64,000 nucleotides of DNA. It comes from an uncultured Planctomycetota bacterium. Lineage in GTDB: Bacteria; Planctomycetota; Planctomycetia; Isosphaerales; Isosphaeraceae. The stretch's first letter is position 1. Every line of letters starts with the position of its first letter. The notes under the pieces were generated by a model, which was given only the letters and a program-made list of their open reading frames with translations, did no database searches and was not told the DNA's origin. The stretch is taken from contig CAVTTN010000002.1 of NCBI GenBank assembly GCA_963737655.1, forward strand, positions 6,144,001 to 6,208,000. The letters run 5' to 3'. The position numbers and the translations under genes are program-made. Positions 1 to 64,000 of this stretch are shown piece after piece.

Positions 1-1009
1 TCGGTCCAGGGCATGGCGAATTCGGTCTCGGAGACCGGCACGAGCTCCAGGGCGCCGGACGGAACGGGAAGGTGGCGGTCAGGTGGTCCCCTTCCCTCGC
101 GATCTTGACCCTCGCGGCGCCCGGCTTCGAGCCCAGGAGATAGGTCCCGGCGAAGCCGTCGAGCACGGCGCCGGAGAGGGTCACGGCCTTCGGTCTCGCC
201 GTTTGGGCCTCGGTCGGCGCGGCGCGTTCGGGCATCTCGCGGACCCAGATGTTGCGGTACTTGACCGGGTGGTCGTGGTCCTGCAAGGCGATCGGCCCCT
301 TGCCGCCGGTGTCCTCGTACGGCAGCCACTTCAGCCAGGACGTCGGCCCGAAGGGCTCCTCGTTGTCCTGGATCAGCAGGCCGTTGTGGAACACGGTGAT
401 CCTCGCCGCCTCCGTCAGCTTGCCCGAGGCGTCGAACCTCGGGCGGCGGAAGGCGATGTCGTAGGCTTGCCACTGGCCGGGCGGTCGCGAGGCGTTGACC
501 AGCGGCGGATACTGGCCGTAGATCGCCCCGGCCTGGCCGTCGGCGTAGGTCTCGGCCCGGTACGAGTCGAGGACCTGGATCTCGAACAGGCCCATCAGGA
601 AGACGCCGCTATTGCCTCGGTCCTGGCTGGTCCCCTTCGGCGGGTCGGGCGCGGCCCATTCGATGTGGAGCTGGACGTCGCCGAACTTCGCCTTGGTCTC
701 GATCGGCCCGGTGCCCGGGGCGGTCTCCATCACGCCTTCGACGACCTTCCACCGCGCGGGCCCGCCGTCGCGGCCCTGCCAGGCGTCGAGGTTCGAGCCG
801 TCGAAGAGGACGACGGCATCCTTCGGCGGCTTCGTCGCGACGGGCGAGTCGGCGGGCTCGACGGCCGGAGGTTTCGGGCGGCGGACGTCGTGTTGACGCC
901 ACCGGGCCGGGGCCGGGGTCTCGGGCGCCTCGCCGGCCACGAGCAGGGCGACGGCCCCGGAGGCCGCGATCAGGCAGGCGATTCCGGCGGATCGGGAGAG
1001 GGATGGCAT
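1..1009 (-). CDS. DUF1080 (3-keto-disaccharide hydrolase family) secreted protein, 3' end runs off the window
   Basis: Manual translation from ATG at 1009 (RBS GGAGGA upstream): signal peptide, then DAVVLFDGSNLDAW, FGDVQLHIEW, RGNSGVF, EIQVLDS, QDHDHPVKYRNIWVRE, all typical DUF1080 motifs. Missing from the ORF track because there is no stop inside the window. Confidence 0.85.
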   Translation of the reverse strand, partial: MPSLSRSAGIACLIAASGAVALLVAGEAPETPAPARWRQHDVRRPKPPAVEPADSPVATKPPKDAVVLFDGSNLDAWQGRDGGPARWKVVEGVMETAPGTGPIETKAKFGDVQLHIEWAAPDPPKGTSQDRGNSGVFLMGLFEIQVLDSYRAETYADGQAGAIYGQYPPLVNASRPPGQWQAYDIAFRRPRFDASGKLTEAARITVFHNGLLIQDNEEPFGPTSWLKWLPYEDTGGKGPIALQDHDHPVKYRNIWVREMPERAAPTEAQTARPKAVTLSGAVLDGFAGTYLLGSKPGAARVKIAREGDHLTATFPFRPAPWSSCRSPRPNSPCPGP

Positions 1010-1033
1010 GGCGACAGGGCTCCTCCGCGCGAG

Positions 1034-1063
1034 TGGGGACGTCCGCGACCGCGGACGTCCCCA
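1034..1063. repeat. Perfect 14-bp inverted repeat (hairpin) between the PEP-CTERM gene and the DUF1080 gene
   Basis: TGGGGACGTCCGCG-AC-CGCGGACGTCCCCA. Confidence 0.7.
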
Positions 1064-1108
1064 GGATAGCAAGCGGGCCCGTCGATCCCAACCGACCCGC
1101 CTTGGGAT

Positions 1109-1792
1109 TCACGCCGTCTCGGCCGCTCCTCGGCGGCGACGACGGACGATCGCGCCGAAGGCCGTCGCCCCGATCCCCAGCAGGGCCAGCGAGCCCGGCT
1201 CCGGCACCGACCTCGTGACCAGCGCCACCGGCGGGGTGTCCAGCACCGAGACGCTCCCCGACCCCGGCGCGATCTCCAGTTGCACCAGCGGATCGACCCC
1301 GTTGCCGACCGGCAGGAGCGGGTTGAAGTCCGCGTCCAGGACGCCGAAGAAGAACGTGGTGGCGAACTCGTTCGGGTTGCCGTCGGGCGCGTTGATCGCC
1401 GCCCCGCCGAGGGTCACGTCGAACGACAGCCGGCTCCCGGCGCCGAACGTCACGTTCTCCAGCAGGTCATTCGTGATCGTGCCGTTGTCCAGCGAGAGCG
1501 TCCCGCCCGGCAGCGGGGCGGTCTGGGAGGCGTCGCCCATCGTCGTCCCGCCGAGGAACGCGATCCCCTGCTCCCGGACGTTCGCGACCGTGGCCGTCGC
1601 CTGCTGGTAGAACGCGCCGCCCGGGTTGAACTGGAAATAGATCTCGCCGGACGTCCCCGAGGCCACGGCGGTCGCATCCACGTCCACATGGTATATCAGG
1701 TCGGCCCGGGTCGGCGCCGGCAGGATCAGGAAGAGGCCCAGGACCAGGGCGGCGAGGGCCGGGGCGAAGCGGTTTGGCGTGCGGTCGTTCAT
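1109..1792 (-). CDS. PEP-CTERM sorting domain protein
   Basis: Signal peptide, then C-terminal SVPEPGSLALLGIGATAFGAIVRRRRR (PEP motif, TM helix, basic tail). Confidence 0.9.
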   Translation of the reverse strand: MNDRTPNRFAPALAALVLGLFLILPAPTRADLIYHVDVDATAVASGTSGEIYFQFNPGGAFYQQATATVANVREQGIAFLGGTTMGDASQTAPLPGGTLSLDNGTITNDLLENVTFGAGSRLSFDVTLGGAAINAPDGNPNEFATTFFFGVLDADFNPLLPVGNGVDPLVQLEIAPGSGSVSVLDTPPVALVTRSVPEPGSLALLGIGATAFGAIVRRRRRGAAETA

Positions 1793-1894
1793 CGCTCGTC
1801 TCCTTGGCATGGTCGCGTGTTGAGTTATGAAAATTCTCGATGTTTCGTCGGCCTTCGAGGCGATCCGAAGAGGGGGGTGGACCGCCGGATGGAG

Positions 1895-1966
1895 GAGTAG
1901 GTCCGACTTCAGTCGGGCCTACCGGGGAAATTCTCAAGGTAGGCCCGACTGAAGTCGGACCTACTC
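1895..1966. repeat. REP-like palindrome pair, family A (GTAGGTCCGACTTCAGTCGGGCCTAC)
   Basis: Perfect 29-bp inverted repeat, 1895-1923 / 1938-1966. Each arm is itself palindromic and carries GTAG. A near-identical element sits at 62794-62867. Confidence 0.85.
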
Positions 1967-2009
1967 TCCCCCTCCTTCGCCGTGGGAAATCACCCCACCG
2001 GCTCGCCTC

Positions 2010-5000
2010 TCAGGAGATCGAATAGGCCCGGAGGGCGTAGTCGAAGAGGAGGCGGGCCGGGTTGCGGAAGGTCAGCGTGACGACCATCGACTGGCCCGGC
2101 GCGATCGGGGCCGGCGGGGCCACGAGGAGATAGGGCAGGCCGGCGCCGGTCGTCCCGGAGGCGTTCGCCACCGAGACCGATCCCGGCAGGCCCGCCACGA
2201 CCAGCTCGAACGGCTTCGTCAGAGGGGTTGCGGCGTTGTTCGTGATCGTGAGCTGGACGTTGTAGAGGCCGGTCCGGAAGTTGTAGAGCTGGCCTCCCCG
2301 GCGGATCGAGAGCGACGAGGAGACGTCCGGCTCGGAGGTCACCGAGGCGTCGGCCGTCGCCGTCCGGCCGGTCGGGACGTGGCTCAGGACGACCGTCGGA
2401 TGGAACAGGCCGGCGGTCAGGTAGGTGTGCGTCCCGCTCACCGAGATGACTCCCCCGGCGACCTCCACGGTCGCCGCCGCGACGCCCGAGCCGTCTCCCC
2501 AGTTGACCGTGGCCGAGTAGTCGGCCGGGGAGAAGGAGGCGCCGTCGGGGTCGGTGAAGGTGGCAAGCGTGACCGGGCCGGTCGAATCCCCCTGGAGGGC
2601 CGTGACCGAGGGCGTCGAGACGACCGTGATCGGCCGGGCCGCCGAGGCGGTCAGGGAGAACGTCGCGAGGCCCAGGGCGTCGGAGTTCGTCGTCGCCGAG
2701 ACCTGGAAGGCTCCCGCGATGGCTCCGGCGGCCAGGATCGGCGCCGAGGCGAGGCCCTGCGAATCGGTGATCGCGGAGGCCGTCGAAAGTCCTCCGAGGA
2801 ACGTCGCGGTCGCGCCCGACTCCCGGTGATCGCGGAGAACGTAACGCTTGCCCCGGCCACCGCGTTGCCGAACGCGTCGGTCACGCGGACTTCCAGAGGC
2901 GTGCCGAACGCCGACGTCACGACGGCCGATTGCGAGTTCCCCGACACGACCGAACCGGCCGCCGCCGCTCCGGCCTGGACGATCACGTTCGCCTGGGTGG
3001 CCGAGAGGCCCGCCCCGGAGTCGGTCACGGTCAGCGTCTGCGACCCGGCCGTCTTCAACGTGGCTGAGAACGTGCCGAACCCGAGGTCCAGCGAGCCGGA
3101 GGCCGGCAGGATGGCCCTCGCGTCGCCGCTGGCGAAGGTCAGGGCGTCGCGGTCGTCATAGGAGGGCTGGCCGAAGGAATCGACGGCGTTCACGGCGAAG
3201 AGCTGCGTCTGGCCGGCCGCGGTGGGTGACGGGAAGAAGACGTTCAGCCGGCTGGCCGTGGCCTGATAGGCGCCGATGTCGATCACGGTGCCGCGGGTCG
3301 CACCCCTCTGGTCGGTCCCGGGGTCGGCCGAGCCGGAGCCGCCGTCCAGGGCGAGGCTGCCGGGCCGGGGGGCGAAGGTGGGTGTCGGCCCGCCGTTGTC
3401 CTGCAACGGGCCGAGGAGCGGGTCGAGCGGGCGGTCCGGGGCCCCGAAGAAGACGGCGTCCTGGCCGTTGGTCACCCCGGTCACGCCCGAGGCCACGCCG
3501 AGCAGGTCGTTGGTGCTTCCCGGGGCGAACGTGGCGGCGGCGTCCGGGCCGTTCGAGGCGGTGTTGCCGGCGAGGATGCTGTCCCGGACCAGCGCCGGCG
3601 CGCCGAGTCCGTGTACAGCCCGCCGCCCGAGTTGGCCGAATTGCCCACGAGCGTCGATCTCAGGAGTGTCACGGAGCTGATGGCGTTGGAGTCCGGGCCG
3701 AGCGCCCGGCCGGAGATCGCCCCGCCGAGGGAGGTTCCGGCATTGTCCACGAACGTCGAGTCGCTGATCGTCGCCGACGAGCCGCCCAGCGCGGCGATCG
3801 CCCCGCCCACGATGTTCGCGAAATCGTTGTTGAAATAGCTCCGGGTCACCGTCAGGACGCCGCCGATGCCCGCCGCCGACGCCCCGCTGTCGATCGCCCC
3901 TCCATAGTTGAAGGACGTATCGCCCACGAACGTCGATTCATCGACCGAGAGCGTCCCCCCCAGGCTCGTCACGGCCGAGCCGAACAGGTCGTTGAAGGTC
4001 GATCGCTCGATCGCGACCGACGTGCCCCCGGCCGTCGCCACGATCCCCCCGGTATACGGCTGGTTGGTCGCTGGCAGGGAGCCGTGGAGGACCGCGATCG
4101 AATCGACCGCCAGGGCCGCGCCGGCATCGACGGCGATGCCCGTCGATCCCGGGGTGAAGTCGGTGTCGAGCGTCACGGCGTTGACGGTCACGTCGGCGTC
4201 GAGGCCCGCGTGGATCACGCCGTCGGGGGTCGTCGGGTTGCCCAGGATGGTGAGCTGCGAGGCCCCCGGGCCCTGGATCGTGATTTGGCCCTGGAGCGCC
4301 GGCAGGGGCGAATTCAGGGCGATCTGGCCGGTCACGGCGAACTCGATCACGAGGTCATAGAGGGCGCCGGCCTGGACCTGCCCGGCCGGCAGGGAGGACA
4401 GCGGGATCGTGCCGTCGGCCGCCTCGATCGCCTGGCGGAGCGTCAAGGAGCCGGCCGGGGGGTTGGCGTCGGCCGTCGAGTTGACGGTCAGGACGGTGGG
4501 CCGGAACGGCCCCTGGGCCTCGACGGCGCCGAGGTCGCGGCCGTCGCCGCCGGCGGCGTTCAGGCGGTCGGGGATGTCGCTGATCCGGGGGAATCCTCGC
4601 TGATCGTTCGGGTTCGCGGTGTCGGTCGAGGGGCTGGGCCCGCCCCGGTCGATGGCCGGGCTGGCGGGGGTCGGGGCCATCGTCAGCGTCGGCCCGCCGT
4701 TGTTTTGCAACGGGCCGAGGAGCGGGTCGAGCGGCGAGGCGTCGGTGCCGATCAGGTTGTTGTTGCCGAAGGCGACCAGCCCGGCCTGCCCGGTCCCGTC
4801 GCCGATCAGGTTGAAGGCGCTGGACGTACTGAAGGTGGCGGAGGCGTCGTCGGGCGAGCCGGTGGCCGAGTCCCTCGTGTTCTTCGCGACGATCGAGTCG
4901 ATCAGGGTGATCGGTTGGCCGGCGTCGCCGTAGATCCCTCCCCCGAGGGGCGAGCCGGAGTTGATGCCCGCGAGGTTGCCCACGACGGTCGAATCGGCCA

Positions 5001-5900
5001 GGGTCAGCGCGATCGAGCCGGCCGGGGAGCCGATGGCCCGGGCGGCGATCGCCCCGCCGAGGAGGTTGGCCTGGTTCTGCGTGAAGGTCGAATCGGTGAT
5101 CGACCCGCGGGCCCCGGCGTCGAGATAGACTGCGCCCCGGAGTAGTTGGCAAAGTCGTTCACGAACAGGCTGTCGGTCACGGAGAAGCCGCCGCCCTGGC
5201 CGTGGCTGTCGGCCCCGATCAGCAGGGCCCCGCCGTTGCCGCTGCTGGAGTTGTTCGAGAAGGTCGATCGCGCCACGGTCAGCGACGCCGCCCCCTGGTC
5301 GACGACCGCCGGCGCGAAGTTGCCGTCGAACGTCGAGTCCTCGACGTCCACCGTCGCTCCCTCCTGGTTTGCCAGGATCACGGCGCCGATCTGGGCGTCG
5401 CCGCCGCCCAGGCCGATCCGCGAGAAGGTGTCGTTCCGGGCGGTCAGGGAGGCATTGGCCCCCACGACGATGGCATTGGCCCCGCCGCCGCCCAGGCTCA
5501 GGCCGGAGACCTGCGTCGAGGCGCCGTCGCCGACGGTGAAGATCGTGGCCACCGTGAGGAGGTTCGGGTCGATCTTGACGTTCAGGCCGGATGCCCCGGG
5601 CCCCGTGATCGCCAGGGAGCCGGTGATCGTCGGCAGGGGCGTCTCCAGGGTGATCGCCCCGGAGACGGCGAACTGGATCACGTCGGGATGGGCCGGGTCG
5701 GTGTTGCCGTCCGCATCGGCGGCGAGCAGGGCCTGGCGGAGGGTCGTGACGTTCGCCGGGGGATTGGCGTCGGCCAGCGAGGTGACGGTGAAGGTCGTCG
5801 AGAGGACCTGGCGGACCTCCAGGGCCTCCAAGGCGGGCCGGCGCCGCGAGCGATCCTTGCGGGGCCGACCGGTTCGGTTCTCATGGCGTCTCAAGGTCAT
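2010..5900 (-). CDS. Large secreted surface protein (LEPRxLL-like N-terminus, CSLREA-like modules, beta-helix repeats, choice-of-anchor Q-like, Ig-like/PKD C-terminus), split by 3 apparent frameshifts
   Basis: RRRPALEALEVRQVLS; VTSLADANPPANVTTLRQAL; DPLLGPLQNNGGPTLTMAP twice; GGAI repeats. ORFs 5004-5900, 3481-4983, 2651-3496 and 2010-2468 join if one G is restored at ~5136, ~3604 and ~2823. Confidence 0.8.
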
Positions 5901-6166
5901 GGATGCGGCTCCTCCGAGGGAGACTCGGCGCGGACCCGGGGCGCCACCGCCCTGGGAGGGCGGCGCGTCGGATCGTCGGGGCCGGGCTCGCCGGCCGCTG
6001 GATGGCCTGGGGGACCGATCGCCGGGGAGGTTCCGATGCCTCCTCACTCGGCCGATCCCGGGTCCGCGGCCCGTCTCCTCGGAGGGAACATGGTCAGGAG
6101 CGGCCGGGGCCGGACAGAACTTTCCGGGAGACTCCCCGGGCCCGCCCCTCGCGAGGCCGTCTCACC

Positions 6167-7285
6167 TCATCGAGGGGCCGCTCCGCCCCACGCCTTCTTC
6201 GCGGACTCCTGGAGGGGATGCGAGCCGTCGGGCAGGCGGTCGCCGGCCACCTGCCAGAAGAAGACCCCGCGGAACCCGTTTTCCCTCGCCCATCGCGCCT
6301 TGATCGCCACCGACTCCTCGTCGTCGTAGCCGATCACCTTCGAATGGTCGGCCGCGATCAGCCACGGGTTCTTCGTCTCGGCGTCCCACTCGCGACGCCA
6401 GCCCCCCTCCTTCAACAGCCGGGCGAGGTTCGCGTAATCCCCGCCGGGGAGCCGGCCCTTCGGGGCCCCCTTCGTGGAGGCATACGGCTCGGAGACCGGG
6501 AATCCCCGGCCATACAGCGGGATTCCCACGGCCAGGCGGTCGGCCGGGATCTTCCTCTCCTCGACGAGGAACCTCATGGTCGCCTCGGTCGATCGCGCCG
6601 GCCCCTTTGGCGCCTTCGACGAGGCGAACAACGGGGAGTGGTGGCCCGCGAAGTCGGTCCAGCCGCCGGTGAAGTCGTAAGTCATGACGTTCACCCAGTC
6701 CATCGTCTCCAGGAGGAACGCCCGGTCGAGCCAGCGGAGCGTCCCGGGGTTGGCCGAGGCGGCCATCGTCAAGACCATCTTGCGATTCTTCTTCAGGCCG
6801 AGGGCGTCGAGCTCCTTGCGGAACCGCCGGCAGAGCCTCTCGAAGCCGGCGACCTCCTCGCGGGTGTCGGGATACTCCCAGTCGAAGTCGATCCCGTCGT
6901 AATCGGCCTGATCGACGAGGGCCAGCACGTCCCGGGCGAAGCGGTCCTCGGCCTCGGGCTTCGCGACGATCGCGGCGAACTGCTCATCCCAGCCCCAGCC
7001 GCCGAGCGAGATCAGGACCTTCACGCCTTTTTCATGGGCCCGGGCCGTGAGCTCCCGGCTCGGGACGCTCGCCGTCGTCTTGATCCGCCCCTCGCCGTCG
7101 GCCACGAGGAAGGCGTGGCAGAGGTGCGTATAAAGCCGGTAGTCGATCCCGCCGGTCCGGCCGAAGACGTAGCCCACGAACACCGGGTCGGCGGCCTTCG
7201 GCTCGTCCGCGAGCGACGCCGACGGCAGGACCAGGACCGAAGCGGCCATCGCGAGGACGGCCCGGCGATTTGGGGAGAGGCGCAT
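6167..7285 (-). CDS. Glycoside hydrolase family 18 (chitinase-like)
   Basis: KVLISLGGW, catalytic DGIDFDWEYP, VMTYD, GIPLYGR; signal peptide from the ATG at 7285. Confidence 0.92.
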   Translation of the reverse strand: MRLSPNRRAVLAMAASVLVLPSASLADEPKAADPVFVGYVFGRTGGIDYRLYTHLCHAFLVADGEGRIKTTASVPSRELTARAHEKGVKVLISLGGWGWDEQFAAIVAKPEAEDRFARDVLALVDQADYDGIDFDWEYPDTREEVAGFERLCRRFRKELDALGLKKNRKMVLTMAASANPGTLRWLDRAFLLETMDWVNVMTYDFTGGWTDFAGHHSPLFASSKAPKGPARSTEATMRFLVEERKIPADRLAVGIPLYGRGFPVSEPYASTKGAPKGRLPGGDYANLARLLKEGGWRREWDAETKNPWLIAADHSKVIGYDDEESVAIKARWARENGFRGVFFWQVAGDRLPDGSHPLQESAKKAWGGAAPR

Positions 7286-7368
7286 CGTTCGAACCCTTGC
7301 CGAGAGCGGGAGGGAGAGGTCTCGGGCCTCACCATAACGTCGGGCCGGCCCGGCGGCCATGCCAGGCC

Positions 7369-7854
7369 CTATCCCTTCGATCGGGCGATCGCCGCGACCT
7401 GGGCCCCGACGGCCCGGATGTAATCCTCCGGGGCGATCAGGATTTGCAGGCCCCGGGTCCCGGCGGAGACCGAGATCACCTCGAAGAGCGTGGCCGTCTC
7501 GTCGAGGTAGACCGGATACGCCTTCTTGCCGGCCAGCGCGGTCACGCCTCCCCGGATGTAGCCGGTCAGAGGCTCGACCTCCTTCAGGGGGACCGTGTCG
7601 GCCTTCTTGTCGCCAGTGGCCCGAGCGAGCGCCTTGGGGTCGAGCTCGCAATCGCCCGGGACGACCGCGAGGCAGACGCCCCCCTTGTCGCCCCGGGCCA
7701 CCAGCGTCTTGAAGACCTGCTCCGGCGGGAGCCCGATCTTCTTCGCGACCCCCTCGGCGGCGAGGTCGTCGGGATCGACCTCGTACTCCCGGAGCTCGAA
7801 CGAGACGCCCAGGCGCTCCAGGAGCCTCACGGCGTTGGTCTTCGCGGTCGCCAC
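7369..7854 (-). CDS. ybaK: Cys-tRNA(Pro) deacylase YbaK
   Basis: KTNAVRLL, QVFKTLV, TGYIRGGVT, VSAGTRG motifs. Confidence 0.9.
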   Translation of the reverse strand: MATAKTNAVRLLERLGVSFELREYEVDPDDLAAEGVAKKIGLPPEQVFKTLVARGDKGGVCLAVVPGDCELDPKALARATGDKKADTVPLKEVEPLTGYIRGGVTALAGKKAYPVYLDETATLFEVISVSAGTRGLQILIAPEDYIRAVGAQVAAIARSKG

Positions 7855-7905
7855 GATCGGGCCCTCGCTCGCCCCGGAAAGGGCCCGATCCTAGCAGACC
7901 GCCGG

Positions 7906-9402
7906 CTACTTTCGGAGGAGGAGCCGGTACGCCAGGGTCTCGGCGTTGGCCACCTTCGCGGCCTCCAGGATCGCCGCGTCGCCGTCCTTGCAGTAGGAGA
8001 ACGGCTTGCCGGTCATCGGGTCGTCGGGGACCGGGACGATCGTCACCGCGTCGAGCCGCTCGGGCAGCTTGCCGCCGTCGGCCTGGGCCTGCATCCGGAT
8101 CGCCTCGATCGCGCGGAGGGCGGCCACCCGGCGATCCAGCCTCGTCGGCGCGACCTGGATCTGCACGAGGGCCGGGAAGAGCTGGCCGAAGACGTTGATG
8201 GGGCGGCCCTTCAGGGCGTTCAGCCTCTCGGTGATCCCCGGGGCCATCGCCTGGGCCTGTGGGAAGGACAGGTAGCTCATCTTGAACACGTCGTCGCGGA
8301 CCTCCCGGTATCGGTCGGCCAGGAACCGGATGATCACTTCGGCGTCGGACATCCCGGCGATCGAACCTCGCTTCGCCGTCTCATACTCCCGGGCCTCGGG
8401 CAGCACGAGGACGGCGAAGCTCGCGGGGTTCGTGCCGGCGATCCCGGAGGGGCTGTCGGCGTTGGCGACCTCCTTGTTCAGGCGGATGAGACGGGCGTGG
8501 AGCCGGGGTAGCAGGGCCTCCCATTCCCCCTCGGTCCTCGGCCGGTCGAGGTCGGTGATCTCGGGGACGAGCCATTCGCCCAGCTTCTGCTCGTTCTCCA
8601 GGGCCCCGCGGAGGTCGATCAGGGGGCGAGGCAGGGCGGTCAGGGCCCAGTAGAGGTTCGGGGCGTCGGGACGGGAGATCAGGTCCTCCACCCGGTCGAG
8701 CATCTGCATTTCCATGGCGATCCCCACGAGGCCGTTGATCACGAACGGCCCGTCGCCGACGTGACGGCCGAACGCCAGGCCGGTCTCGATCGTGCGGACG
8801 GCCCGGTCCTGCCACTGCGAGGCGGTCGAGGGCTGGCCCGCCATCGCGGCCTTGATCCGCTCCAGGCCGGTGCGGGGGGCCGCCGCCTCGGCGATCTCCA
8901 GGCGGGCCGCGACGCAGAGCAGGCGCGCCCAGGTCCTCATCTCCTGGGCGTCGGGCAGGAGGATCTCGATGGCGTTCTCCTTCTCCTCCGGCAGCGTGTA
9001 ATTCCAGTCGCACGACTTGCGGCGGGCCCCGAAATCCAGTTGCTGGAGCCGACGCGCCCATTGGTTGACGAGCTTGCGGGCCTCATCCAGGGGCAATTCC
9101 TCGATGGGCTTCTCCAGCCAGTCCGTGGCCTTCGTGTTGATGTTGGCCAGGGCGTCGGAGGGGGTCTCGGCGCCCAATCGGTTGTAGATCGGGGCGGCGT
9201 CCCCCGGCGTCCTCTCCGAGGAGAGCGGGAACAGGCGATATCGCAGGGCCGGCGACGGCGCGGCCATCGGCGAGAGCGTGAGCTCTCGCGGCTTGGGCGC
9301 CGGCGCGGCGGCCCCGGGCTTCAGCATCGATTCCTGGGCCATCACCCCAGCGGGCCAGGCCGTCAGCACGAGGCTGGCGACGACGATTCGGGCGGCATGC
9401 AT
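7906..9402 (-). CDS. Conserved planctomycete secreted helical hypothetical protein
   Basis: Signal peptide; PALRYRL, PGDAAPIY, INGLVGIA, PNLYWALTALPRP, PDDPMTGKPFSY; host-like codon usage. Confidence 0.75.
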   Translation of the reverse strand: MHAARIVVASLVLTAWPAGVMAQESMLKPGAAAPAPKPRELTLSPMAAPSPALRYRLFPLSSERTPGDAAPIYNRLGAETPSDALANINTKATDWLEKPIEELPLDEARKLVNQWARRLQQLDFGARRKSCDWNYTLPEEKENAIEILLPDAQEMRTWARLLCVAARLEIAEAAAPRTGLERIKAAMAGQPSTASQWQDRAVRTIETGLAFGRHVGDGPFVINGLVGIAMEMQMLDRVEDLISRPDAPNLYWALTALPRPLIDLRGALENEQKLGEWLVPEITDLDRPRTEGEWEALLPRLHARLIRLNKEVANADSPSGIAGTNPASFAVLVLPEAREYETAKRGSIAGMSDAEVIIRFLADRYREVRDDVFKMSYLSFPQAQAMAPGITERLNALKGRPINVFGQLFPALVQIQVAPTRLDRRVAALRAIEAIRMQAQADGGKLPERLDAVTIVPVPDDPMTGKPFSYCKDGDAAILEAAKVANAETLAYRLLLRK

Positions 9403-9451
9403 CGGCGAATTCCTCCAAAACGACGGGAAACGGAGTCAGTGGATGGACGAT

Positions 9452-9549
9452 GCCGGGTGGCATGCCCACGAAGCCGTGGGCATGGCTTCGATCGCGGTCC
9501 TGGGTCCATCCGAAGACATGCCCACGAAGACGTGGGCATGCCACCCGGC
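9452..9549. repeat. REP-like palindrome pair, family B (GGTGGCATGCCCACGAAGxCGTGGGCATG)
   Basis: Two CATGCCCACG...CGTGGGCATG palindromes enclosed by GCCGGGTGG/CCACCCGGC; related element at 51856-51946. Confidence 0.8.
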
Positions 9550-9587
9550 CCCGATCTTTCGAGGTCGGGAGAGGCCCTCGAACGGGT

Positions 9588-10052
9588 TCAAAGATCGACG
9601 AGCCCTCCCGGCCTCCGGGCGCTCAGGGGCGAGAGCGGCGGCTCGGGGTTCGATGGGGTTCGGACGGTCGGGGGCGGGGCGGGTTGGGCGTCGCTGGGGC
9701 CCGATCGCCATTGCTGGGTCAGTCTCAGGTAGCTGCTCGGGTCCGGTTCGGCGATCGGAAGAGGCCGGATCGGCTCCGAAGCCGGCTCGGGGGCCTTCGT
9801 GACGATCACGTCCCGAACTGCCCCCGGCCTCCCGACGATCCGGACCATCGCCGCGACGTTCGCCGCCACGAGCAGGACGGCCAGGGCCGAGGCGACCCGC
9901 CAGCGGACGGCCGATTCGGCCCTGGCTGCCGCTCGGCCCGCCTCGAAGAGCATGCGGTCCCGGTCCAGCCTCGGGGCCGAGGGGGACCAGCCGGCCAGGC
10001 GTCGTTCCAGGTCGTTCAGGGGCCCTTCGGGGCCAGGTCCGTGAGGGGACAT
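9588..10052 (-). CDS. Putative anti-sigma-like single-pass membrane protein
   Basis: LERRLAGWSP...LDRDRMLFEAGRAAA followed by a TM helix; overlaps the 3' end of the ECF sigma gene. Confidence 0.65.
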   Translation of the reverse strand: MSPHGPGPEGPLNDLERRLAGWSPSAPRLDRDRMLFEAGRAAARAESAVRWRVASALAVLLVAANVAAMVRIVGRPGAVRDVIVTKAPEPASEPIRPLPIAEPDPSSYLRLTQQWRSGPSDAQPAPPPTVRTPSNPEPPLSPLSARRPGGLVDL

Positions 10053-10522
10053 GGGCGTTCGAGCCTCTCGTGGAGCCGGGCCAGCCCGGCGGAATAGCGG
10101 CGGTGGGCGGTGGTCAGGGAACAGCCCTGGAGGCGGGCGATCTCCTCGAAGGTCAGCCCGCCCCAGAGCCTCGCCACGATCGCCTCGCGGCCCTCGGGGT
10201 CGAGGCCTTCGAGCATCTCCGAGGCGGTCCGGGCGTCGATCCGGTCGTCGGCCGAAGCGAAGAGGGTCTGGTCCGGGGAGGCCCTCGCCTCGCGCCTCCT
10301 CCTCCGCCGGTCCCCCCGGCTCGCGGCGATCGCCCCGTTGCGGACGACCCGGTAGAGCCAGGCGAGCGGACGGTCGGGCGTCGATCGCTGGGCGGCGAGC
10401 TTCACGAACGCCTCCTGGACGACGTCCTCCGGCGCGTCGGACCACTGGCGGGCATACAGGGCCAGCCCTCGGGCGTGGTCGTCGAACAGGCTTGCCAGCA
10501 GATCCGGCCCGATCCTCGCCAT
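10016..10522 (-). CDS. ECF-type RNA polymerase sigma-70 factor
   Basis: Region 2 (PEDVVQEAFVKL, AWLYRVVRN) and region 4 HTH (LTFEEIARLQGCSLTTAHRRY). Confidence 0.92.
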   Translation of the reverse strand: MARIGPDLLASLFDDHARGLALYARQWSDAPEDVVQEAFVKLAAQRSTPDRPLAWLYRVVRNGAIAASRGDRRRRRREARASPDQTLFASADDRIDARTASEMLEGLDPEGREAIVARLWGGLTFEEIARLQGCSLTTAHRRYSAGLARLHERLERPCPLTDLAPKGP

Positions 10523-10769
10523 CCCGAGCCCCCCGCGATCCCGGCCCGATCCGCCCCTCTATGCTCAAGGACGCCGCCGTCCGCCCGGTTTTCCGCTCTG
10601 GCCGGAAGAATTCCGAATATGAGGCATTCCGGAAGCGATCGCGCCCGGAACGCCATCAGGCGCTTGTTTTTTTCGCCCAACCATCCGATATTGTGAGGCT
10701 AACCCATCTTATTGTGGCGTTTCGTGCCAGGGCGCCCGAATCCGTTTGACTTTGCATAAGGGCAGGACT

Positions 10770-13700
10770 ATGAACGAGCCTATGCATAACTCCAACGGAG
10801 ATCCGGCGGGGGGTCGTCGCCGCCGCCGAGGGGCGGGCCTTCGCCCGGGGGCCGCCGCCCTCGAGCGGCTGGAAGACCGGCGGCTGATGGCCACCCTGTT
10901 CGTGAACAACACGGGCGACAGCGGCGCGGGGACCCTCCGCCAGGCGATCCTCGACGCCAACAGCGTGGGCGGGACCTCGACGATCGACTTCACGATCACC
11001 GGCTCGCCGGGCGTCCAGGTCATCGCCCTGGCCGGGCCGTTGCCGTCGATCACGGCGACGGTCCTGATCGACGGCTATAGCCAGGCCGGCTCCAGCATGA
11101 ACTCGCTGGCCGTCGGGGACAACGCCGTCCTCCAGGTCGAGCTGACCGAGGCGTCCAACTCGTCGCCGTTCATCCCCCTGACGCTGGACTCGGGCTCGAC
11201 GGTCCGGGGGCTGGTCATCGGCGGGTTCCCCGGCCAGGCGGCCATCGACGCGTTCGGCAGCGGCAACCTCATCGTCGGCAACTTCCTCGGCACCGACGCC
11301 TCGGGATCGACGTCCCTGGCCAACGGCACGGGCGTCCTGGTCGGCGGGCCGGCCAACACGATCGGAGGGGCCGACCCGTCGCTCCGCAACGTGATCTCGG
11401 GCAACTCGGGCATCGGGATCGACCTCCAGGGCAGCATGGCCACGGCCAACGTGGTCCAGGGCAACTACATCGGCACGGACCACACCGGCGCCGCCGCCCT
11501 GGCCAACGGCCAGCAGGGCGTGTTCGTCGAGCAATCCGCCTCGTCCAACACGATCGGCGGCTCGGTCTCGGGCGAGGGGAACGTGATCTCGGGCAACGGG
11601 TCCCAGGGCGTCTTCCTGTCCGGCCTGGCGGTCAGCGGCAACCTCGTCCAGGGCAATTACATCGGGCTGGACGCCTCGGCCTCGATCGCCGTGCCGAACG
11701 TGACCAACGGCGTCGAGAACGGCCTGGCCGACCATACCTCGATCGTCGGCAACATCATCTCGGGCAACTCGATCGGCGGGGTCACCTTCGACGGCCGGGG
11801 GACGGACCTGTCCGGGCTGATCCAGGGCAACCTGATCGGCACCAACGGGACCGGGACGGCCGCCGTGCCCAACCGCAACGACGGCGTGGACGTCCTCAGC
11901 GGGACCGTCGGCCTGACGATCGGCGGGACCGCCGCCGCCGCCCGCAACGTGATCTCCGGCAACGGCGGATTCGGCGTCTTCGTCACCGGCTCGGCGACCT
12001 CGGGCAACCTGATCGTCGGCAACTACATCGGCCTGAACGCTCCCGGCACCGCGGCCCTGGGCAACACGATCTCCGGCGTGGACCTCCAGGGGGGGACGAC
12101 CGGCATCACGATCGGCGGCACCTCCTCCGCGTCTCGCAACGTGATCTCCGGCAACGGTTCGGACGGCGTCCTGATCGACGGGATCTCCGGCGCCACGGGG
12201 TCCAACGTCGTCCTGGGCAATTACCTCGGGACGAACGCCTCGGGCTCGGCCGCCGTGGGCAACGTGGGCAACGGCGTGGAGATCGAGCAGGCGACGTCCA
12301 ACACGATCGGCGGGATGGCCGTCGGCTCGGGCAACGTGATCTCGGGCAACGGCGTGGGCGTGGCGATCAGCGGGGCGTCCTCCACGGGCAACCTCGTCCT
12401 GGGCAACCTGGTCGGCACCGACCCCACGGGCAAGGCGAAGCTCGCGAACACCAACGACGGCATCGACGTCGGCCTGAACGTCGGCTCCCTGACCATCGGC
12501 GGGACGGCCGCCTCCGCCCGCAACGTGATCTCCGGCAACGCCCAGAACGGGATCACCCTGAACTCGGGCCCGGGGGTCGCGATCCTCGGCAATTACGTCG
12601 GCACCGACATCTCCGGGACGATCGGCCTGGGCAACGCGGCCCACGGCATCCGCGGCGCCTCCGCCACGAACCTGACGATCGGCGGGACGGCCTCCGGCGC
12701 CGGCAACGTGATCTCGGGCAACGGCGGCGACGGGATCATGCTGCAGGGCGGGGGGACGAATCTCGTCCAGGGGAACCTGATCGGCCTCGGGTCCGACGGC
12801 GCCTCGCGGGTCGGCAACGCCAATGACGGCATCGCGCTGGTCCTGAGCACGACGGCCGGCACCATCGGCGGGACCTCGGCGGCGGCCCGCAACATCATCT
12901 CGGCCAATGTTTACGGCGTGTCCGCCCTGGACGTCCAGGGGGCGGCGATCCAGGGCAACTACATCGGCACCGACCGGGCCGGAGCCGCCTTCCTCGGCAA
13001 CACCTCCGGCGGCCTCCTCTTCACCGACTCGGCGAACAACACCCTCGGCGGGACGGCCTCCGGCGCCGGCAACCTGATCTCGGCGAACCTCGGCCACGGG
13101 GCGGACTTCACCGGGACGGGCACGACCGGCAACCTGATCGCCGGCAACCAGATCGGCACCGATGCCAACGGCGGGAGCCTGGGCAACTCGGGCGACGGCA
13201 TCTTGTTCCAGGCCGGCGCGTCGAGCAACATCGTCGGCGGGACGACCTCGGGCGTCTCGAACGTGATCGCCTTCAACGCCCTCTCCGGCGTGGTCGTCCA
13301 GGACAGCAATTCCGTCGGCGACGCGATCCTGTCGAACTCGATCTTCTCCAACGTGTCGCTCGGGATCGACCTCGGCGGCGACGGCCCGACGGCGAACTCC
13401 CCGGGCGGGCCCCACGTCGGCCCCAACGACCTCCAGAACTTCCCGCTCGTGAACATCGCGAGCGTGAACCAGACCGGCACGACGATCATCGGGACGCTCG
13501 ACAGCACGCCCAACACGACGTTCCTGATCCAGTTCTTCTCCGACACCGGCGGCCCGTCGGGCTTCTCCCAGGGGGGCACGTTCTACGGCCAGACGACCGT
13601 GACCACCAACCCCTCGGGCCGCGTCACGTTCTCCGCCAGCGTCCCGCCGATCGCCCAGGGGGCGGCGCTGACGGCCACGGCCACGAGCCCGACCGGCGAC

Positions 13701-16700
13701 ACCTCCGAGTTCTCCCAGAGCACGGTGGTGGTGAACACGAACAACAGCGGGTTCGGCTCGCTCCGCCAGGCGATCACCGACGCGAACCTCTACCCCGACA
13801 TCCCTCCGACGATCTCGTTCCAGATCCTCACCCCCGGCGTCCAGACGATCGCCCCGATCACCCCCCTGCCCGCCCTGACCGTCCCCCTCCTGCTCGACGG
13901 CTATTCGCAGCCCGGCTCCAGCATGAACTCGCTGGCCGTGGGCGAGAACGCCGCGATCCTGGTCGAGATCTCGGGCCGGTCGATCGCCACGTCCCCCGCA
14001 TACGGCCTGGACATCGAGGGCCCCGGCGTGTCGATCCGGGGCGTGGCGATCGACGGGTTCAACGGCAGCGGCATCCTCGCGCAGAACGTTGGCGGGTTCC
14101 AGGTCTCGGGCAGCTACCTCGGCGTGGGGCCATCGGGGACCGCCTCGGTCCCGGGCAACTCGCTCGACGGGATCACCCTGATCGGCACCAACGGGGGGAC
14201 CGTCGGCGGACTGACCCCGGCCGACCGCAACGTGATCTCGGGCAACACCCGAGAGGGCGTCCTGGTCCTCAGCGGGCTGTCCCCCGCCACGGGTGCCCTG
14301 ATCGCTAACAACTACATCGGGACGGACTCCTCGGGCACCGTCCCGGTGGCCAATTCGGCCGGCGGCGTGGCGATCTCGCTCGGCAACGCGATCACGATCG
14401 GAGGGGCGACGATCCCGGCCCGCAACGTGATCTCGGGGAACGTCGGGATCGGCCTCCAGGTCGCCGCCGGGAGCGTCGGGACGGTCATCCAGGGGAACTT
14501 CATCGGCACGGACGCCTTCGGGTCGGCCGCCGTGGCCAACTCCGTCGGCGCCGAGGTCGACGCCGCCGGGACGACGATCGGCGGGGCCTCCCCCGAGGGC
14601 TTCGGCACGTCCCCGGGCAACGTGATCGCCGGCAATTCGTCGCTGGACCTCTCCGTCCCCGGCACCACCGTCTCGGGCCTGGTGATCCAGGGGAACATCT
14701 TCTCCGCCGACGTGAGCGGGACGACCGTGCTGTCTCCCGGGACCAACTCCGACAGCGTGTTCCTCGGCAATTCGATCTCGGCGATCACCACGATCGGCGG
14801 GACGGCCGCCGGCGCCGGCAACCTGGTCGGCCACGGCCTGACCCTGAACGGCTCCGGCTTCCTCCTCCAGGGCAATTTCATCGGCACCAACGCGGCGGGC
14901 ACCGGCACGCTCGTCGGCGGCCAGAACGTCCAGGACATCCACGAGCTGGCCACCCACGTGACCATCGGCGGGACCGCCCCAGGCTCCGGCAACCTGATCT
15001 CGGGGTCCGCCACGTCCGGCATCTACATCGGCACCGGCGTCGGGAACGGAACGAACTCCGACGTCTTGATCCAGGGAAACAAGATCGGCACCGACGTCTC
15101 GGGGACGGCCGCGATCCCCAACTTCGACGGGATCTATGCGCAGACGAACCTCGGCGTGACGATCGGCGGGACCTCGGCCGCGGCGCGGAATATCATCTCG
15201 GGGAACGCCGATGGCGGCGTGGCCCTCGGGGACATCGATGACGTCGTCCTGGGCAACTACATCGGCACGGACACGACCGGCTCCACGGCCCTGCCCAACG
15301 GGGCGGGCCTGTTCATGTTCGGGTCCGAGAGCGGCCTGATCCTGGGCGGGACGACCGCCGGGGCCGGCAACGTGATCTCGGGCAACTCGTCGTACAACGC
15401 CCTTTTGACCCGGGGCGGCAACCTCGTCCAGGGAAACATCTTCGGCCTCGACGCGACCGGGATGAACGTCGTGGCCAACGGCGGCCCCGGCCTCCGCCTC
15501 TTCGACTCCGGCGGAGGCCAGCCGGGCGGTGACACCGTCGGCGGGACGACCGCCTCCGCCCGGAACCTCGTCTCCGGCAACACCGGTAGCGGGATCGAGG
15601 TCAACGGCTCGAACGCCGTGATCCTCGGCAATTACGTCGGCCTGAACCTCGCCGGGCAGGCGGCCGGGAACACCGGGGCCGGCATCGCGATCCTCGGCGG
15701 GACCAGCAACACGATCGGCGGGACCGCCTCGGGCTCCGCCAACGTGATCTCGGCCAACGACGGCGACGGCGTGGCCCTGTCCGCCGCCGCCGACAACAAC
15801 GTGATCTCCGGCGACCTGATCGGCACCGACCCCTCGGGCACCTCGGCCCTGGGCAACTCGGGATCGGGCGTGACCATCGCCGACTCGTCGTTCAACATCG
15901 TCGGCGGTCTGACGGCCGCCGAGCGGAACATCATCTCGGGCAACGGCGACGGCGGCTCGACCCACGGCAATGGCGTCCAGATCACCGGCTCGAACGCCGT
16001 GGGCAACGCCGTCCTGGGCGACTACATCGGCACCGACTCGACCGGCGGGGTCGCCCTGGGCAACTCGCTCGCCGGGGTCGTGCTCGCCTCGGGGGCCACG
16101 AACTCCACCATCGGCTTCAACGTGATCTCGGGCAACGCCGCCGACGGCGTGGTCGTCCAGGACAGCACGTCCACCACGAACTTCATCCTCGGCAACGAGA
16201 TCGGCACGAATTCGACCGGGACGGCCTCGCTGGGCAACGGCGGTTCGGGCATCCTCCTGGACGGGGCGGCCCAGGTCACCGTCGGCGGGACCGTCTCCGG
16301 CTCCGCCAACGTGATCTCGGGCAACTCCGCCAACGGCATCACCCTGGCGATGGTCAACGCGACGTCGGCCCCCGGCGCGGACCTGATCGCGGGCAACCTC
16401 ATCGGCACGGACGCCTCCGGGACTCAGCCCCTGGGCAACTTCGGCAACGGCATCCTCCTGGCCGACGGCGCCTTCAACGTGACCATCGGCGGGACCTCGG
16501 CCGGGGCCCGCAACATCATCTCGGGCAACCTCACCAACGGCATCGGCCTCCAGGGCGTCGGCACGTCCAATAACCTGATCGTCGGCAACTACGTCGGCAC
16601 CGACCTGACCGGCTCCTCGGCCCTGGGCAACGGCGATCCCACCAACCAATCCGGCACCGGGATCATCGACGGCGCCGGGCCGGGCAATACGATCGGCGGC

Positions 16701-19700
16701 ACCATCGCCGGCGCCGGCAACGTGATCTCGGGCAACGTCCTGGACGGCATCGACCTCCTCGGCGCCTCGGGCGAGCTGATCGTGGGCAACCGGATCGGGA
16801 CCGACGCCACCGGGACGTTCGCTTTGAGCACCAGCGGCGCGTCCGGGATCATCCTGACCGACCTCGGCTCGCCCGGCACCGGCTCGAACAACAACACCAT
16901 CGGCGGCGCCTCGCCCGGCTTCGGCAACCTGATCTCGGGCAACGGGCCGAGCGATTTCGGGATCGACATCGACGGCACCGAATCGACGGGCAACCTGATC
17001 CTGGGCAACACGATCGGCGCCAACGCCGCCGTGACCGCCGCCCTGGGCAACGGCAACGGGGTGGGATTGACCAACGGCGCGGCGGGCAACACCGTCGGCG
17101 GGACGGCCTCCGGGTCGGCCAACATCCTTTCGGGCAACATCAACTCCAACGTCCTCCTGGATGCCTCCGGGCCGAACCTGGTGGTCGGCAACCTGATCGG
17201 CTCGAACGCGACGGGGACCGCGCCCTGGATTCGACCGTCACGACCACCGCCGGCATCTTCCTCGACAATGGCTCGCAGGGCGTGACGATCGGCGGGACCG
17301 CCCCCGGCTCGGGCAACCTGATCCTGGGCAACGCCGGCCACGGCATCCTGATCCAGGGCCACAGCTCCGGCAACGGCACGCCGACCAGCGGCATCCTCGT
17401 CGAGGGGAACGTGATCGGGTCGAACCAGATCGGCTCGAAGACCCCGGGCGGCTTTTCTGGCAACGGCAACTCGGGCGTGGCGATCGCCGCCGGGGCCTCT
17501 AACAACACGATCGGCGGCTCGATCTCGGCGGCGGCCAACACGATCAACGGCAACTCCGCCGACGGCGTGAGCCTCCAGGACCCCGGCACCACGGGCAACC
17601 TGATCGCCGGAAACCTGATCGGCGTCGATCGCTCCGGGACGATGGGGATCGGCAACGTCGGCAACGGCGTGAGCGTCTTGAACGGCGCCAGCAACAACAC
17701 GATCGGCGGCCCCTCGGCCGCGTTCGGCAACACGATCGCCTTCAACTCTCTGGCGGGCGTGGCGGTCACGGGCAGCACCACCACCGGGATCTCGATCCAG
17801 TCCAATTCGATCTACTCGAACAATCGGCTGGGGATCGACCTCGGCGGGACGGGCTCGCCGTCGCCGAACCCGTCCAACGGGGCCCCGGGCTTCCCGACGA
17901 TCTCGGCGGTGGCCACGGTCAGCGGCTCGACCACGATCAGCGGGAGCCTCCGGGGCACGTCGGGCCAGACCTACACCGTCCAGTTCTTCGCGAACAAGGC
18001 GGCGGACCCCTCCGGATTCGGCCAGGGGCAGCAATTCCTCGGTCAGGCGTTCGTGACGGTCCCGAGCTCGGGGATCGGGACGTTCGTGGGGGCCCTGAGC
18101 ACGCCGATGCTCGTCGGCTCGTTCTTCACCGCGACGGCCGACCTCTCCGGGAGCACCTCGGAGTTCGCCGCGGCGGCCTCCCCGCCGATGATCCTCACGC
18201 CGTTCATCGTCACCCGGACCGACGACGGCGCGTTCGTCCCCGGCGGCCTCACGCTCCGCCAGGCGATCCAGATGGTCAACGCCAACACCCTGCCCGGGAC
18301 GCCCACGATCGGCTTCGCCATCGCCGGGGGCAACCAGGTGATCCGGCCCACGTCCCCCCTGCCTGTGATCCTCAACGCCGTGGACATCGACGGGTCCGCG
18401 CCCTCGCAGTTCCCCACCCAGACGATCACGCTCGACGGCTCGCAGGACGTCGGCGACAACGGCCTGACGTTCGTCGCCGGCGGCAACACGCTCTCGGGCC
18501 TGGCGATCGTGAACTACCATCGCGACCCGACCGTGGCGGCCACCAATAGCGGGGTCGTCCAGGGCGTGGGCGTCTTCTTGCAGGGCGGCAACACCCTGAT
18601 CCAGGGAGACTACATCGGCACCGACCGGCTCGGCACCTCCAACGAGGGGAACGAGCTGGCGGGCCTCCTCGTGTTCTCGTCGGGGAACACGATCGGAGGG
18701 ACGACGCGGGCGGCCCATAACGTGATCTCGGGCAACGGCTTCCTCCGCATCCCCAATCCCAGCCTTCCCGGCAGCGGGTTCGGCCTGGACCTCCCCTCCT
18801 CGGGCTCGACGAACAATCTCGTCATCGGCAACTTCATCGGGACGACGCCCGACGGCGAGTCCATCCTGACCAACGCGGCCGGCGGCGTGGCCGTGGAGAA
18901 CGCGACGGGCAACACGATCGGGGCGGCCCTCGGCACCGATGCGCAGGGCTTCTCGCTCGGGGCCAACCTGATCTCCGCCAACGGCGGGCCCGGCATCCTC
19001 CTGTCGAATTCCGCCACGCTCGTCCAGGGGAACCTGATCGGCACCGACGCCGCCGGCACCATGCCGCTCGGCAATCAGCTCCAGGGGATCTCGATCGCCC
19101 CGGACGACCTCGGATCGACCATCGGAGGGGCCGGCGCCGGCCAGGGGAACCGGATCGCCTTCAACGGCGACGGCGGGACCGTCTCGGGCACCGGCGCCGG
19201 GATCGGCGAGTACTTCTCCTCGCCTTCGGGCACGATCTCCTCGGCCGGCGCCTCGGCGATCATCCGGGGCAACCTGATCTACGGCAACGCCAACCTCGGG
19301 ATCGACCTGGCCAACGTCGGAGTGACCGCCAACCGGCCTCCCACGACGGTCACCGACCCCAACCGCTTCCCGAATTACCCCGTGCTGACCTCCGCCACGG
19401 TCTCCGGCGGCAACCTGATCGTCACCGGCACCTTCGACGGCACCGAGAGCACGCCCACCACGCTCGACTTCTTCACCAACGACGCGGCCGACCCCTCCGG
19501 CTTCGGCGAGGGGCAGTTCTATCGGGGGTCGATCACCTTCACGACCGACGCGAACGGCCATGCCGCCTTCACCGCGACGCTCTCCGGGACGATCGGCGCG
19601 AGCCAGGTCATCACGGCCACGGCGACGAGCTTCGCGACGTCCGAATTCAGCCAGGCGATCCCGCTCTCGACCGTCCCCCCGCCTCCGCCCCCGCCCCCGC

Positions 19701-22094
19701 CGATGTTCTCGCTCTCGCTGGCCGGCTCGCCCGAGCCGGTCGGGGTGGCCGACCTCGTCACCTACACGCTGACGGTCACCAACGTCGGCGAGGTCGCCGA
19801 GGACGTGGTCCTCGAAGAGGCGTTGCCGGTCGGGCTCGACCCGATCTCGCAAAACGGGATCGTCAATCCGCCGCCGGCCGGCTCGTCCGCCTTCTATCAG
19901 GTCGATGTCGGCGTGGTCCAGCCCGGCCAGAGCCAGACGCTGGTCGTCCAGGCGAGGCCGACCGTCGCCGGCACCTTGACCGTCTTCGCCGACGCCCGGA
20001 TCGGCACGACCGGCACGCCCACGATCGTCTCCACGTCGTTCGCGACGCACTCCATCTTCACCTTCAACGTCCTGAACAACAACGACAGCGGCTTCGGATC
20101 GCTCCGCCAGGCGATCCTCAACGCGGACGCCTCCGGGACGGCGCAGGCCATCCATTTCCAGCTCCCCTCGAACCAGCTCACCATCCAGCCGGTCACCGCC
20201 CTGCCGGAAATCACCGTGCCGATCGTGATCGACGCGACTTCCCAGGCCGGCTTCGCCGGGTCGCCCATCGTCACGCTCGACGGCTCTCAGCACGGCGCCG
20301 CCTCCCCGTTCCACGGCCTGGTGATCGACGCCGGCGCCTCGACGATCCGCGGCCTGACCATCGAGAACTTCCCCGACGACGGCATCCTCCTGAAGGGCGC
20401 GGGGGATTCCACGATCGTCGGCGACGCGATCCTCTCCAACGGCGACACCGGCGTGTTCCTCCAGGGGTCCGTCGGCAACACGATCGGCGGGACGGCCTCG
20501 GCGGATCGCAACGTGATCTCCGGGAACGCGTTCGTGGGGGTTCAGATCTCCTCCGGGTCGTCGTACAACCTGGTCCAGGGGAACTTCATCGGCCTGGATT
20601 CGACCGGCATGAAGCCCAAGGGGAACGGGCTGGACGGCGTGCTCATCAGCGCCTCGTCGAACAACACGATCGGCGGGGGGTCCCGGCGCCGGCAACGTGA
20701 TCTCGGCCAACGGCGAGGTGAACGTCCAGATCTTCCAGGGTTCGGCCTCGGGGAACGTGGTCCAGGGGAACATCATCGGGCTGGACGCGACCGGCGAGGA
20801 CGGCTTCTTCAGCGTCGCGGCGGCCTCTCGGGGCGAGAGCGACGTGGGCGTGTTCGTCAACGGGGCGCCCGGCAACTTCATCGGCGGCCCCGCGACCGGC
20901 CAGGGGAACCTCGTCTCGGGCAACGCGGCCGGGATCGAGATCTACGACTCGGGGGCGACCGGCAACCTCGTCGTCGGCAACCACGTCGGGCTGGACCAGG
21001 CCGGGACCAAGGCGATCGCCAACTCGATCGGCGTCCTCCTCTTCGGCGCCCCGGGCAACACGGTCGGCGGGACCGACCCCGGCTCGGCCAACGTGATCTC
21101 GGGCAACTCGCAGGTCGGCGTGAGGCTCGACGGCTCCGGCGCGACGAGGAACGTGGTCCTCGGCAACCTGATCGGCCTGGACCCCTCGGGCACGACGGTC
21201 GTCCGCAACCTGCTCTCGGGGATCTTCCTCAACGCGGCGCCGGGCAACACGATCGGTCCGGGCAACCGGGTCGTCGGCAGCGGGGTCTCGGGCCTCCAGA
21301 TCTCGACGCCCGGGTCCTCGGGGAACCTCGTGATCGGCAACGTCCTGGGCGTCACGGCCGACGGGACGACCCGGGGCAACGGGACGGTGGGGATCTTCCT
21401 CGACAACGTCCCGGGGACCACGATCGGGGGCCTCGGCGCCGGGCTCGGCAACCTGATCGCCGGGAACGCGGAGGTCGGCATCGAGGTCCTGGGCTCGTCG
21501 GCCACGGGCAATCTGCTCCAGGGCAACACGGTCCGGGGCAACGGCGTGGCGGGGATCGCCGTCGATACCTTCGGCGCCAACACGATCCCCCTGACCGGCA
21601 CCGGGGCGAACCTGGTGACGGGCAGCCCGGAGACGGTCCGCTACGTCCAGCCGGTGGGGCCGCAGGTCTCGGGGATGAGCGTCGGCGGAAGCTCGTCGAT
21701 CGCGACGCTCTCCCTGACGTTCAACGTACCCATGAACGCCAAGCGCGCCGGCAACCGCCGGGGCTATCGCGTGGACATCCTCAACGCCAAGGGGAAGAAG
21801 ATCGGGTCGGTGGCGATCGCCTCGGTCTCCTACGACGAGACGACCCGGACCGCGACGATCAGACTGGCGAAGGCGGTCTCGGCCTCCGGCTCGTACCGGA
21901 TCACCGCGTTCGGCACCGGCCCCCACGCGCTCCTGGACGACTCCGGCCGACGGCTCGACGGCCAGGCCAACGGCAGCTCGGGCAGCGATTACGTCGCCGG
22001 ATTCGGATCGCCGACGGCCCGCGCCGCGATCGCCCACCGCGCCATCCCCCGGGCCCGCCACTGGGCGAAACGGCTCGCGGTCAAGCGGAGGTGA
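10770..22094 (+). CDS. Giant (~3,770 aa) secreted right-handed beta-helix repeat protein (LEPRxLL-like N-terminus, CSLREA-like modules, DUF11-like domain), split by 2 apparent frameshifts
   Basis: LERLEDRRLMA; dozens of NTIGG...NVISGN...GNYIGTD repeats; TLRQAI/SLRQAI modules; VTYTLTVTNVG. The three ORFs join at ~17222 and ~20680. Confidence 0.85.
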
Positions 22095-22154
22095 GGTCGG
22101 GGGGCGTCCCTCGCGCCTGCGAGATCCGCGGCGGAAGCCCCCCGTCCGATCGTT

Positions 22155-23198
22155 TCAATAGGCGTCTCCGCCGACGATCTCCCCCCCGGCGACGGTCCCC
22201 AGCGCCCTCCAGACGGTCCCCTGGATCGACGACTTGACGAACCTCACCGAACCGTCTCCGAGGAGGGCGTTGACGCCTCCCGGGTGGTAACTCCGGGCGG
22301 TGATCGCGGCGAAGGTGGGGCCGCCGTCCTCCTCGTTCTTGCCGTTGAGGTCCAGGTCCATCCCCTTGTAGGAGGACCGGCCGAGGATCCGCTTGTTCGG
22401 CGGCCAGGCCGTGGTGAAGCCGGCGGCGTGGGCGTGGCCGTCGGCCCATTCGGTGTGGAACTCGTGCTGGTTCTGGGTCACGCACGCGCCGTCGTCGTAC
22501 TCCGGGGCCACGGTGAACGGGTCGGCGTCGGGGTCGGGGATCAGGTTCGGATTGTTCACCGAGGGCAAGGGGGTGTGCCGGCAGTTGGAGGCGGCCTGGT
22601 AGGTCGTCACCTCCGCCGCCACGACCGTCTGGCTCAACCCATCGACGAATTCCGAGAGCCTGCGGCTCCGGTTGGGACCGAACGCCTGGCGGTTCTCCGG
22701 CCCGTTGAACCCTCCCCAGACGAACCAGTCTCCCTGACAGAAGCCGTAATTGACCACGCCCAACGCGCCATAATCGTGCTGGGAGATCTTCGTGTTCACC
22801 TCGCTCGGGCAGAGGAACACGTTGACGTTCAGCGCGATGACCGTGGCGTTCGGCGGGTCTTCCTTGAAGACCTGCAAGTTCGCGGCGTTGAACAGGACGT
22901 TGCCCTCGACGAACGGCAGGATGCGGGCCTGGGCGCTCCATCCGGTGTTGAAGACGACCGAATTGCCGGTCCCGGAAAGGGCCATCGCCATCGGCAACGC
23001 GCCGGCGACCGCCTCGTAATTGGCCAGCGCCAGGCCGATCTGCTTGAGGTTGTTCGTGCACTGGGCCCGCCGGGCCGCCTCCCTCGCCGCCTGGACGGCC
23101 GGCAGGAGCAGCGCCACCAGGACGCCGATGATCGCGATCACGACCAGGAGCTCGATCAGCGTGAAGCCGCGACGGGCCGTCGGGTGGGAGGTCGCCAT
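22155..23198 (-). CDS. DUF1559 domain protein with prepilin-type N-terminal cleavage/methylation motif
   Basis: [50 protein letters not shown] and [18 protein letters not shown]. Confidence 0.95.
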
Positions 23199-23343
23199 GA
23201 GGAAGGCTCACGCGAGGGGTCGACGGCCGAGGGGACGCCGGGCGGGCCGTCGCTCGGCCCCGAGGGCCCGCCATCTCCGAAAGAATACGAAGACGGCGCG
23301 GCGGCGGTCAAGCCGAATTCTTTAGGATTTCCGGCCGCTGGCG

Positions 23344-23595
23344 TCAGCGCTCGATGCGGATGAGCACCCGTCCGTCGTGGACGGCGATATCGACGTCGCG
23401 GAGGCCGTGGGCCGGCAGGGTGACCTCGAAGTAGAGATAATCCTCGTCTTCCCACCGGGCGAGGCGGGAGTCGTCGGGATTGGCCTCGGTGTCTCCCCGG
23501 CCGGCGGCATCCAGGGACGAGAGGAGCCGCGCTAGGAGCGATCGCGCCGAGCAGGGACCGTCCTCGAGACCAGCGGGATCGTGGGCAGGTTGCAT
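23344..23595 (-). CDS. Small protein with a partial Hsp20/alpha-crystallin-like motif
   Basis: WEDEDYLYFEVTLPAHGLRDVDIAVHDGRVLIRIER; ATG at 23595 with GAAGG upstream. Confidence 0.55.
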   Translation of the reverse strand: MQPAHDPAGLEDGPCSARSLLARLLSSLDAAGRGDTEANPDDSRLARWEDEDYLYFEVTLPAHGLRDVDIAVHDGRVLIRIER

Positions 23596-23600
23596 CGATT

Positions 23601-24155
23601 TTACCTTCTTCGAGGAGTCACCGGTCGAGGGCGCCGGTCGTCGCCACGTCGCGACGGGGGGCCGGGCGCGGCCGTGATGAGAGGACTGGGAGGCTGGGAC
23701 GGATCGGCGGACTGCGGCATGTCGGCGCGGGGGACGATGTCCCGGAGGACTTCGATCCAACGATCGCCGAGCTCGGCTTTAGTCACGAAACCCGAAGCCC
23801 CCGCGCCGAGGGCGGCGGTCCGGTATTCTTCAGCGTCCTGGATCGAGACGATCACCACAAGGGGAGAGTCGTCCCGGGCGGCGAGGCGGCGGGTGGCCTC
23901 CAGGCCCCCCATCTCGGGCATGTGGAGGTCCATCAGGACGAGGTCCGGGCGGAGGGCCTCGACCATCCCCAGGGCCTCCCGCCCCGAGGACGCCGAGCCG
24001 ACGAATTCCGTCCCGCCCGAGGCCTCCAGGAGCCGCCGGGCCGCGGCGAGGAACGTCGGGCTATCGTCGGCCAGGAGGACCCGGAGCCGGACCGGCGGCC
24101 GGGTCGCCAGGGCCGAGAGATCGCCGTCCGATTCGGGGGTGGTCTGGAAGTTCAC
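23601..24155 (-). CDS. Response regulator receiver (NarL-like REC, no clear output domain)
   Basis: RVLLADD, PDLVLMDLHMPEMGGLEATR, GASGFVTK. Confidence 0.85.
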   Translation of the reverse strand: MNFQTTPESDGDLSALATRPPVRLRVLLADDSPTFLAAARRLLEASGGTEFVGSASSGREALGMVEALRPDLVLMDLHMPEMGGLEATRRLAARDDSPLVVIVSIQDAEEYRTAALGAGASGFVTKAELGDRWIEVLRDIVPRADMPQSADPSQPPSPLITAAPGPPSRRGDDRRPRPVTPRRR

Positions 24156-24272
24156 GGGCGGCGTCCTGCGGCGCGAGTCGGGCGGATGGACCAGTCTCGC
24201 CCGCTCCGGCCCGCCATGGTATCGGGAGATCCCCGGGCCCGGACCGGGGCCTTCCCGATCCTCGGCCGGGGC

Positions 24273-24977
24273 TCAGCCCTCGGGCCGGACCAGGCCGATC
24301 CTCACGGCGTAGCGGACCAGCCCGGGGACATCGTGGATGCCCAGGCGATCCATGAGCATCCGTCGGTGGGTCTCGACCGTCTTGGCGCTGACCCCGAGGG
24401 ACCGGGCGATCGCCTTGGTCGTCTGCCCCTCGGCGATCCCCCGGAGGACGTCGCGCTGTCGGGGCGTGAGCCGGTCCTCGGCCGGCTCGTCCGGGCCGGG
24501 GGCGGCGGGCGTCCGGGCCGGGGCCTCGTGGTGGAGATACGTCCCGCCCCGGGCCACCTCGCGGAGGGCCCGGGCCAGGTCCTCGACCTCGGCATCCTTC
24601 GGCAGGAAGCCCGCGGCCCCCGCCTTCTCCGCCTCGCGGACGTAGACCTCGTCCCGGTGCATCGACAGGACGATCACCCGGGTCTCCGGGAACTCGGCGG
24701 CGACCCGCGCCGCCAGTTCCAGCCCGTTGAGACCGGGCATCGCGATATCGGTCAGGAGCACGTCGGGCCGGAGCTCGGCCACCAGGCGGAGGCCCGTCAC
24801 GCCGTCGGCCGCCTCGGCGATGACCTCGACGCCCTCCAGCCCCCGGAGCAGGACGCGGAGGGCGGCGCGAAGCAGGGCGTGGTCGTCGGCCACGACCACG
24901 CGGGTCGGCGGCCCCGGCCCTCCCCCCGAGGGCCCGTAAGGCTCGCGTGCGGATCGCCCCGAGTCGCGATCGCTCAT
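24273..24977 (-). CDS. NarL/LuxR-family response regulator
   Basis: VVVADDH, DIAMPGLNGLE, LuxR HTH LTPRQRDVL...KTVETHR. Confidence 0.95.
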   Translation of the reverse strand: MSDRDSGRSAREPYGPSGGGPGPPTRVVVADDHALLRAALRVLLRGLEGVEVIAEAADGVTGLRLVAELRPDVLLTDIAMPGLNGLELAARVAAEFPETRVIVLSMHRDEVYVREAEKAGAAGFLPKDAEVEDLARALREVARGGTYLHHEAPARTPAAPGPDEPAEDRLTPRQRDVLRGIAEGQTTKAIARSLGVSAKTVETHRRMLMDRLGIHDVPGLVRYAVRIGLVRPEG

Positions 24978-25189
24978 GGCACCGCCCCCTTCGTCAGGGA
25001 TGCCGGCCCCATCGCGCCGCTCTCCTGCCCGGCGACGCCTCGGCTCCGGCTATGGAGGCCAGGACGAACGCCCCGGCCTCAAAGGATTTTAACGCGAATG
25101 ATCCTCCACATGCCCAGAAAAAAGAATTTCACCGATCTCAGAATTCCGGCCCCGCGAGACCGGGCCGCGGGGAGGCCGAGGACCGGCGG

Positions 25190-26361
25190 TCACTTCCTCG
25201 CCTTCGCCCCCGACTCCGCCGCCTTCCCGAACGCGCCCGCGCCGCCCCGCCGTCGCCGGGGAACCCCGCGTGCTGGACCAGCCAGACCAGGATCAGCCCT
25301 CGGTCGCGATCGACGTGCATATCCGTCGAATACGCCCCGCCGTGGCCGAACGAATTCCCGCCGACCGACCAGCCCAGCCCGTATCCTTCTTTCACGTCCG
25401 GCCTCGTCTGCTTCTTCGTCATCTCCGCGATCGCCTCGGCCGAGACGTACCGCTTGCCGTCGAGCTCCCCGCCGTTGAGGAGCATCCTCAGGAACTTCGC
25501 CAGGTCCTCGGCCGTCGAGAACAGCCCTCCGGCCGGCATCGGCTGTCGGGAGCGGTCGTCCAGGGGGTACTTGAGCTGGCCGATGGTCGTCTCCTCCAGC
25601 CCGGCCTTCGCCGAGTCCGGCCTGTACGACTTCGCCAACCGGGCGAGCTGGTCCCCGCTCGGCCAGAACGTCGTGTCCTTCATCCCCAGGGGCTTGAACA
25701 GGCGATCGTCAAGAAATTGCTCATAGGGCATGCCCGAGACCACCTCGATGATCCGCCCGGCCGTGTTGATGCCCGCGTTCGAGTATTGATATTTCGCCCC
25801 GGGCTCGGACTGGAGCGGCGTCATCGCGTAGCTCATCGCCCCTTCGCGGAGCGTGAGGAGGTCCAGGGTGGGCCGCTCCATCGCCGAGGAGAACGGCAGG
25901 CCCGAGGTGTGGCTGAGGACCTCGCGGACGGTGATCGGGTGCGACGGCCTCTTCAGGATCACGTAATCCTTGTCGCGAGCGGCCGAGACCCAGAGGTCGC
26001 CGAACTCGGGCAGGAATTTCGCCACCGGGTCGTCCAGCTTCACCTTGCCCTCGTCCACCAGCATCATCAAGGCCGTCGCGGTGATCGGCTTGGACTGCGA
26101 GGCGATCCAGAACAGGGCGTCCCGGGGCATCGCCTTCTTCGCGGCGACGTCCGACCACCCGACCGCGTCGACGCTCACCACGCCGTCCTTGTCCGCCACG
26201 AGGGCGACGGCGCCGGCCAGGACCCCGCGATCGACGTACGGCTTCAAGGCAGACGCGACGGCTTCGGACGATTTCCGCTCCTCCTGGGCGATCGCGGGGG
26301 CCGCGACCATCCCGGCGACGAGGCAGGCCAGAAGCGTTCGGGACGAGGGGGACCGGCTCAT
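25190..26361 (-). CDS. Serine hydrolase, beta-lactamase class C/AmpC-like family
   Basis: FWIASQSK (SxxK), LSHTSG, YQYSN, PAGGLFST, FGHGG. Probable true stop at 25190 after a frameshift near 25237; the ORF track runs on to 25138. Confidence 0.88.
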
Positions 26362-26573
26362 GGGCGGGACTCTCAGGGTTCCAGGGGTGATCGGCGAGTC
26401 TCGCCGAGCATGGCCGCCGGCCGCCGTCGATGCAAGGGACGCGCGGGCGCCGCGACCCCGGTCCGAGGCGGCGGATTGTCCGGCGATCGGCCCCGGTCTA
26501 TGATCGGGGCGAGGGTCGCGAGGGCGCTCGCGGCCCGATCCGGGTCGGTCGGCCGAACCTCCAGGGGCCTCGC

Positions 26574-27673
26574 ATGGCGTCTGTCCCCAGCCCGCGAAGA
26601 CGACGGATCGCCCGGGGCGTGCTCGACGGCCTGGCGGCGGTCGCGGCCCTGGCCGCCGTGGGATGTGTCGCGTTCGTCTTCCAGCCCTTCGGCCGACGGA
26701 CCTGGACGTTCGCCGCGGCCCTGGCGGCGTTCGCCTGGCTGGCCCGGGGGCTCTGCGCCGAGCCCCGGGCCCCTCGCCCGCCCGGGGGATCGGCCGGGCC
26801 CCCCGGGCGACCCTCGCGGGGGGGCTGGCCGTCTGGCTCGGCCTGATCGCCTGGGCGGCGGTCAGCCCCGGAGGGCCGATCCCCCCTCCGAAGGCCGACC
26901 CGACGGCCCTCCGCATCCTGACCTGGAACATCCTCTTCGGCTCCGACGGCGGCCCGCCCTGGGGCCGCAAGGACTGGGCCGTCCGCAAGCTCGCCCTGCG
27001 CGACGCCCTCCGCGCCACGCGGCCGGACCTCCTCTGCGTCCAGGAGGCCCTGGACGGCCAGGTCCGGTTCCTCGAAGCCGAGCTGCCCGGCCACCGCCGC
27101 GAGGGGGTCGGCCGCGACGACGGCCGATCGGCGGGCGAGCACTGCGCCATCTTCTTCGACGCCTCCCGGTTCGACCGGCTCGACGGCGGCACGTTCTGGC
27201 TGGAGGAGCCCTCCGACCGTCCTCCCGGCGGCCCGAGGCTCGGCCCCAAGAGGATCTGCACCTGGGTCCGACTCCGAGACCGGACGACCGGCCGGGCGCT
27301 CCGCCTCTACAACGCCCACCTCTACCTGACCGAGGCGGCGCAGATCCGGGCCGACCGGATCCTCCTGGCGCGGGTCGCCTCGGGAGACCCCGGGGACGAC
27401 GTGTTCCTCGCCGGGGACTTCAACGCCACGCCCGGCTCGCCGAGTCGGAACCTCCTCTCCGACTCGGGGCTCGTTCCGGCGTCTCGGCCCTCGGCCGAGG
27501 CCCCCGACGCGCCGACCTACCAGTTCTACGGCCTCCGCTGGAAGAGCCTCGACGAGATCTACGCGAGCCCGGGCTGGCGCGCCTCGGGGCGGTGGGTCGT
27601 GGACGCGAAGCCGGGGAACAGCTTCCCTTCCGACCATTTCGGCGTCCTCGCCGACCTCGTCCCCCGGCGCTGA
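26574..27673 (+). CDS. Endonuclease/exonuclease/phosphatase family protein with N-terminal TM helices (apparent frameshift ~26790)
   Basis: LRILTWNI, DLLCVQE, GDFNA, PSDHFGV. Confidence 0.85.
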
Positions 27674-27770
27674 TCGCCGGCGGCCCGACCCTTCGGCACC
27701 CCCTCCCGGGCTCGGCAAACTCCCGGCCCGGTTCGGTTCGGCCCGCCTCCCTTTCGACCAGGAGTCCTCC

Positions 27771-29531
27771 ATGAGATTCCGAATCGCCCTCGCGGCCGTC
27801 GCCCTCGCGGCCTCTCCGGCCCTCGCCGACGACCCGCCCTCCGACATCCGCGAACTCAAGCTCCGCGACTGGGAGCCGAAGTCGAGGATGGTGACGAAGG
27901 CCACCGCCGTCGATCGGCCGAAATTCCCGGTGATCGACGTCCACAACCACCTCGGCGGGGGCAAGGACCGGCTGACTCCCGAACTCGTCGCCCGATACCT
28001 CCGCGAGATGGACGCCGCCGGGGTCCAGACCGTCGTGAACCTCGACGGCGGCTGGGGCGATCGGCTGGTCGAGACGATCGCCGCCCTCGACTCGGCCCAC
28101 CCCGGCCGCTTCCTCACCTTCGCCCTGATCGACTTCTCCGGGATCGACGACGAGGGCTGGAGCCGGCGAGAAGCCGACCGCCTCGAACAGAGCTTCCGCG
28201 CCGGCGCCCGGGGCCTGAAGTTCCACAAGACGTTCGGCCTGAACGTCCGGTACAGGGACGGCCGGCTCGTCCCCGTCGACGACCCCAAGCTCGACCCGAT
28301 CTGGGACGTCTGCGCCCGCCAGAACCGGCCCGTCCTGATCCACACGGCCGACCCCTCCGCGTTCTTCACCCCGCTCGATCGCTTCAACGAACGCTGGCAT
28401 GAACTCAACCAGAACCCCGGATGGCTGTTCTTCGGCGACAGGTTCCCGAGGCGGCAGGACCTGCTCGACGCCCTCCACCGGGTGATCGCCAACCACCCCG
28501 GGACCACGTTCATCAACACCCACTTCGGCAACAACGCCGAGGACCTGGCGGCCGTCGCGGAGAAGCTCGACAAATACCCCAACATGTTCGTGGACATCGA
28601 CGCGAGGATCTCCGAGCTCGGCCGCCAGCCCTACTCGGCCCGCCGGTTCTTCCTCAAGTATCAGGACCGAATCCTCTTCGGCACCGACACCCCGCCCGAC
28701 CGCAAGGCGTATCGCATCTACTATCGCTTCCTCGAAACGGATGACGAGTACTTCGACTGTTCCGAGAGCCACCATCGCCAGGGATTCTGGAACATCTACG
28801 GGATTTTCCTGCCCGACGAGGTGCTCGAAAAGGTCTACCGCAAGAACGCCGAGCGTCTGCTGGCGATCCCCCCGGCCTCGACGGCCTCGAAGGAGCTTCG
28901 AATCCGCCGGACGGAGGACTTCGAGGTCACCGGCGACGGCTCGGCGGCGGCCTGGGCGAAGGCCGAGTGGACCCCGCTGAGCGGCAAGGGCCGCGGCGAT
29001 CACCCGGAGACTCGCATCAAGGCCCTCTATTCGTCCAGGGGCCTCTACGTGCTGATGGACGCGGCCGACCGCAAGGTGACCTCGACGAAGACCGAGGACT
29101 TCGACAGCCTCTGGCTGGAGGACGTCTTCGAGGTCTTCCTCTGGCCCGACGAGCGCGACCCGATCTATTTCGAGTACGAGATTTCGCCCCGAAACAAGGA
29201 GCTGGCGATCCTCGTGCCGAACCTCGACGGCAAGTTCCTCGGCTGGCGCCCGTGGTTCTACGGAGGCGACCGCAAGACGAAGAAGGCGACCTCGGCCCGA
29301 GGCGGCAAGCTCGAACCGGGGGCCGAAATCACCGGCTGGACCGCGGAAATCTTCCTCCCCTTCGAGCTGCTCCGGCCCCTGAGGAACGTCCCGCCGAAGC
29401 CGGGGACGCGCTGGAGGGGCAATTTCTACCGGGTCGATTACGACGACGGCAAGGCCACCGAATGGGACTGGTCCCGGGTCGGCCCAAGCTTCCACGACTT
29501 CCAACGATTCGGAGTCCTCGTGTTCGAATAA
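27771..29531 (+). CDS. Amidohydrolase family protein fused to a C-terminal CBM9-like/DOMON-type domain
   Basis: VIDVHNH, GLKFHK, LIHTADP, ILFGTD; C-terminal LWLEDVFEVF, YFEYEISP, WRGNFYRVD. Confidence 0.85.
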   Translation: MRFRIALAAVALAASPALADDPPSDIRELKLRDWEPKSRMVTKATAVDRPKFPVIDVHNHLGGGKDRLTPELVARYLREMDAAGVQTVVNLDGGWGDRLVETIAALDSAHPGRFLTFALIDFSGIDDEGWSRREADRLEQSFRAGARGLKFHKTFGLNVRYRDGRLVPVDDPKLDPIWDVCARQNRPVLIHTADPSAFFTPLDRFNERWHELNQNPGWLFFGDRFPRRQDLLDALHRVIANHPGTTFINTHFGNNAEDLAAVAEKLDKYPNMFVDIDARISELGRQPYSARRFFLKYQDRILFGTDTPPDRKAYRIYYRFLETDDEYFDCSESHHRQGFWNIYGIFLPDEVLEKVYRKNAERLLAIPPASTASKELRIRRTEDFEVTGDGSAAAWAKAEWTPLSGKGRGDHPETRIKALYSSRGLYVLMDAADRKVTSTKTEDFDSLWLEDVFEVFLWPDERDPIYFEYEISPRNKELAILVPNLDGKFLGWRPWFYGGDRKTKKATSARGGKLEPGAEITGWTAEIFLPFELLRPLRNVPPKPGTRWRGNFYRVDYDDGKATEWDWSRVGPSFHDFQRFGVLVFE

Positions 29532-29548
29532 TCCAAGGAGAAGTTCCT

Positions 29549-29716
29549 GTAGGGTGCATGAAATGCACCGTTGTGTAGGGTGCATGAAATGCACCAAGCC
29601 CGCGGGGGTTCTCGGCCGCCTTCCTCGTCCTCGTGGGGGCCGTCTCAAGCGCAGGTTGAGGGAATCGGTAGACGGCCCTCGGCCGTCGCGATGTTGGTGC
29701 ATTGCATGCACCCGAC
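29549..29716. repeat. REP-like cluster, family C (GTAGGGTGCATGAAATGCACC): two direct copies plus one inverted
   Basis: Copies at 29549-29569, 29575-29595 and inverted at 29696-29716; same family at 54562-54697. Confidence 0.85.
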
Positions 29717-29751
29717 GGGGTCATTCCCCAGGATGCCCCACAAGAAACCCC

Positions 29752-29780
29752 TTGACGCACGCCGCTTCACCCGCTATCAT
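29752..29780 (+). promoter_or_regulatory. Putative sigma-70 promoter
   Basis: TTGACG-17 bp-TATCAT, upstream of RBS AAGGAGG and the ATG at 29827. Confidence 0.7.
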
Positions 29781-29826
29781 AGTGTTCGTTAGTCCAGTTT
29801 GGCGGGCAGAAGCAAGGAGGTGGGCG

Positions 29827-30117
29827 ATGACCCCCGATTCCAGTTCGAATCCGACCGTCGATGTGGTCCGATGGACGTTCACGGCCGATCCCGCCCATCG
29901 GGGCGAGATCGAGAGCCACCTGGACGACCTCGGGGCCGACGTGGTGGCCCGGGGCGAGGGGCAGTTCGTGGTCTCGTGGGAAGAGCCCGAGGGCGATCTG
30001 GACGAGGTTTTGGAAGCCCTCTGGGCCCTCAACGGGTCGCCGTTCGAGGTCACTCAGGAGGAGTTCCACCGGGTGGCCATCCACAGCCTGTCTCCGGCCG
30101 AGGCGGACGCGGCCTGA
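29827..30117 (+). CDS. Small acidic hypothetical protein
   Basis: Strong RBS (AAGGAGGT), upstream promoter, host-like codon usage. Confidence 0.7.
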   Translation: MTPDSSSNPTVDVVRWTFTADPAHRGEIESHLDDLGADVVARGEGQFVVSWEEPEGDLDEVLEALWALNGSPFEVTQEEFHRVAIHSLSPAEADAA

Positions 30118-30156
30118 TCGCTCGCGAGATCGATGGCTTGAGGAGACATCCCGACG

Positions 30157-30918
30157 ATGGACGCGGCCCCCTCGAAGATCGCGATCGTGACCGGCGCCGG
30201 CTCGGGGATCGGACGGGCGGCGGCCCTGGCCCTGCTGGGCGAGGGATACTCCGTCGCCCTCGCCGGCCGGCGGCCCGAGCCGTTGCACGAGACGGCCGCG
30301 CTCGCCGGGTCGGCCGGGGGCCGGGCCCTGGTCGTCCCGGCCGACGTGACCGACGAGACCTCGGTCCTCAACCTGTTCGAAGCGACCCTCCGGGCGTTCG
30401 GCCGGCTCGACCTGCTGTTCAACAACGCCGGGACGAACCTGCCGGCCACCAGCGTCGGCGACCTGACGTTCGAGGGGTGGAAACGGGTCCTCGACGCCAA
30501 TCTGACCGGGGCGTTCCTCTGCTCTCGCGAGGCGTTCCGCCGGATGAAGGCCCAATCGCCCCGAGGCGGGCGGATCATCAACAACGGGTCGATCTCGGCC
30601 TACACGCCCCGGCCGGGCTCGGCCCCCTACACGGCGGCCAAGCACGCGATCACCGGCCTGACCAAGAGCACGGCCCTGGACGGCCGCCCGTTCGACATCG
30701 CCTGCGGCCAGATCGACGTCGGCAACGCCGAGACGCCGATGACCGCGAAGATGAAGGACGGCGTCCCCCAGCCCAACGGCTCCACGGCCGCCGAGCCGAC
30801 GATCGACCCGGCGCTCGTGGCCCGGGCCGTCGTCTACATGGCCAGCCTCCCCCTGGAGGCGAACGTCCTCACCATGACGGTCATGGCCACCAAGATGCCG
30901 TTCGTGGGGCGGGGCTGA
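30157..30918 (+). CDS. Short-chain dehydrogenase/reductase (SDR)
   Basis: [17 protein letters not shown] (YxxxK). Confidence 0.95.
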
Positions 30919-30945
30919 AGTTCCGAAAAAAGCCGCACTGCCCCC

Positions 30946-30974
30946 TTGCATGCGTTCGGCGACACCATTAGAAG
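30946..30974 (+). promoter_or_regulatory. Putative sigma-70 promoter of ncRNA unit 1
   Basis: TTGCAT-17 bp-TAGAAG; hexamers and spacing are conserved in unit 2 while the spacer sequence differs. Confidence 0.6.
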
Positions 30975-30979
30975 AGTCC

Positions 30980-31252
30980 TGCTCTCGACGAGAGGCAAGG
31001 GTCCGGGAGGACAGGTCTAGCTCGGTGCCCTGCACCGGGGCGGCGTTGCGCCGCCCGAGCGTTCGGCCGGTCATGCGTCACAACGAAGGCTGTTTCAGAC
31101 TCGCTTCTCGGGGGAATTACCCCACCGGGGCCTGCGGGTCTGGAGCAACCCCGCCGATCGGGGTTCCGCAGGCCCCGGTGGGGTAATTCCCCCGGCGAGT
31201 CCGAGAGCCTTCGATGTCCCAGGTCTTGAAGTAGAGCGGCCTCCCCGACCCC
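30980..31252 (+). ncRNA. Putative retron msr-msd ncRNA, copy 1
   Basis: Terminal a1/a2-like imperfect inverted repeat (GGGTC.GGGAGG..TCTA, 30999-31019, vs TAGA..CCTCCC.GACCC, 31232-31251). Candidate branch G at 31020. Two short msr hairpins (31023-31037; GGGCGGCG-TTG-CGCCGCCC 31038-31056). Long msd hairpin 31084-31213 with a perfect 29-bp stem, 31109-31137 / 31166-31194. Lies upstream of a retron RT operon. Confidence 0.8.
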
Positions 31253-31261
31253 GATTCCGTG

Positions 31262-31311
31262 CGAGGCGGGCCGGACTCTCCCTCCGGCCCGCCTCGTCTC
31301 GGGTCGATTTT
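31262..31311 (+). terminator. GC-rich hairpin after ncRNA copy 1 (possible terminator or processing site)
   Basis: CGAGGCGGGCCGGA-CTCTCCC-TCCGGCCCGCCTCG (14-bp perfect stem), with a short ATTTT at 31307-31311. Confidence 0.5.
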
Positions 31312-31353
31312 CGACGAGTCGAGATGAAGTTTGACGAAATTCGGACGGGGCCC

Positions 31354-31382
31354 TTGCATGCGTGTCCCGGCATCATTAGAAG
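31354..31382 (+). promoter_or_regulatory. Putative sigma-70 promoter of ncRNA unit 2 / retron operon
   Basis: TTGCAT-17 bp-TAGAAG, exactly 408 bp downstream of the first. Confidence 0.6.
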
Positions 31383-31387
31383 AGTCC

Positions 31388-31660
31388 TGCGCTCGACGAG
31401 AGCAAGGGGTCCGGGAGGAGAGGTCTAGCTCGGTGCCCTGCACCGGGGCGGCGTTGCGCCGCCCGAGCGTTCGGCCGGTCATGCGTCACAACGAAGGCTG
31501 TTTCAGACTCGCTGACCGGGGTGATCACGACCCCTACGGCGGCGGGTCTGGAGCAACCCCGCCGATCGGGGTTCCGCCGCCGTAGGGGTCGTGATCACCC
31601 CGGCGAGTCCGAGAGCCTTCGATGTCCCAGGTCTTGAAGTAGAGCGACCTCCCCGACCCC
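31388..31660 (+). ncRNA. Putative retron msr-msd ncRNA, copy 2 (different msd stem)
   Basis: Same architecture as copy 1 at +408 bp; 31421-31513 is identical to 31013-31105. Candidate branch G at 31428. Perfect 30-bp stem 31516-31545 / 31574-31603 of different sequence. Confidence 0.8.
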
Positions 31661-31758
31661 GATTCGTCGCGGGGCGGGCCGGACTCTCCCTCCGGCCCGC
31701 CTCGCGTCGGGTCGAACTGCCCGACACGTCTCCCGACCTTCGAGGCGAGGAACCGGCC

Positions 31759-34700
31759 GTGAGCACCTCGATCCGCCTGGACGAAGTCCGTCGGGCCCTG
31801 GAGGCGAGGGACCCGGCCCTGATCGACCTCGTCGTCGAGCTCGCCGGGTCGAGCGACCCGGAGCCCGAGACCCCGATCCGCGAGGGCGCGCCGACCTTCG
31901 CGAAATTCCTGGCCGAGACCCGCTCCCAGGACTTCCGCCGCAAGCCCCGACCCGAGCAGGGCATCGAGCGCCAGGCGAAGCTCAAGGCCCTGGAATCGCC
32001 GGACGCCGAAGTCCCCCTGCCCGACCGGCTCCGGCTCCACGAAGTCCTCGCCGCCCTCTGGAAAGACGACGGCCCGTTCGCCCGCCAGTGCCTGCTCGAC
32101 ATCATCGCCCGAATCCCCGCGCGATACGGCCCGTGGAAGGCGCTCAAGAGGATCTTCAAGGAGGCCCAGGCGAAGGGGGACGACGAGATGTTCGCCGCCC
32201 TGGCCGCCCGGTTCGACTCGGCCTATGCCGAGCACCAGACCGAGGTCGGCAAGCTCACCCTCGCCTACCTCCGCCGGAGGGCCTGGCGGCACCTCCGCCG
32301 GACCGCCGAACGCCTCCCGGCCGCCTATGCGGACCTCGCCGCCGACGTCCTGGCCCGATACGACGACGGGACCCAGTGGGCCAAGACGTGGGTCGCCAAC
32401 CACATCCTGCTTCATGGCGGCAAGGGCTACGGGCGCGGGGAATTCGGGTACACCGGGGCGATGTCCACCGGCAACTTCACCAAGTTCCGCGCCTATCCCG
32501 AGCTCTGGAAGCGGACGCCCCGCCCCCTGTTCGGCCTCCTGGAGCGGTCGCGGAACGAGAGGGCCCGGCGGTTCGCCAGCATGGCGCTGAAGGAGGACTT
32601 CCGCGCCTCGCTCCGCGAGGTCGAGCCCGGATGGGTCGCCCGGCTCGTGGCCGTCCGCAGCCAGTCGGTCGATCAGTTCGTGGTCTGGGTCCTGTCGAAT
32701 GTCCCGAGGTTCGAGCAGGCCGCGTTCCGCGCGCTGGGGCTCCATGAGGCGGTCCTCCGCCTGTTCGATTCGCCGTCGGACGAGGCCCGGACCTATGCGG
32801 CCGGCTACGCGCGGACCCACTCGCGAGACTTGCCCGTCTCCCGCCTGATCGAGCTCGCCGACAACGACAACGACGACGTCCGCCGGCTCGCGGCCGACCT
32901 CCTCGGCGACCTCGACCCCCGGAAAGATGTGGGCCTGGACGCCTGGGGCCGGCTCCTGGAGACCGAGAACGGCTCGAAGCTCGCCGCCGACGCCATCCGC
33001 AAGAATTTCGGCCCCAAGGAGCTGACGCCCGAGTGGTTCCGCACCCACCTCTTCACGCCCCACGACGACGCCTTCCGCTTCCTCTCGGGCCTCCTGGCGC
33101 AGGTCCACCCCGCCGAGAAGCTCGGCCCGGACTTCTTCCGGGGGCTGATCGAAGCGGCGCCCGAGGACGTGGATGAGGACGCCTGGGGTCACGTCGCCCC
33201 GTTCGCCCTGAAGCAACTGGAGAGGTTCGACCTCAACGCCCTGCCCTCCGCGTTCCTCCGCCGATTGGTCCTGGATTCGAGGACGCGCGATACCGTGGCC
33301 TCCTGGATCGACTCGGGGCGGCTGAAGCCCTCGTCGATCGGGATCGACTTCCTCAAGGCGATGGCGTCCTCGGCGGATTTCGAGGCCCATCCCGCCGTGG
33401 TCGAGGCCCGCCGGCTCGGGCCGAAGTGGGCGAAATCGCTGGCCTATGACGAGAGGTTCGCCGACCGCGTGCTGGCGATCCTCGGCGACGTCCGCAAGGT
33501 CCTGCCCGCCGACCTCGGGTTCGAGTGGCTCCTGTCCCTGGCCTCGCGGAGCGAGCCCCGGTATCACGATTTCGCCGTGGGAGTGCTGACCAAGGGGTTC
33601 GTCCCGGCCGACTTCGCCCCGGGCGATCCGGCGACGGCCTCGGCCTCGACATCGGGGCCGATCGACCTCGGCGGCGCGTCCTTCCTGTTCACCGGCAAGA
33701 TGGCCACGATGAAGAGGAACGACGCCGAGGCCCAGGTGAAGGCCTCGGCCGGCTCGGTGGCCTCGGGCGTGTCGGCGAAGCTCCATTACCTCGTGATCGG
33801 CGACGAGGGCTCGCCGCTCTTCGGCCACGGCAAGAAGGGGGACAAGCAGACCAAGGCCGAGTCCCTGAACGCCTCCGGGGCGAACATCAAGATCATCTCC
33901 GAGACCGCATTCCTGAAGATGCTCGCCGGGGGCGTGAAGGAGGTCTCGGCCGACGCCTCGCTCGCCGGCTCCGAACGGCTCTGGGACATGGCCACCGCCC
34001 CCGGTCCGGCCGACGCGCCCAGGGCCCGATTCGCGATCGAATACCTCCTGAAACATCACCCCGAGATCGGCCCGGCCCGGACCGAGAAGCCCGTCGATCC
34101 CGGGGCCGAGGTGCCCTCGGAGTTCTTCGATTTTCGGCGGATCGAGCCGCTGTTCCAGGAGACGAGGAAGCCGCTCCGCGACTTCGCCCTGACGCTCGCC
34201 CGCTGGGAGTTCGCCCGCTGGTCGCCCCCGCCGGAGAGCCTCGTCAAGCTGGCCGAGAGCCCTCATCTCGACGTCCGCCGGTTCGTCGCGGAAGCCCTTT
34301 TGGCCGACGACCTGCCCGAGAACCGCCGGTTCCGGATCGACCCGGAGACGCTCAGCCCGTCCGCCGTGTACAGCTTCTGCGAGTCCGCCGATGCCTCGAC
34401 GAGAGACCTCGGGATGCAGCTCATCGGCCGGTCGCCCCGGCTCCGCGAACCCGAGGAGCTGTTCCGATTGACCGATAGCCCGGATCGCCAGATGAGGGCG
34501 TTCGTCGTCCGGGCGTTGTGGTCGCTCTATCGGGATCGCGGGATCACCGAGGGCTGGAAGCCGTCGCTCCCCCCGGCGCCCACGGTCGGCGCCGGGGCGA
34601 GGAAGGCGGCGGCCGTGGCCGCGGAGACCCGCGGGACCGGCCCTCCGGCGAGGCCCGAGAATCCCCCGGCCGAGCCCCGGTCGATGTGGGGCCTCCTCCG

Positions 34701-34992
34701 CCGGTCGTTGTTCGAGCTGCCGCCCCCCCGGCCCGAGAAGGGGGAGGCCGTCGAGGCCCAGGGGCGATTGAAGCCCCTCCCGGCGCGGATGGCCAAGCTC
34801 GCGATGATCGAGGTCACGCGCGACCTGGCGATCGAGGACCAGGCGTTTGCCCGGGGGGTGTTGCCCCTGCTCGAAGAGTTCCTGCCGTCCCGCGGGATCA
34901 GCGAGAAATCGGCCTGCCTCGTGGCGATCTCGCGGATTCGCCAGGCGTGGCCGTCCTTGCTGCGGCCGATCGGCGAGGGGGTGGCGTCGTGA
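31759..34992 (+). CDS. Retron-associated HEAT/ARM-like helical protein with an internal BRCT domain (~1077 aa)
   Basis: GTG start after GAGG. BRCT of the NAD-ligase C-terminal type at ~33667-33924 (LGGASFLFTGKM...AGSVASGVSAKLHYLVIG...IKIISETAFLKML). HEAT-like repeats such as DDVRRLAADLL. Confidence 0.8.
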   Translation: MSTSIRLDEVRRALEARDPALIDLVVELAGSSDPEPETPIREGAPTFAKFLAETRSQDFRRKPRPEQGIERQAKLKALESPDAEVPLPDRLRLHEVLAALWKDDGPFARQCLLDIIARIPARYGPWKALKRIFKEAQAKGDDEMFAALAARFDSAYAEHQTEVGKLTLAYLRRRAWRHLRRTAERLPAAYADLAADVLARYDDGTQWAKTWVANHILLHGGKGYGRGEFGYTGAMSTGNFTKFRAYPELWKRTPRPLFGLLERSRNERARRFASMALKEDFRASLREVEPGWVARLVAVRSQSVDQFVVWVLSNVPRFEQAAFRALGLHEAVLRLFDSPSDEARTYAAGYARTHSRDLPVSRLIELADNDNDDVRRLAADLLGDLDPRKDVGLDAWGRLLETENGSKLAADAIRKNFGPKELTPEWFRTHLFTPHDDAFRFLSGLLAQVHPAEKLGPDFFRGLIEAAPEDVDEDAWGHVAPFALKQLERFDLNALPSAFLRRLVLDSRTRDTVASWIDSGRLKPSSIGIDFLKAMASSADFEAHPAVVEARRLGPKWAKSLAYDERFADRVLAILGDVRKVLPADLGFEWLLSLASRSEPRYHDFAVGVLTKGFVPADFAPGDPATASASTSGPIDLGGASFLFTGKMATMKRNDAEAQVKASAGSVASGVSAKLHYLVIGDEGSPLFGHGKKGDKQTKAESLNASGANIKIISETAFLKMLAGGVKEVSADASLAGSERLWDMATAPGPADAPRARFAIEYLLKHHPEIGPARTEKPVDPGAEVPSEFFDFRRIEPLFQETRKPLRDFALTLARWEFARWSPPPESLVKLAESPHLDVRRFVAEALLADDLPENRRFRIDPETLSPSAVYSFCESADASTRDLGMQLIGRSPRLREPEELFRLTDSPDRQMRAFVVRALWSLYRDRGITEGWKPSLPPAPTVGAGARKAAAVAAETRGTGPPARPENPPAEPRSMWGLLRRSLFELPPPRPEKGEAVEAQGRLKPLPARMAKLAMIEVTRDLAIEDQAFARGVLPLLEEFLPSRGISEKSACLVAISRIRQAWPSLLRPIGEGVAS

Positions 34993-37900
34993 GCGAACCT
35001 CTGGACTACGACATCCCGTTCCGGGGCGACCTGAAGGCGGCCGTCGGCGTCGGCTCGGCGGTCCTGTTCGTCACCCATCACCCCGAAGGCCGGCCGGCGG
35101 GCCTCGTCTGGAACGACCTGGGCGAGGAGCGGCCGAAGTCGCAAGTCTTCGTCCTGCCGGGGGGCGGCTCGGCCCTCGTCGCCGACGGCGATTCGGTCTG
35201 GGTCGGCGGAGGGGACGGCCAGCTCTATCGAGGCCCCGTCGGCGACGCCCCGAAGCCGATCGGCCCGAAGCTCCCGGGGCCTCCGAAGGGCCTGGCGATC
35301 CTGTCGGACGACCGCCTCGGCGCGATCGTCGGCTCCGAATTGCTGATCCTTTCGCGCCAGGATGGCAGGACGAAACAATCGCTGCCCTTGCCGGCGGTCC
35401 GTTCGGCGATCGCGGCCGACCCGGCGGGCAAGTGGGTGGCGGTGGGGTCGGTCGACGGCTCGATCTCGGTCTTCGAGGGCGAGGGCGCGGCGGAGTTCGT
35501 CCCGAGCGACTCGCGGAAGGTCCACGAAGCCGCCGTCACGGCCCTGCTGTTCGAGCGCGACGACCTCCGTTTCTTCTCCGCCGGGGCCGATCAAAGGCTG
35601 TTCACCACCCACGCCCGGGGCAAGCTCGAACCCGAGGACAAGGGACGCGGGAACACTCATGCCGACGTCGTCCCGTCGATGATCTGGGGCCCGGCCGACC
35701 GCCTCCTGACCGGCGGCCGGGACGGCGCCGTGAAATCCTGGCCCCGGGTCGGCGGGGTGAAGCCCTCGACCCAGAAGGACGGCGTGGCGAAGGTCGTCGC
35801 GATGGCCCTGGTGACCCGCCTGGGCCGCGAGCACCTGGCCGTCGCCTGCGAGGACAACACGGTCCGGACGTTCTCGCTGGACGCCTCCGGCAAGATCGGC
35901 GACCTCGTGACCCGGGGGCACGACGCCCTGGCGTCGGCGCGTCGGGAGCTCGGCGGCAACGACCATCGAGGCCGGGAAGTCGCCCTGCATCGCCTGGCCG
36001 AGTACGACGACTCCGCCGGGCTCGGGCTGGTGGCCGAGCAGGTCGGCAAGGACCCCGACCACGCCCTCCGCGTGAAGGCGGCCGAGCTCCTCGGGAAGTC
36101 GGACAACCCCCAGGCCGCCACCTTGCTGGAGCCGATGCTCAAGCATCCCGAGGCGGCCGTCCGCTCGGCGGTCCTCGCCGGGCTGAGGAGGCAGAGGGGG
36201 GCGGCCGACCTGCGGACGCTCGACCTCGCGCTCAGGGCCGAGAAGCCCGAGATCGGCAAGGCGGCCGTGGAGGCGCTCGCCGAGATCGCCCCGAAGGACG
36301 ATCGCGCGCTCGCCCGGCTCACGGCCGCCCTGTCGGCCAGGACGCCCGAGACCCGCCAGGCCGCGCTGATCGGCCTCGAATCGGCCTATGCGAAGGATTC
36401 GCCCGAGGCCGACCTGATCGCCCTGGGCACCGAGTTCGCGGACGTCCGCCAGGCCGCCCTGTTGCGGCTCTTCCGCCGGGGGTTCCTCGAAGACCCGGCC
36501 GTGAGGACCGCGTTGAGGCTCCGGGCCGAGGACGCCGATGCGGAGGTCCGCCGGGTCGCCTTCCTGCTCGCGCTCCACGCCCGACCGTCCTTGCTGGCGA
36601 GCCTCCGGGCCCGGGACCCCGAGCTCGAACGCCAGGTCGCCGACCTCGAAGGCACCGCCGAGCCGGCGAAGGCGCCGAAAAAGGCCACGACCAAAGAGGC
36701 AGCCCTCGCGAGCGACGACCTCGAGCCGCTCCTCCAGGCGTCGGCCAGCCGGTCGCTGGATACGAGCCTTCGAGGGGCCCGGGGGCTGGCCGTCCTGGGC
36801 GATCCCCGGGCGTTCGGGCTGCTCCTGCAACTCAGTCGCGAGGACGAGGCGACGGCCCGGGTCGAGGTCTGCCGGGCGATGGCGGCCCTGGACGACCCCC
36901 GGGCCGTCGAGAGGCTGCGATCGCTCCTGGCGGACGCCGACGCGGCGGTCCGCGACGCGGCGTTCTCGGCCCTGGCCCGGCTCCACCAGGCCGACCCGTG
37001 GAAGGCGGCGGAAGCCGGCCTGACGGCCCCGTCCGAGGACGTCCGCCGCCGGGGGCTCGGCGTCCTGATCGCCTCCGCGAGGAAGGCCCCGCCGAAGGGG
37101 CCCGACGACCGCGCGTGGAACCTCCTGGCCGACGCCCTGAATGACGCCTTCGCCTCGATCCACTCCGAGGCGTTCAAGGCCGTCCTGAACCTGGGGATCG
37201 GCGGAGGGGGCCCGGCGTCCCTGCGGTTCGCCATGAAGAGCCTTCGCGCGGAGGTCCGCTCCGAGGCGTTGAAAGAGGCCGAGGCCCTGGTCGGCCAGCC
37301 GGGCGGCTGGGACGTCCTCCTGGAGTTCTTCAACGACCCCGATTCGGCCCTCCGAGGCCGCGCCTTCGAGTTCGCCACGAAGAAGACCAAGGGGCTGGAG
37401 ATCCTCGACGCGGCGCTCGGCTCGCGCTATCCCGAGATGCGCAAGGCGGCCGTCGAGGGGCTGGTCAAGAAGCACACCGCCGCCGCTCAGAAGCTGCTGG
37501 TCCGGGCCCTGGAGGACGAGGCTCGCGCGGTCCGGCTCGCGGCCCTGGAATCGCTCGTCGCCGAGGACGCCGTCCCCGTCTTGCTGGAAGCCCTGGACGG
37601 CCCTCATGCCGACGTCCGCCTCCGGGCGGCGAAGGCCCTCGCCCGCCACGGCCGGGCCGAGGCGCTCGCCCCCCTGCTCTCCCTGGTCACGACCCCCGAA
37701 CCCCTCGAAAACGAGCGGAAGAAGGACTGGCTCGGCCTCGCCGAATCGGCCCTCGACGGCCTGGGCGAGCTCGGCGACCCGGCGGCCGTCCCGGCGCTGA
37801 TCCCCCTGATCGACAGCCCGCATCCGGCCCTGAGATGGCGGGCCACTCAGGCCCTGGCCTGGTCGTGCCCGCCCGGGGCGACGGCGCCGCTGCGCGACGC

Positions 37901-40900
37901 GCTCCGACATCAAGACGTCCAGGTCCGTTCCGCCTCGGCGGTGGGCCTGGCGTACTCGGGCGACCCGTCGGCCGTCCCGTTGATGCTCTCCAAGGAGGCC
38001 GCGAAGAGCCTGAGCGCCGGCGAGATCCTCGGGGCGGCGCTGGCCCTCAGCGAATCGGCCAGCGGCGAGGGGCACCTGCTCGCGACGCTCGACGACTCCG
38101 GCGTGAAGGCCCGGGACCGGGCCCTGCGGATGCTCGTGATCCTCGAATGGAAGGCCCCGAGGGCGATGGCCGGTCGGCTCCTGGCCGCCCTCGCCGCCCG
38201 GGACGCGAGGACCCGCCTGGTCGCCGCCGAGGCGCTCGAGGCCCTCGCCGAACCGGCCGGGCTCGCCCCGTTCGTCGGCCGCCTGATCAACGAAGCCGAC
38301 CGCAAGACGCCGTGGAAGATCGCCGCCGCGACGCTCGACGACCTCGGCGAGCTCCTCGCCCACGCCGACCCCCGCCTCCGCGCCGGACCGCCCGGCTCCT
38401 CCGCCACCTCGACGCCGACGAGTCGGCCGAGTTCGACCAGGTCTGGGCCGTCCACTCGGCCCGGTTCGCGGCGGAAATCCAGGCGCTCCGAGCCGCCTCG
38501 AAGACCCGCAAGCCGCCGAAGGACCGGCCGTCGGCCGAGGGCCTCCGCGACCTGGCGTTCGGCGCCTATGTGGGCCTGGTCCGGGAGCACGGAGGACGGC
38601 CGAACGACCCGTCGAAGACCGTGGCCGTCCGGCTCTCGGCCCTGAATCACCTCGTGGCGATGGCCCGCTCCGACCCGAAGTTCGCCTCCGGGGCCCGGCC
38701 GGTCCTGGTCCAGGCGATGGGCGACCCGAACGCGGCGGTCAGGCTGCCCGCCTTCGAGGCGCTGCCCGGGCTCGGCCTGCCCTCGGGCGATCTCGCCGCC
38801 GAGGCCCTGGGCGTGGGCCACGTCGATCTCGGCATCAAGGGGTTGGAGGCTCCTGTCCGGCTCGGGGACGTCCGCCGAGGGCCGACGGGTGCTCGACTCC
38901 GCCATGCTCTCGCGACGGGACGACCTCGCCACCGAGGCCGCCAAGCTCCTGATCGCCCGGGAAGGCCCGGCGCCCGTGGCCGCTCGCGCCCTGGACGCCG
39001 CCCACGAGCCGTTGCGGCGGCTCGCCGTCTCGTGGCTGATCGACGAGTTCGACAAGGCCCCCGAGGCGAAGGATTCGCTGCGAAAGGCCCTGAAATCGCG
39101 ATACCCCGAGGTCCGCGAGGCCGCGGCGTTCGGCCTGGCCGGCAAGAAAGACCTGGCCGCGTTCGACGCGCTGGTCGGCCTGCTGAAGGACGCCCCGAAG
39201 TCCGACGCCGCCCGCCCCTACGTCCGCGCCCTGACCTCGCTCGGGGACCCGCGAACGGCCTCCGCGTTCGTCGATCGCGTCGAGGATGACCCGGCCGGGA
39301 CGGCGCCCGTCGAGGACCTCCTCAAGGCCGCCGGCTCGTCCCGCAACCCGGAGGTCTTCGACCGCCTGTTCGCCCTCCTCGACAAGCCCGGCCGGCGATC
39401 CCCCGCGCTCGTGCCGGCCCTCCTGGCGATCTCCGGCCACGACCAGCCGATCGAGGATTTCGAGGACGAGCGCGACGACCGCAAGTGGGAAGCCTCGCAG
39501 TTCCCCCGGCAGGATGAGCTGCTCGCCCGCCTCCTCGGCCGGTTGACCGCCCCCGGAGAGACCGGCGCCTCGGACCTGATCCGCCCCGCTCGATGGTCGC
39601 GATCCGGGGCCGTCGATCCGGTCCTCGCGACCCTGATCGCGCACCCCGACGAATCGACCCGCCGGGCCGCGATCGAGGCCATCGGCTGGCGAGCCCGCAA
39701 GCGAAAGGGCGATTTCGCCCCGCTGGTCAAGGCGCTCGGCTCGAAGGACCCGGTCGCGCAACTGCTCGCGGCCGAGGGGCTGGCGAGGGCCGGGAGGCCC
39801 GAGGGGCTGTCGGTCCTGCTCGCGAGCGTCGAGTTCGTGACCGACCTGAACCTCCGCCGCCGCGCCGTCTCGGCCCTGGGCGAGCTGGGCGACGAGAGGT
39901 CCGCCGACGTGCTCGTGAAGCTCGCCGGGGAGGACGGCCACGCGCTCCAGGACGAGGCCGCCGAAGCGATCGGCCACCTCGGCCAGTCCAAACATGCCGA
40001 GGCGATCACTCGGCTCCTCGAACGTCACGCCCGGGGCAACGGCAGCGTCGTCCAGCACGCGATCCAGGGGCTTCGCTGGCTGAATACGGCCTCCGGCTGG
40101 GGGCTGATCCGCGACCGGGCCGTGGACCCGTCGTTCTTCGATCGCGAGATCGCCGTCGAGCAGCTCGCCCACGACCGCGACCCCGCCACGAAGGACCTCC
40201 TCCTTCGTTTGCTGGCCGAGGACGACGATTTCAGCGTCCTCGAAGCGGCCGTGAACTCGGCCAGGAAGGTGTTCGGGCCGGATTCGCTGGAGCCGGACGA
40301 GGCGATCGTCCAGAACGAGAACGCCACCGGCTCGGACGACTTCGAGGCCGCCGAGGAGCGCGTCTGCGAGCGGTCCAGCCCGGCGCGGATCTTCGCGATC
40401 CTGGAGAAATCGCCGCCCGAGGAGGTCCGCACGTCCCTGTGCCGGGCGTTGCTGAACCGGCCGTCGCCGCCGCTGGCCGAGGCGGAGGCCGGGCTCGGCA
40501 GCCCGTCGCCGATCGTCGCGGCCCTGGCGGCGAGCCTCCTGGGCCGGGCCGGCTCGCCGAAGGCCGGGGCCTCGGTGAAGAAGGCGCTCGAAGCCCGATG
40601 GTCGGCCTGGAAGGCCCGCCGCGAGACCTCGCGCGACGAGGCCGACGGCGGCCCCCGAGCCGAAGAGGCCCTCGCCCTCGCCCGGCTGATCTGGGCATCC
40701 GGGAGGCTCGGAGCCGCCCTCGATCTCCTCGCCGAGATCGCCCGGACCCCGGCCGACGACCGATTCGCGGCGACGGTCCGAAAGGCGGCCGTCCAGGCCC
40801 TCGCCGCCTCTCCGAACCCCTCGAAAAATGCGATCGAGGCCCTCGAATCGGCCGCCGAAGCGGGGAATCCCGACCTCCGCGCCGAGGCGGCGCAGGCCCT

Positions 40901-41309
40901 CGCCGAGAACGCCCCGAAGGCCGCCGCCAAACTCGCCGAAACGCTCCTCTCCGACCGCTCCGCGTTCGACCGCCTGGCCCGGGCCGACGGCCTCGGCGCC
41001 GTCCTTCGCAGCAACGCGGGCGTCGCTCATTATCAAGGCGTGGTCTTGCCCTATCTTGTCGAAGAACAAGACGTGAAGACGCTGGCCGCCGTCGCCGAGG
41101 ACCGCTCCCGGCCCGAATTCGCCCGGCTCGGCGCGATCGAGGCGCTCGCCGCGACGGCCCTCGGGCCGGCCGAGGACGTCCTGAAGCGGATCGGCGCCAA
41201 CTCCGGCGACGACGAGGAGATCCGCAAGGCCGCCTGGCGGGCCGTCCGACGATCGCGGAGGCTCCGACTCAAGGCCAATCCCCCGAAGAAGGCCGAGGTG
41301 GCGAGATGA
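34989..41309 (+). CDS. Retron-associated giant WD40 beta-propeller + HEAT-repeat protein (~2,100 aa; two compensating frameshifts)
   Basis: GTGA overlap with the upstream gene. WD40 motifs (VAVGSVDGSISVF, HEAAVTALLF, LLTGGRDGAVKSW) then many HEAT/PBS-lyase repeats (ADADAAVRDAAFSAL). A -1 at ~38384 and a +1 at ~38849 rejoin the frame. Confidence 0.8.
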
Positions 41310-43174
41310 GCGACGCCCCCGATCCCGAGGTCGCCGAACCGGCCGGGCCCGAGCGGACCGAGGTCCACCTGACCTACGCCGGGGCCAGCCGCCTCGTCTC
41401 GGACGAGGGATCGGCCCGCCTCGCCCTGGCCGGCGACCTCCGCCGCGACCCCGTCCGGTTCGATGGCGTGATCAACGATCCCTTGCGGTTCCGCGAGGCG
41501 ATGTCGGCCCTCTACGCCGTCGTCGCCAGCGACATGCGCTATCAGCCCAAGGACCGCACCGCCTACCTCGCCTACACGAGGATGCGCCGCGAATCCTCGG
41601 GCCTGGACGCCCTCCACGCCCAGCGAGAATACTTCTCCTGGCTCCTCCAGAACGACCCGCTCGCCTTCGTGATCCTCGACCCGGTGGTGACGGTCCACCC
41701 CGACCAGGTCTTCTTCGAGGTCTTCAGCAAGGACGAGGGCGCCTATGCGAAGCTCGGCATCGATCATGACGCCTTCACGAGCGAATCCGAGCCGTCGTTC
41801 GGCACGACGAACGTCGATTTCAGCCAGGGCCTGTTCCGGGGCATCCAGCAGATGCGGTCGTACCGCGAGACCCGCCTGAGCATCGGCCGGGAGGGCGTGG
41901 CTCTGGCCACGGCGACGGCCGGCGAAGTCCTGGAGAAGACGATCCAGGTGCCCGATTCCTGGCTCCGGGGCTTCCTCCAGGTCCAGTCCGCCGCCGCCCT
42001 CCCGCGCGACACGTTCTCGCTCAAGCCGATCGACCTGTATAACGCGCTGCGATATCTGCGACTGCACGCGGACAAGAAAGGCCAGCGCCGGGGGCTGAGG
42101 GTCGAGCTGATGCCCGGGCAGCCGCCCCGGCTCGTCCTGGAGCCGTGGAACGAGGTGATCCCGGCGACGGCCGGGCCGTACAGGGGCAAGTCCTCGCGGG
42201 TGGCGCGGGTCTGGGGCCGCCGCCGATTGATGCTCATGCAACGCTTCCTGCCGTTCGTGGAAGATGTCGATGTCCACCTCCTGGGCAGCGGCCTGCCGAG
42301 CTTCTGGGTCCTCCGGGGGCGGGGGATGTCCTTGACCCTCGGATTGACCGGCTTCACGGCCGCGAACTGGTCCCAGGCGCTGAACTTCGACCTCCTCCTG
42401 CCGCGAAAGGCCGAGCCGGGCGGGAAGGACCTGGAGGCGGTCCTCGCCCACCTCGCCCCCCGGTGGTCGGCCGGGGCCGGCGAGCTGGCGAAGGCCACGA
42501 AATTGCCCTGGCCGAAGCTGGTCGAGGCGCTGCAACTGGGCTGCCAGCAAGGCCGGATCATGTACGACATCGCGGCCGACGTCTATCGGTTGCGCCCTCT
42601 GACCGACGCCCCGCTCGACCTCTCCCGGCTGGAGTTCCGCGACCCCCGCGAGAAGGTCGCGCATGACCTGCTCGTCCGCCGGGGCGCGGTGACGATCACC
42701 GGGGAGAACCGCATCCCGGGCTCGGGGCTGGAAATCACCGGGAAGGTCGTGGTGGACGAGGACCGCCGCGAATATCGGCCGCAGATGCTCCTGGCCGACG
42801 AGGGGCAGGTCGCGAAGGCCGAATGCACGTGCTCGACGTTCCGCAAGCAGGGCCTGAAGGGCGGCCCGTGCGTCCACCTCGTCGCCCTCCGGCTCGCCCT
42901 GGCCGCCCGGGAAGCCCGGAGGGCGTCGGGCTCCGAGCCGGCCGACGCGATCACCGCCGAGACCCGGCTGTTCAGCCGCCGCGACCCGTCCGGCGAGGAC
43001 GTGGTGCAGATCACCCTCGACCGCCGCCGGGTGAAGTCGCGATGGGGCCGCGCCGACGGCCCTTCGCGGCTCCAGACGCTCACGTTCGACTCGACCGAGG
43101 ACGTGCGCGGGGCGTACCTCGCCCGGATCGCCGACCTCGACGCCCGCGGATTCCTCGACGCCTCGGCCGGATGA
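41306..43174 (+). CDS. Retron-associated SWIM zinc-finger protein with C-terminal WGR-like domain (622 aa)
   Basis: ATGA overlap with the upstream gene; SWIM motif AECTCSTFRKQGLKGGPCVHL (CxC...CxH); C-terminal VKSRWGRADG...GF. Confidence 0.85.
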   Translation: MSDAPDPEVAEPAGPERTEVHLTYAGASRLVSDEGSARLALAGDLRRDPVRFDGVINDPLRFREAMSALYAVVASDMRYQPKDRTAYLAYTRMRRESSGLDALHAQREYFSWLLQNDPLAFVILDPVVTVHPDQVFFEVFSKDEGAYAKLGIDHDAFTSESEPSFGTTNVDFSQGLFRGIQQMRSYRETRLSIGREGVALATATAGEVLEKTIQVPDSWLRGFLQVQSAAALPRDTFSLKPIDLYNALRYLRLHADKKGQRRGLRVELMPGQPPRLVLEPWNEVIPATAGPYRGKSSRVARVWGRRRLMLMQRFLPFVEDVDVHLLGSGLPSFWVLRGRGMSLTLGLTGFTAANWSQALNFDLLLPRKAEPGGKDLEAVLAHLAPRWSAGAGELAKATKLPWPKLVEALQLGCQQGRIMYDIAADVYRLRPLTDAPLDLSRLEFRDPREKVAHDLLVRRGAVTITGENRIPGSGLEITGKVVVDEDRREYRPQMLLADEGQVAKAECTCSTFRKQGLKGGPCVHLVALRLALAAREARRASGSEPADAITAETRLFSRRDPSGEDVVQITLDRRRVKSRWGRADGPSRLQTLTFDSTEDVRGAYLARIADLDARGFLDASAG

Positions 43175-43181
43175 GACCCTC

Positions 43182-44506
43182 ATGGCCACTCAACGCACCA
43201 CCGACCCGCTGACCCTCTGGCGAGCGATCGTCCAGGCCGGCGGCATCCCGTCTTATATCGATGCGCAACTCGCCGAGCGCGGCTTCCTCGTCGCCCGGCG
43301 AGAGACCGACGGGATGTCCGAGCGCGAGCTGGCCGAGTACAAGAAGTCGCTGAAGGCGGAGGCCGCCGAGAAGGTCCGCCTCCGGCGCGAGGCCTGGGCC
43401 GCGTATCGGGCCGAGCACATCGTCTACCTCGGCGACGGCATCTACTGGAAGGACGACCCCGGGCCCGACAAGTGGGACCACCCGAAGGCCGAGGAGCGGG
43501 CCGCCGAGAACGAGCTGCCGCCGCTCGACTCCCCCCGCCAGCTCGCCGAGGCGCTCGGGCTGACCGTCGCGCAGCTCCGCTGGCTGGCCTTCCACCGCGA
43601 CGCCGCCCGGTCGATCCACTACCGGCGGTTCACCATCCCCAAGCGAGACGGCTCCGAGCGCGCCATCTGGGCCCCGATGCCCCGGCTGAAGGCCGCCCAG
43701 CGCTGGATCTTGTGGAACATCGCCGAGAAGCTGCCGGTCCACGGGGCGGCCCACGGCTTCCTCCCGGGCCGCTCGATCCTCTCGAACGCCGCGATCCACC
43801 GGGCGCCGGACCTCGTGGTCAAGATCGATCTCAAGAACTTCTTCCCGACGGTCTCATGGAGACGCGTCAAGGGCCTGTTCCGGAGCGCCGGCTACCGCGA
43901 GCACGTCGCCACCTTGCTCGCCCTGCTCTGCACCGAGGCCCCTCGCGAGATCGTCGAGGACGAGGGGAAGACGTATTTCGTGGCCCTCGGCCCGCGATGC
44001 CTGCCCCAGGGCGCGCCCACCAGCCCCGCGCTCACGAACACGCTCTGCCTCCGGCTCGACCAAAGGCTCTCGGGCCTCGCGAGGAATCGGGGCTGGCGCT
44101 ACACCCGCTACGCCGACGACCTCACCTTCAGCCGCCCGGGCGATGCGAAGGGCCCGCCCGGGATCGGCCGTTTGCTCGGCTCGGTCCGGAGGATCGTCGA
44201 GGGGGAAGGGTTCGCCGTCCACCCGGGCAAGACCACGGTGGGCCGCACGGGGGGCCGGCAACGGATCACCGGCCTGGTCGTCAACGGCGACCGCTCGCCC
44301 CGGCCCACCCGCGAATTCAAGAGGAACCTGAGGGCGGCGATCCACAACCTCGCCGCCGGGAAGGACGCCGAGGGCGGCGAATCCCCGGCGGTGCTCGCCG
44401 GCCGCGCCGCGTTCGTCGCCATGACCGAGCCCGAGCTCGGCCGCGCCCTGCTCGATCGATTGAACCGGGCGCTCGAAGCCCGGGCGCCGGGGCTTCGAAC
44501 CCCTAG
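43182..44506 (+). CDS. Retron-type reverse transcriptase (myxobacterial Mx162/Sa163-like), ~441 aa
   Basis: IPKRDGSERAI, AAHGF, retron region X NAAIH (NAxxH), DLKNFFP, LPQGAPTSP, YTRYADD, region Y RITGLVVN. N-terminal extension (AGGI..YI.AQL...HIVYLGDGIYW) as in Mx162-type RTs. The TAG at 44504-44506 comes into frame if one G is restored in the GGGG at ~44489-44492. Confidence 0.92.
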
Positions 44507-44513
44507 CTCGACC

Positions 44514-47144
44514 TCATCGGCCCGGGGCGACGGCCTTCTGGAGGCCGGTGACGACCTCGGCCCCCGGGGGCTCGCAGATCCTCGGGACCGCCAGGCGGAC
44601 GCCGTGGTCCCGGAACTTGACCAGGGGGGACTCGGGGAAGCTCACCGCCACGTCCGGGTTGCCGGGTCGGAAGCCGTGGTCCAGGGCCCTTTCCTGGACC
44701 GCCTGGGTCATCAGGAACTCGAGGAACCGCCGCGCCTCCTTCCTCTGCGCCTCCGAGCTCCAGGGGACGTCCAGGACGTAGTAGGGGTGGTCGTTCCACA
44801 CGTTGGGATCGGCGTAGATGACCTGGAGGGAGCCGGCCTCGCCCCACTTCGAGAGGGCCTTGTCGATCGAGTCGATCGCGAGGTTCTCGTACACCAGGAC
44901 GCAATCGAATTGCGAGGGGCCCTTGTTGACCATCTCCTTCATGAGCGTCCCGGTGCTCGCCGTGAGCGAGCCCGAGGGCCGGGTCAGCCGGGATTCGAAC
45001 GTCGCGAGCCAGGAGACGAAGTCCTCGCCGCGGACGTCCTCGACGGTCAGGTGACGAAGCTTGGCCCGGAACTCGTACGCCATGAGGACCAGGGCGAGGA
45101 ACCCGCTGTTGGACGTCTCCGGGTCGGTGTGGGCGAACTTGAACAGGCCCCACTCGGGCTTCTCGGCGATCGATCTCCAGCCGTCGGGCTCGGCCATCGC
45201 CCGGCCGATCGTCTTGAAGGAGACCTCGCCGTACTTCTTGACGAAGGCGTCGTGGCGGTCTTTCCACATGACGAAGACCATCGGCGTGACGGCCAGCTCG
45301 CGCGCCTCCAGGATCGCGGGCCGGTCGTGCTTCGCCTTCCAGCGCTCCTCGAAGAGCTTCCGGTAGGCGCTGCTGGCGGGGCTCCAGACGTGGATCGGCC
45401 GGTCCCCCGGGCCGTCCAAAACGAGGTTGGCGCCTTCGAGCGATCCGAGGCCCCTCAGGGTGATGTGGGACCGCTTGCCCTCGGGGGTGGCCTCGTAGTC
45501 CTTCAGGGCCGCCTTGAGCCACGCCTCCTTCTCGGTCCCGTAGGCGATCACGACCTCGGGCAAGTCGCCCGGGACGGTCGGGATCCCCGAGGCCGAGCCC
45601 GCCGACCCGCCCGGCTTGGCCGAGGACCGGCGGACCTCCTCCGGACCGACTCCCCAGAACCCCCGGATCGACGGCCACATCGCCGCGATCAGGAGGCCGG
45701 CGACGACCAACGCCGAGGCCGCCGCGATCAGGCCCCGGGCGCCCTTCTTCCTCGGAGGCCCCGCCGGCTTCGGCGCCGAGGCCGAGGGAGCCGCCGGGGC
45801 GCCGGTCAGGCCCGTCCGATCGGCGAACGAGAACTCGGTGAACGAGACCTGCGAGGGATGCCTCGGCGGGGGGGCGCCGGTTGCTTCATCGGCGAGGTCC
45901 GGCCTCGGCCTCTCGGCGAACGAGAACTCGGTGAACGAGACGTTCGAGGACGGGTCTCTCGGCGGGGGCGTGGGCGCCTCGATCGTGCCGGGGTCGGGCC
46001 TCTCGGCGAACGAGAACTCGGTGAACGAGACGTTCGAGGGATGGGCCGGGAACGGCCCGGTGGCGTCGGTCGGCCCGACCACCGCCCGGAGCTGGACGGT
46101 CTGATCCTGGGGGAGGACCCGGGAGATCGTCCCGCAGTGAATGCAACGGACCTCCTCGCCCACGAACCGGGTGTCGGCGCCGATCAGGGCCCGGCACGAC
46201 GGGCAGGGGACGAGGCCGACGGGCACTCGTTCCGGGGCGGCCTCGCGAACCGAGGGCGCCTCGGGCAGTTCGGCCAGGGCCTCCTGGGCCATCATCGCGC
46301 AGGAGGCGAAGCGGTCGTTGGGCTCCTTGGACATCCCCCGGCGGATCGCCCGGGAGAGCCTCGCCGGGATGCCCGGCAGGAGCTCGTCCAGGGGCGGCGG
46401 GTCGATGTTCGTCTGGTTCACGATCGTGGCCGAAGGCGACGGCCCGACGAGGTAGTTCTTGCCGGTGAGGACCTCGTGGACGGTCAGGGCGAGCGAGTAC
46501 TGGTCGGCCCGGCCGTCGGTCCGGGCCCCGATGACGATCTCGGGGGCCACGTAGCTGGGCGTCCCCAGGAGGAAGCCCGGGGCCGTCAGCGAGTTCTCCT
46601 CGGCGGTCCGGGCCTCGTCCCGGGAGAGGGCCTTGATGATCCCGAAGTCGCCGATGAACGCGTTGCCGTGGGCGTCGAAGAGGATGTTCGCCGGCTTCAC
46701 GTCGCGGTGGATGTGCCCCTGGGAGTGGATGAAGTCCAGGGCCCGGGCCACGTCCAGCAGCCAGTCGCGGAGGGAGGCCGGGTCCATCGGCCGGGCCTCG
46801 CCCTCGGGCCCGCCCTGCATCCGCTCCTTCAGGCTGCCGCCGGTCAGGTACTGCATGACCACGAACGGGCGGTCGCTCATCACCCCCACGTCGATGATCC
46901 GGACGATGTGGGGGTGGCCCAGCTTCACCAGAGACCGCGTCTCCCGGCTGAACCGCTCGATCAGGTTCGGCATCGGCATCCCCTGCTCGGGGCCGATCGG
47001 GAACTTGATCACGACCTCGGTCTGGAGGTTGTTGTCGAACGCCCGGAAGACCTGCCCCATGCTCCCCGAGCCGATCCGGCCGAGGACCCGGTAGCGGCCC
47101 CCGCCCAGGGCCCGGCCGATCCAATCTTCAGTCGCGCCGACCAC
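44514..47144 (-). CDS. Hanks-type Ser/Thr protein kinase with Zn-ribbon, Pro-rich repeats, TM helix and extracellular solute-binding domain
   Basis: IGSGSMGQVF, HRDVKPAN, DFG, YVAPE; CPSC...CIHC; TM helix; SBP-like C-terminus (YGTEKEAWL, WSPAS, HTDPETSNSG, HGFRPG). Confidence 0.9.
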   Translation of the reverse strand: MVGATEDWIGRALGGGRYRVLGRIGSGSMGQVFRAFDNNLQTEVVIKFPIGPEQGMPMPNLIERFSRETRSLVKLGHPHIVRIIDVGVMSDRPFVVMQYLTGGSLKERMQGGPEGEARPMDPASLRDWLLDVARALDFIHSQGHIHRDVKPANILFDAHGNAFIGDFGIIKALSRDEARTAEENSLTAPGFLLGTPSYVAPEIVIGARTDGRADQYSLALTVHEVLTGKNYLVGPSPSATIVNQTNIDPPPLDELLPGIPARLSRAIRRGMSKEPNDRFASCAMMAQEALAELPEAPSVREAAPERVPVGLVPCPSCRALIGADTRFVGEEVRCIHCGTISRVLPQDQTVQLRAVVGPTDATGPFPAHPSNVSFTEFSFAERPDPGTIEAPTPPPRDPSSNVSFTEFSFAERPRPDLADEATGAPPPRHPSQVSFTEFSFADRTGLTGAPAAPSASAPKPAGPPRKKGARGLIAAASALVVAGLLIAAMWPSIRGFWGVGPEEVRRSSAKPGGSAGSASGIPTVPGDLPEVVIAYGTEKEAWLKAALKDYEATPEGKRSHITLRGLGSLEGANLVLDGPGDRPIHVWSPASSAYRKLFEERWKAKHDRPAILEARELAVTPMVFVMWKDRHDAFVKKYGEVSFKTIGRAMAEPDGWRSIAEKPEWGLFKFAHTDPETSNSGFLALVLMAYEFRAKLRHLTVEDVRGEDFVSWLATFESRLTRPSGSLTASTGTLMKEMVNKGPSQFDCVLVYENLAIDSIDKALSKWGEAGSLQVIYADPNVWNDHPYYVLDVPWSSEAQRKEARRFLEFLMTQAVQERALDHGFRPGNPDVAVSFPESPLVKFRDHGVRLAVPRICEPPGAEVVTGLQKAVAPGR
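45820..46031 (-). repeat. Three identical 29-bp in-frame repeats in the kinase linker (VSFTEFSFA)
   Basis: TCGGCGAACGAGAACTCGGTGAACGAGAC at 45820, 45913 and 46003 (periods 93 and 90 bp). Confidence 0.85.
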
Positions 47145-47196
47145 GGAAGACCTCCTTCGAGACGGGAGAGGATGGGCCGGGGCCGAGGCCGGGGTC

Positions 47197-47799
47197 TCAG
47201 GACCCGGCGACGGCCCGGGCTCCCGGGCCGATCGGCAGGGCGATTCGGAACGTGGTGCCGACCCCGGGTTCGCTCGCCACGTCGATCGTCCCGCCGTGCT
47301 CGACGATCGTCGAATGAGCCAGGCTGAGCCCCAGGCCGGTGCCCCGACCCACGGCCTTGGTGGTGAAGAACGGGTCGAAGATCCGGGGGAGGCTCTCCGG
47401 CGCGATCCCGCAGCCGTCGTCGCCGATCTCCACGATCGCCCGGTCCCCTTCGGACCGGGTGGACACGACGATCCGGCCTCGGCCTCGGCCCGAGTCCTCG
47501 ATCGCCTGTTCCGCGTTCATCAGCAAATTGAGGACGGCGTCCCGCAGCGCCCCGTCCCTCGACTCGTCCGGCCCCAGGCCCAGGAGTTCGGCGAGGGGAG
47601 CCGTGGCCGAGATCAGCCGATACGTCCCCGGTTCGAGCCGGGCGATCATCTCCCCGGACCGGCCCGCCCGCGAGTTCGGCAAGGGCATCAGCATCGACCG
47701 GCTGACCGTCTGATCCCCGCCCGCCGCCGACACCCCCGCCCCGCCCGCCGGAGCGGGCAGGGACTGGCCGCAAACAGAGCACTCGCGGTTGGGAGGCAT
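47197..47799 (-). CDS. HATPase_c (histidine-kinase ATPase) domain protein lacking an evident HisKA domain
   Basis: N box LNLLMNA, G1 DDGCGI, F box IFDPFFTTK, G2 GTGLGLS; N-terminal CSVC. Confidence 0.75.
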   Translation of the reverse strand: MPPNRECSVCGQSLPAPAGGAGVSAAGGDQTVSRSMLMPLPNSRAGRSGEMIARLEPGTYRLISATAPLAELLGLGPDESRDGALRDAVLNLLMNAEQAIEDSGRGRGRIVVSTRSEGDRAIVEIGDDGCGIAPESLPRIFDPFFTTKAVGRGTGLGLSLAHSTIVEHGGTIDVASEPGVGTTFRIALPIGPGARAVAGS

Positions 47800-48153
47800 C
47801 GCGGCTCATCAACGGGGCATCGATCGACCGAGAGGCCGGGGACCCGGGTCGCCCCATTCTGACCGATTGGTGTGAAGAAGAGATGAAAACCGCCGGAATT
47901 AACGGATTGAGGGCGGAGACGACCCGGATCGCCGAAAGCATCCTCGGAGGCTCGGCGATCCGTCAAGGGCCCGCCGACGTCCAGGCCGGGAGGGCTTGGC
48001 CCGCCCTCGGGGCGATCGCCGAGATCCGCCTCCGGCACGACCTGCCGGGGCCCCGGTGACGTGCGGGGTCGATGTCCTCCGCGTCCGCTCGGCCGGCGAG
48101 CGGCCGGTGGGTCCGGGCGATCTTTCCGATTCCGGCGAGGCCCCGCGAGGCCC

Positions 48154-49020
48154 TCATCCTTCGGGCTTGCCGGCCGCCGGCAGGCCGTCGAGGAATTGAT
48201 CCAGGGCGTCGAGGTACTCGCGGGAGGGATCGTCGTTGTGGCCCCCTCCGGGCACGACCACGAGCGTCTTGGGCTCGTTCGCCTTGCGGAAGAGGCGGCG
48301 GCCGAGCTCGATGGGCACCACGCGGTCGGCGTCTCCGTGGGTCTGCAGGAGAGGGCCGTGGTACTGGCCGATCTTGGACTCGGAATCCAGGCGTGTGGAC
48401 ATCAGCAGGCGGACGGGCATGAACCGGGGCAGGTGGTGGGCCGCGACGTCGGGCAGCGAGCTGAACGTGTTCTCCAGGATCAGCCCCCGGGCCCCGTCCC
48501 GGGCCGCGAGATCGACCATCACGCCCCCTCCGAGCGATTCCCCGGCCAGGACGATGTCGCCCTCGGCGACCCCCGTCCGCTCGGCCAGCCACCGACGAGC
48601 CGCCCGGGCGTCGGCGAGGATCCCGGGCTCGCTGGGCCGGCCCTCGCTCCGGCCGTAGCCCCGATAATCGAAGATCATCACCGAGGCCCCGAGCTCGTCC
48701 CGGAACCGCGAGAGGACCGATCGCCGGCTCGTCAGGTTCCCGGCGTTCCCCTCGGCGAACAAAACGACCGCCCGGGGATGCTTCGCCTCGGCGAACCAGC
48801 CGTTGAGGCGGACGCGGTCGGGCGTCTCGAACCAGACGTCCTCGATGCCCGGGTCGCCCGTCTTCCAGTCGCCCTGGGGGAAGGGGCGAGGGTGGAAGAT
48901 GGCCGACTCTTCCAGGCTCATCCGCGACGCTCGCGACCTCGGCAGCGTCCCGCACCCGGCCGCCCCGAGGGGGAGCAGCACGGCCGCGACGACCGCCCAT
49001 CTCGCCAGGGATCGGCTCAA
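48154..49020 (-). CDS. Alpha/beta hydrolase (ABHD13/Bem46-like), probable lipoprotein
   Basis: FDYRGYGRSEG, GESLGGG nucleophile elbow, HGDADRVVP, GGHND; lipobox-like AAGC. Confidence 0.88.
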   Translation of the reverse strand: MSRSLARWAVVAAVLLPLGAAGCGTLPRSRASRMSLEESAIFHPRPFPQGDWKTGDPGIEDVWFETPDRVRLNGWFAEAKHPRAVVLFAEGNAGNLTSRRSVLSRFRDELGASVMIFDYRGYGRSEGRPSEPGILADARAARRWLAERTGVAEGDIVLAGESLGGGVMVDLAARDGARGLILENTFSSLPDVAAHHLPRFMPVRLLMSTRLDSESKIGQYHGPLLQTHGDADRVVPIELGRRLFRKANEPKTLVVVPGGGHNDDPSREYLDALDQFLDGLPAAGKPEG

Positions 49021-49204
49021 GGCGCACCCCCTTCGTCCGGGTCGGGACCGCCCGCTCCGCCGCGAATCGCGGGACTCTAGGCCGGTGGCCGGGGCCCGTC
49101 AAGGCGAGAACGCGCCTCTCCGGTGGCCCCGTAGCTGGCTCAAGGCTAGAATCGACCGTCCGAACCCGGGAGACCCGATCGTTCCCTGAAGAGGTGGATG
49201 AATC

Positions 49205-50176
49205 ATGCGATGGGCCCCGCCCCTCCTCGCCGGCCTGCTCCTGACGGCCTCGGGCCTGCCTGCCCCGGTCGAGGCCGAGGACGCCCCGACCCCCGAGCAG
49301 AGGGCCGAGGCGCTCCGCCGTCACGGGCTCGACCCGGCGTCTCCCCTGGGCTCTCGGGTGAAGGAAACCCCCGAGGCGGTCCTCAAGATGTTCCGGGAGG
49401 CCGGGTTGGCCGTGCCCACGCCCCACGCCCTGACCGACGACGAACGGCGGAAGCTCTCGGCCGCGTTCGAGGCCCTGCCGCCCCTGCATCGCCGGGTCCT
49501 GGCCGAGCGGCTGAGGAGCGTGAGCTTCCTCGACGGCATGCCCAACACCGCGCTGACCTCGACGATCAACCCGGACGAACCCTACCGGCTCTTCGACATC
49601 ACCATCCGCGCCGGCATCCTCCGCGAGGACGTCTCCGAATGGTTCACGTGGAAGGAGGGGACCTGCTTCGACGCCTCCGGCTCGAAGCGGGGCCTCTCGG
49701 TCGAGGCCGGCAAGCTCGACGCGATCCTCTACCTGCTCCTCCACGAGGGGACGCACGTCGTCGATGCCTCGCTGAGGCTCACGCCGCCCCCGAGGCCCGC
49801 GACGGGCCCGACGGCCACCGCGTTCACCCAGGGCGTCTGGGCCGACCGCACGGTCGCCGTCCCCCGCTATCGCGACCCGCTCCTGGAGCGCGTCAAGTAC
49901 CGGGCCGGGGGCCAGGTTCTCCCCATCGACCGGGCCGAGGCGGTCTACGAGGCCCTCGGCCGGACGCCGTTCCCCTCGCTCTACGGCAGCAGCAACTGGC
50001 ACGACGACCTGGCCGAGTCCCTCGCCCTGTACCACCTGACCCAGAAGCTCAACCAACCCTACCGGATCGTGATCCGGCAGGACGGCCGCGAGGTCTTCGC
50101 CTCCGAGCCCATGAACTCGAAGCTCGTCCGCTCCCGGTTCGACCTCATGAAGCGATTCTATGAGGACGGCCAATGA
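49205..50176 (+). CDS. Secreted hypothetical protein with HExxH (possible zinc metallopeptidase)
   Basis: Signal peptide; LLHEGTHVVD and downstream DDLAE. Confidence 0.65.
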   Translation: MRWAPPLLAGLLLTASGLPAPVEAEDAPTPEQRAEALRRHGLDPASPLGSRVKETPEAVLKMFREAGLAVPTPHALTDDERRKLSAAFEALPPLHRRVLAERLRSVSFLDGMPNTALTSTINPDEPYRLFDITIRAGILREDVSEWFTWKEGTCFDASGSKRGLSVEAGKLDAILYLLLHEGTHVVDASLRLTPPPRPATGPTATAFTQGVWADRTVAVPRYRDPLLERVKYRAGGQVLPIDRAEAVYEALGRTPFPSLYGSSNWHDDLAESLALYHLTQKLNQPYRIVIRQDGREVFASEPMNSKLVRSRFDLMKRFYEDGQ

Positions 50177-50459
50177 TCCGGGGAGGGCGGCCGGCCCCGA
50201 TCGGAACCCGTGCCAACCAAGACCCTTCCACAGGGCACTCCCGAAGGATCTTCCACCGAGGGGGAAACGGCCCCGGCCCGATCCTCGCCGCTCTTCCCTC
50301 CCGGCCGCCTTCCGCGTAAGCTCTTAGGGCGACTCCGACCGCGGGGCGAGCTTGGGTAGCACCGGGGCGACGGTCGGGATCGAGTCGAATCGGATCGAGT
50401 CGATCATCCCGGCGGGCCGCCCTTCCAGGCGAGGCCCGCCCCTCCAGGAGACGCGAGCG

Positions 50460-51752
50460 ATGGCCCACGACCAGAACCAGACCACCGACCGCCGCACGTT
50501 CCTCCAGGCCGGCGCCGTCGCCGCCTCCGCCCTGGCCCTGCCCTCGGGCCTGAGGGCCCAGGACGACCCCGCCAAGGACAAGGACAAGGCCGCCGCGCCG
50601 GCCCAGGCCCCCGCCGAACCCATCCCGACCCGACCCCTGGGCAAGACCGGCGTCCAGGTCACTCTGCTCGACCAGGGCGCCGTCCGCGGCTCCGCCTACG
50701 ACAACGTCCTGCGGCTCTCCTTCGCCCGCGGCGTCCGCATGTTCGACACCGCCAAGGTCTACGGCACCGAGCCCAACCTCAAAAAATGGTTTCAGCAGGT
50801 CCCCGACGTCCGCAAGCAGATCTTCCTCGTCACCAAGGACTCCCCCAAGCGGCCCACCCAGATGCCCGGCATGGTCGACGACCGCCTCAAGGCCCTGGGC
50901 ACCGACTGGATCGACCTCTTCTTCATCCACGGGCTCGGGGATGAACACAAGCTCCAGGACGCCGTGGACATGGTCTCCGGCAAGGGGGAGATCGGCGCCG
51001 AGTTCAAGAAGGCCGCCGACGACATCCGCAAGTCCGGCAAGGCCAAGTTCATCGGGTTCTCCTCCCACCACAAGCAACGCGCCGCCATCATCCAGGCCGC
51101 GGCCGAGGGCGGGATCGTCGATGCCGTGATGCTCCAGTACGCCCCCTGGCTCGACAAGGATTCCGCCCTGAACAAGGCCCTGGACTCCGCCCACAAGGCC
51201 GGCATCGGCCTGATCTCCATGAAGCAGGTCGCCGGCAAAGGCGGATTCGGCGACGCCCCCAACTTCGACGTCCTCGAAGAGGTCAAGAAGCGCGCCCCCA
51301 TGCTCATGGAGAAGGGCCTGAGCGCCCACCAGGGCCTCCTCCACGCCATCTGGACCGACGAACGCATCAGCGCCGTCTGCGTGTCCATGAGGAACACCGA
51401 CCAGGTCCGCCAGAACACCGACGCCGCCCGGTCGTTCGAGCCCCTGAAGGCCGCCGAGCTCTTCCAGCTCCGCGACGCCGTCCTGACCCACGGCCGACCC
51501 ACCCTCTGCACCGACTGCGACGGCCGATGCTCCGCCGCCGCCGGCACCACCGCCGAGCTCGGCAACCTCACCCGGTTCCTGACCTATCACCAGCACCTGG
51601 GCGACCGCTCCGAGGCCCGCCGCCTCTTCGCCGCCATGGACCCCCAGGCCCGAGACTGGTCGGGAGCCGACCTCAAGGCCGCCTCCCGCGCCTGCCCCGG
51701 CGGACTCGACTTCTGCACCCTCATGCCCCAGGTCCAGAAGCACCTCGCTTGA
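50460..51752 (+). CDS. Tat-exported aldo/keto reductase with C-terminal Cys cluster (Fe-S-like)
   Basis: DRRTFLQ Tat motif; FDTAKVYG, IDLFFIHG; CTDCDGRC...CP. Confidence 0.88.
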   Translation: MAHDQNQTTDRRTFLQAGAVAASALALPSGLRAQDDPAKDKDKAAAPAQAPAEPIPTRPLGKTGVQVTLLDQGAVRGSAYDNVLRLSFARGVRMFDTAKVYGTEPNLKKWFQQVPDVRKQIFLVTKDSPKRPTQMPGMVDDRLKALGTDWIDLFFIHGLGDEHKLQDAVDMVSGKGEIGAEFKKAADDIRKSGKAKFIGFSSHHKQRAAIIQAAAEGGIVDAVMLQYAPWLDKDSALNKALDSAHKAGIGLISMKQVAGKGGFGDAPNFDVLEEVKKRAPMLMEKGLSAHQGLLHAIWTDERISAVCVSMRNTDQVRQNTDAARSFEPLKAAELFQLRDAVLTHGRPTLCTDCDGRCSAAAGTTAELGNLTRFLTYHQHLGDRSEARRLFAAMDPQARDWSGADLKAASRACPGGLDFCTLMPQVQKHLA

Positions 51753-51855
51753 CCAGTTTCTCAGGTCAAACCAGGCCCCCCGGATGACGCAGCTCACCCA
51801 GGGGGCTAAATTCCCCGCGATCCCGTAGTTCGCCGAGACCGACGCGTCGAACGTT

Positions 51856-51946
51856 GGATGGCATGCCCACGTCTTCGTGGTCATGGCTTCGGGCTCGGTT
51901 TGCCCAAACCGAAGGCATGCCTAAGAAGACGTGGGCATGCCACTCA
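51856..51946. repeat. REP-like palindrome pair, family B (degenerate)
   Basis: GGCATGCCCACGTCTTCGTGGTCATG ... CATGCCTAAGAAGACGTGGGCATGCCAC, matching 9452-9549. Confidence 0.75.
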
Positions 51947-52311
51947 AATTCTCACTTGATGAGAACGCAAGGGCCTGGAATCATCAATTTTTCCAAAGTT
52001 GACTACACTTGGCGATCCAAAGCGGCACCAACCGCCGAAAAAACCGCCGAATGCTCGCGCGCAGTCACTCGTGCGCGCCGACGCCAGCTTGTCTTTGGAT
52101 GAATGGATCGCTCGCGCGCAATAAGCAACCTCTCCAGGATTTGCGCCGAACGCTTTTTCGAGCGACCCTCCCCGAAAAATGGCCGAACGGGCGCATTCGG
52201 CGCCCGGTTCGCGCCCGCGAGTGCGCCGCGTCCCGTTCCCGGCGGCCGCCGATTCGGTGATCGCGCCCGGGGGCCTCTCGCGATGATCCCCTTCGGGGCG
52301 GGGTCTCGCCG

Positions 52312-53042
52312 TCAGGGAAGCTCGCGAATCCGGAGGTCCCGGAAGTCCACCGGCGCGCCCTCGGATTCGAGGCACAGGTATCCCTTGCTCGGTCGGCACC
52401 CCGACCCGCCGGAGACCTCCTCGCCGTTGACCCAGAGCCGGATCTCGCCGTTGATCCCCCGCACATAATAATCATTCCACTCGTTCACGCCCTTGCTCAG
52501 CCGCTTCGAGGGGAAGCTCCGCGAGCCGTCGGGCGAGACCGGCGGGAACGGCGTCATCTTCGACGAGCCGACCGGGAACACGTCGCCGTGGGTCGTGAAC
52601 CAGTCGGGCTTCTTGCCCGTCTGCGCCTCGTACTGCTCGGCGTAACCGTGGTCGAGCACCTGGACCTCGATCCCCCCTCGGGGCAGGTTCCCGGGCTTCA
52701 GGTCCTTCAACGCCTCCTCGGCGCCCACACGAAAATCCCCGAATTCCCGCCCGACTGGAGGTGCCGCCACCGGGCCACCAGCTCGAAGTTGCCGTACTCC
52801 TTCGCCGTGCGGAGCACGCCCACCGGCTGGCCCGAGCAATGGACCATCCCCTCGGTCCAGGTCCACGTCTCCCTGGAGCAGTTCACCGGAGCGAAGTCCT
52901 TCTCTCCCAGAGACTTCCAGCCCGGCCCCGTCCCGTCGATCACGGCCCGAGGAGGCCCCGTCGGCCCCTCCGCCACGTCCATCGACATCCCCAGGGCGAC
53001 CAGAATCCCAGCGACCCACGGGCCCGTCGTCGCGATACTCAT
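52312..53042 (-). CDS. DUF1080 domain protein (apparent frameshift ~52721)
   Basis: YGNFELVARW, GGNSGIFVW, GIEVQVLD, GYLCLESEGAPVDFRDLRIRELP; the two halves lie in different frames. Confidence 0.85.
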
Positions 53043-53160
53043 GGAAGGCTCTCCCCGATCGATCCGACCCCAAGACCCGGCGGTTATACCGGCCCCGATC
53101 CCGAGAAACCACCAACCTCTCACCCCCAAGGCCCGCAAACCATGCGAATTGGGCGGAAAA

Positions 53161-53231
53161 CATCGAAACGCAGATGACGCAGCTCAAGAATGTATGAAAT
53201 CTGCGTAATCTGCGTAATCTGCGTTTCGATG
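53161..53231. repeat. Inverted/tandem AATCTGCGT repeat element in a divergent intergenic region
   Basis: CATCGAAACGCAGATGACGCAG ... (AATCTGCGT)x3 TTCGATG. Confidence 0.6.
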
Positions 53232-53362
53232 CTTCCTCTTCTGCGTTTCGATCCTTCGCGTTTTGCGTTCCGAAAAGCCACCCATGGCGGGTCGTCGTCC
53301 GCCTCGCTATCATTCGACGCGAATTCGCATCAGAAAGCCTCGATCCTCACCGAGAACCGACC

Positions 53363-54565
53363 ATGAGCCGCCCCTTCGTCCTCCTCGTCATCCTGGCCTC
53401 CGCCGCGCTCGGCCCGAGGGCGTCGGTCCGCGCGGCCGAGGGGGACGTGATCGCGACGATGGACGAGCTCAAGTTCCAGCCCCCGAAGGAGAAGGGGAAA
53501 ATCGAACTGGTCCGGGGAAAATTCGGCCAGGCGATCCACTTCCGGTTCGACGAGGGGTCCGCCGGGGCGTTTGCCACGAGCAACCTCCACGGCTCGCCCG
53601 CCTGGGACCAGGCCGACGGGTTCTCGTTCTGGGTCAAGGGGGACGGCCCCGACGGCTTCGGCGGCCTTGAGTTCATTTACGATGAAGATTATGCGGTTCG
53701 GTACGATTTCGTGTTCCCGATCAAGGGGACAGAATGGACGAAAGTGAGCGTCCGCTGGTCCGACCTGATCCCGGTCCTCCCCGGCCCGAGGGCAAAACCC
53801 CTCGGTGGGCCGGAGGGCAACCCGCCCTCGAAGATCACCGGCATCTGGGTCGGCCGCTGGTGGTACTGGGGAAACTATCCGGCGATTTCGTTCGCTCTCG
53901 ATGAGTTTCGGTTGGAGCCAACCATTGCCAGGGCCACGAAACCGAGCCCGCCGCAGGGACCTCCGCTGGCCCGGACCCGGGCGAAGCTCAAAGCCGGTCG
54001 GCCGATCACCGTGGTGACGATGGGCGACTCGCTGACCGACACCCGCCACTGGGCCAATCGCGAGGTCAACTGGCCGGCACTCCTCAAAAGCAAGCTCAAG
54101 AAGGACTTCGGGTCCGACGTCACGATCGTGAACCCGGCAATCGGCGGCACCCAGCTCCGCCAGAACTTGATCCTGATGCCCCGATGGCTGGAATTGACCC
54201 CGACGCCCGACCTCGTGACGGTCTTTTTTGGCGGAAACGACTGGGATGCCGGCATGCGAGGCCCCGAGTTCGAGAAGGCCGTGGCCGACGCCATCGACCG
54301 TATCCGAACGGCCACGAACAACAAGGCGGACGTCCTGATCGTGACCACCAACCCCGCCGCCTCGCGATGGACCGAGACCGCCGAGCTCGCCGAAGCCTGC
54401 CGAAAGGCTGCCCACGACCGAAACGCCGGCCTCGCCGACACTTATGGCGGGTTTCACGCCGCCGGGAACGACGATCCCAACCGCCTGTTCGTCCACGACC
54501 GGGTCCACCTCGGCCCGGTCGGCCACGAAGTCGTCGCCGAAACGATCGTCAAGGCCCTCAAGTAG
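53363..54565 (+). CDS. SGNH/GDSL esterase with an N-terminal carbohydrate-binding-like (CBM11/CIA30-like) domain
   Basis: MGDSLTD, FGGND, DRVH catalytic blocks; N-terminal WDQADGFSFWVKGDG. Confidence 0.85.
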   Translation: MSRPFVLLVILASAALGPRASVRAAEGDVIATMDELKFQPPKEKGKIELVRGKFGQAIHFRFDEGSAGAFATSNLHGSPAWDQADGFSFWVKGDGPDGFGGLEFIYDEDYAVRYDFVFPIKGTEWTKVSVRWSDLIPVLPGPRAKPLGGPEGNPPSKITGIWVGRWWYWGNYPAISFALDEFRLEPTIARATKPSPPQGPPLARTRAKLKAGRPITVVTMGDSLTDTRHWANREVNWPALLKSKLKKDFGSDVTIVNPAIGGTQLRQNLILMPRWLELTPTPDLVTVFFGGNDWDAGMRGPEFEKAVADAIDRIRTATNNKADVLIVTTNPAASRWTETAELAEACRKAAHDRNAGLADTYGGFHAAGNDDPNRLFVHDRVHLGPVGHEVVAETIVKALK

Positions 54566-54697
54566 GGTGCATGCAATGCACCAACCCGTGGCGGCCATCG
54601 GCCGCCCACCATCTTCCAGCCATTAAGGCGTGGGCGAGTCCAACGAACGATGGCGACTTCCGGTCGTGCAATGGATGGTGCATTTCATGCACCCGAC
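54562..54697. repeat. REP-like inverted pair, family C
   Basis: GTAGGGTGCATGCAATGCACC at 54562-54582 and GGTGCATTTCATGCACCCGAC at 54677-54697. Confidence 0.8.
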
Positions 54698-55398
54698 ATG
54701 TCCTTCCATGTCCCATCAACGCCCAGGACCTGGTTCGGCCGGAATCGGGCCTTGTATTGCATCGATCGGCAGCCCTCGACGTAGTAACCCAGATAGACGT
54801 AACGTTTTCCCCACGCCCGGGCTCGGTCGATCACGCTCAGGACATTGAACGTCCCGAGCGAGCGGTCCCGATGGGCCGGGTCGTGGAAAAAATAGATCGC
54901 CGACAGGGCGGCCGGGACGTCGTCCACGAATCCCACGCCGACCAGCTCCGTCCCCAGCCGATATCGCCAGCAGAGGGTCGGAAACGGGTTGTCCACGAAG
55001 CTGGCCACGAACGACCCGCTATCCTCCTCATGCTCGGGCCAGTCCTTGGCCTCGGTTTGCGCCTCGTGATAACGCCTGGACAGGTCAAGACTTTCATCGT
55101 CCACCCCAGGCGGACCGATCTCCAGGAGGACCTCCCCGGAATTCGCCTTCCACGCCCTCCTCTGGCTCCGGTCGGGTCGGAACCGATCGACATCGACCCG
55201 CAATGGCTGGCAAGCTCGACAAGCTGGGCAACGAGGGCGAAACAGGGTCCGACCGAACCGCCGCCAGCCCTCGTTCATCCGGTCGAGGTACTCGGCCGAG
55301 GTCAGCCGGTCGGCCCACTCATACTCCATCCGGGCGGGGCGATCGGGCAAGTAGGAGCACGGGCGGGGCCGTTCCAGGAATCGGCGACCGATGGCCAT
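54685..55398 (-). CDS. bpt: Arginyl-tRNA-protein transferase-like / Asp-Glu leucyltransferase (ATE/Bpt family)
   Basis: PCSYLPDR, GWRRFG...RPRCPACRAC, SLGTFNVL, YLGYYVEGCRSMQYKARFRP. Confidence 0.88.
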   Translation of the reverse strand: MAIGRRFLERPRPCSYLPDRPARMEYEWADRLTSAEYLDRMNEGWRRFGRTLFRPRCPACRACQPLRVDVDRFRPDRSQRRAWKANSGEVLLEIGPPGVDDESLDLSRRYHEAQTEAKDWPEHEEDSGSFVASFVDNPFPTLCWRYRLGTELVGVGFVDDVPAALSAIYFFHDPAHRDRSLGTFNVLSVIDRARAWGKRYVYLGYYVEGCRSMQYKARFRPNQVLGVDGTWKDMSGA

Positions 55399-55435
55399 GC
55401 ACCCCCCTCATGCCGCGCGATCGGCCCGGATCGAA

Positions 55436-56584
55436 TCAGGGTTGATCGATGCGGATCTGGTGGTTCGACAGCGTCTCAAACCCTTCGTCCGTCACGAGAT
55501 AGTTCCTCTCGAACCGCATCCCGCCAACCCCCTCGACGTACAGGCCGGGCTCGATCGCGACCACATCCCCAGCCTGCAACGTCTCGTCGCTGTCGGGGAC
55601 GAAGTACGGCGGCTCGGGATGCCCGAGGCCCAGCCCATGGCCCGAATGGGTCACGAAGAACCGATCGAGGCCCAGCGAGGCAAAATGCCCCCGAACCGCC
55701 CGATCGACCCCATTTGCCGGCGCCCCCGCCTTCAAGGCGGACTCGCCTGCCTTCATCGCGCCGACGCAGGCGTCGAACAACTCGATTTGGCGAGGGGTCG
55801 GCCCTGCGCCGACGGCGAATGTATTGGTAAAATCGCCGCGATAGCCGTCCACGACCACCGAAAAATCGAGGAGGAGCAGGTCCCCAGCCTGGATGACCCG
55901 CGACGAGGGCGGTCCGCCCTTCTCGGTGGCGAGCCTCGGGCCCGAAGCGAAGTCCCCGTAAACGGTTGCGGCCTCGCCCAGCGATTGCACGGCCGCATCG
56001 AGGACGATCCGATACGCGTCCACCTCGGTCATCCCCGGCCGGACCCTGGCCAGGGCCGCGGCATGGGCCGCCTCGCCGGCCTTCATGGACCGGCTCAAAA
56101 CGGCCAATTCATCTGCATGTTTCGACCTTCGCAGCGGCCGGATTGCCCGGGAGACATCGACGATCTCGACCCCCGGCCGGGCCGCTCGCAACCCCTCGAC
56201 GACGCCCGCAGGAACGGCCGAAAGCTCGACACCGACCCGGGTTCCGGCGATCGAGGCAAGCCGGCCGAGGGTGGAATCCACCAGAAGGGCCTTGCGGTGG
56301 GGGGCCGCGTGCTGGCCGTCATACCACGTCGGGGCGACGACGTCATCCACGTGGGCCCGGTCCAAAAAAGGCCGGACCATCGAATCGGCCACCAGGACCG
56401 ACCGATCCGGCCCCATCACGAGGACGGCCGCCGATTCGACGGTCCGAAAAACGAACGGGGATGGCCAATAATTGGCGAAATAGATCAGGCTCGACGGGTC
56501 GCCCACGATCAGGAGATCGCAGGGGGCCGGGAGGGCGTCCCAAAGCCTCTCCCGGCGGATCTTGCAGCCTTCGGCGGTCAGCAT
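55436..56584 (-). CDS. Xaa-Pro peptidase (M24 family)
   Basis: DGYRGDFTNT, HSGHGLGLGHPE, IEPGLY, GMRFE. Confidence 0.9.
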   Translation of the reverse strand: MLTAEGCKIRRERLWDALPAPCDLLIVGDPSSLIYFANYWPSPFVFRTVESAAVLVMGPDRSVLVADSMVRPFLDRAHVDDVVAPTWYDGQHAAPHRKALLVDSTLGRLASIAGTRVGVELSAVPAGVVEGLRAARPGVEIVDVSRAIRPLRRSKHADELAVLSRSMKAGEAAHAAALARVRPGMTEVDAYRIVLDAAVQSLGEAATVYGDFASGPRLATEKGGPPSSRVIQAGDLLLLDFSVVVDGYRGDFTNTFAVGAGPTPRQIELFDACVGAMKAGESALKAGAPANGVDRAVRGHFASLGLDRFFVTHSGHGLGLGHPEPPYFVPDSDETLQAGDVVAIEPGLYVEGVGGMRFERNYLVTDEGFETLSNHQIRIDQP

Positions 56585-56603
56585 CCGTCAAAATCTCCGA
56601 AGA

Positions 56604-57689
56604 TTACCTCTGGACCCGGGCCGACCCACCCTTCGCAAACGCCTCCACTTCCTCCAGCTTCGCCATCGTGACATCGCCGGGGAAGGTGGTGAGCAGGGCA
56701 CCGTGGGCCCAGCCGAGGCGGAGGGCCTCCTCGGGCGACCGACCGGCGATCAGGCCGTAGATCAGGCCGGCGGCGAAGCCGTCGCCACCGCCGATGCGGT
56801 CGATCACGTCGAGCTGGCAAGTCGGGCTGACGTAACGCTTTCCGTCGAGCCAGAGGACGGCCGCCCAGTCGTGGCGGTTCGTGGAATGGACCTCTCGGAG
56901 GGTGGTCGCCACGAGCTTGATGTTGGGGAACTGCTCGACGACCCGCTCGATCAGGGTGAAGAAGGTGTCGGGGTCGAGCTTCGATTTCCCCTCGACGGGG
57001 TCCGGGCCGGCGATGCCGAGGCCCTTCTGGAGGTCCTCCTCGTTGCCGATCAGGGCGTCGAGCTTGCCGGCGATCCCCCGGATGACCTGCTGGCCGCGCT
57101 CGGCCCCGCCGACCGACGCCCAGAGCTTGGCCCGGTAGTTCAAATCGAAGGAAGTGATGGCCCCGGCGGCCTTTGCGGCCTCGATCCCCTCGACGATGAG
57201 CGGTGCGGTCGTCTCGGACAGCGAGGCGAAGATGCCTCCCGAGTGGAACCAGCGGACGCCCTTGCCAAAGATGGCCGACCAGTCGAAATCCCCCGGCTTG
57301 AGCAGGGCGCCGGCCTCGTTCGCGCGGTTGTAGAAGACCACCGGGGGCCGGACGCCGAGGCCGCGGTCGCTGTAAACCGTGGCGATGTTAGGACCTCGGA
57401 CGCCGTCGTGGTCGAACCACTTGTAGAAGGGGGTCACGCCGGTCTCGCGGACCCGGGCCTGGACGAGCTCGCCGATCGGGTACCTGACCATCGCGGTGGC
57501 CACGCCCGTCTTGAGGCCGAAGCAGTCGGACAGGTTGGCCGCGACGTTGTACTCGCCGCCCGAGACGTGGATCTCCAGCGACCGGGCCTTGCGGAACGGG
57601 ATGATCCCGGGGTCGAGCCGGTGGACCAGCGCCCCGAGGGACAGGAAATCGAGCTCGGCCGCGTCTTTCCGCACGTTCAGACCGCTCAT
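56604..57689 (-). CDS. kdgK: PfkB-family sugar kinase, 2-keto-3-deoxygluconate kinase-like
   Basis: GGEYNVAANL, FDLNYRAKLW, DRIGGGDGFAAG. Confidence 0.8.
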   Translation of the reverse strand: MSGLNVRKDAAELDFLSLGALVHRLDPGIIPFRKARSLEIHVSGGEYNVAANLSDCFGLKTGVATAMVRYPIGELVQARVRETGVTPFYKWFDHDGVRGPNIATVYSDRGLGVRPPVVFYNRANEAGALLKPGDFDWSAIFGKGVRWFHSGGIFASLSETTAPLIVEGIEAAKAAGAITSFDLNYRAKLWASVGGAERGQQVIRGIAGKLDALIGNEEDLQKGLGIAGPDPVEGKSKLDPDTFFTLIERVVEQFPNIKLVATTLREVHSTNRHDWAAVLWLDGKRYVSPTCQLDVIDRIGGGDGFAAGLIYGLIAGRSPEEALRLGWAHGALLTTFPGDVTMAKLEEVEAFAKGGSARVQR

Positions 57690-57832
57690 GGACTCTCCCG
57701 GGAAAAAAATCGAGGCCTCGGCCCGGTTCCGCCGATCGCTCGGGGTCGCGGGCCCGATTGTAGCTCTTGCAGGGCGAGGTGGCTCCCCGGAATCGGGGCG
57801 GTCGGCGGCCTTTCGGCGGGTCGTCCCGGCCC

Positions 57833-58954
57833 TTACGGGGCGACCTCCACGAACACCTTCAGCGCCTCCTTGTCCTCCAGCCTCTTCATGACCTCGTCGA
57901 ACCGATCGAGCCCGGCCACCGGGTCGGTCAGGATTTGGGCGGTGACGCCGGGATAGGTCAGCTCGCCGTGGGAGAGGGCCTGCAAACCCATCTCGAAGTG
58001 CTTGCGATTGCCATTGACGCTGGCGACGAGCAATTTGTTGCCCAGGACCCATTCGAGGTTGATCCTGGCGCCATCGACGGTGACCTCGCGGCTGCCTCCG
58101 GTGATGCTGGTCCAGACCAGGGCGCCGTTGATCGCCAGGGCCTCCATCGCCTGGAAGCAGACCTCGGCGTTGCCGGTGGCCTCGAAGATCAGGTCGGGCT
58201 TGCCGACCCTCTTCGCCAGGTCGCGCATGGATTCCTGCTTCGTGCTGATGTAAGTGGCCCCGTAGGCCTCGGCGATCTGAGACTTGAGGTGGGGGCCCGG
58301 GCGGGTGGCCAGGGTGAAGACCTCCAGCCCCCGGAGCCGCAGCATCATCGTCGCCAGCAGGCCGATCTGGCCGGCGCCGAGGACGAACGCCCGCCTCGGC
58401 TCCCAGACCTGGAGCCTCCTCTGGGCCAGGTCCGCCTGCTCGATCGCCTTGGCGCAGACGCTCGCCGGCTCGGCCAGGACGCCCAGGTGCTTCAGCCCCT
58501 GGGGGACCTTCACCATGTACTCGGCGTCATCGACGAACATTTCGGACATGTAGCCGTGACAGAGATTGATCCCGCGCTCGTAATAGGTCTCGTCCGAGGT
58601 GATGTCGTTCCGGCCGATGTCGTCGAAGAGGGACTTGCCGGGCCGGCGGACGGTGCAGGAGACGAAGTCGCCGGGCTCGACCTCGGCGACCTTCTCGCCC
58701 ACTTCGAGGACCTGCCCGAAGCACTCGTGGCCGATGATCAGGAAGTCGCCCCCGGGAGGGGCGTTGCCGTACTGGGCCTCGTTGATCTCGCGGTCGGTGG
58801 CGTCCACGCCCACCCGCAAGGTCTTGACCAGGACCGACCGCCCCTCGGGGACGAGGCAGACGTGGGGATGGGGCTGGTCGCCCAGCTTCGGCTCCGGGAC
58901 GTCGCGGAGGTGGACGCTGTGGGGCTGGCCCGGGGTGACCGCAACGGCTTTCAT
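57833..58954 (-). CDS. Zn-dependent glucose 1-dehydrogenase (MDR family, archaeal Gdh-like)
   Basis: [41 protein letters not shown]. Confidence 0.82.
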
Positions 58955-59208
58955 CGGCAGGTCGATCCGTCGAGGAGGAATCGTCAGGCCGGGCCGACCC
59001 GCCGCAAGAGGGCCGATCGCGTCCGGCGATGGTCGCGATTCTAACCGAAGGGGCGGGGCGATGTCACGGACCGAGGCCGGAACGACGACGACTCGACCGC
59101 CCCGATTCCCTCCCCGCCTTCCTGCTTGACATGCGTATGGGATTGTTGTCTCTATGGGCGTTCATGGGACCCGGTCGCCGGAAGGCCCAACCTCGGAGAT
59201 GTATCATC

Positions 59209-59670
59209 ATGAGAAGCCGTGTGTTGGTATTATTGCTCGCCCTCGTCGCCGGGGACGATCCGAAGGCGACCGAGGAGTTGGAGGGGCAGTGGAGGCAGAA
59301 GCAGCTCGGATTCCTGGAGCCGCCGGCCGGGATCTGGAAGCTCATCTATGGGCATGAGCTGTCCCTTGACGATCCGTCGGCCCTGATCCGGGACCGATCC
59401 GCCCTCTCGATCCGGGGAGAGAAGGTCACGTTCAAGAACGGCGAGCACGAGGAGGAGGTGAAGTTCCGGCTCGACCCGACGAAGACCCCCAAGACCGTGG
59501 ATATTCTCATCGATAATAAGCCCAAATACCTGGGTGTTTATGAAGTGAAGGACGGCGAACTCCGCCTCGGCTTCGGGGACGGGAAGACACGCCCCAAGAA
59601 GCCCGAGATCGAGGAGGGAGAGACGGGGAGGGTCTTCCTCGTCCTCGACCTCGTGAAGCCGAAGGGGTGA
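59209..59670 (+). CDS. Planctomycete TIGR03067-like domain protein
   Basis: ELEGQW...FRLDPTKTPKTVDI...GVYEVKDGELRL...RP. Confidence 0.75.
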   Translation: MRSRVLVLLLALVAGDDPKATEELEGQWRQKQLGFLEPPAGIWKLIYGHELSLDDPSALIRDRSALSIRGEKVTFKNGEHEEEVKFRLDPTKTPKTVDILIDNKPKYLGVYEVKDGELRLGFGDGKTRPKKPEIEEGETGRVFLVLDLVKPKG

Positions 59671-59845
59671 CTTCCGGTCGGCCCGGGCCCGGGCCCGGGC
59701 ATCCCGACGGCGGAGGGATTTCGCCCGGCCGGTGCGAGTCTGGCGCTGGCATCCGGCCTCGAGGATGGTACATTGAGGGCCTCCGAAGACACGACTCGCC
59801 CGCCCGACGCCCCGCCCCGGACACCCCGCCCGCCCCGGTGATCTC

Positions 59846-62767
59846 ATGATGCGACCCGGCCTTTATCCGGCCCTTGCCCTCCTCGTGACCGGCCTCGGGT
59901 CCGCCGTTGCCGAGGATCGCCCTCCCACGGACGAGGAGGCCCGGTTCTTCGAGACCAACGTCCGGCCGGTCCTGGTCGATCAGTGCTTCAAGTGCCACGG
60001 GCCGGCGAAGCAGAAGTCGAACCTCAGGCTGGATTCGAGGGCCGCGATCCTGGCCGGGGGCGACCTCGGCCCGGCCGTGGTCCCCGGGAAGCCCGAGGAG
60101 AGCCCGCTGGTGGCGGCGGTGAAGTACGAGGAAGACGGCCCCAAGATGCCGCCCTCGGGCAAGCTGCCGCCGAACCAGGTCGAGGCGCTCTCGCGATGGG
60201 TCAAGATGGGCGCGCCCTGGCCGGGCGAGGCCGGGGATGCCGCGAACCCGCCTCCCGCGAAGAAGGCCGGCTTCTCCATCACCGACAAGGACCGCTCCCA
60301 CTGGGCGTTCCGGCCCGTCCGCCGGCCCGATGCCCCGGCCGTGAAAGAGTCTTCATGGGTAGCTTCGCCGATCGATGCGTTCGTGCTCGCCGGTCTGGAG
60401 AAGAAGGGCCTGAGGCCCAACCCCCCGGCGTCGAAGGCCGAGCTACTCCGGCGGGTCACCTATGATTTGACGGGCTTGCCGCCGACTCCGGCCGAGGTCG
60501 AGGCGTACCTCAAGGACGAGGCGCCCGACGCCTACGAGAAGGTCGTCGATCGCCTCCTCGCCTCCCCCCGATACGGCGAGGCGTGGGGCCGTCGCTGGCT
60601 GGACCTCGTCCGGTTCGCCGAGACCAACAGCTACGAACGTGATGGCGTGAAGCCCTCGGCATGGCGATTCCGCGATTATGTGATCCGGTCCTTGAATGCG
60701 GACAAGCCCTACGATCGATTCGTCCGCGAGCAGCTCGCAGGCGACGAATTGCCGGGTCGCGACGTCGAATCCGTGACCGCCACCGGGTTCTACCGCCTGG
60801 GGATCTGGGACGACGAGCCGGTCGATCGCGAGCAGGCCCGGTTCGACGGCTACGACGACGTCGTGGCCACCACCGGGCAGGTCTTCCTCGGGCTGACGAT
60901 CGATTGTGCTCGTTGTCATGATCATAAGCTGGACCCGATCGCACAAAAGGATTATTATCGCTTCGTCTCGTTCTTCCGCAACGTGAACCACTACCGCAAC
61001 GGCGGGCCGACCGACGAGATGCCGATCGTCGAGCCGGGCCATGAGGAGGAGGCCGCCCGGATCGCCCGCGAGCAGGACGAGCGGCGGGCGAAGGCCGAGG
61101 CGACCGTGGCGGGGATCGAGGAGGAATACCGCAGGAGGTCCGAGGCGATCGCGGCGGTCCGCGGGATCGACGTCGAGGACCTCCGCTACCGGTTCTATCG
61201 CGACACCTGGGACCGCCTGCCCGACTTCGACGCGATCAAGCCCGAGGACTCCGGCGAGCTCCCCTCGGGCCTGTTCGACCTTTCGCCCCGGACCCGCGAC
61301 GAGGCGTTCGGCTTCGTCTTCGAGGGGTTCTTGAACGTCCCGAATGAAGGCGTTTACACGTTCTCGCTCGACTCGGACGACGGCTCCCGGCTGAAGGTCG
61401 ACGGGAAGGCCGTGGCCGAGCACGACGGCATCCACGGCGAGGGCAGCCCTCGGGTCGGCTCGGTCGCCTTGAAGAAGGGTCGCGTGCCGATCCGCCTGGA
61501 GTACTTCCAGAACGGCCACGGCCTGGGGCTCACGGTCGCGTGGTCGGGGCCCGGCGTGGAGCGGCGGCCCCTCTCGGCGGGGATGAAGAAGGCGGAGGTC
61601 GTCGACGTCCGCGCCGCGATCCGCAAGGACGGGGCGAAGGTGCTCGGCCCCGAGCGGGTGGACCGCTACCAGCAGGCCCGGCGCGTCCTGGCCGAGCTCC
61701 GGACGAAGACGGCGGCGACCGGCACGGTCCTCTGCGTGACCGAGGCCGGCCCCGTCGCCCCCGAGACGTTCGTCCTGGCCCGCGGGAACCCGCACGCCCC
61801 GGGCGAGAAGGTCGAGCCGGCGTTCCTCGAAGTCCTGGGCGGGACGCCCGCGAACGTCCCCTCGCCGCCCCCCGGCGCGAAGACGACCGGCCGTCGGCTC
61901 GCCCTGGCCGACTGGATCGCCTCGCCCTCCAACCCGTTGACGGCCCGGGTCATGGCCAACCGCGTCTTCCAGGGGCATTTCGGCCGGGGGATCGTCCGCT
62001 CGCCCTCGAACTTCGGCCTCCAGGGCGACCCGCCGACCCACCCCGAGCTGCTCGACTGGCTGGCCTCCGAGCTCGTCGCCGGGGGATGGCGGCTCAAGCC
62101 GCTCCACAAGACCATCGTCATGTCGAACGCTTATCAAATGTCTTCGAGGGCGAATCCCGACGCCCTGGCGAAGGACCCGACCAACGACTCGCTCTGGCGG
62201 ATGGACATGAGGAGGCTGTCGGCCGAGGAGGTCCGCGACTCGATCCTCTCCGCCTCCGGGACGCTCAACCTGGCGATGTTCGGCCCCGGCGTCTACCCCG
62301 AGATCCCCCGGGAAGTGCTCGCCGGGCAGTCCGTGCCGGGCAGCGGCTGGGGCAAGTCGTCGCCCGAGGAGCAGGCCCGGCGCAGTATTTATGTCCACGT
62401 GAAAAGGTCGTTGCTCCTGCCGATCCTGGAATCGTTCGACCTGGCCGAGACCGACCGCTCCACGCCGTCGAGGTTCAGCACCACCCAGCCGACCCAGGCG
62501 CTGGGGATGCTCAATGGGGACTTCCTGAACCGGCAGGCGGACCTCCTGGCCGTCCGGCTCCGGCGAGAGGCCGGCGACCGGGTCGAGGACCGGGTCCGGC
62601 TGGCCCTGAGGCTGGTCTCGGCCCGGGAGCCTTCCGAAGCGGACGTCCGCCGGGGTGCCAACCTGATCGCCGGCCTGGAGGCGAAGGACGGGCTCGGGCC
62701 CGACGCGGCCCTGAAGGCGTTCTGCCTGGTCGCGCTCAATCTGAATGAATTCTTGTATTTGGATTAA
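59846..62767 (+). CDS. Planctomycete cytochrome c + DUF1549 (PSCyt2) + PA14 + DUF1553 (PSD1) protein
   Basis: CFKCH; HWAF, SPIDAFV, YGEAWGRRWLD, CARCHDHK; PA14 insert DSDDGSRL; NPLTARVMANR, PTHPELLDWLA. Confidence 0.93.
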   Translation: MMRPGLYPALALLVTGLGSAVAEDRPPTDEEARFFETNVRPVLVDQCFKCHGPAKQKSNLRLDSRAAILAGGDLGPAVVPGKPEESPLVAAVKYEEDGPKMPPSGKLPPNQVEALSRWVKMGAPWPGEAGDAANPPPAKKAGFSITDKDRSHWAFRPVRRPDAPAVKESSWVASPIDAFVLAGLEKKGLRPNPPASKAELLRRVTYDLTGLPPTPAEVEAYLKDEAPDAYEKVVDRLLASPRYGEAWGRRWLDLVRFAETNSYERDGVKPSAWRFRDYVIRSLNADKPYDRFVREQLAGDELPGRDVESVTATGFYRLGIWDDEPVDREQARFDGYDDVVATTGQVFLGLTIDCARCHDHKLDPIAQKDYYRFVSFFRNVNHYRNGGPTDEMPIVEPGHEEEAARIAREQDERRAKAEATVAGIEEEYRRRSEAIAAVRGIDVEDLRYRFYRDTWDRLPDFDAIKPEDSGELPSGLFDLSPRTRDEAFGFVFEGFLNVPNEGVYTFSLDSDDGSRLKVDGKAVAEHDGIHGEGSPRVGSVALKKGRVPIRLEYFQNGHGLGLTVAWSGPGVERRPLSAGMKKAEVVDVRAAIRKDGAKVLGPERVDRYQQARRVLAELRTKTAATGTVLCVTEAGPVAPETFVLARGNPHAPGEKVEPAFLEVLGGTPANVPSPPPGAKTTGRRLALADWIASPSNPLTARVMANRVFQGHFGRGIVRSPSNFGLQGDPPTHPELLDWLASELVAGGWRLKPLHKTIVMSNAYQMSSRANPDALAKDPTNDSLWRMDMRRLSAEEVRDSILSASGTLNLAMFGPGVYPEIPREVLAGQSVPGSGWGKSSPEEQARRSIYVHVKRSLLLPILESFDLAETDRSTPSRFSTTQPTQALGMLNGDFLNRQADLLAVRLRREAGDRVEDRVRLALRLVSAREPSEADVRRGANLIAGLEAKDGLGPDAALKAFCLVALNLNEFLYLD

Positions 62768-62793
62768 TCTGAGTTGCTGGCCGCCCAGGTCAC

Positions 62794-62867
62794 GAGTCGG
62801 TCCGACTTCCGTCGGGCCTACGAATCCTCAAACCTCTTTGTAGGCCCGACTGAAGTCGGACCGACTC
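62794..62867. repeat. REP-like palindrome pair, family A
   Basis: GAGTCGGTCCGACTTCCGTCGGGCCTAC / GTAGGCCCGACTGAAGTCGGACCGACTC, matching 1895-1966. Confidence 0.85.
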
Positions 62868-62892
62868 AGGCCCCAATCGCCGGAGAGACCCC

Positions 62893-64000
62893 ATGAGCGA
62901 CCAGGCCCGACGCCCCTCCGGCACGTTCTGCGGCCGGACCCGCCGCGAGTTCCTCTGGCAGGCCGGCGCCGGGTTCACCGGCCTGGGCCTGGTCGACCTG
63001 CTGTCGAGAGACGGCTTCTTCGCCGGCAAGGCCCGGGGCGACGAGGTCTCGCGGGCGGCGAACCCGCTGGCGCCGAGGCCCGCGCACTTCGCCCCGAAGG
63101 CGAAATCGGTCATCTTCCTGTTCATGTATGGCGGCCCCAGCCACATGGACACGTTCGACTACAAGCCGAAGCTCTACGACCTCGACGGCAAGACGATCGC
63201 CGTGAAGACGTTCGGCCGGGGCGGGAAGAAGAACGAGGGTCGAGTCGTCGGCCCGAAGTGGAAATTCCAGCAGTACGGCCAGTCGGGCAAGTGGGTCAGC
63301 GACCTGTTCCCGAACCTGGCCGGGTGCGTGGACGACATCGCGTTCCTGCACTCGATGACGGCCGACTCGCCGATCCACGGCTCGGCGATGCTCCAGATGA
63401 ACACGGGCAAGATCCTCTCCGGGAGCCCGTGCCTGGGTTCGTGGGTCGGCTACGGGCTGGGCAGCGAGAACGAGGATTTGCCCGGCTTCGTGGTGATGCT
63501 CGACCCGACCGGCGGGCCGATCAGCGGCTCGAAGAACTGGTCGAGCGGCTACATGCCGGCGTCGTTCCAGGGGACGATCCTCCGCTCGGCGGGCGTGCCG
63601 GTGCTCGACCTGAAGAGGCCCGAAGGGCTGCCCGAATCGGCCCAGAGGCGGCTCCTCGACACCCTCCACGACTACAACGCCGACCACCTCGCCCCCCGCG
63701 CCGACAACTCGAACCTGGCCGCCCGGATCGCCAGCTACGAGATGGCGTTCTCGATGCAGAGCCACGCGCCGGAGGCCGTGGACCTCGACCGCGAGACCGA
63801 GGAAACCAAGGCCCTCTACGGGATCGACCAGGACAAGACCCGCGACTTCGGCCGCCGCTGCCTGCTCGCCCGTCGCCTGGTCGAGCGCGGCGTGAGGTTC
63901 ATCCAGCTCTACGCCGGAGGGGCGCACAACGACAGCAACTGGGACGCCCACGGCGACCTCGAGAAGAACCACAACTACCACGCCGGCCGGACCGACCGGC
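62893..64000 (+). CDS. DUF1501 domain protein (Tat-like signal), partial at the window end
   Basis: TRREFL, HFAPKAKSVIFLFMYGGPSHMDTFDYKP, CLLARRLVERGVRFIQ, WDAH; follows a PSD1 gene as is typical. Confidence 0.92.
   Translation, partial: MSDQARRPSGTFCGRTRREFLWQAGAGFTGLGLVDLLSRDGFFAGKARGDEVSRAANPLAPRPAHFAPKAKSVIFLFMYGGPSHMDTFDYKPKLYDLDGKTIAVKTFGRGGKKNEGRVVGPKWKFQQYGQSGKWVSDLFPNLAGCVDDIAFLHSMTADSPIHGSAMLQMNTGKILSGSPCLGSWVGYGLGSENEDLPGFVVMLDPTGGPISGSKNWSSGYMPASFQGTILRSAGVPVLDLKRPEGLPESAQRRLLDTLHDYNADHLAPRADNSNLAARIASYEMAFSMQSHAPEAVDLDRETEETKALYGIDQDKTRDFGRRCLLARRLVERGVRFIQLYAGGAHNDSNWDAHGDLEKNHNYHAGRTDR

Follow-up and report, generated by a model that had tools for sequence, protein, structure and literature searches.

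A probable type XIII retron with two tandem template RNA genes that differ in one hairpin stem

We analysed a window of 64,000 nucleotides (contig CAVTTN010000002.1) from an uncultured Isosphaeraceae bacterium of the phylum Planctomycetota, and found at the head of one operon two tandem units that probably encode the template RNAs (msr-msd) of a type XIII retron. Retrons of this class include Mx162, Mx65, Sa163 and Ne144; the present one lies on the chromosome and seems to be inherited vertically, as a housekeeping system would be. The two copies share an almost identical scaffold and carry different stems, and the same RNA family, in arrays of up to three units, occurs in other Isosphaeraceae.

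Two tandem units and their parts

An earlier note, made from the letters of this DNA, had described two msd-like hairpins whose stems differ by fully compensated base-pair changes inside identical flanks, and every detail of this observation that we checked was right. The units lie at a spacing of 408 bp and form a direct repeat of 300 nt (86% identity, ungapped). The stem of unit 1 (31109-31137/31166-31194) is 29 nt long and that of unit 2 (31516-31545/31574-31603) 30 nt, each 100% complementary and with arms 28 nt apart; they differ at 11 of 29 positions in the 5' arm and 11 of 29 in the 3' arm, all mirrored. Pairwise alignment gives identical runs of 93 nt upstream of the stems, 28 nt in the apical loop and 45 nt downstream. 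Taken by parts, no difference is found in the msr, linker and lower stem (86 nt), in the apical loop (28 nt) or in the lower stem on the 3' side (38 nt); a1 and a2 differ at one position each, and the 3-nt bulge directly before the stem at all three. The predicted folds of units 1 and 2 reach -220.2 and -225.1 kcal/mol (z = -10.9 and -9.6; 0/100 shuffles as stable).

Exactly two copies of the unit exist in the genome, both in the window. That the duplication might be an assembly artefact, a danger raised by the same note, is ruled out, because the copies differ in a structured way and because arrays of 2-3 units with different stems recur in 8 other assemblies, including the complete genome of Singulisphaera sp. 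PoT (L039). The parts of the two genes are as follows (promoter-like elements and the ends of the cDNA are predictions).

30946..30974, + strand: unit 1 promoter-like element (TTGCAT, 17-nt spacer, TAGAAG)
30999..31019, + strand: unit 1 a1 arm, partner of a2 (duplexfold -27.8 vs -18.0 kcal/mol for shuffled a2)
31020, + strand: unit 1 candidate priming (branch) G, in the invariant TCTAGCT immediately 3' of a1
31021..31079, + strand: unit 1 msr, two short hairpins inside a closing helix, then a linker
31080..31231, + strand: unit 1 msd, predicted template of about 150 nt
31080-31105/31195-31231, + strand: unit 1 msd lower stem, conserved
31106-31108, + strand: unit 1 bulge
31109-31137/31166-31194, + strand: unit 1 variable stem
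31138-31165, + strand: unit 1 apical loop, conserved, with a mini-hairpin
31232..31253, + strand: unit 1 a2 arm
31261..31296, + strand: unit 1 GC-rich terminator-like hairpin (inverted repeat, 14-nt arms, 100% complementary)
31354..31382, + strand: unit 2 promoter-like element (TTGCAT, 17 nt, TAGAAG)
31407..31428, + strand: unit 2 a1 arm and candidate priming G (31428)
31429..31639, + strand: unit 2 msr and msd (bulge 31514-31516, apical loop 31546-31573)
31517-31545/31574-31602, + strand: unit 2 variable stem, with one additional pair (31516/31603)
31640..31661, + strand: unit 2 a2 arm
31660..31714, + strand: unit 2 terminator-like hairpin (inverted repeat, 24-nt arms, 83% complementary)

Judging from the promoter-like and terminator-like elements around them, the two units seem to be transcribed separately. 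The promoter-like spacers differ between the units at 6 of 17 positions, a CTTGC(A/G)...TA(G/C)AA element can be aligned 5' of the units in other genera, and a GC-rich hairpin follows a2 in most homologues. A scan with E. coli consensus models for promoters and terminators returned no match, the terminators for want of a T-run, and the assignments hence rest on conserved motifs and hairpins. No public sequencing run was found to contain this organism (best share of the words of the stretch, 0.08). Two soil/plant RNA libraries contain 137 and 127 contigs (at least 80% likeness) with the conserved msr core of relatives, a weak sign, as contigs prove neither transcription nor transcript ends. Most of the cover falls on the msr core, with far less over the 3' conserved part, and contig depths cannot rank the parts of the gene; promoter, terminator and HEAT1 flanks are uncovered because they are not conserved in the relatives, so that their lack of cover is uninformative.

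Retron anatomy and operon context

The family is readily found by sequence, and we aligned 35 units in 278 columns. Four units were left out of the alignment: one identical to another unit (L060, the same as L040), one divergent unit of another family (L037, with 28 Watson-Crick pairs and one C.A by eye) and two badly paired ones, L059 and L061 (19 and 22 Watson-Crick pairs of 29, respectively), which are located on short metagenome contigs or at contig ends. We take L059 to be a chimeric assembly, since each of its arms is like the arm of a different unit elsewhere; for L061, chimerism and decay are both possible explanations.

All parts of a retron template RNA can be recognised in this alignment. 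Complementary ends close the RNA in 35/35 units, with a mean a1/a2 duplex energy of -22.8 kcal/mol against -13.3 for shuffled a2, though the sequences of a1 and a2 vary. Immediately after a1, within TCTAGCT, the nucleotides T23 A24 G25 C26 T27 are unchanged across the 35 units, thus placing a candidate priming G in TAGC at the 3' end of a1, which is its usual context as given in Simon 2019 (PMC6868368). The msr consists of two hairpins in the closing helix, and the msd of a 20-pair lower stem and a 29-bp upper stem, as expected for a retron RNA, which has a long msd hairpin of 10-50 bp and from one to three short hairpins in its msr. The 72 pairs of the structure are 98.1% paired across the 35 units, against 79.7% in shuffles and 37-47% in slid controls; 36 of them have changed on both sides, and the covariation score was matched by 0/500 shuffles. 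Helices 1-3 of the msr are 95-99.6% paired, with some compensatory changes. A search of all Rfam families at E up to 10 gave only chance matches to hairpin-shaped plant and animal miRNAs, far below gathering scores, so the RNA assignment rests on anatomy and context.

Downstream of the units lie five genes:

31759..34992, + strand: HEAT/ARM protein 1, 1077 aa (PADLOC HEAT-ARM_XIII, 1136.9 bits, E = 0; syntenic in relatives)
34518..38645, + strand, true start uncertain: HEAT/ARM and WD40-like protein 2 (PADLOC HEAT-ARM_XIII PDLC02919, positions 4-1068/1972; Pfam HEAT_2, WD40)
38889..41309, + strand: HEAT/ARM protein 3 (PADLOC PDLC02919, positions 1224-1968/1972; Pfam HEAT_2)
41228..43174, + strand: SWIM zinc-finger protein (PADLOC SWIM_XIII, 7.3e-197, 653 bits, residues 590-1107; Pfam SWIM)
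43182..44520, + strand: retron reverse transcriptase (PADLOC RT_XIII, 1.9e-158, 526 bits, residues 5-434; Pfam RVT_1)

The three HEAT/ARM proteins score 1137, 1141 and 702 bits with HEAT-ARM_XIII (E = 0 for two, 5e-211 for the third), and the first has a secondary match to WGR_XIII (1e-42). The SWIM frame is open from 39593, with homology beginning near residue 545-590 (tblastn to relatives, from about residue 545). The RT carries NAAIH (NAXXH), YADD and ITG, the V-to-I variant of VTG; region X NAXXH, YXDD and the VTG triplet mark retron RTs, and the V-to-I form is reported for Vc81 (PMC6868368). Its best PADLOC models are all retron RTs, placing it in the retron clade, and it has a long N-terminal extension, as in myxococcal RTs. 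The conserved part covers about 445 aa and the frame stays open to 47327; the RTs of relatives are 446 and 449 aa long, and as their stop codon is absent here, the RT could be damaged or mis-assembled. Together these genes provide the combination that defines type XIII in Mestre 2020 (PMC7736814): a clade-10 RT, a SWIM protein of cluster 114, and HEAT/ARM or WGR-like proteins. The gene order ncRNA-HEAT1-HEAT2-HEAT3-SWIM-RT is kept in 9/10 loci of relatives, the tenth (G017) being a 5.9-kb contig that ends in HEAT2.

The msd-type nature of the hairpins, proposed in the earlier note, is thus supported by anatomy, covariation and type XIII context, and it is highly probable that both units are retron template RNAs, i.e.: msr-msd genes. 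Yet the RT, whose start is at 43182, lies about 11.5 kb and four genes downstream of the units, which extend to about 31714, while a canonical msr-msd is contiguous with its RT gene. This distance is what speaks for the units being structured small RNAs, for example a regulator or scaffold of the HEAT/SWIM proteins, that are not reverse transcribed, the RT using another template; no cDNA has been observed either, and the RNA-library contigs of relatives contain the msr core. We consider this very unlikely, given the full retron anatomy (a1/a2, the G in TAGC, msr hairpins and a long msd hairpin) and the lack of an alternative template, as SWIM and RT are 7 nt apart and no unit beyond these two exists in the genome. 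Moreover, wobble pairs are avoided in the variable stem and not in the msr helices, something an RNA-only helix does not need.

Returning to retron templates, we propose that each RNA would be closed by a1/a2, the invariant G in TAGC offering the 2'-OH primer, the two msr hairpins serving for RT recognition and the msd hairpin of roughly 150 nt as template. The sole type XIII RT, at the end of the operon, would copy both RNAs: with two template RNA genes and one RT, this RT probably makes two small DNAs. These would be two msDNA species that share their basal and apical modules but not the central stem. This stem would be a duplex fixed at 29 bp and otherwise free in sequence, above all in the central ~17 bp, and strictly Watson-Crick since it must pair both as RNA template and as cDNA. 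That both units are served by the one RT seems likely to us; a second retron-like RT is encoded elsewhere in the genome (PADLOC RT_other, 508 bits) and may be the user of one unit.

Variation of the stem and history of the duplication

Homologues show which parts of the RNA are constant. In the 35 units covariation is seen at 26 of the 29 stem pairs and the scaffold hardly changes, so that the stem is far more variable than its flanks, and the picture drawn in the earlier note of a constant scaffold with a sequence-variable, always-paired stem holds beyond this genome. Stem length is 29 bp in 38/39 units and 32 bp in one (L043). The constant parts thus appear to be the msr, the 20-pair lower stem, the 28-nt apical module and the 29-bp length, and the free part the central ~17 bp of the stem, whose positions are 24-65% AT, AT-richer than the 70%-GC window. 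Among the 1015 cells of the variable stem we counted 1002 Watson-Crick pairs, 2 G.U, 4 A.C, 6 other and 1 gap, compared to 25 G.U in 560 cells of the msr helices (Fisher p = 6.5e-10), a contrast that fits a stem folding both as RNA and as cDNA. It does not extend to the whole msd: a U.G in the lower stem is kept in 35/35 units and a G.U at the top of the stem in 28/35, and both would become A.C mismatches in the cDNA, so a no-wobble rule fails there.

More than one unit was found in 9/27 places examined, and a single one in 18/27. As had been anticipated, longer arrays exist: one locus (L042) has 3 units, the maximum seen. No array contains two identical stems. Both arrangements occur in cultured bacteria, with one unit in S. 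acidiphila DSM 18658 and two in Singulisphaera sp. PoT.

In a three-taxon comparison with a congener (G001), the stem changed at 5 pairs in unit a, 6 in unit b and 1 on the long branch to the congener, whereas flank-like sites (promoter spacer, leader, a1 and a2) changed at 4, 8 and 37, and the conserved scaffold at 0, 0 and 6. This burst of stem change relative to flank-like sites (Fisher p = 3e-5) comes from one lineage only; in the L042/L045/L050/L052 clade, a possible replicate, stems are near saturation and the orthology of units is ambiguous. G001, moreover, is an 820-contig MAG whose unit lies in two pieces at contig ends, and it may have a further unit that was not assembled. With the counts above, simple drift since the duplication fails to explain the pattern, as the earlier note had argued. 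That change is restricted to the stem can largely be put down to purifying selection acting on the scaffold, which does not vary across genera. Our reading of the alignments is that the 11 compensated differences would postdate a duplication within this lineage, both copies having left a G001-like stem, by 5 and 6 pairs.

One could instead suspect an old duplication, predating the split of the congeners, in which gene conversion homogenises everything except the stems and G001 and a second congener (G002) each lost one copy. The units are indeed nearly identical in scaffold, a1, a2 and most of the terminator, even though a2 differs at 13/23 positions from that of G001; units of other arrays differ more (a1 at 2-7/21, a2 at 3-13/23), which makes the near-identity here unusual. 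Against such a history, the single stems of the congeners side with neither copy (6 and 7/29 differences for G001, 16 and 18/29 for G002), and both copies carry derived changes of their own relative to the GGATCACCCC core common to G001 and G002. We hold the old duplication to be improbable, and continue with a duplication within the lineage.

The burst itself has two candidate causes. The reading to which we give most weight, though with somewhat less than even confidence, is that redundancy let mismatched intermediates pass in a spacer that is sequence-agnostic. Mismatched intermediates are present in 5/17 array units and 3/19 single units. A tentative second reading is selection for two different stems. 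It belongs to a broader possibility, to which we give similarly tentative credence, that the central stem is a specificity module: the 2-3 msDNAs would act as different dsDNA baits, for phage or host DNA-binding or DNA-modifying proteins or for the retron's own SWIM/HEAT proteins, with copies diversified by selection after duplication.

Several observations agree with a specificity module. After the duplication, change came in a burst in both stems and hardly touched flank-like sites, and no two stems of an array are ever alike. Stem-to-scaffold changes were 11 vs 2 and 15 vs 6 in the two most recent paralogue pairs, compared to 6 vs 5, 3 vs 6, 7 vs 7 and 10 vs 7 in the four closest orthologue pairs; paralogues thus show more stem change per scaffold change (Fisher p = 0.023), in few and related comparisons. 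The central 17 bp are AT-richer, and AT-containing 4-bp palindromes are modestly enriched in the stems (34, where shuffles give 21.0 +/- 4.2; p = 0.004 with no correction for the 4 tests or for relatedness), which we regard as a hint only; the other palindrome classes did not differ significantly from shuffles (all 4-mers, p = 0.075; all 6-mers, p = 0.20; AT-containing 6-mers, p = 0.17). There is also a precedent in UG27, an RT that serves arrays of variable hairpin templates (preprint 10.64898/2026.09.22.753630).

Other observations weigh against it. One unit suffices in most genomes, the statistics come from few, related comparisons, and no type XIII msDNA has a known binding partner. Length is fixed while sequence turns over freely even among single-copy orthologues, as it would in a spacer, and a fixed 29-bp length fits a spacer as well as a payload. 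Finally, no stem was matched to phage, viral or host DNA. Stem arms searched against their own genome gave only self-matches and exact words of up to 16 nt; a 16-mer match 2 kb from the second RT lies inside the coding region of a repeat protein and was judged to be chance. Against 50,697 phage records the hairpin of unit 1 had no match and that of unit 2 hit five records at chance level (E 0.2-0.8), a weak negative, because planctomycete phages are probably rare in this collection or missing from it. In IMG/VR we found 0 matches to each of the exact stem words (21 and 22 nt) and to the family pattern.

These results bear on the analogy to repeats and spacers drawn in the earlier note. In a mechanistic sense the analogy does not stand: the two stems share an ancestral stem through compensated point changes, they match no phage, viral or host DNA, and arrays do not exceed 3 units. 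What survives of that interpretation is the msd-type hairpin, the scaffold with a variable stem, the existence of longer arrays and the failure of simple drift.

Comparison with known systems

Mx162, of type XIII, was the first retron ever found, and the two msDNAs of Myxococcus xanthus come from distinct retrons that have an RT each. We know of no function demonstrated by anyone for a type XIII retron. The literature that we looked at did not yield a biological role for them either. A full-text literature search for natural tandem msr-msd genes returned none in print; the main text of Mestre 2020 makes no mention of any, and its supplements may list some. The present family is a natural experiment separating the constant needs of the machinery from the free sequence of the stem, and the question of stem specificity is directly testable in cultured Isosphaeraceae with one unit or two. 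We think it doubtful, if worth stating, that template duplication and selected diversification of the central ~17 bp arm one RT-HEAT-SWIM machine with 2-3 dsDNA baits, in a natural form of multiplexing. If true, the stem would be the specificity determinant, and growth of the array a slow, germ-line widening of what the retron senses.

CRISPR arrays resemble the present units only as an image, in which constant and variable parts alternate. Their variable parts are foreign-derived and their units many, whereas here the variable part is an internal palindrome and the stems, in at most 3 units, are related by descent through compensated point changes.

Closer are the ncRNA arrays of phage UG27 RTs (preprint 10.64898/2026.09.22.753630), natural arrays with conserved motifs around a variable central hairpin, in which each hairpin is copied into a short cDNA hairpin, as found by experiment. 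UG27 is nevertheless a class 2 UG family of RTs and not a retron, it is phage-borne with 82,314 units in 14,118 loci, and its motifs are others, with no a1/a2 or branch-G architecture in the preprint's description, unlike the 1-3 chromosomal units found here.

The nearest relatives are the type XIII retrons themselves (Mxa1/Mx162, Mxa2/Mx65, Sau1/Sa163 and Nex2/Ne144; Mestre et al. 2020, PMC7736814), with which this system shares an RT of the type XIII clade with a long N-terminus, SWIM zinc-finger and HEAT/ARM partners, seemingly vertical inheritance, and an RNA with a1/a2, priming G, short msr hairpins and an msd of about the size of Mx162 (162-nt msd). It differs from them in that one RT goes with two msr-msd genes, or up to three elsewhere, and in that these genes open the operon, with four genes (about 11.5 kb) between them and the RT, and do not form an (msr-msd)-RT cassette.

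In its tandem units it comes close to engineered multitrons (preprint 10.1101/2023.07.17.549397), where tandem msr-msd units with different msd content are likewise served by one RT. Multitrons are synthetic, based on Eco1 and carry donor sequences in the msd loop, whereas the array described here is natural, has promoter-like and terminator-like elements for each unit, and differs between units only in the middle of a fixed-length stem. One RT operon with 2-3 template genes four genes away would be a natural precedent for engineered retron arrays.

Two tandem template genes of a type XIII retron

Two head-to-tail units lie 408 bp apart on the + strand of the window, each holding a perfect inverted repeat. 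Because the operon downstream of them on the same strand matches PADLOC models of type XIII retrons, we consider the units to be templates of such a retron:

30929-31336 (+): unit 1 (copy a); inverted repeat 31109-31137/31166-31194, 29-nt arms, 28 nt between
31337 to ~31744 (+): unit 2 (copy b); inverted repeat 31516-31545/31574-31603, 30-nt arms, 28 nt between
31759-34992 (+): HEAT1, HEAT-ARM_XIII protein
34518-38645 (+): first half of the second HEAT-ARM_XIII model
38889-41309 (+): second half of the second HEAT-ARM_XIII model
ORF ending at 43174 (+): SWIM_XIII protein (7e-197)
from 43182 (+): RT_XIII reverse transcriptase (2e-158)

The reverse transcriptase (RT) carries NAAIH, YADD and ITG motifs and an N-terminal extension of ~140 residues, a type of motif set and extension that Simon et al. 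(2019, PMC6868368) describe as retron hallmarks. Mestre et al. (2020, PMC7736814) place Mx162, Mx65, Sa163 and Ne144 in type XIII, and report for it linkage to SWIM and HEAT/ARM proteins, an ncRNA structure of its own and vertical inheritance; a 2026 survey (PMC13712802) gives 26 type XIII candidates in Planctomycetota.

Rfam holds no family for the units' RNA, which is predicted to have full retron anatomy. Its closing arms a1 and a2 are complementary in 35/35 aligned units despite sequence variation (mean -22.8 vs -13.3 kcal/mol for shuffled a2). Directly 3' of a1 stands an invariant TCTAGCT, whose G is a candidate priming G (31020 in unit 1, 31428 in unit 2). Two hairpins form the msr. The long msd hairpin comprises, starting at its base, a lower stem of 20 pairs with invariant sequence, a bulge of 3 nt, the variable stem of 29 bp and, at the tip, an apical module of 28 nt, likewise invariant, that contains a mini-hairpin. 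The predicted folds reach -220 (unit 1) and -225 kcal/mol (unit 2), with z ~ -10. With this anatomy and the operon's type XIII matches, the earlier note was right to call the hairpins msd. TTGCAT-17 nt-TAGAAG precedes each unit and a GC-rich hairpin follows each; a standard consensus scan called neither the promoter-like element nor the downstream hairpin in either unit.

Region-by-region counts and an inverted-repeat search exactly reproduced the note's description of two hairpins with compensated stem swaps and identical flanks. The tandem units are a real, sharply delimited feature.

Differences between unit 1 and unit 2
5' stem arm: 11/29
3' stem arm (mirror positions): 11/29
3-nt bulge preceding the stem: 3/3
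a1: 1/21
a2: 1/23
msr, linker and lower 5' stem: 0/86
apical loop: 0/28
lower 3' stem: 0/38

The RT frame (43182-47327, +) runs for 1381 codons without a stop; relatives' RTs have 446 and 449 aa, and homology ends near residue 445. The ~930 codons beyond that point matched no Pfam family and are antisense to a convergent gene (44514-47144, -) for a Ser/Thr protein kinase with a solute-binding domain. The overlong frame means either that a stop codon has been lost or that sequencing went wrong near 44500. A second retron-like RT (446 aa; G000:C2:719217-720557 (-), in the window's own genome, equal to L025:1234-2574 (-)) lies 5.4 Mb away and scores 508 bits with PADLOC RT_other, 480 with RT_outgroup and 307 with RT_XIII; a third, fragmentary RVT_1 match is found at C2:4064750-4064977. 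Residues ~633-722 of HEAT1 match the C-terminal part of the NCBIfam LigA (NAD-dependent DNA ligase) and DNA polymerase III epsilon subunit models (E 1e-7 to 9e-14, far below cut-offs). We take this part of LigA to be its BRCT domain, and the matches suggest that the repeat protein harbours a BRCT-like module. The next two genes match successive halves of one 1972-position HEAT-ARM_XIII model, so a large repeat protein looks split here; in relatives the tblastn matches of the two products are also consecutive. Its first half has WD40-like repeats too.

Relatives and arrays

The window's genome (7.6 Mb) holds only these two units. By sequence search the RNA occurs in 13/61 genomes, this one included: 11/36 others of the same family vs 1/24 from other families of the class. 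A pattern of invariant columns found 17 loci among 185,579 species genomes and 9 in metagenome contigs, with no match in IMG/VR. All named loci belong to Isosphaeraceae (Paludisphaera, Singulisphaera, Tautonia, Tundrisphaera) or unclassified planctomycetes. Nine of ten relatives' loci keep the order ncRNA, HEAT1, HEAT2, HEAT3, SWIM, RT; the tenth is a contig of 5.9 kb that breaks off within HEAT2. Four genes thus stand between the templates and the RT to which they are linked, and the classic contiguous msr-msd/RT cassette is absent.

Arrays are common among loci of this RNA family, and none contains identical stems. The earlier note's proposed check for longer arrays elsewhere finds one at L042.

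Units per place (27 places, window included)
3 units: 1 place (L042)
2 units: 7 places (window, L039, the complete genome of Singulisphaera sp. PoT, L044, L045, L050, L052, L058)
at least 2 units, cut by a contig end: 1 place (L041)
1 unit in the flanks available: 18 places, four with short flanks

Two metagenome contigs (L059, L061) have mismatched 5' and 3' stem arms (19 and 22 Watson-Crick pairs of 29), and the L059 arms look like those of two separate units at other loci. Short reads were probably assembled into chimeras across tandem units, a warning against inferring such arrays from fragmented assemblies.

No public sequencing run with this organism was found. Contigs of one DNA run and of three RNA libraries were aligned to the units. 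With ≥80% likeness as the threshold, two of the RNA libraries yielded 137 and 127 of them, bearing the relatives' conserved msr core; they place such sequences in RNA libraries and are no evidence of transcription, transcript ends or processing.

The variable stem

We aligned 35 units, leaving out two whose stems pair badly and which are probably chimeras or decayed units (L059, L061), one duplicate (L060, the same as L040) and one divergent unit (L037). The structure is 98.1% paired, vs 79.7% in column shuffles and 37-47% with the 3' partner slid by 1-3 columns, and 36 pairs show changes on both sides. Covariation affects 26/29 pairs of the variable stem beside an invariant lower stem and apical module, which upholds the proposal that stems are hypervariable relative to their flanks. 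At the stem ends, the first seven and last five pairs are rich in GC and partly conserved; the ~17 pairs between them are free and AT-richer than the window (70% GC). Length is 29 bp in 38/39 units and 32 bp in one.

Watson-Crick pairs fill 1002/1015 cells of the variable stem (2 G.U, 4 A.C, 6 other, 1 gap), vs 25 G.U in 560 cells of the msr helices (Fisher p = 6.5e-10). A G.U in RNA becomes an A.C mismatch in cDNA, and vice versa, so a helix that had to fold both as template and as DNA copy would need to avoid the two; their avoidance may thus be read as indirect evidence for reverse transcription. The rule is limited to the variable part, since an invariant U.G persists in the lower stem and G.U is common at the stem top.

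The likening of scaffold and stem to repeat and spacer did not hold up. The stems match the host genome over 16-mers at most (one inside a coding repeat) and 50,697 phage records at chance level only, exact searches in IMG/VR gave no match, and the stems derive from one another by point changes; the analogy is therefore pictorial only.

AT-containing 4-bp palindromes (AATT, GATC, GTAC, CTAG, CATG) number 34 in the stems of the 35 distinct units, where shuffles give 21 +/- 4 (p = 0.004 before any correction, among related units), and six-base sites, among them TGATCA, ACTAGT, GCATGC and GAATTC, turn up in individual stems. The single stems of three Singulisphaera species (L054, L047 and L053) look mosaic when compared with L039, L058 and L049: the lower half is like the 'CGTCCGGGAGGCC' type and the upper half like the 'CTAGTTCTCCG' type, which in L058 are carried by separate units of one array. 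Such mosaics hint that neighbouring units exchange stem sequence.

Divergence of the two copies, and known systems

The only unit of a congener (G001), whose two parts lie on overlapping ends of two contigs, has a perfectly paired stem intermediate between the copies (6 differences to copy a and 7 to copy b; a vs b, 11). A more distant congener clusters with neither copy (16/29 and 18/29 differ). Branch lengths were solved from the three pairwise distances among copy a, copy b and G001.

Branch lengths by region
Stem: a 5, b 6, to G001 1
Flank-like sites (promoter spacer, leader, a1, a2): a 4, b 8, to G001 37
Conserved scaffold: a 0, b 0, to G001 6

The stem comparisons and branch lengths thus argue for duplication within this lineage followed by fast change of both stems, the rest of the units appearing near static meanwhile. 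Plain drift, judged insufficient by the earlier note, indeed does not account for the contrast between stem and flank-like branches (Fisher p = 3e-5), nor for the greater stem change per scaffold change in the two most recent paralogue pairs (the window units; L042 units 2 and 3) than in the four closest orthologue pairs (p = 0.023). Slightly ahead we place redundancy: a second good copy would let a mismatched intermediate be tolerated, giving faster compensatory turnover in a sequence-indifferent helix. Imperfect stems are found in 5/17 array units vs 3/19 single units, a direction that fits, with a difference that is not significant; the fixed length of the stem, together with its unrestrained turnover among single-copy orthologues, favours redundancy too, and points to a stem acting as a spacer that would keep base and apical module a set distance apart. 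Selection favouring stems that differ between the copies stands slightly behind redundancy.

It is already textbook knowledge that the msd stems of retrons differ in sequence under a conserved structure (introduction of PMC7736814). Tandem msr-msd genes occurring naturally in a retron are apparently unreported: a literature search that took in the main text of Mestre et al. found no such case. The nearest parallels are the msr-msd arrays known as 'multitrons' (10.1101/2023.07.17.549397), which are engineered whereas the window's array is natural, and the variable template arrays reported in 2026 (10.64898/2026.09.22.753630), which are also natural but belong to phage UG27 RTs, whereas the window's array belongs to a type XIII retron.
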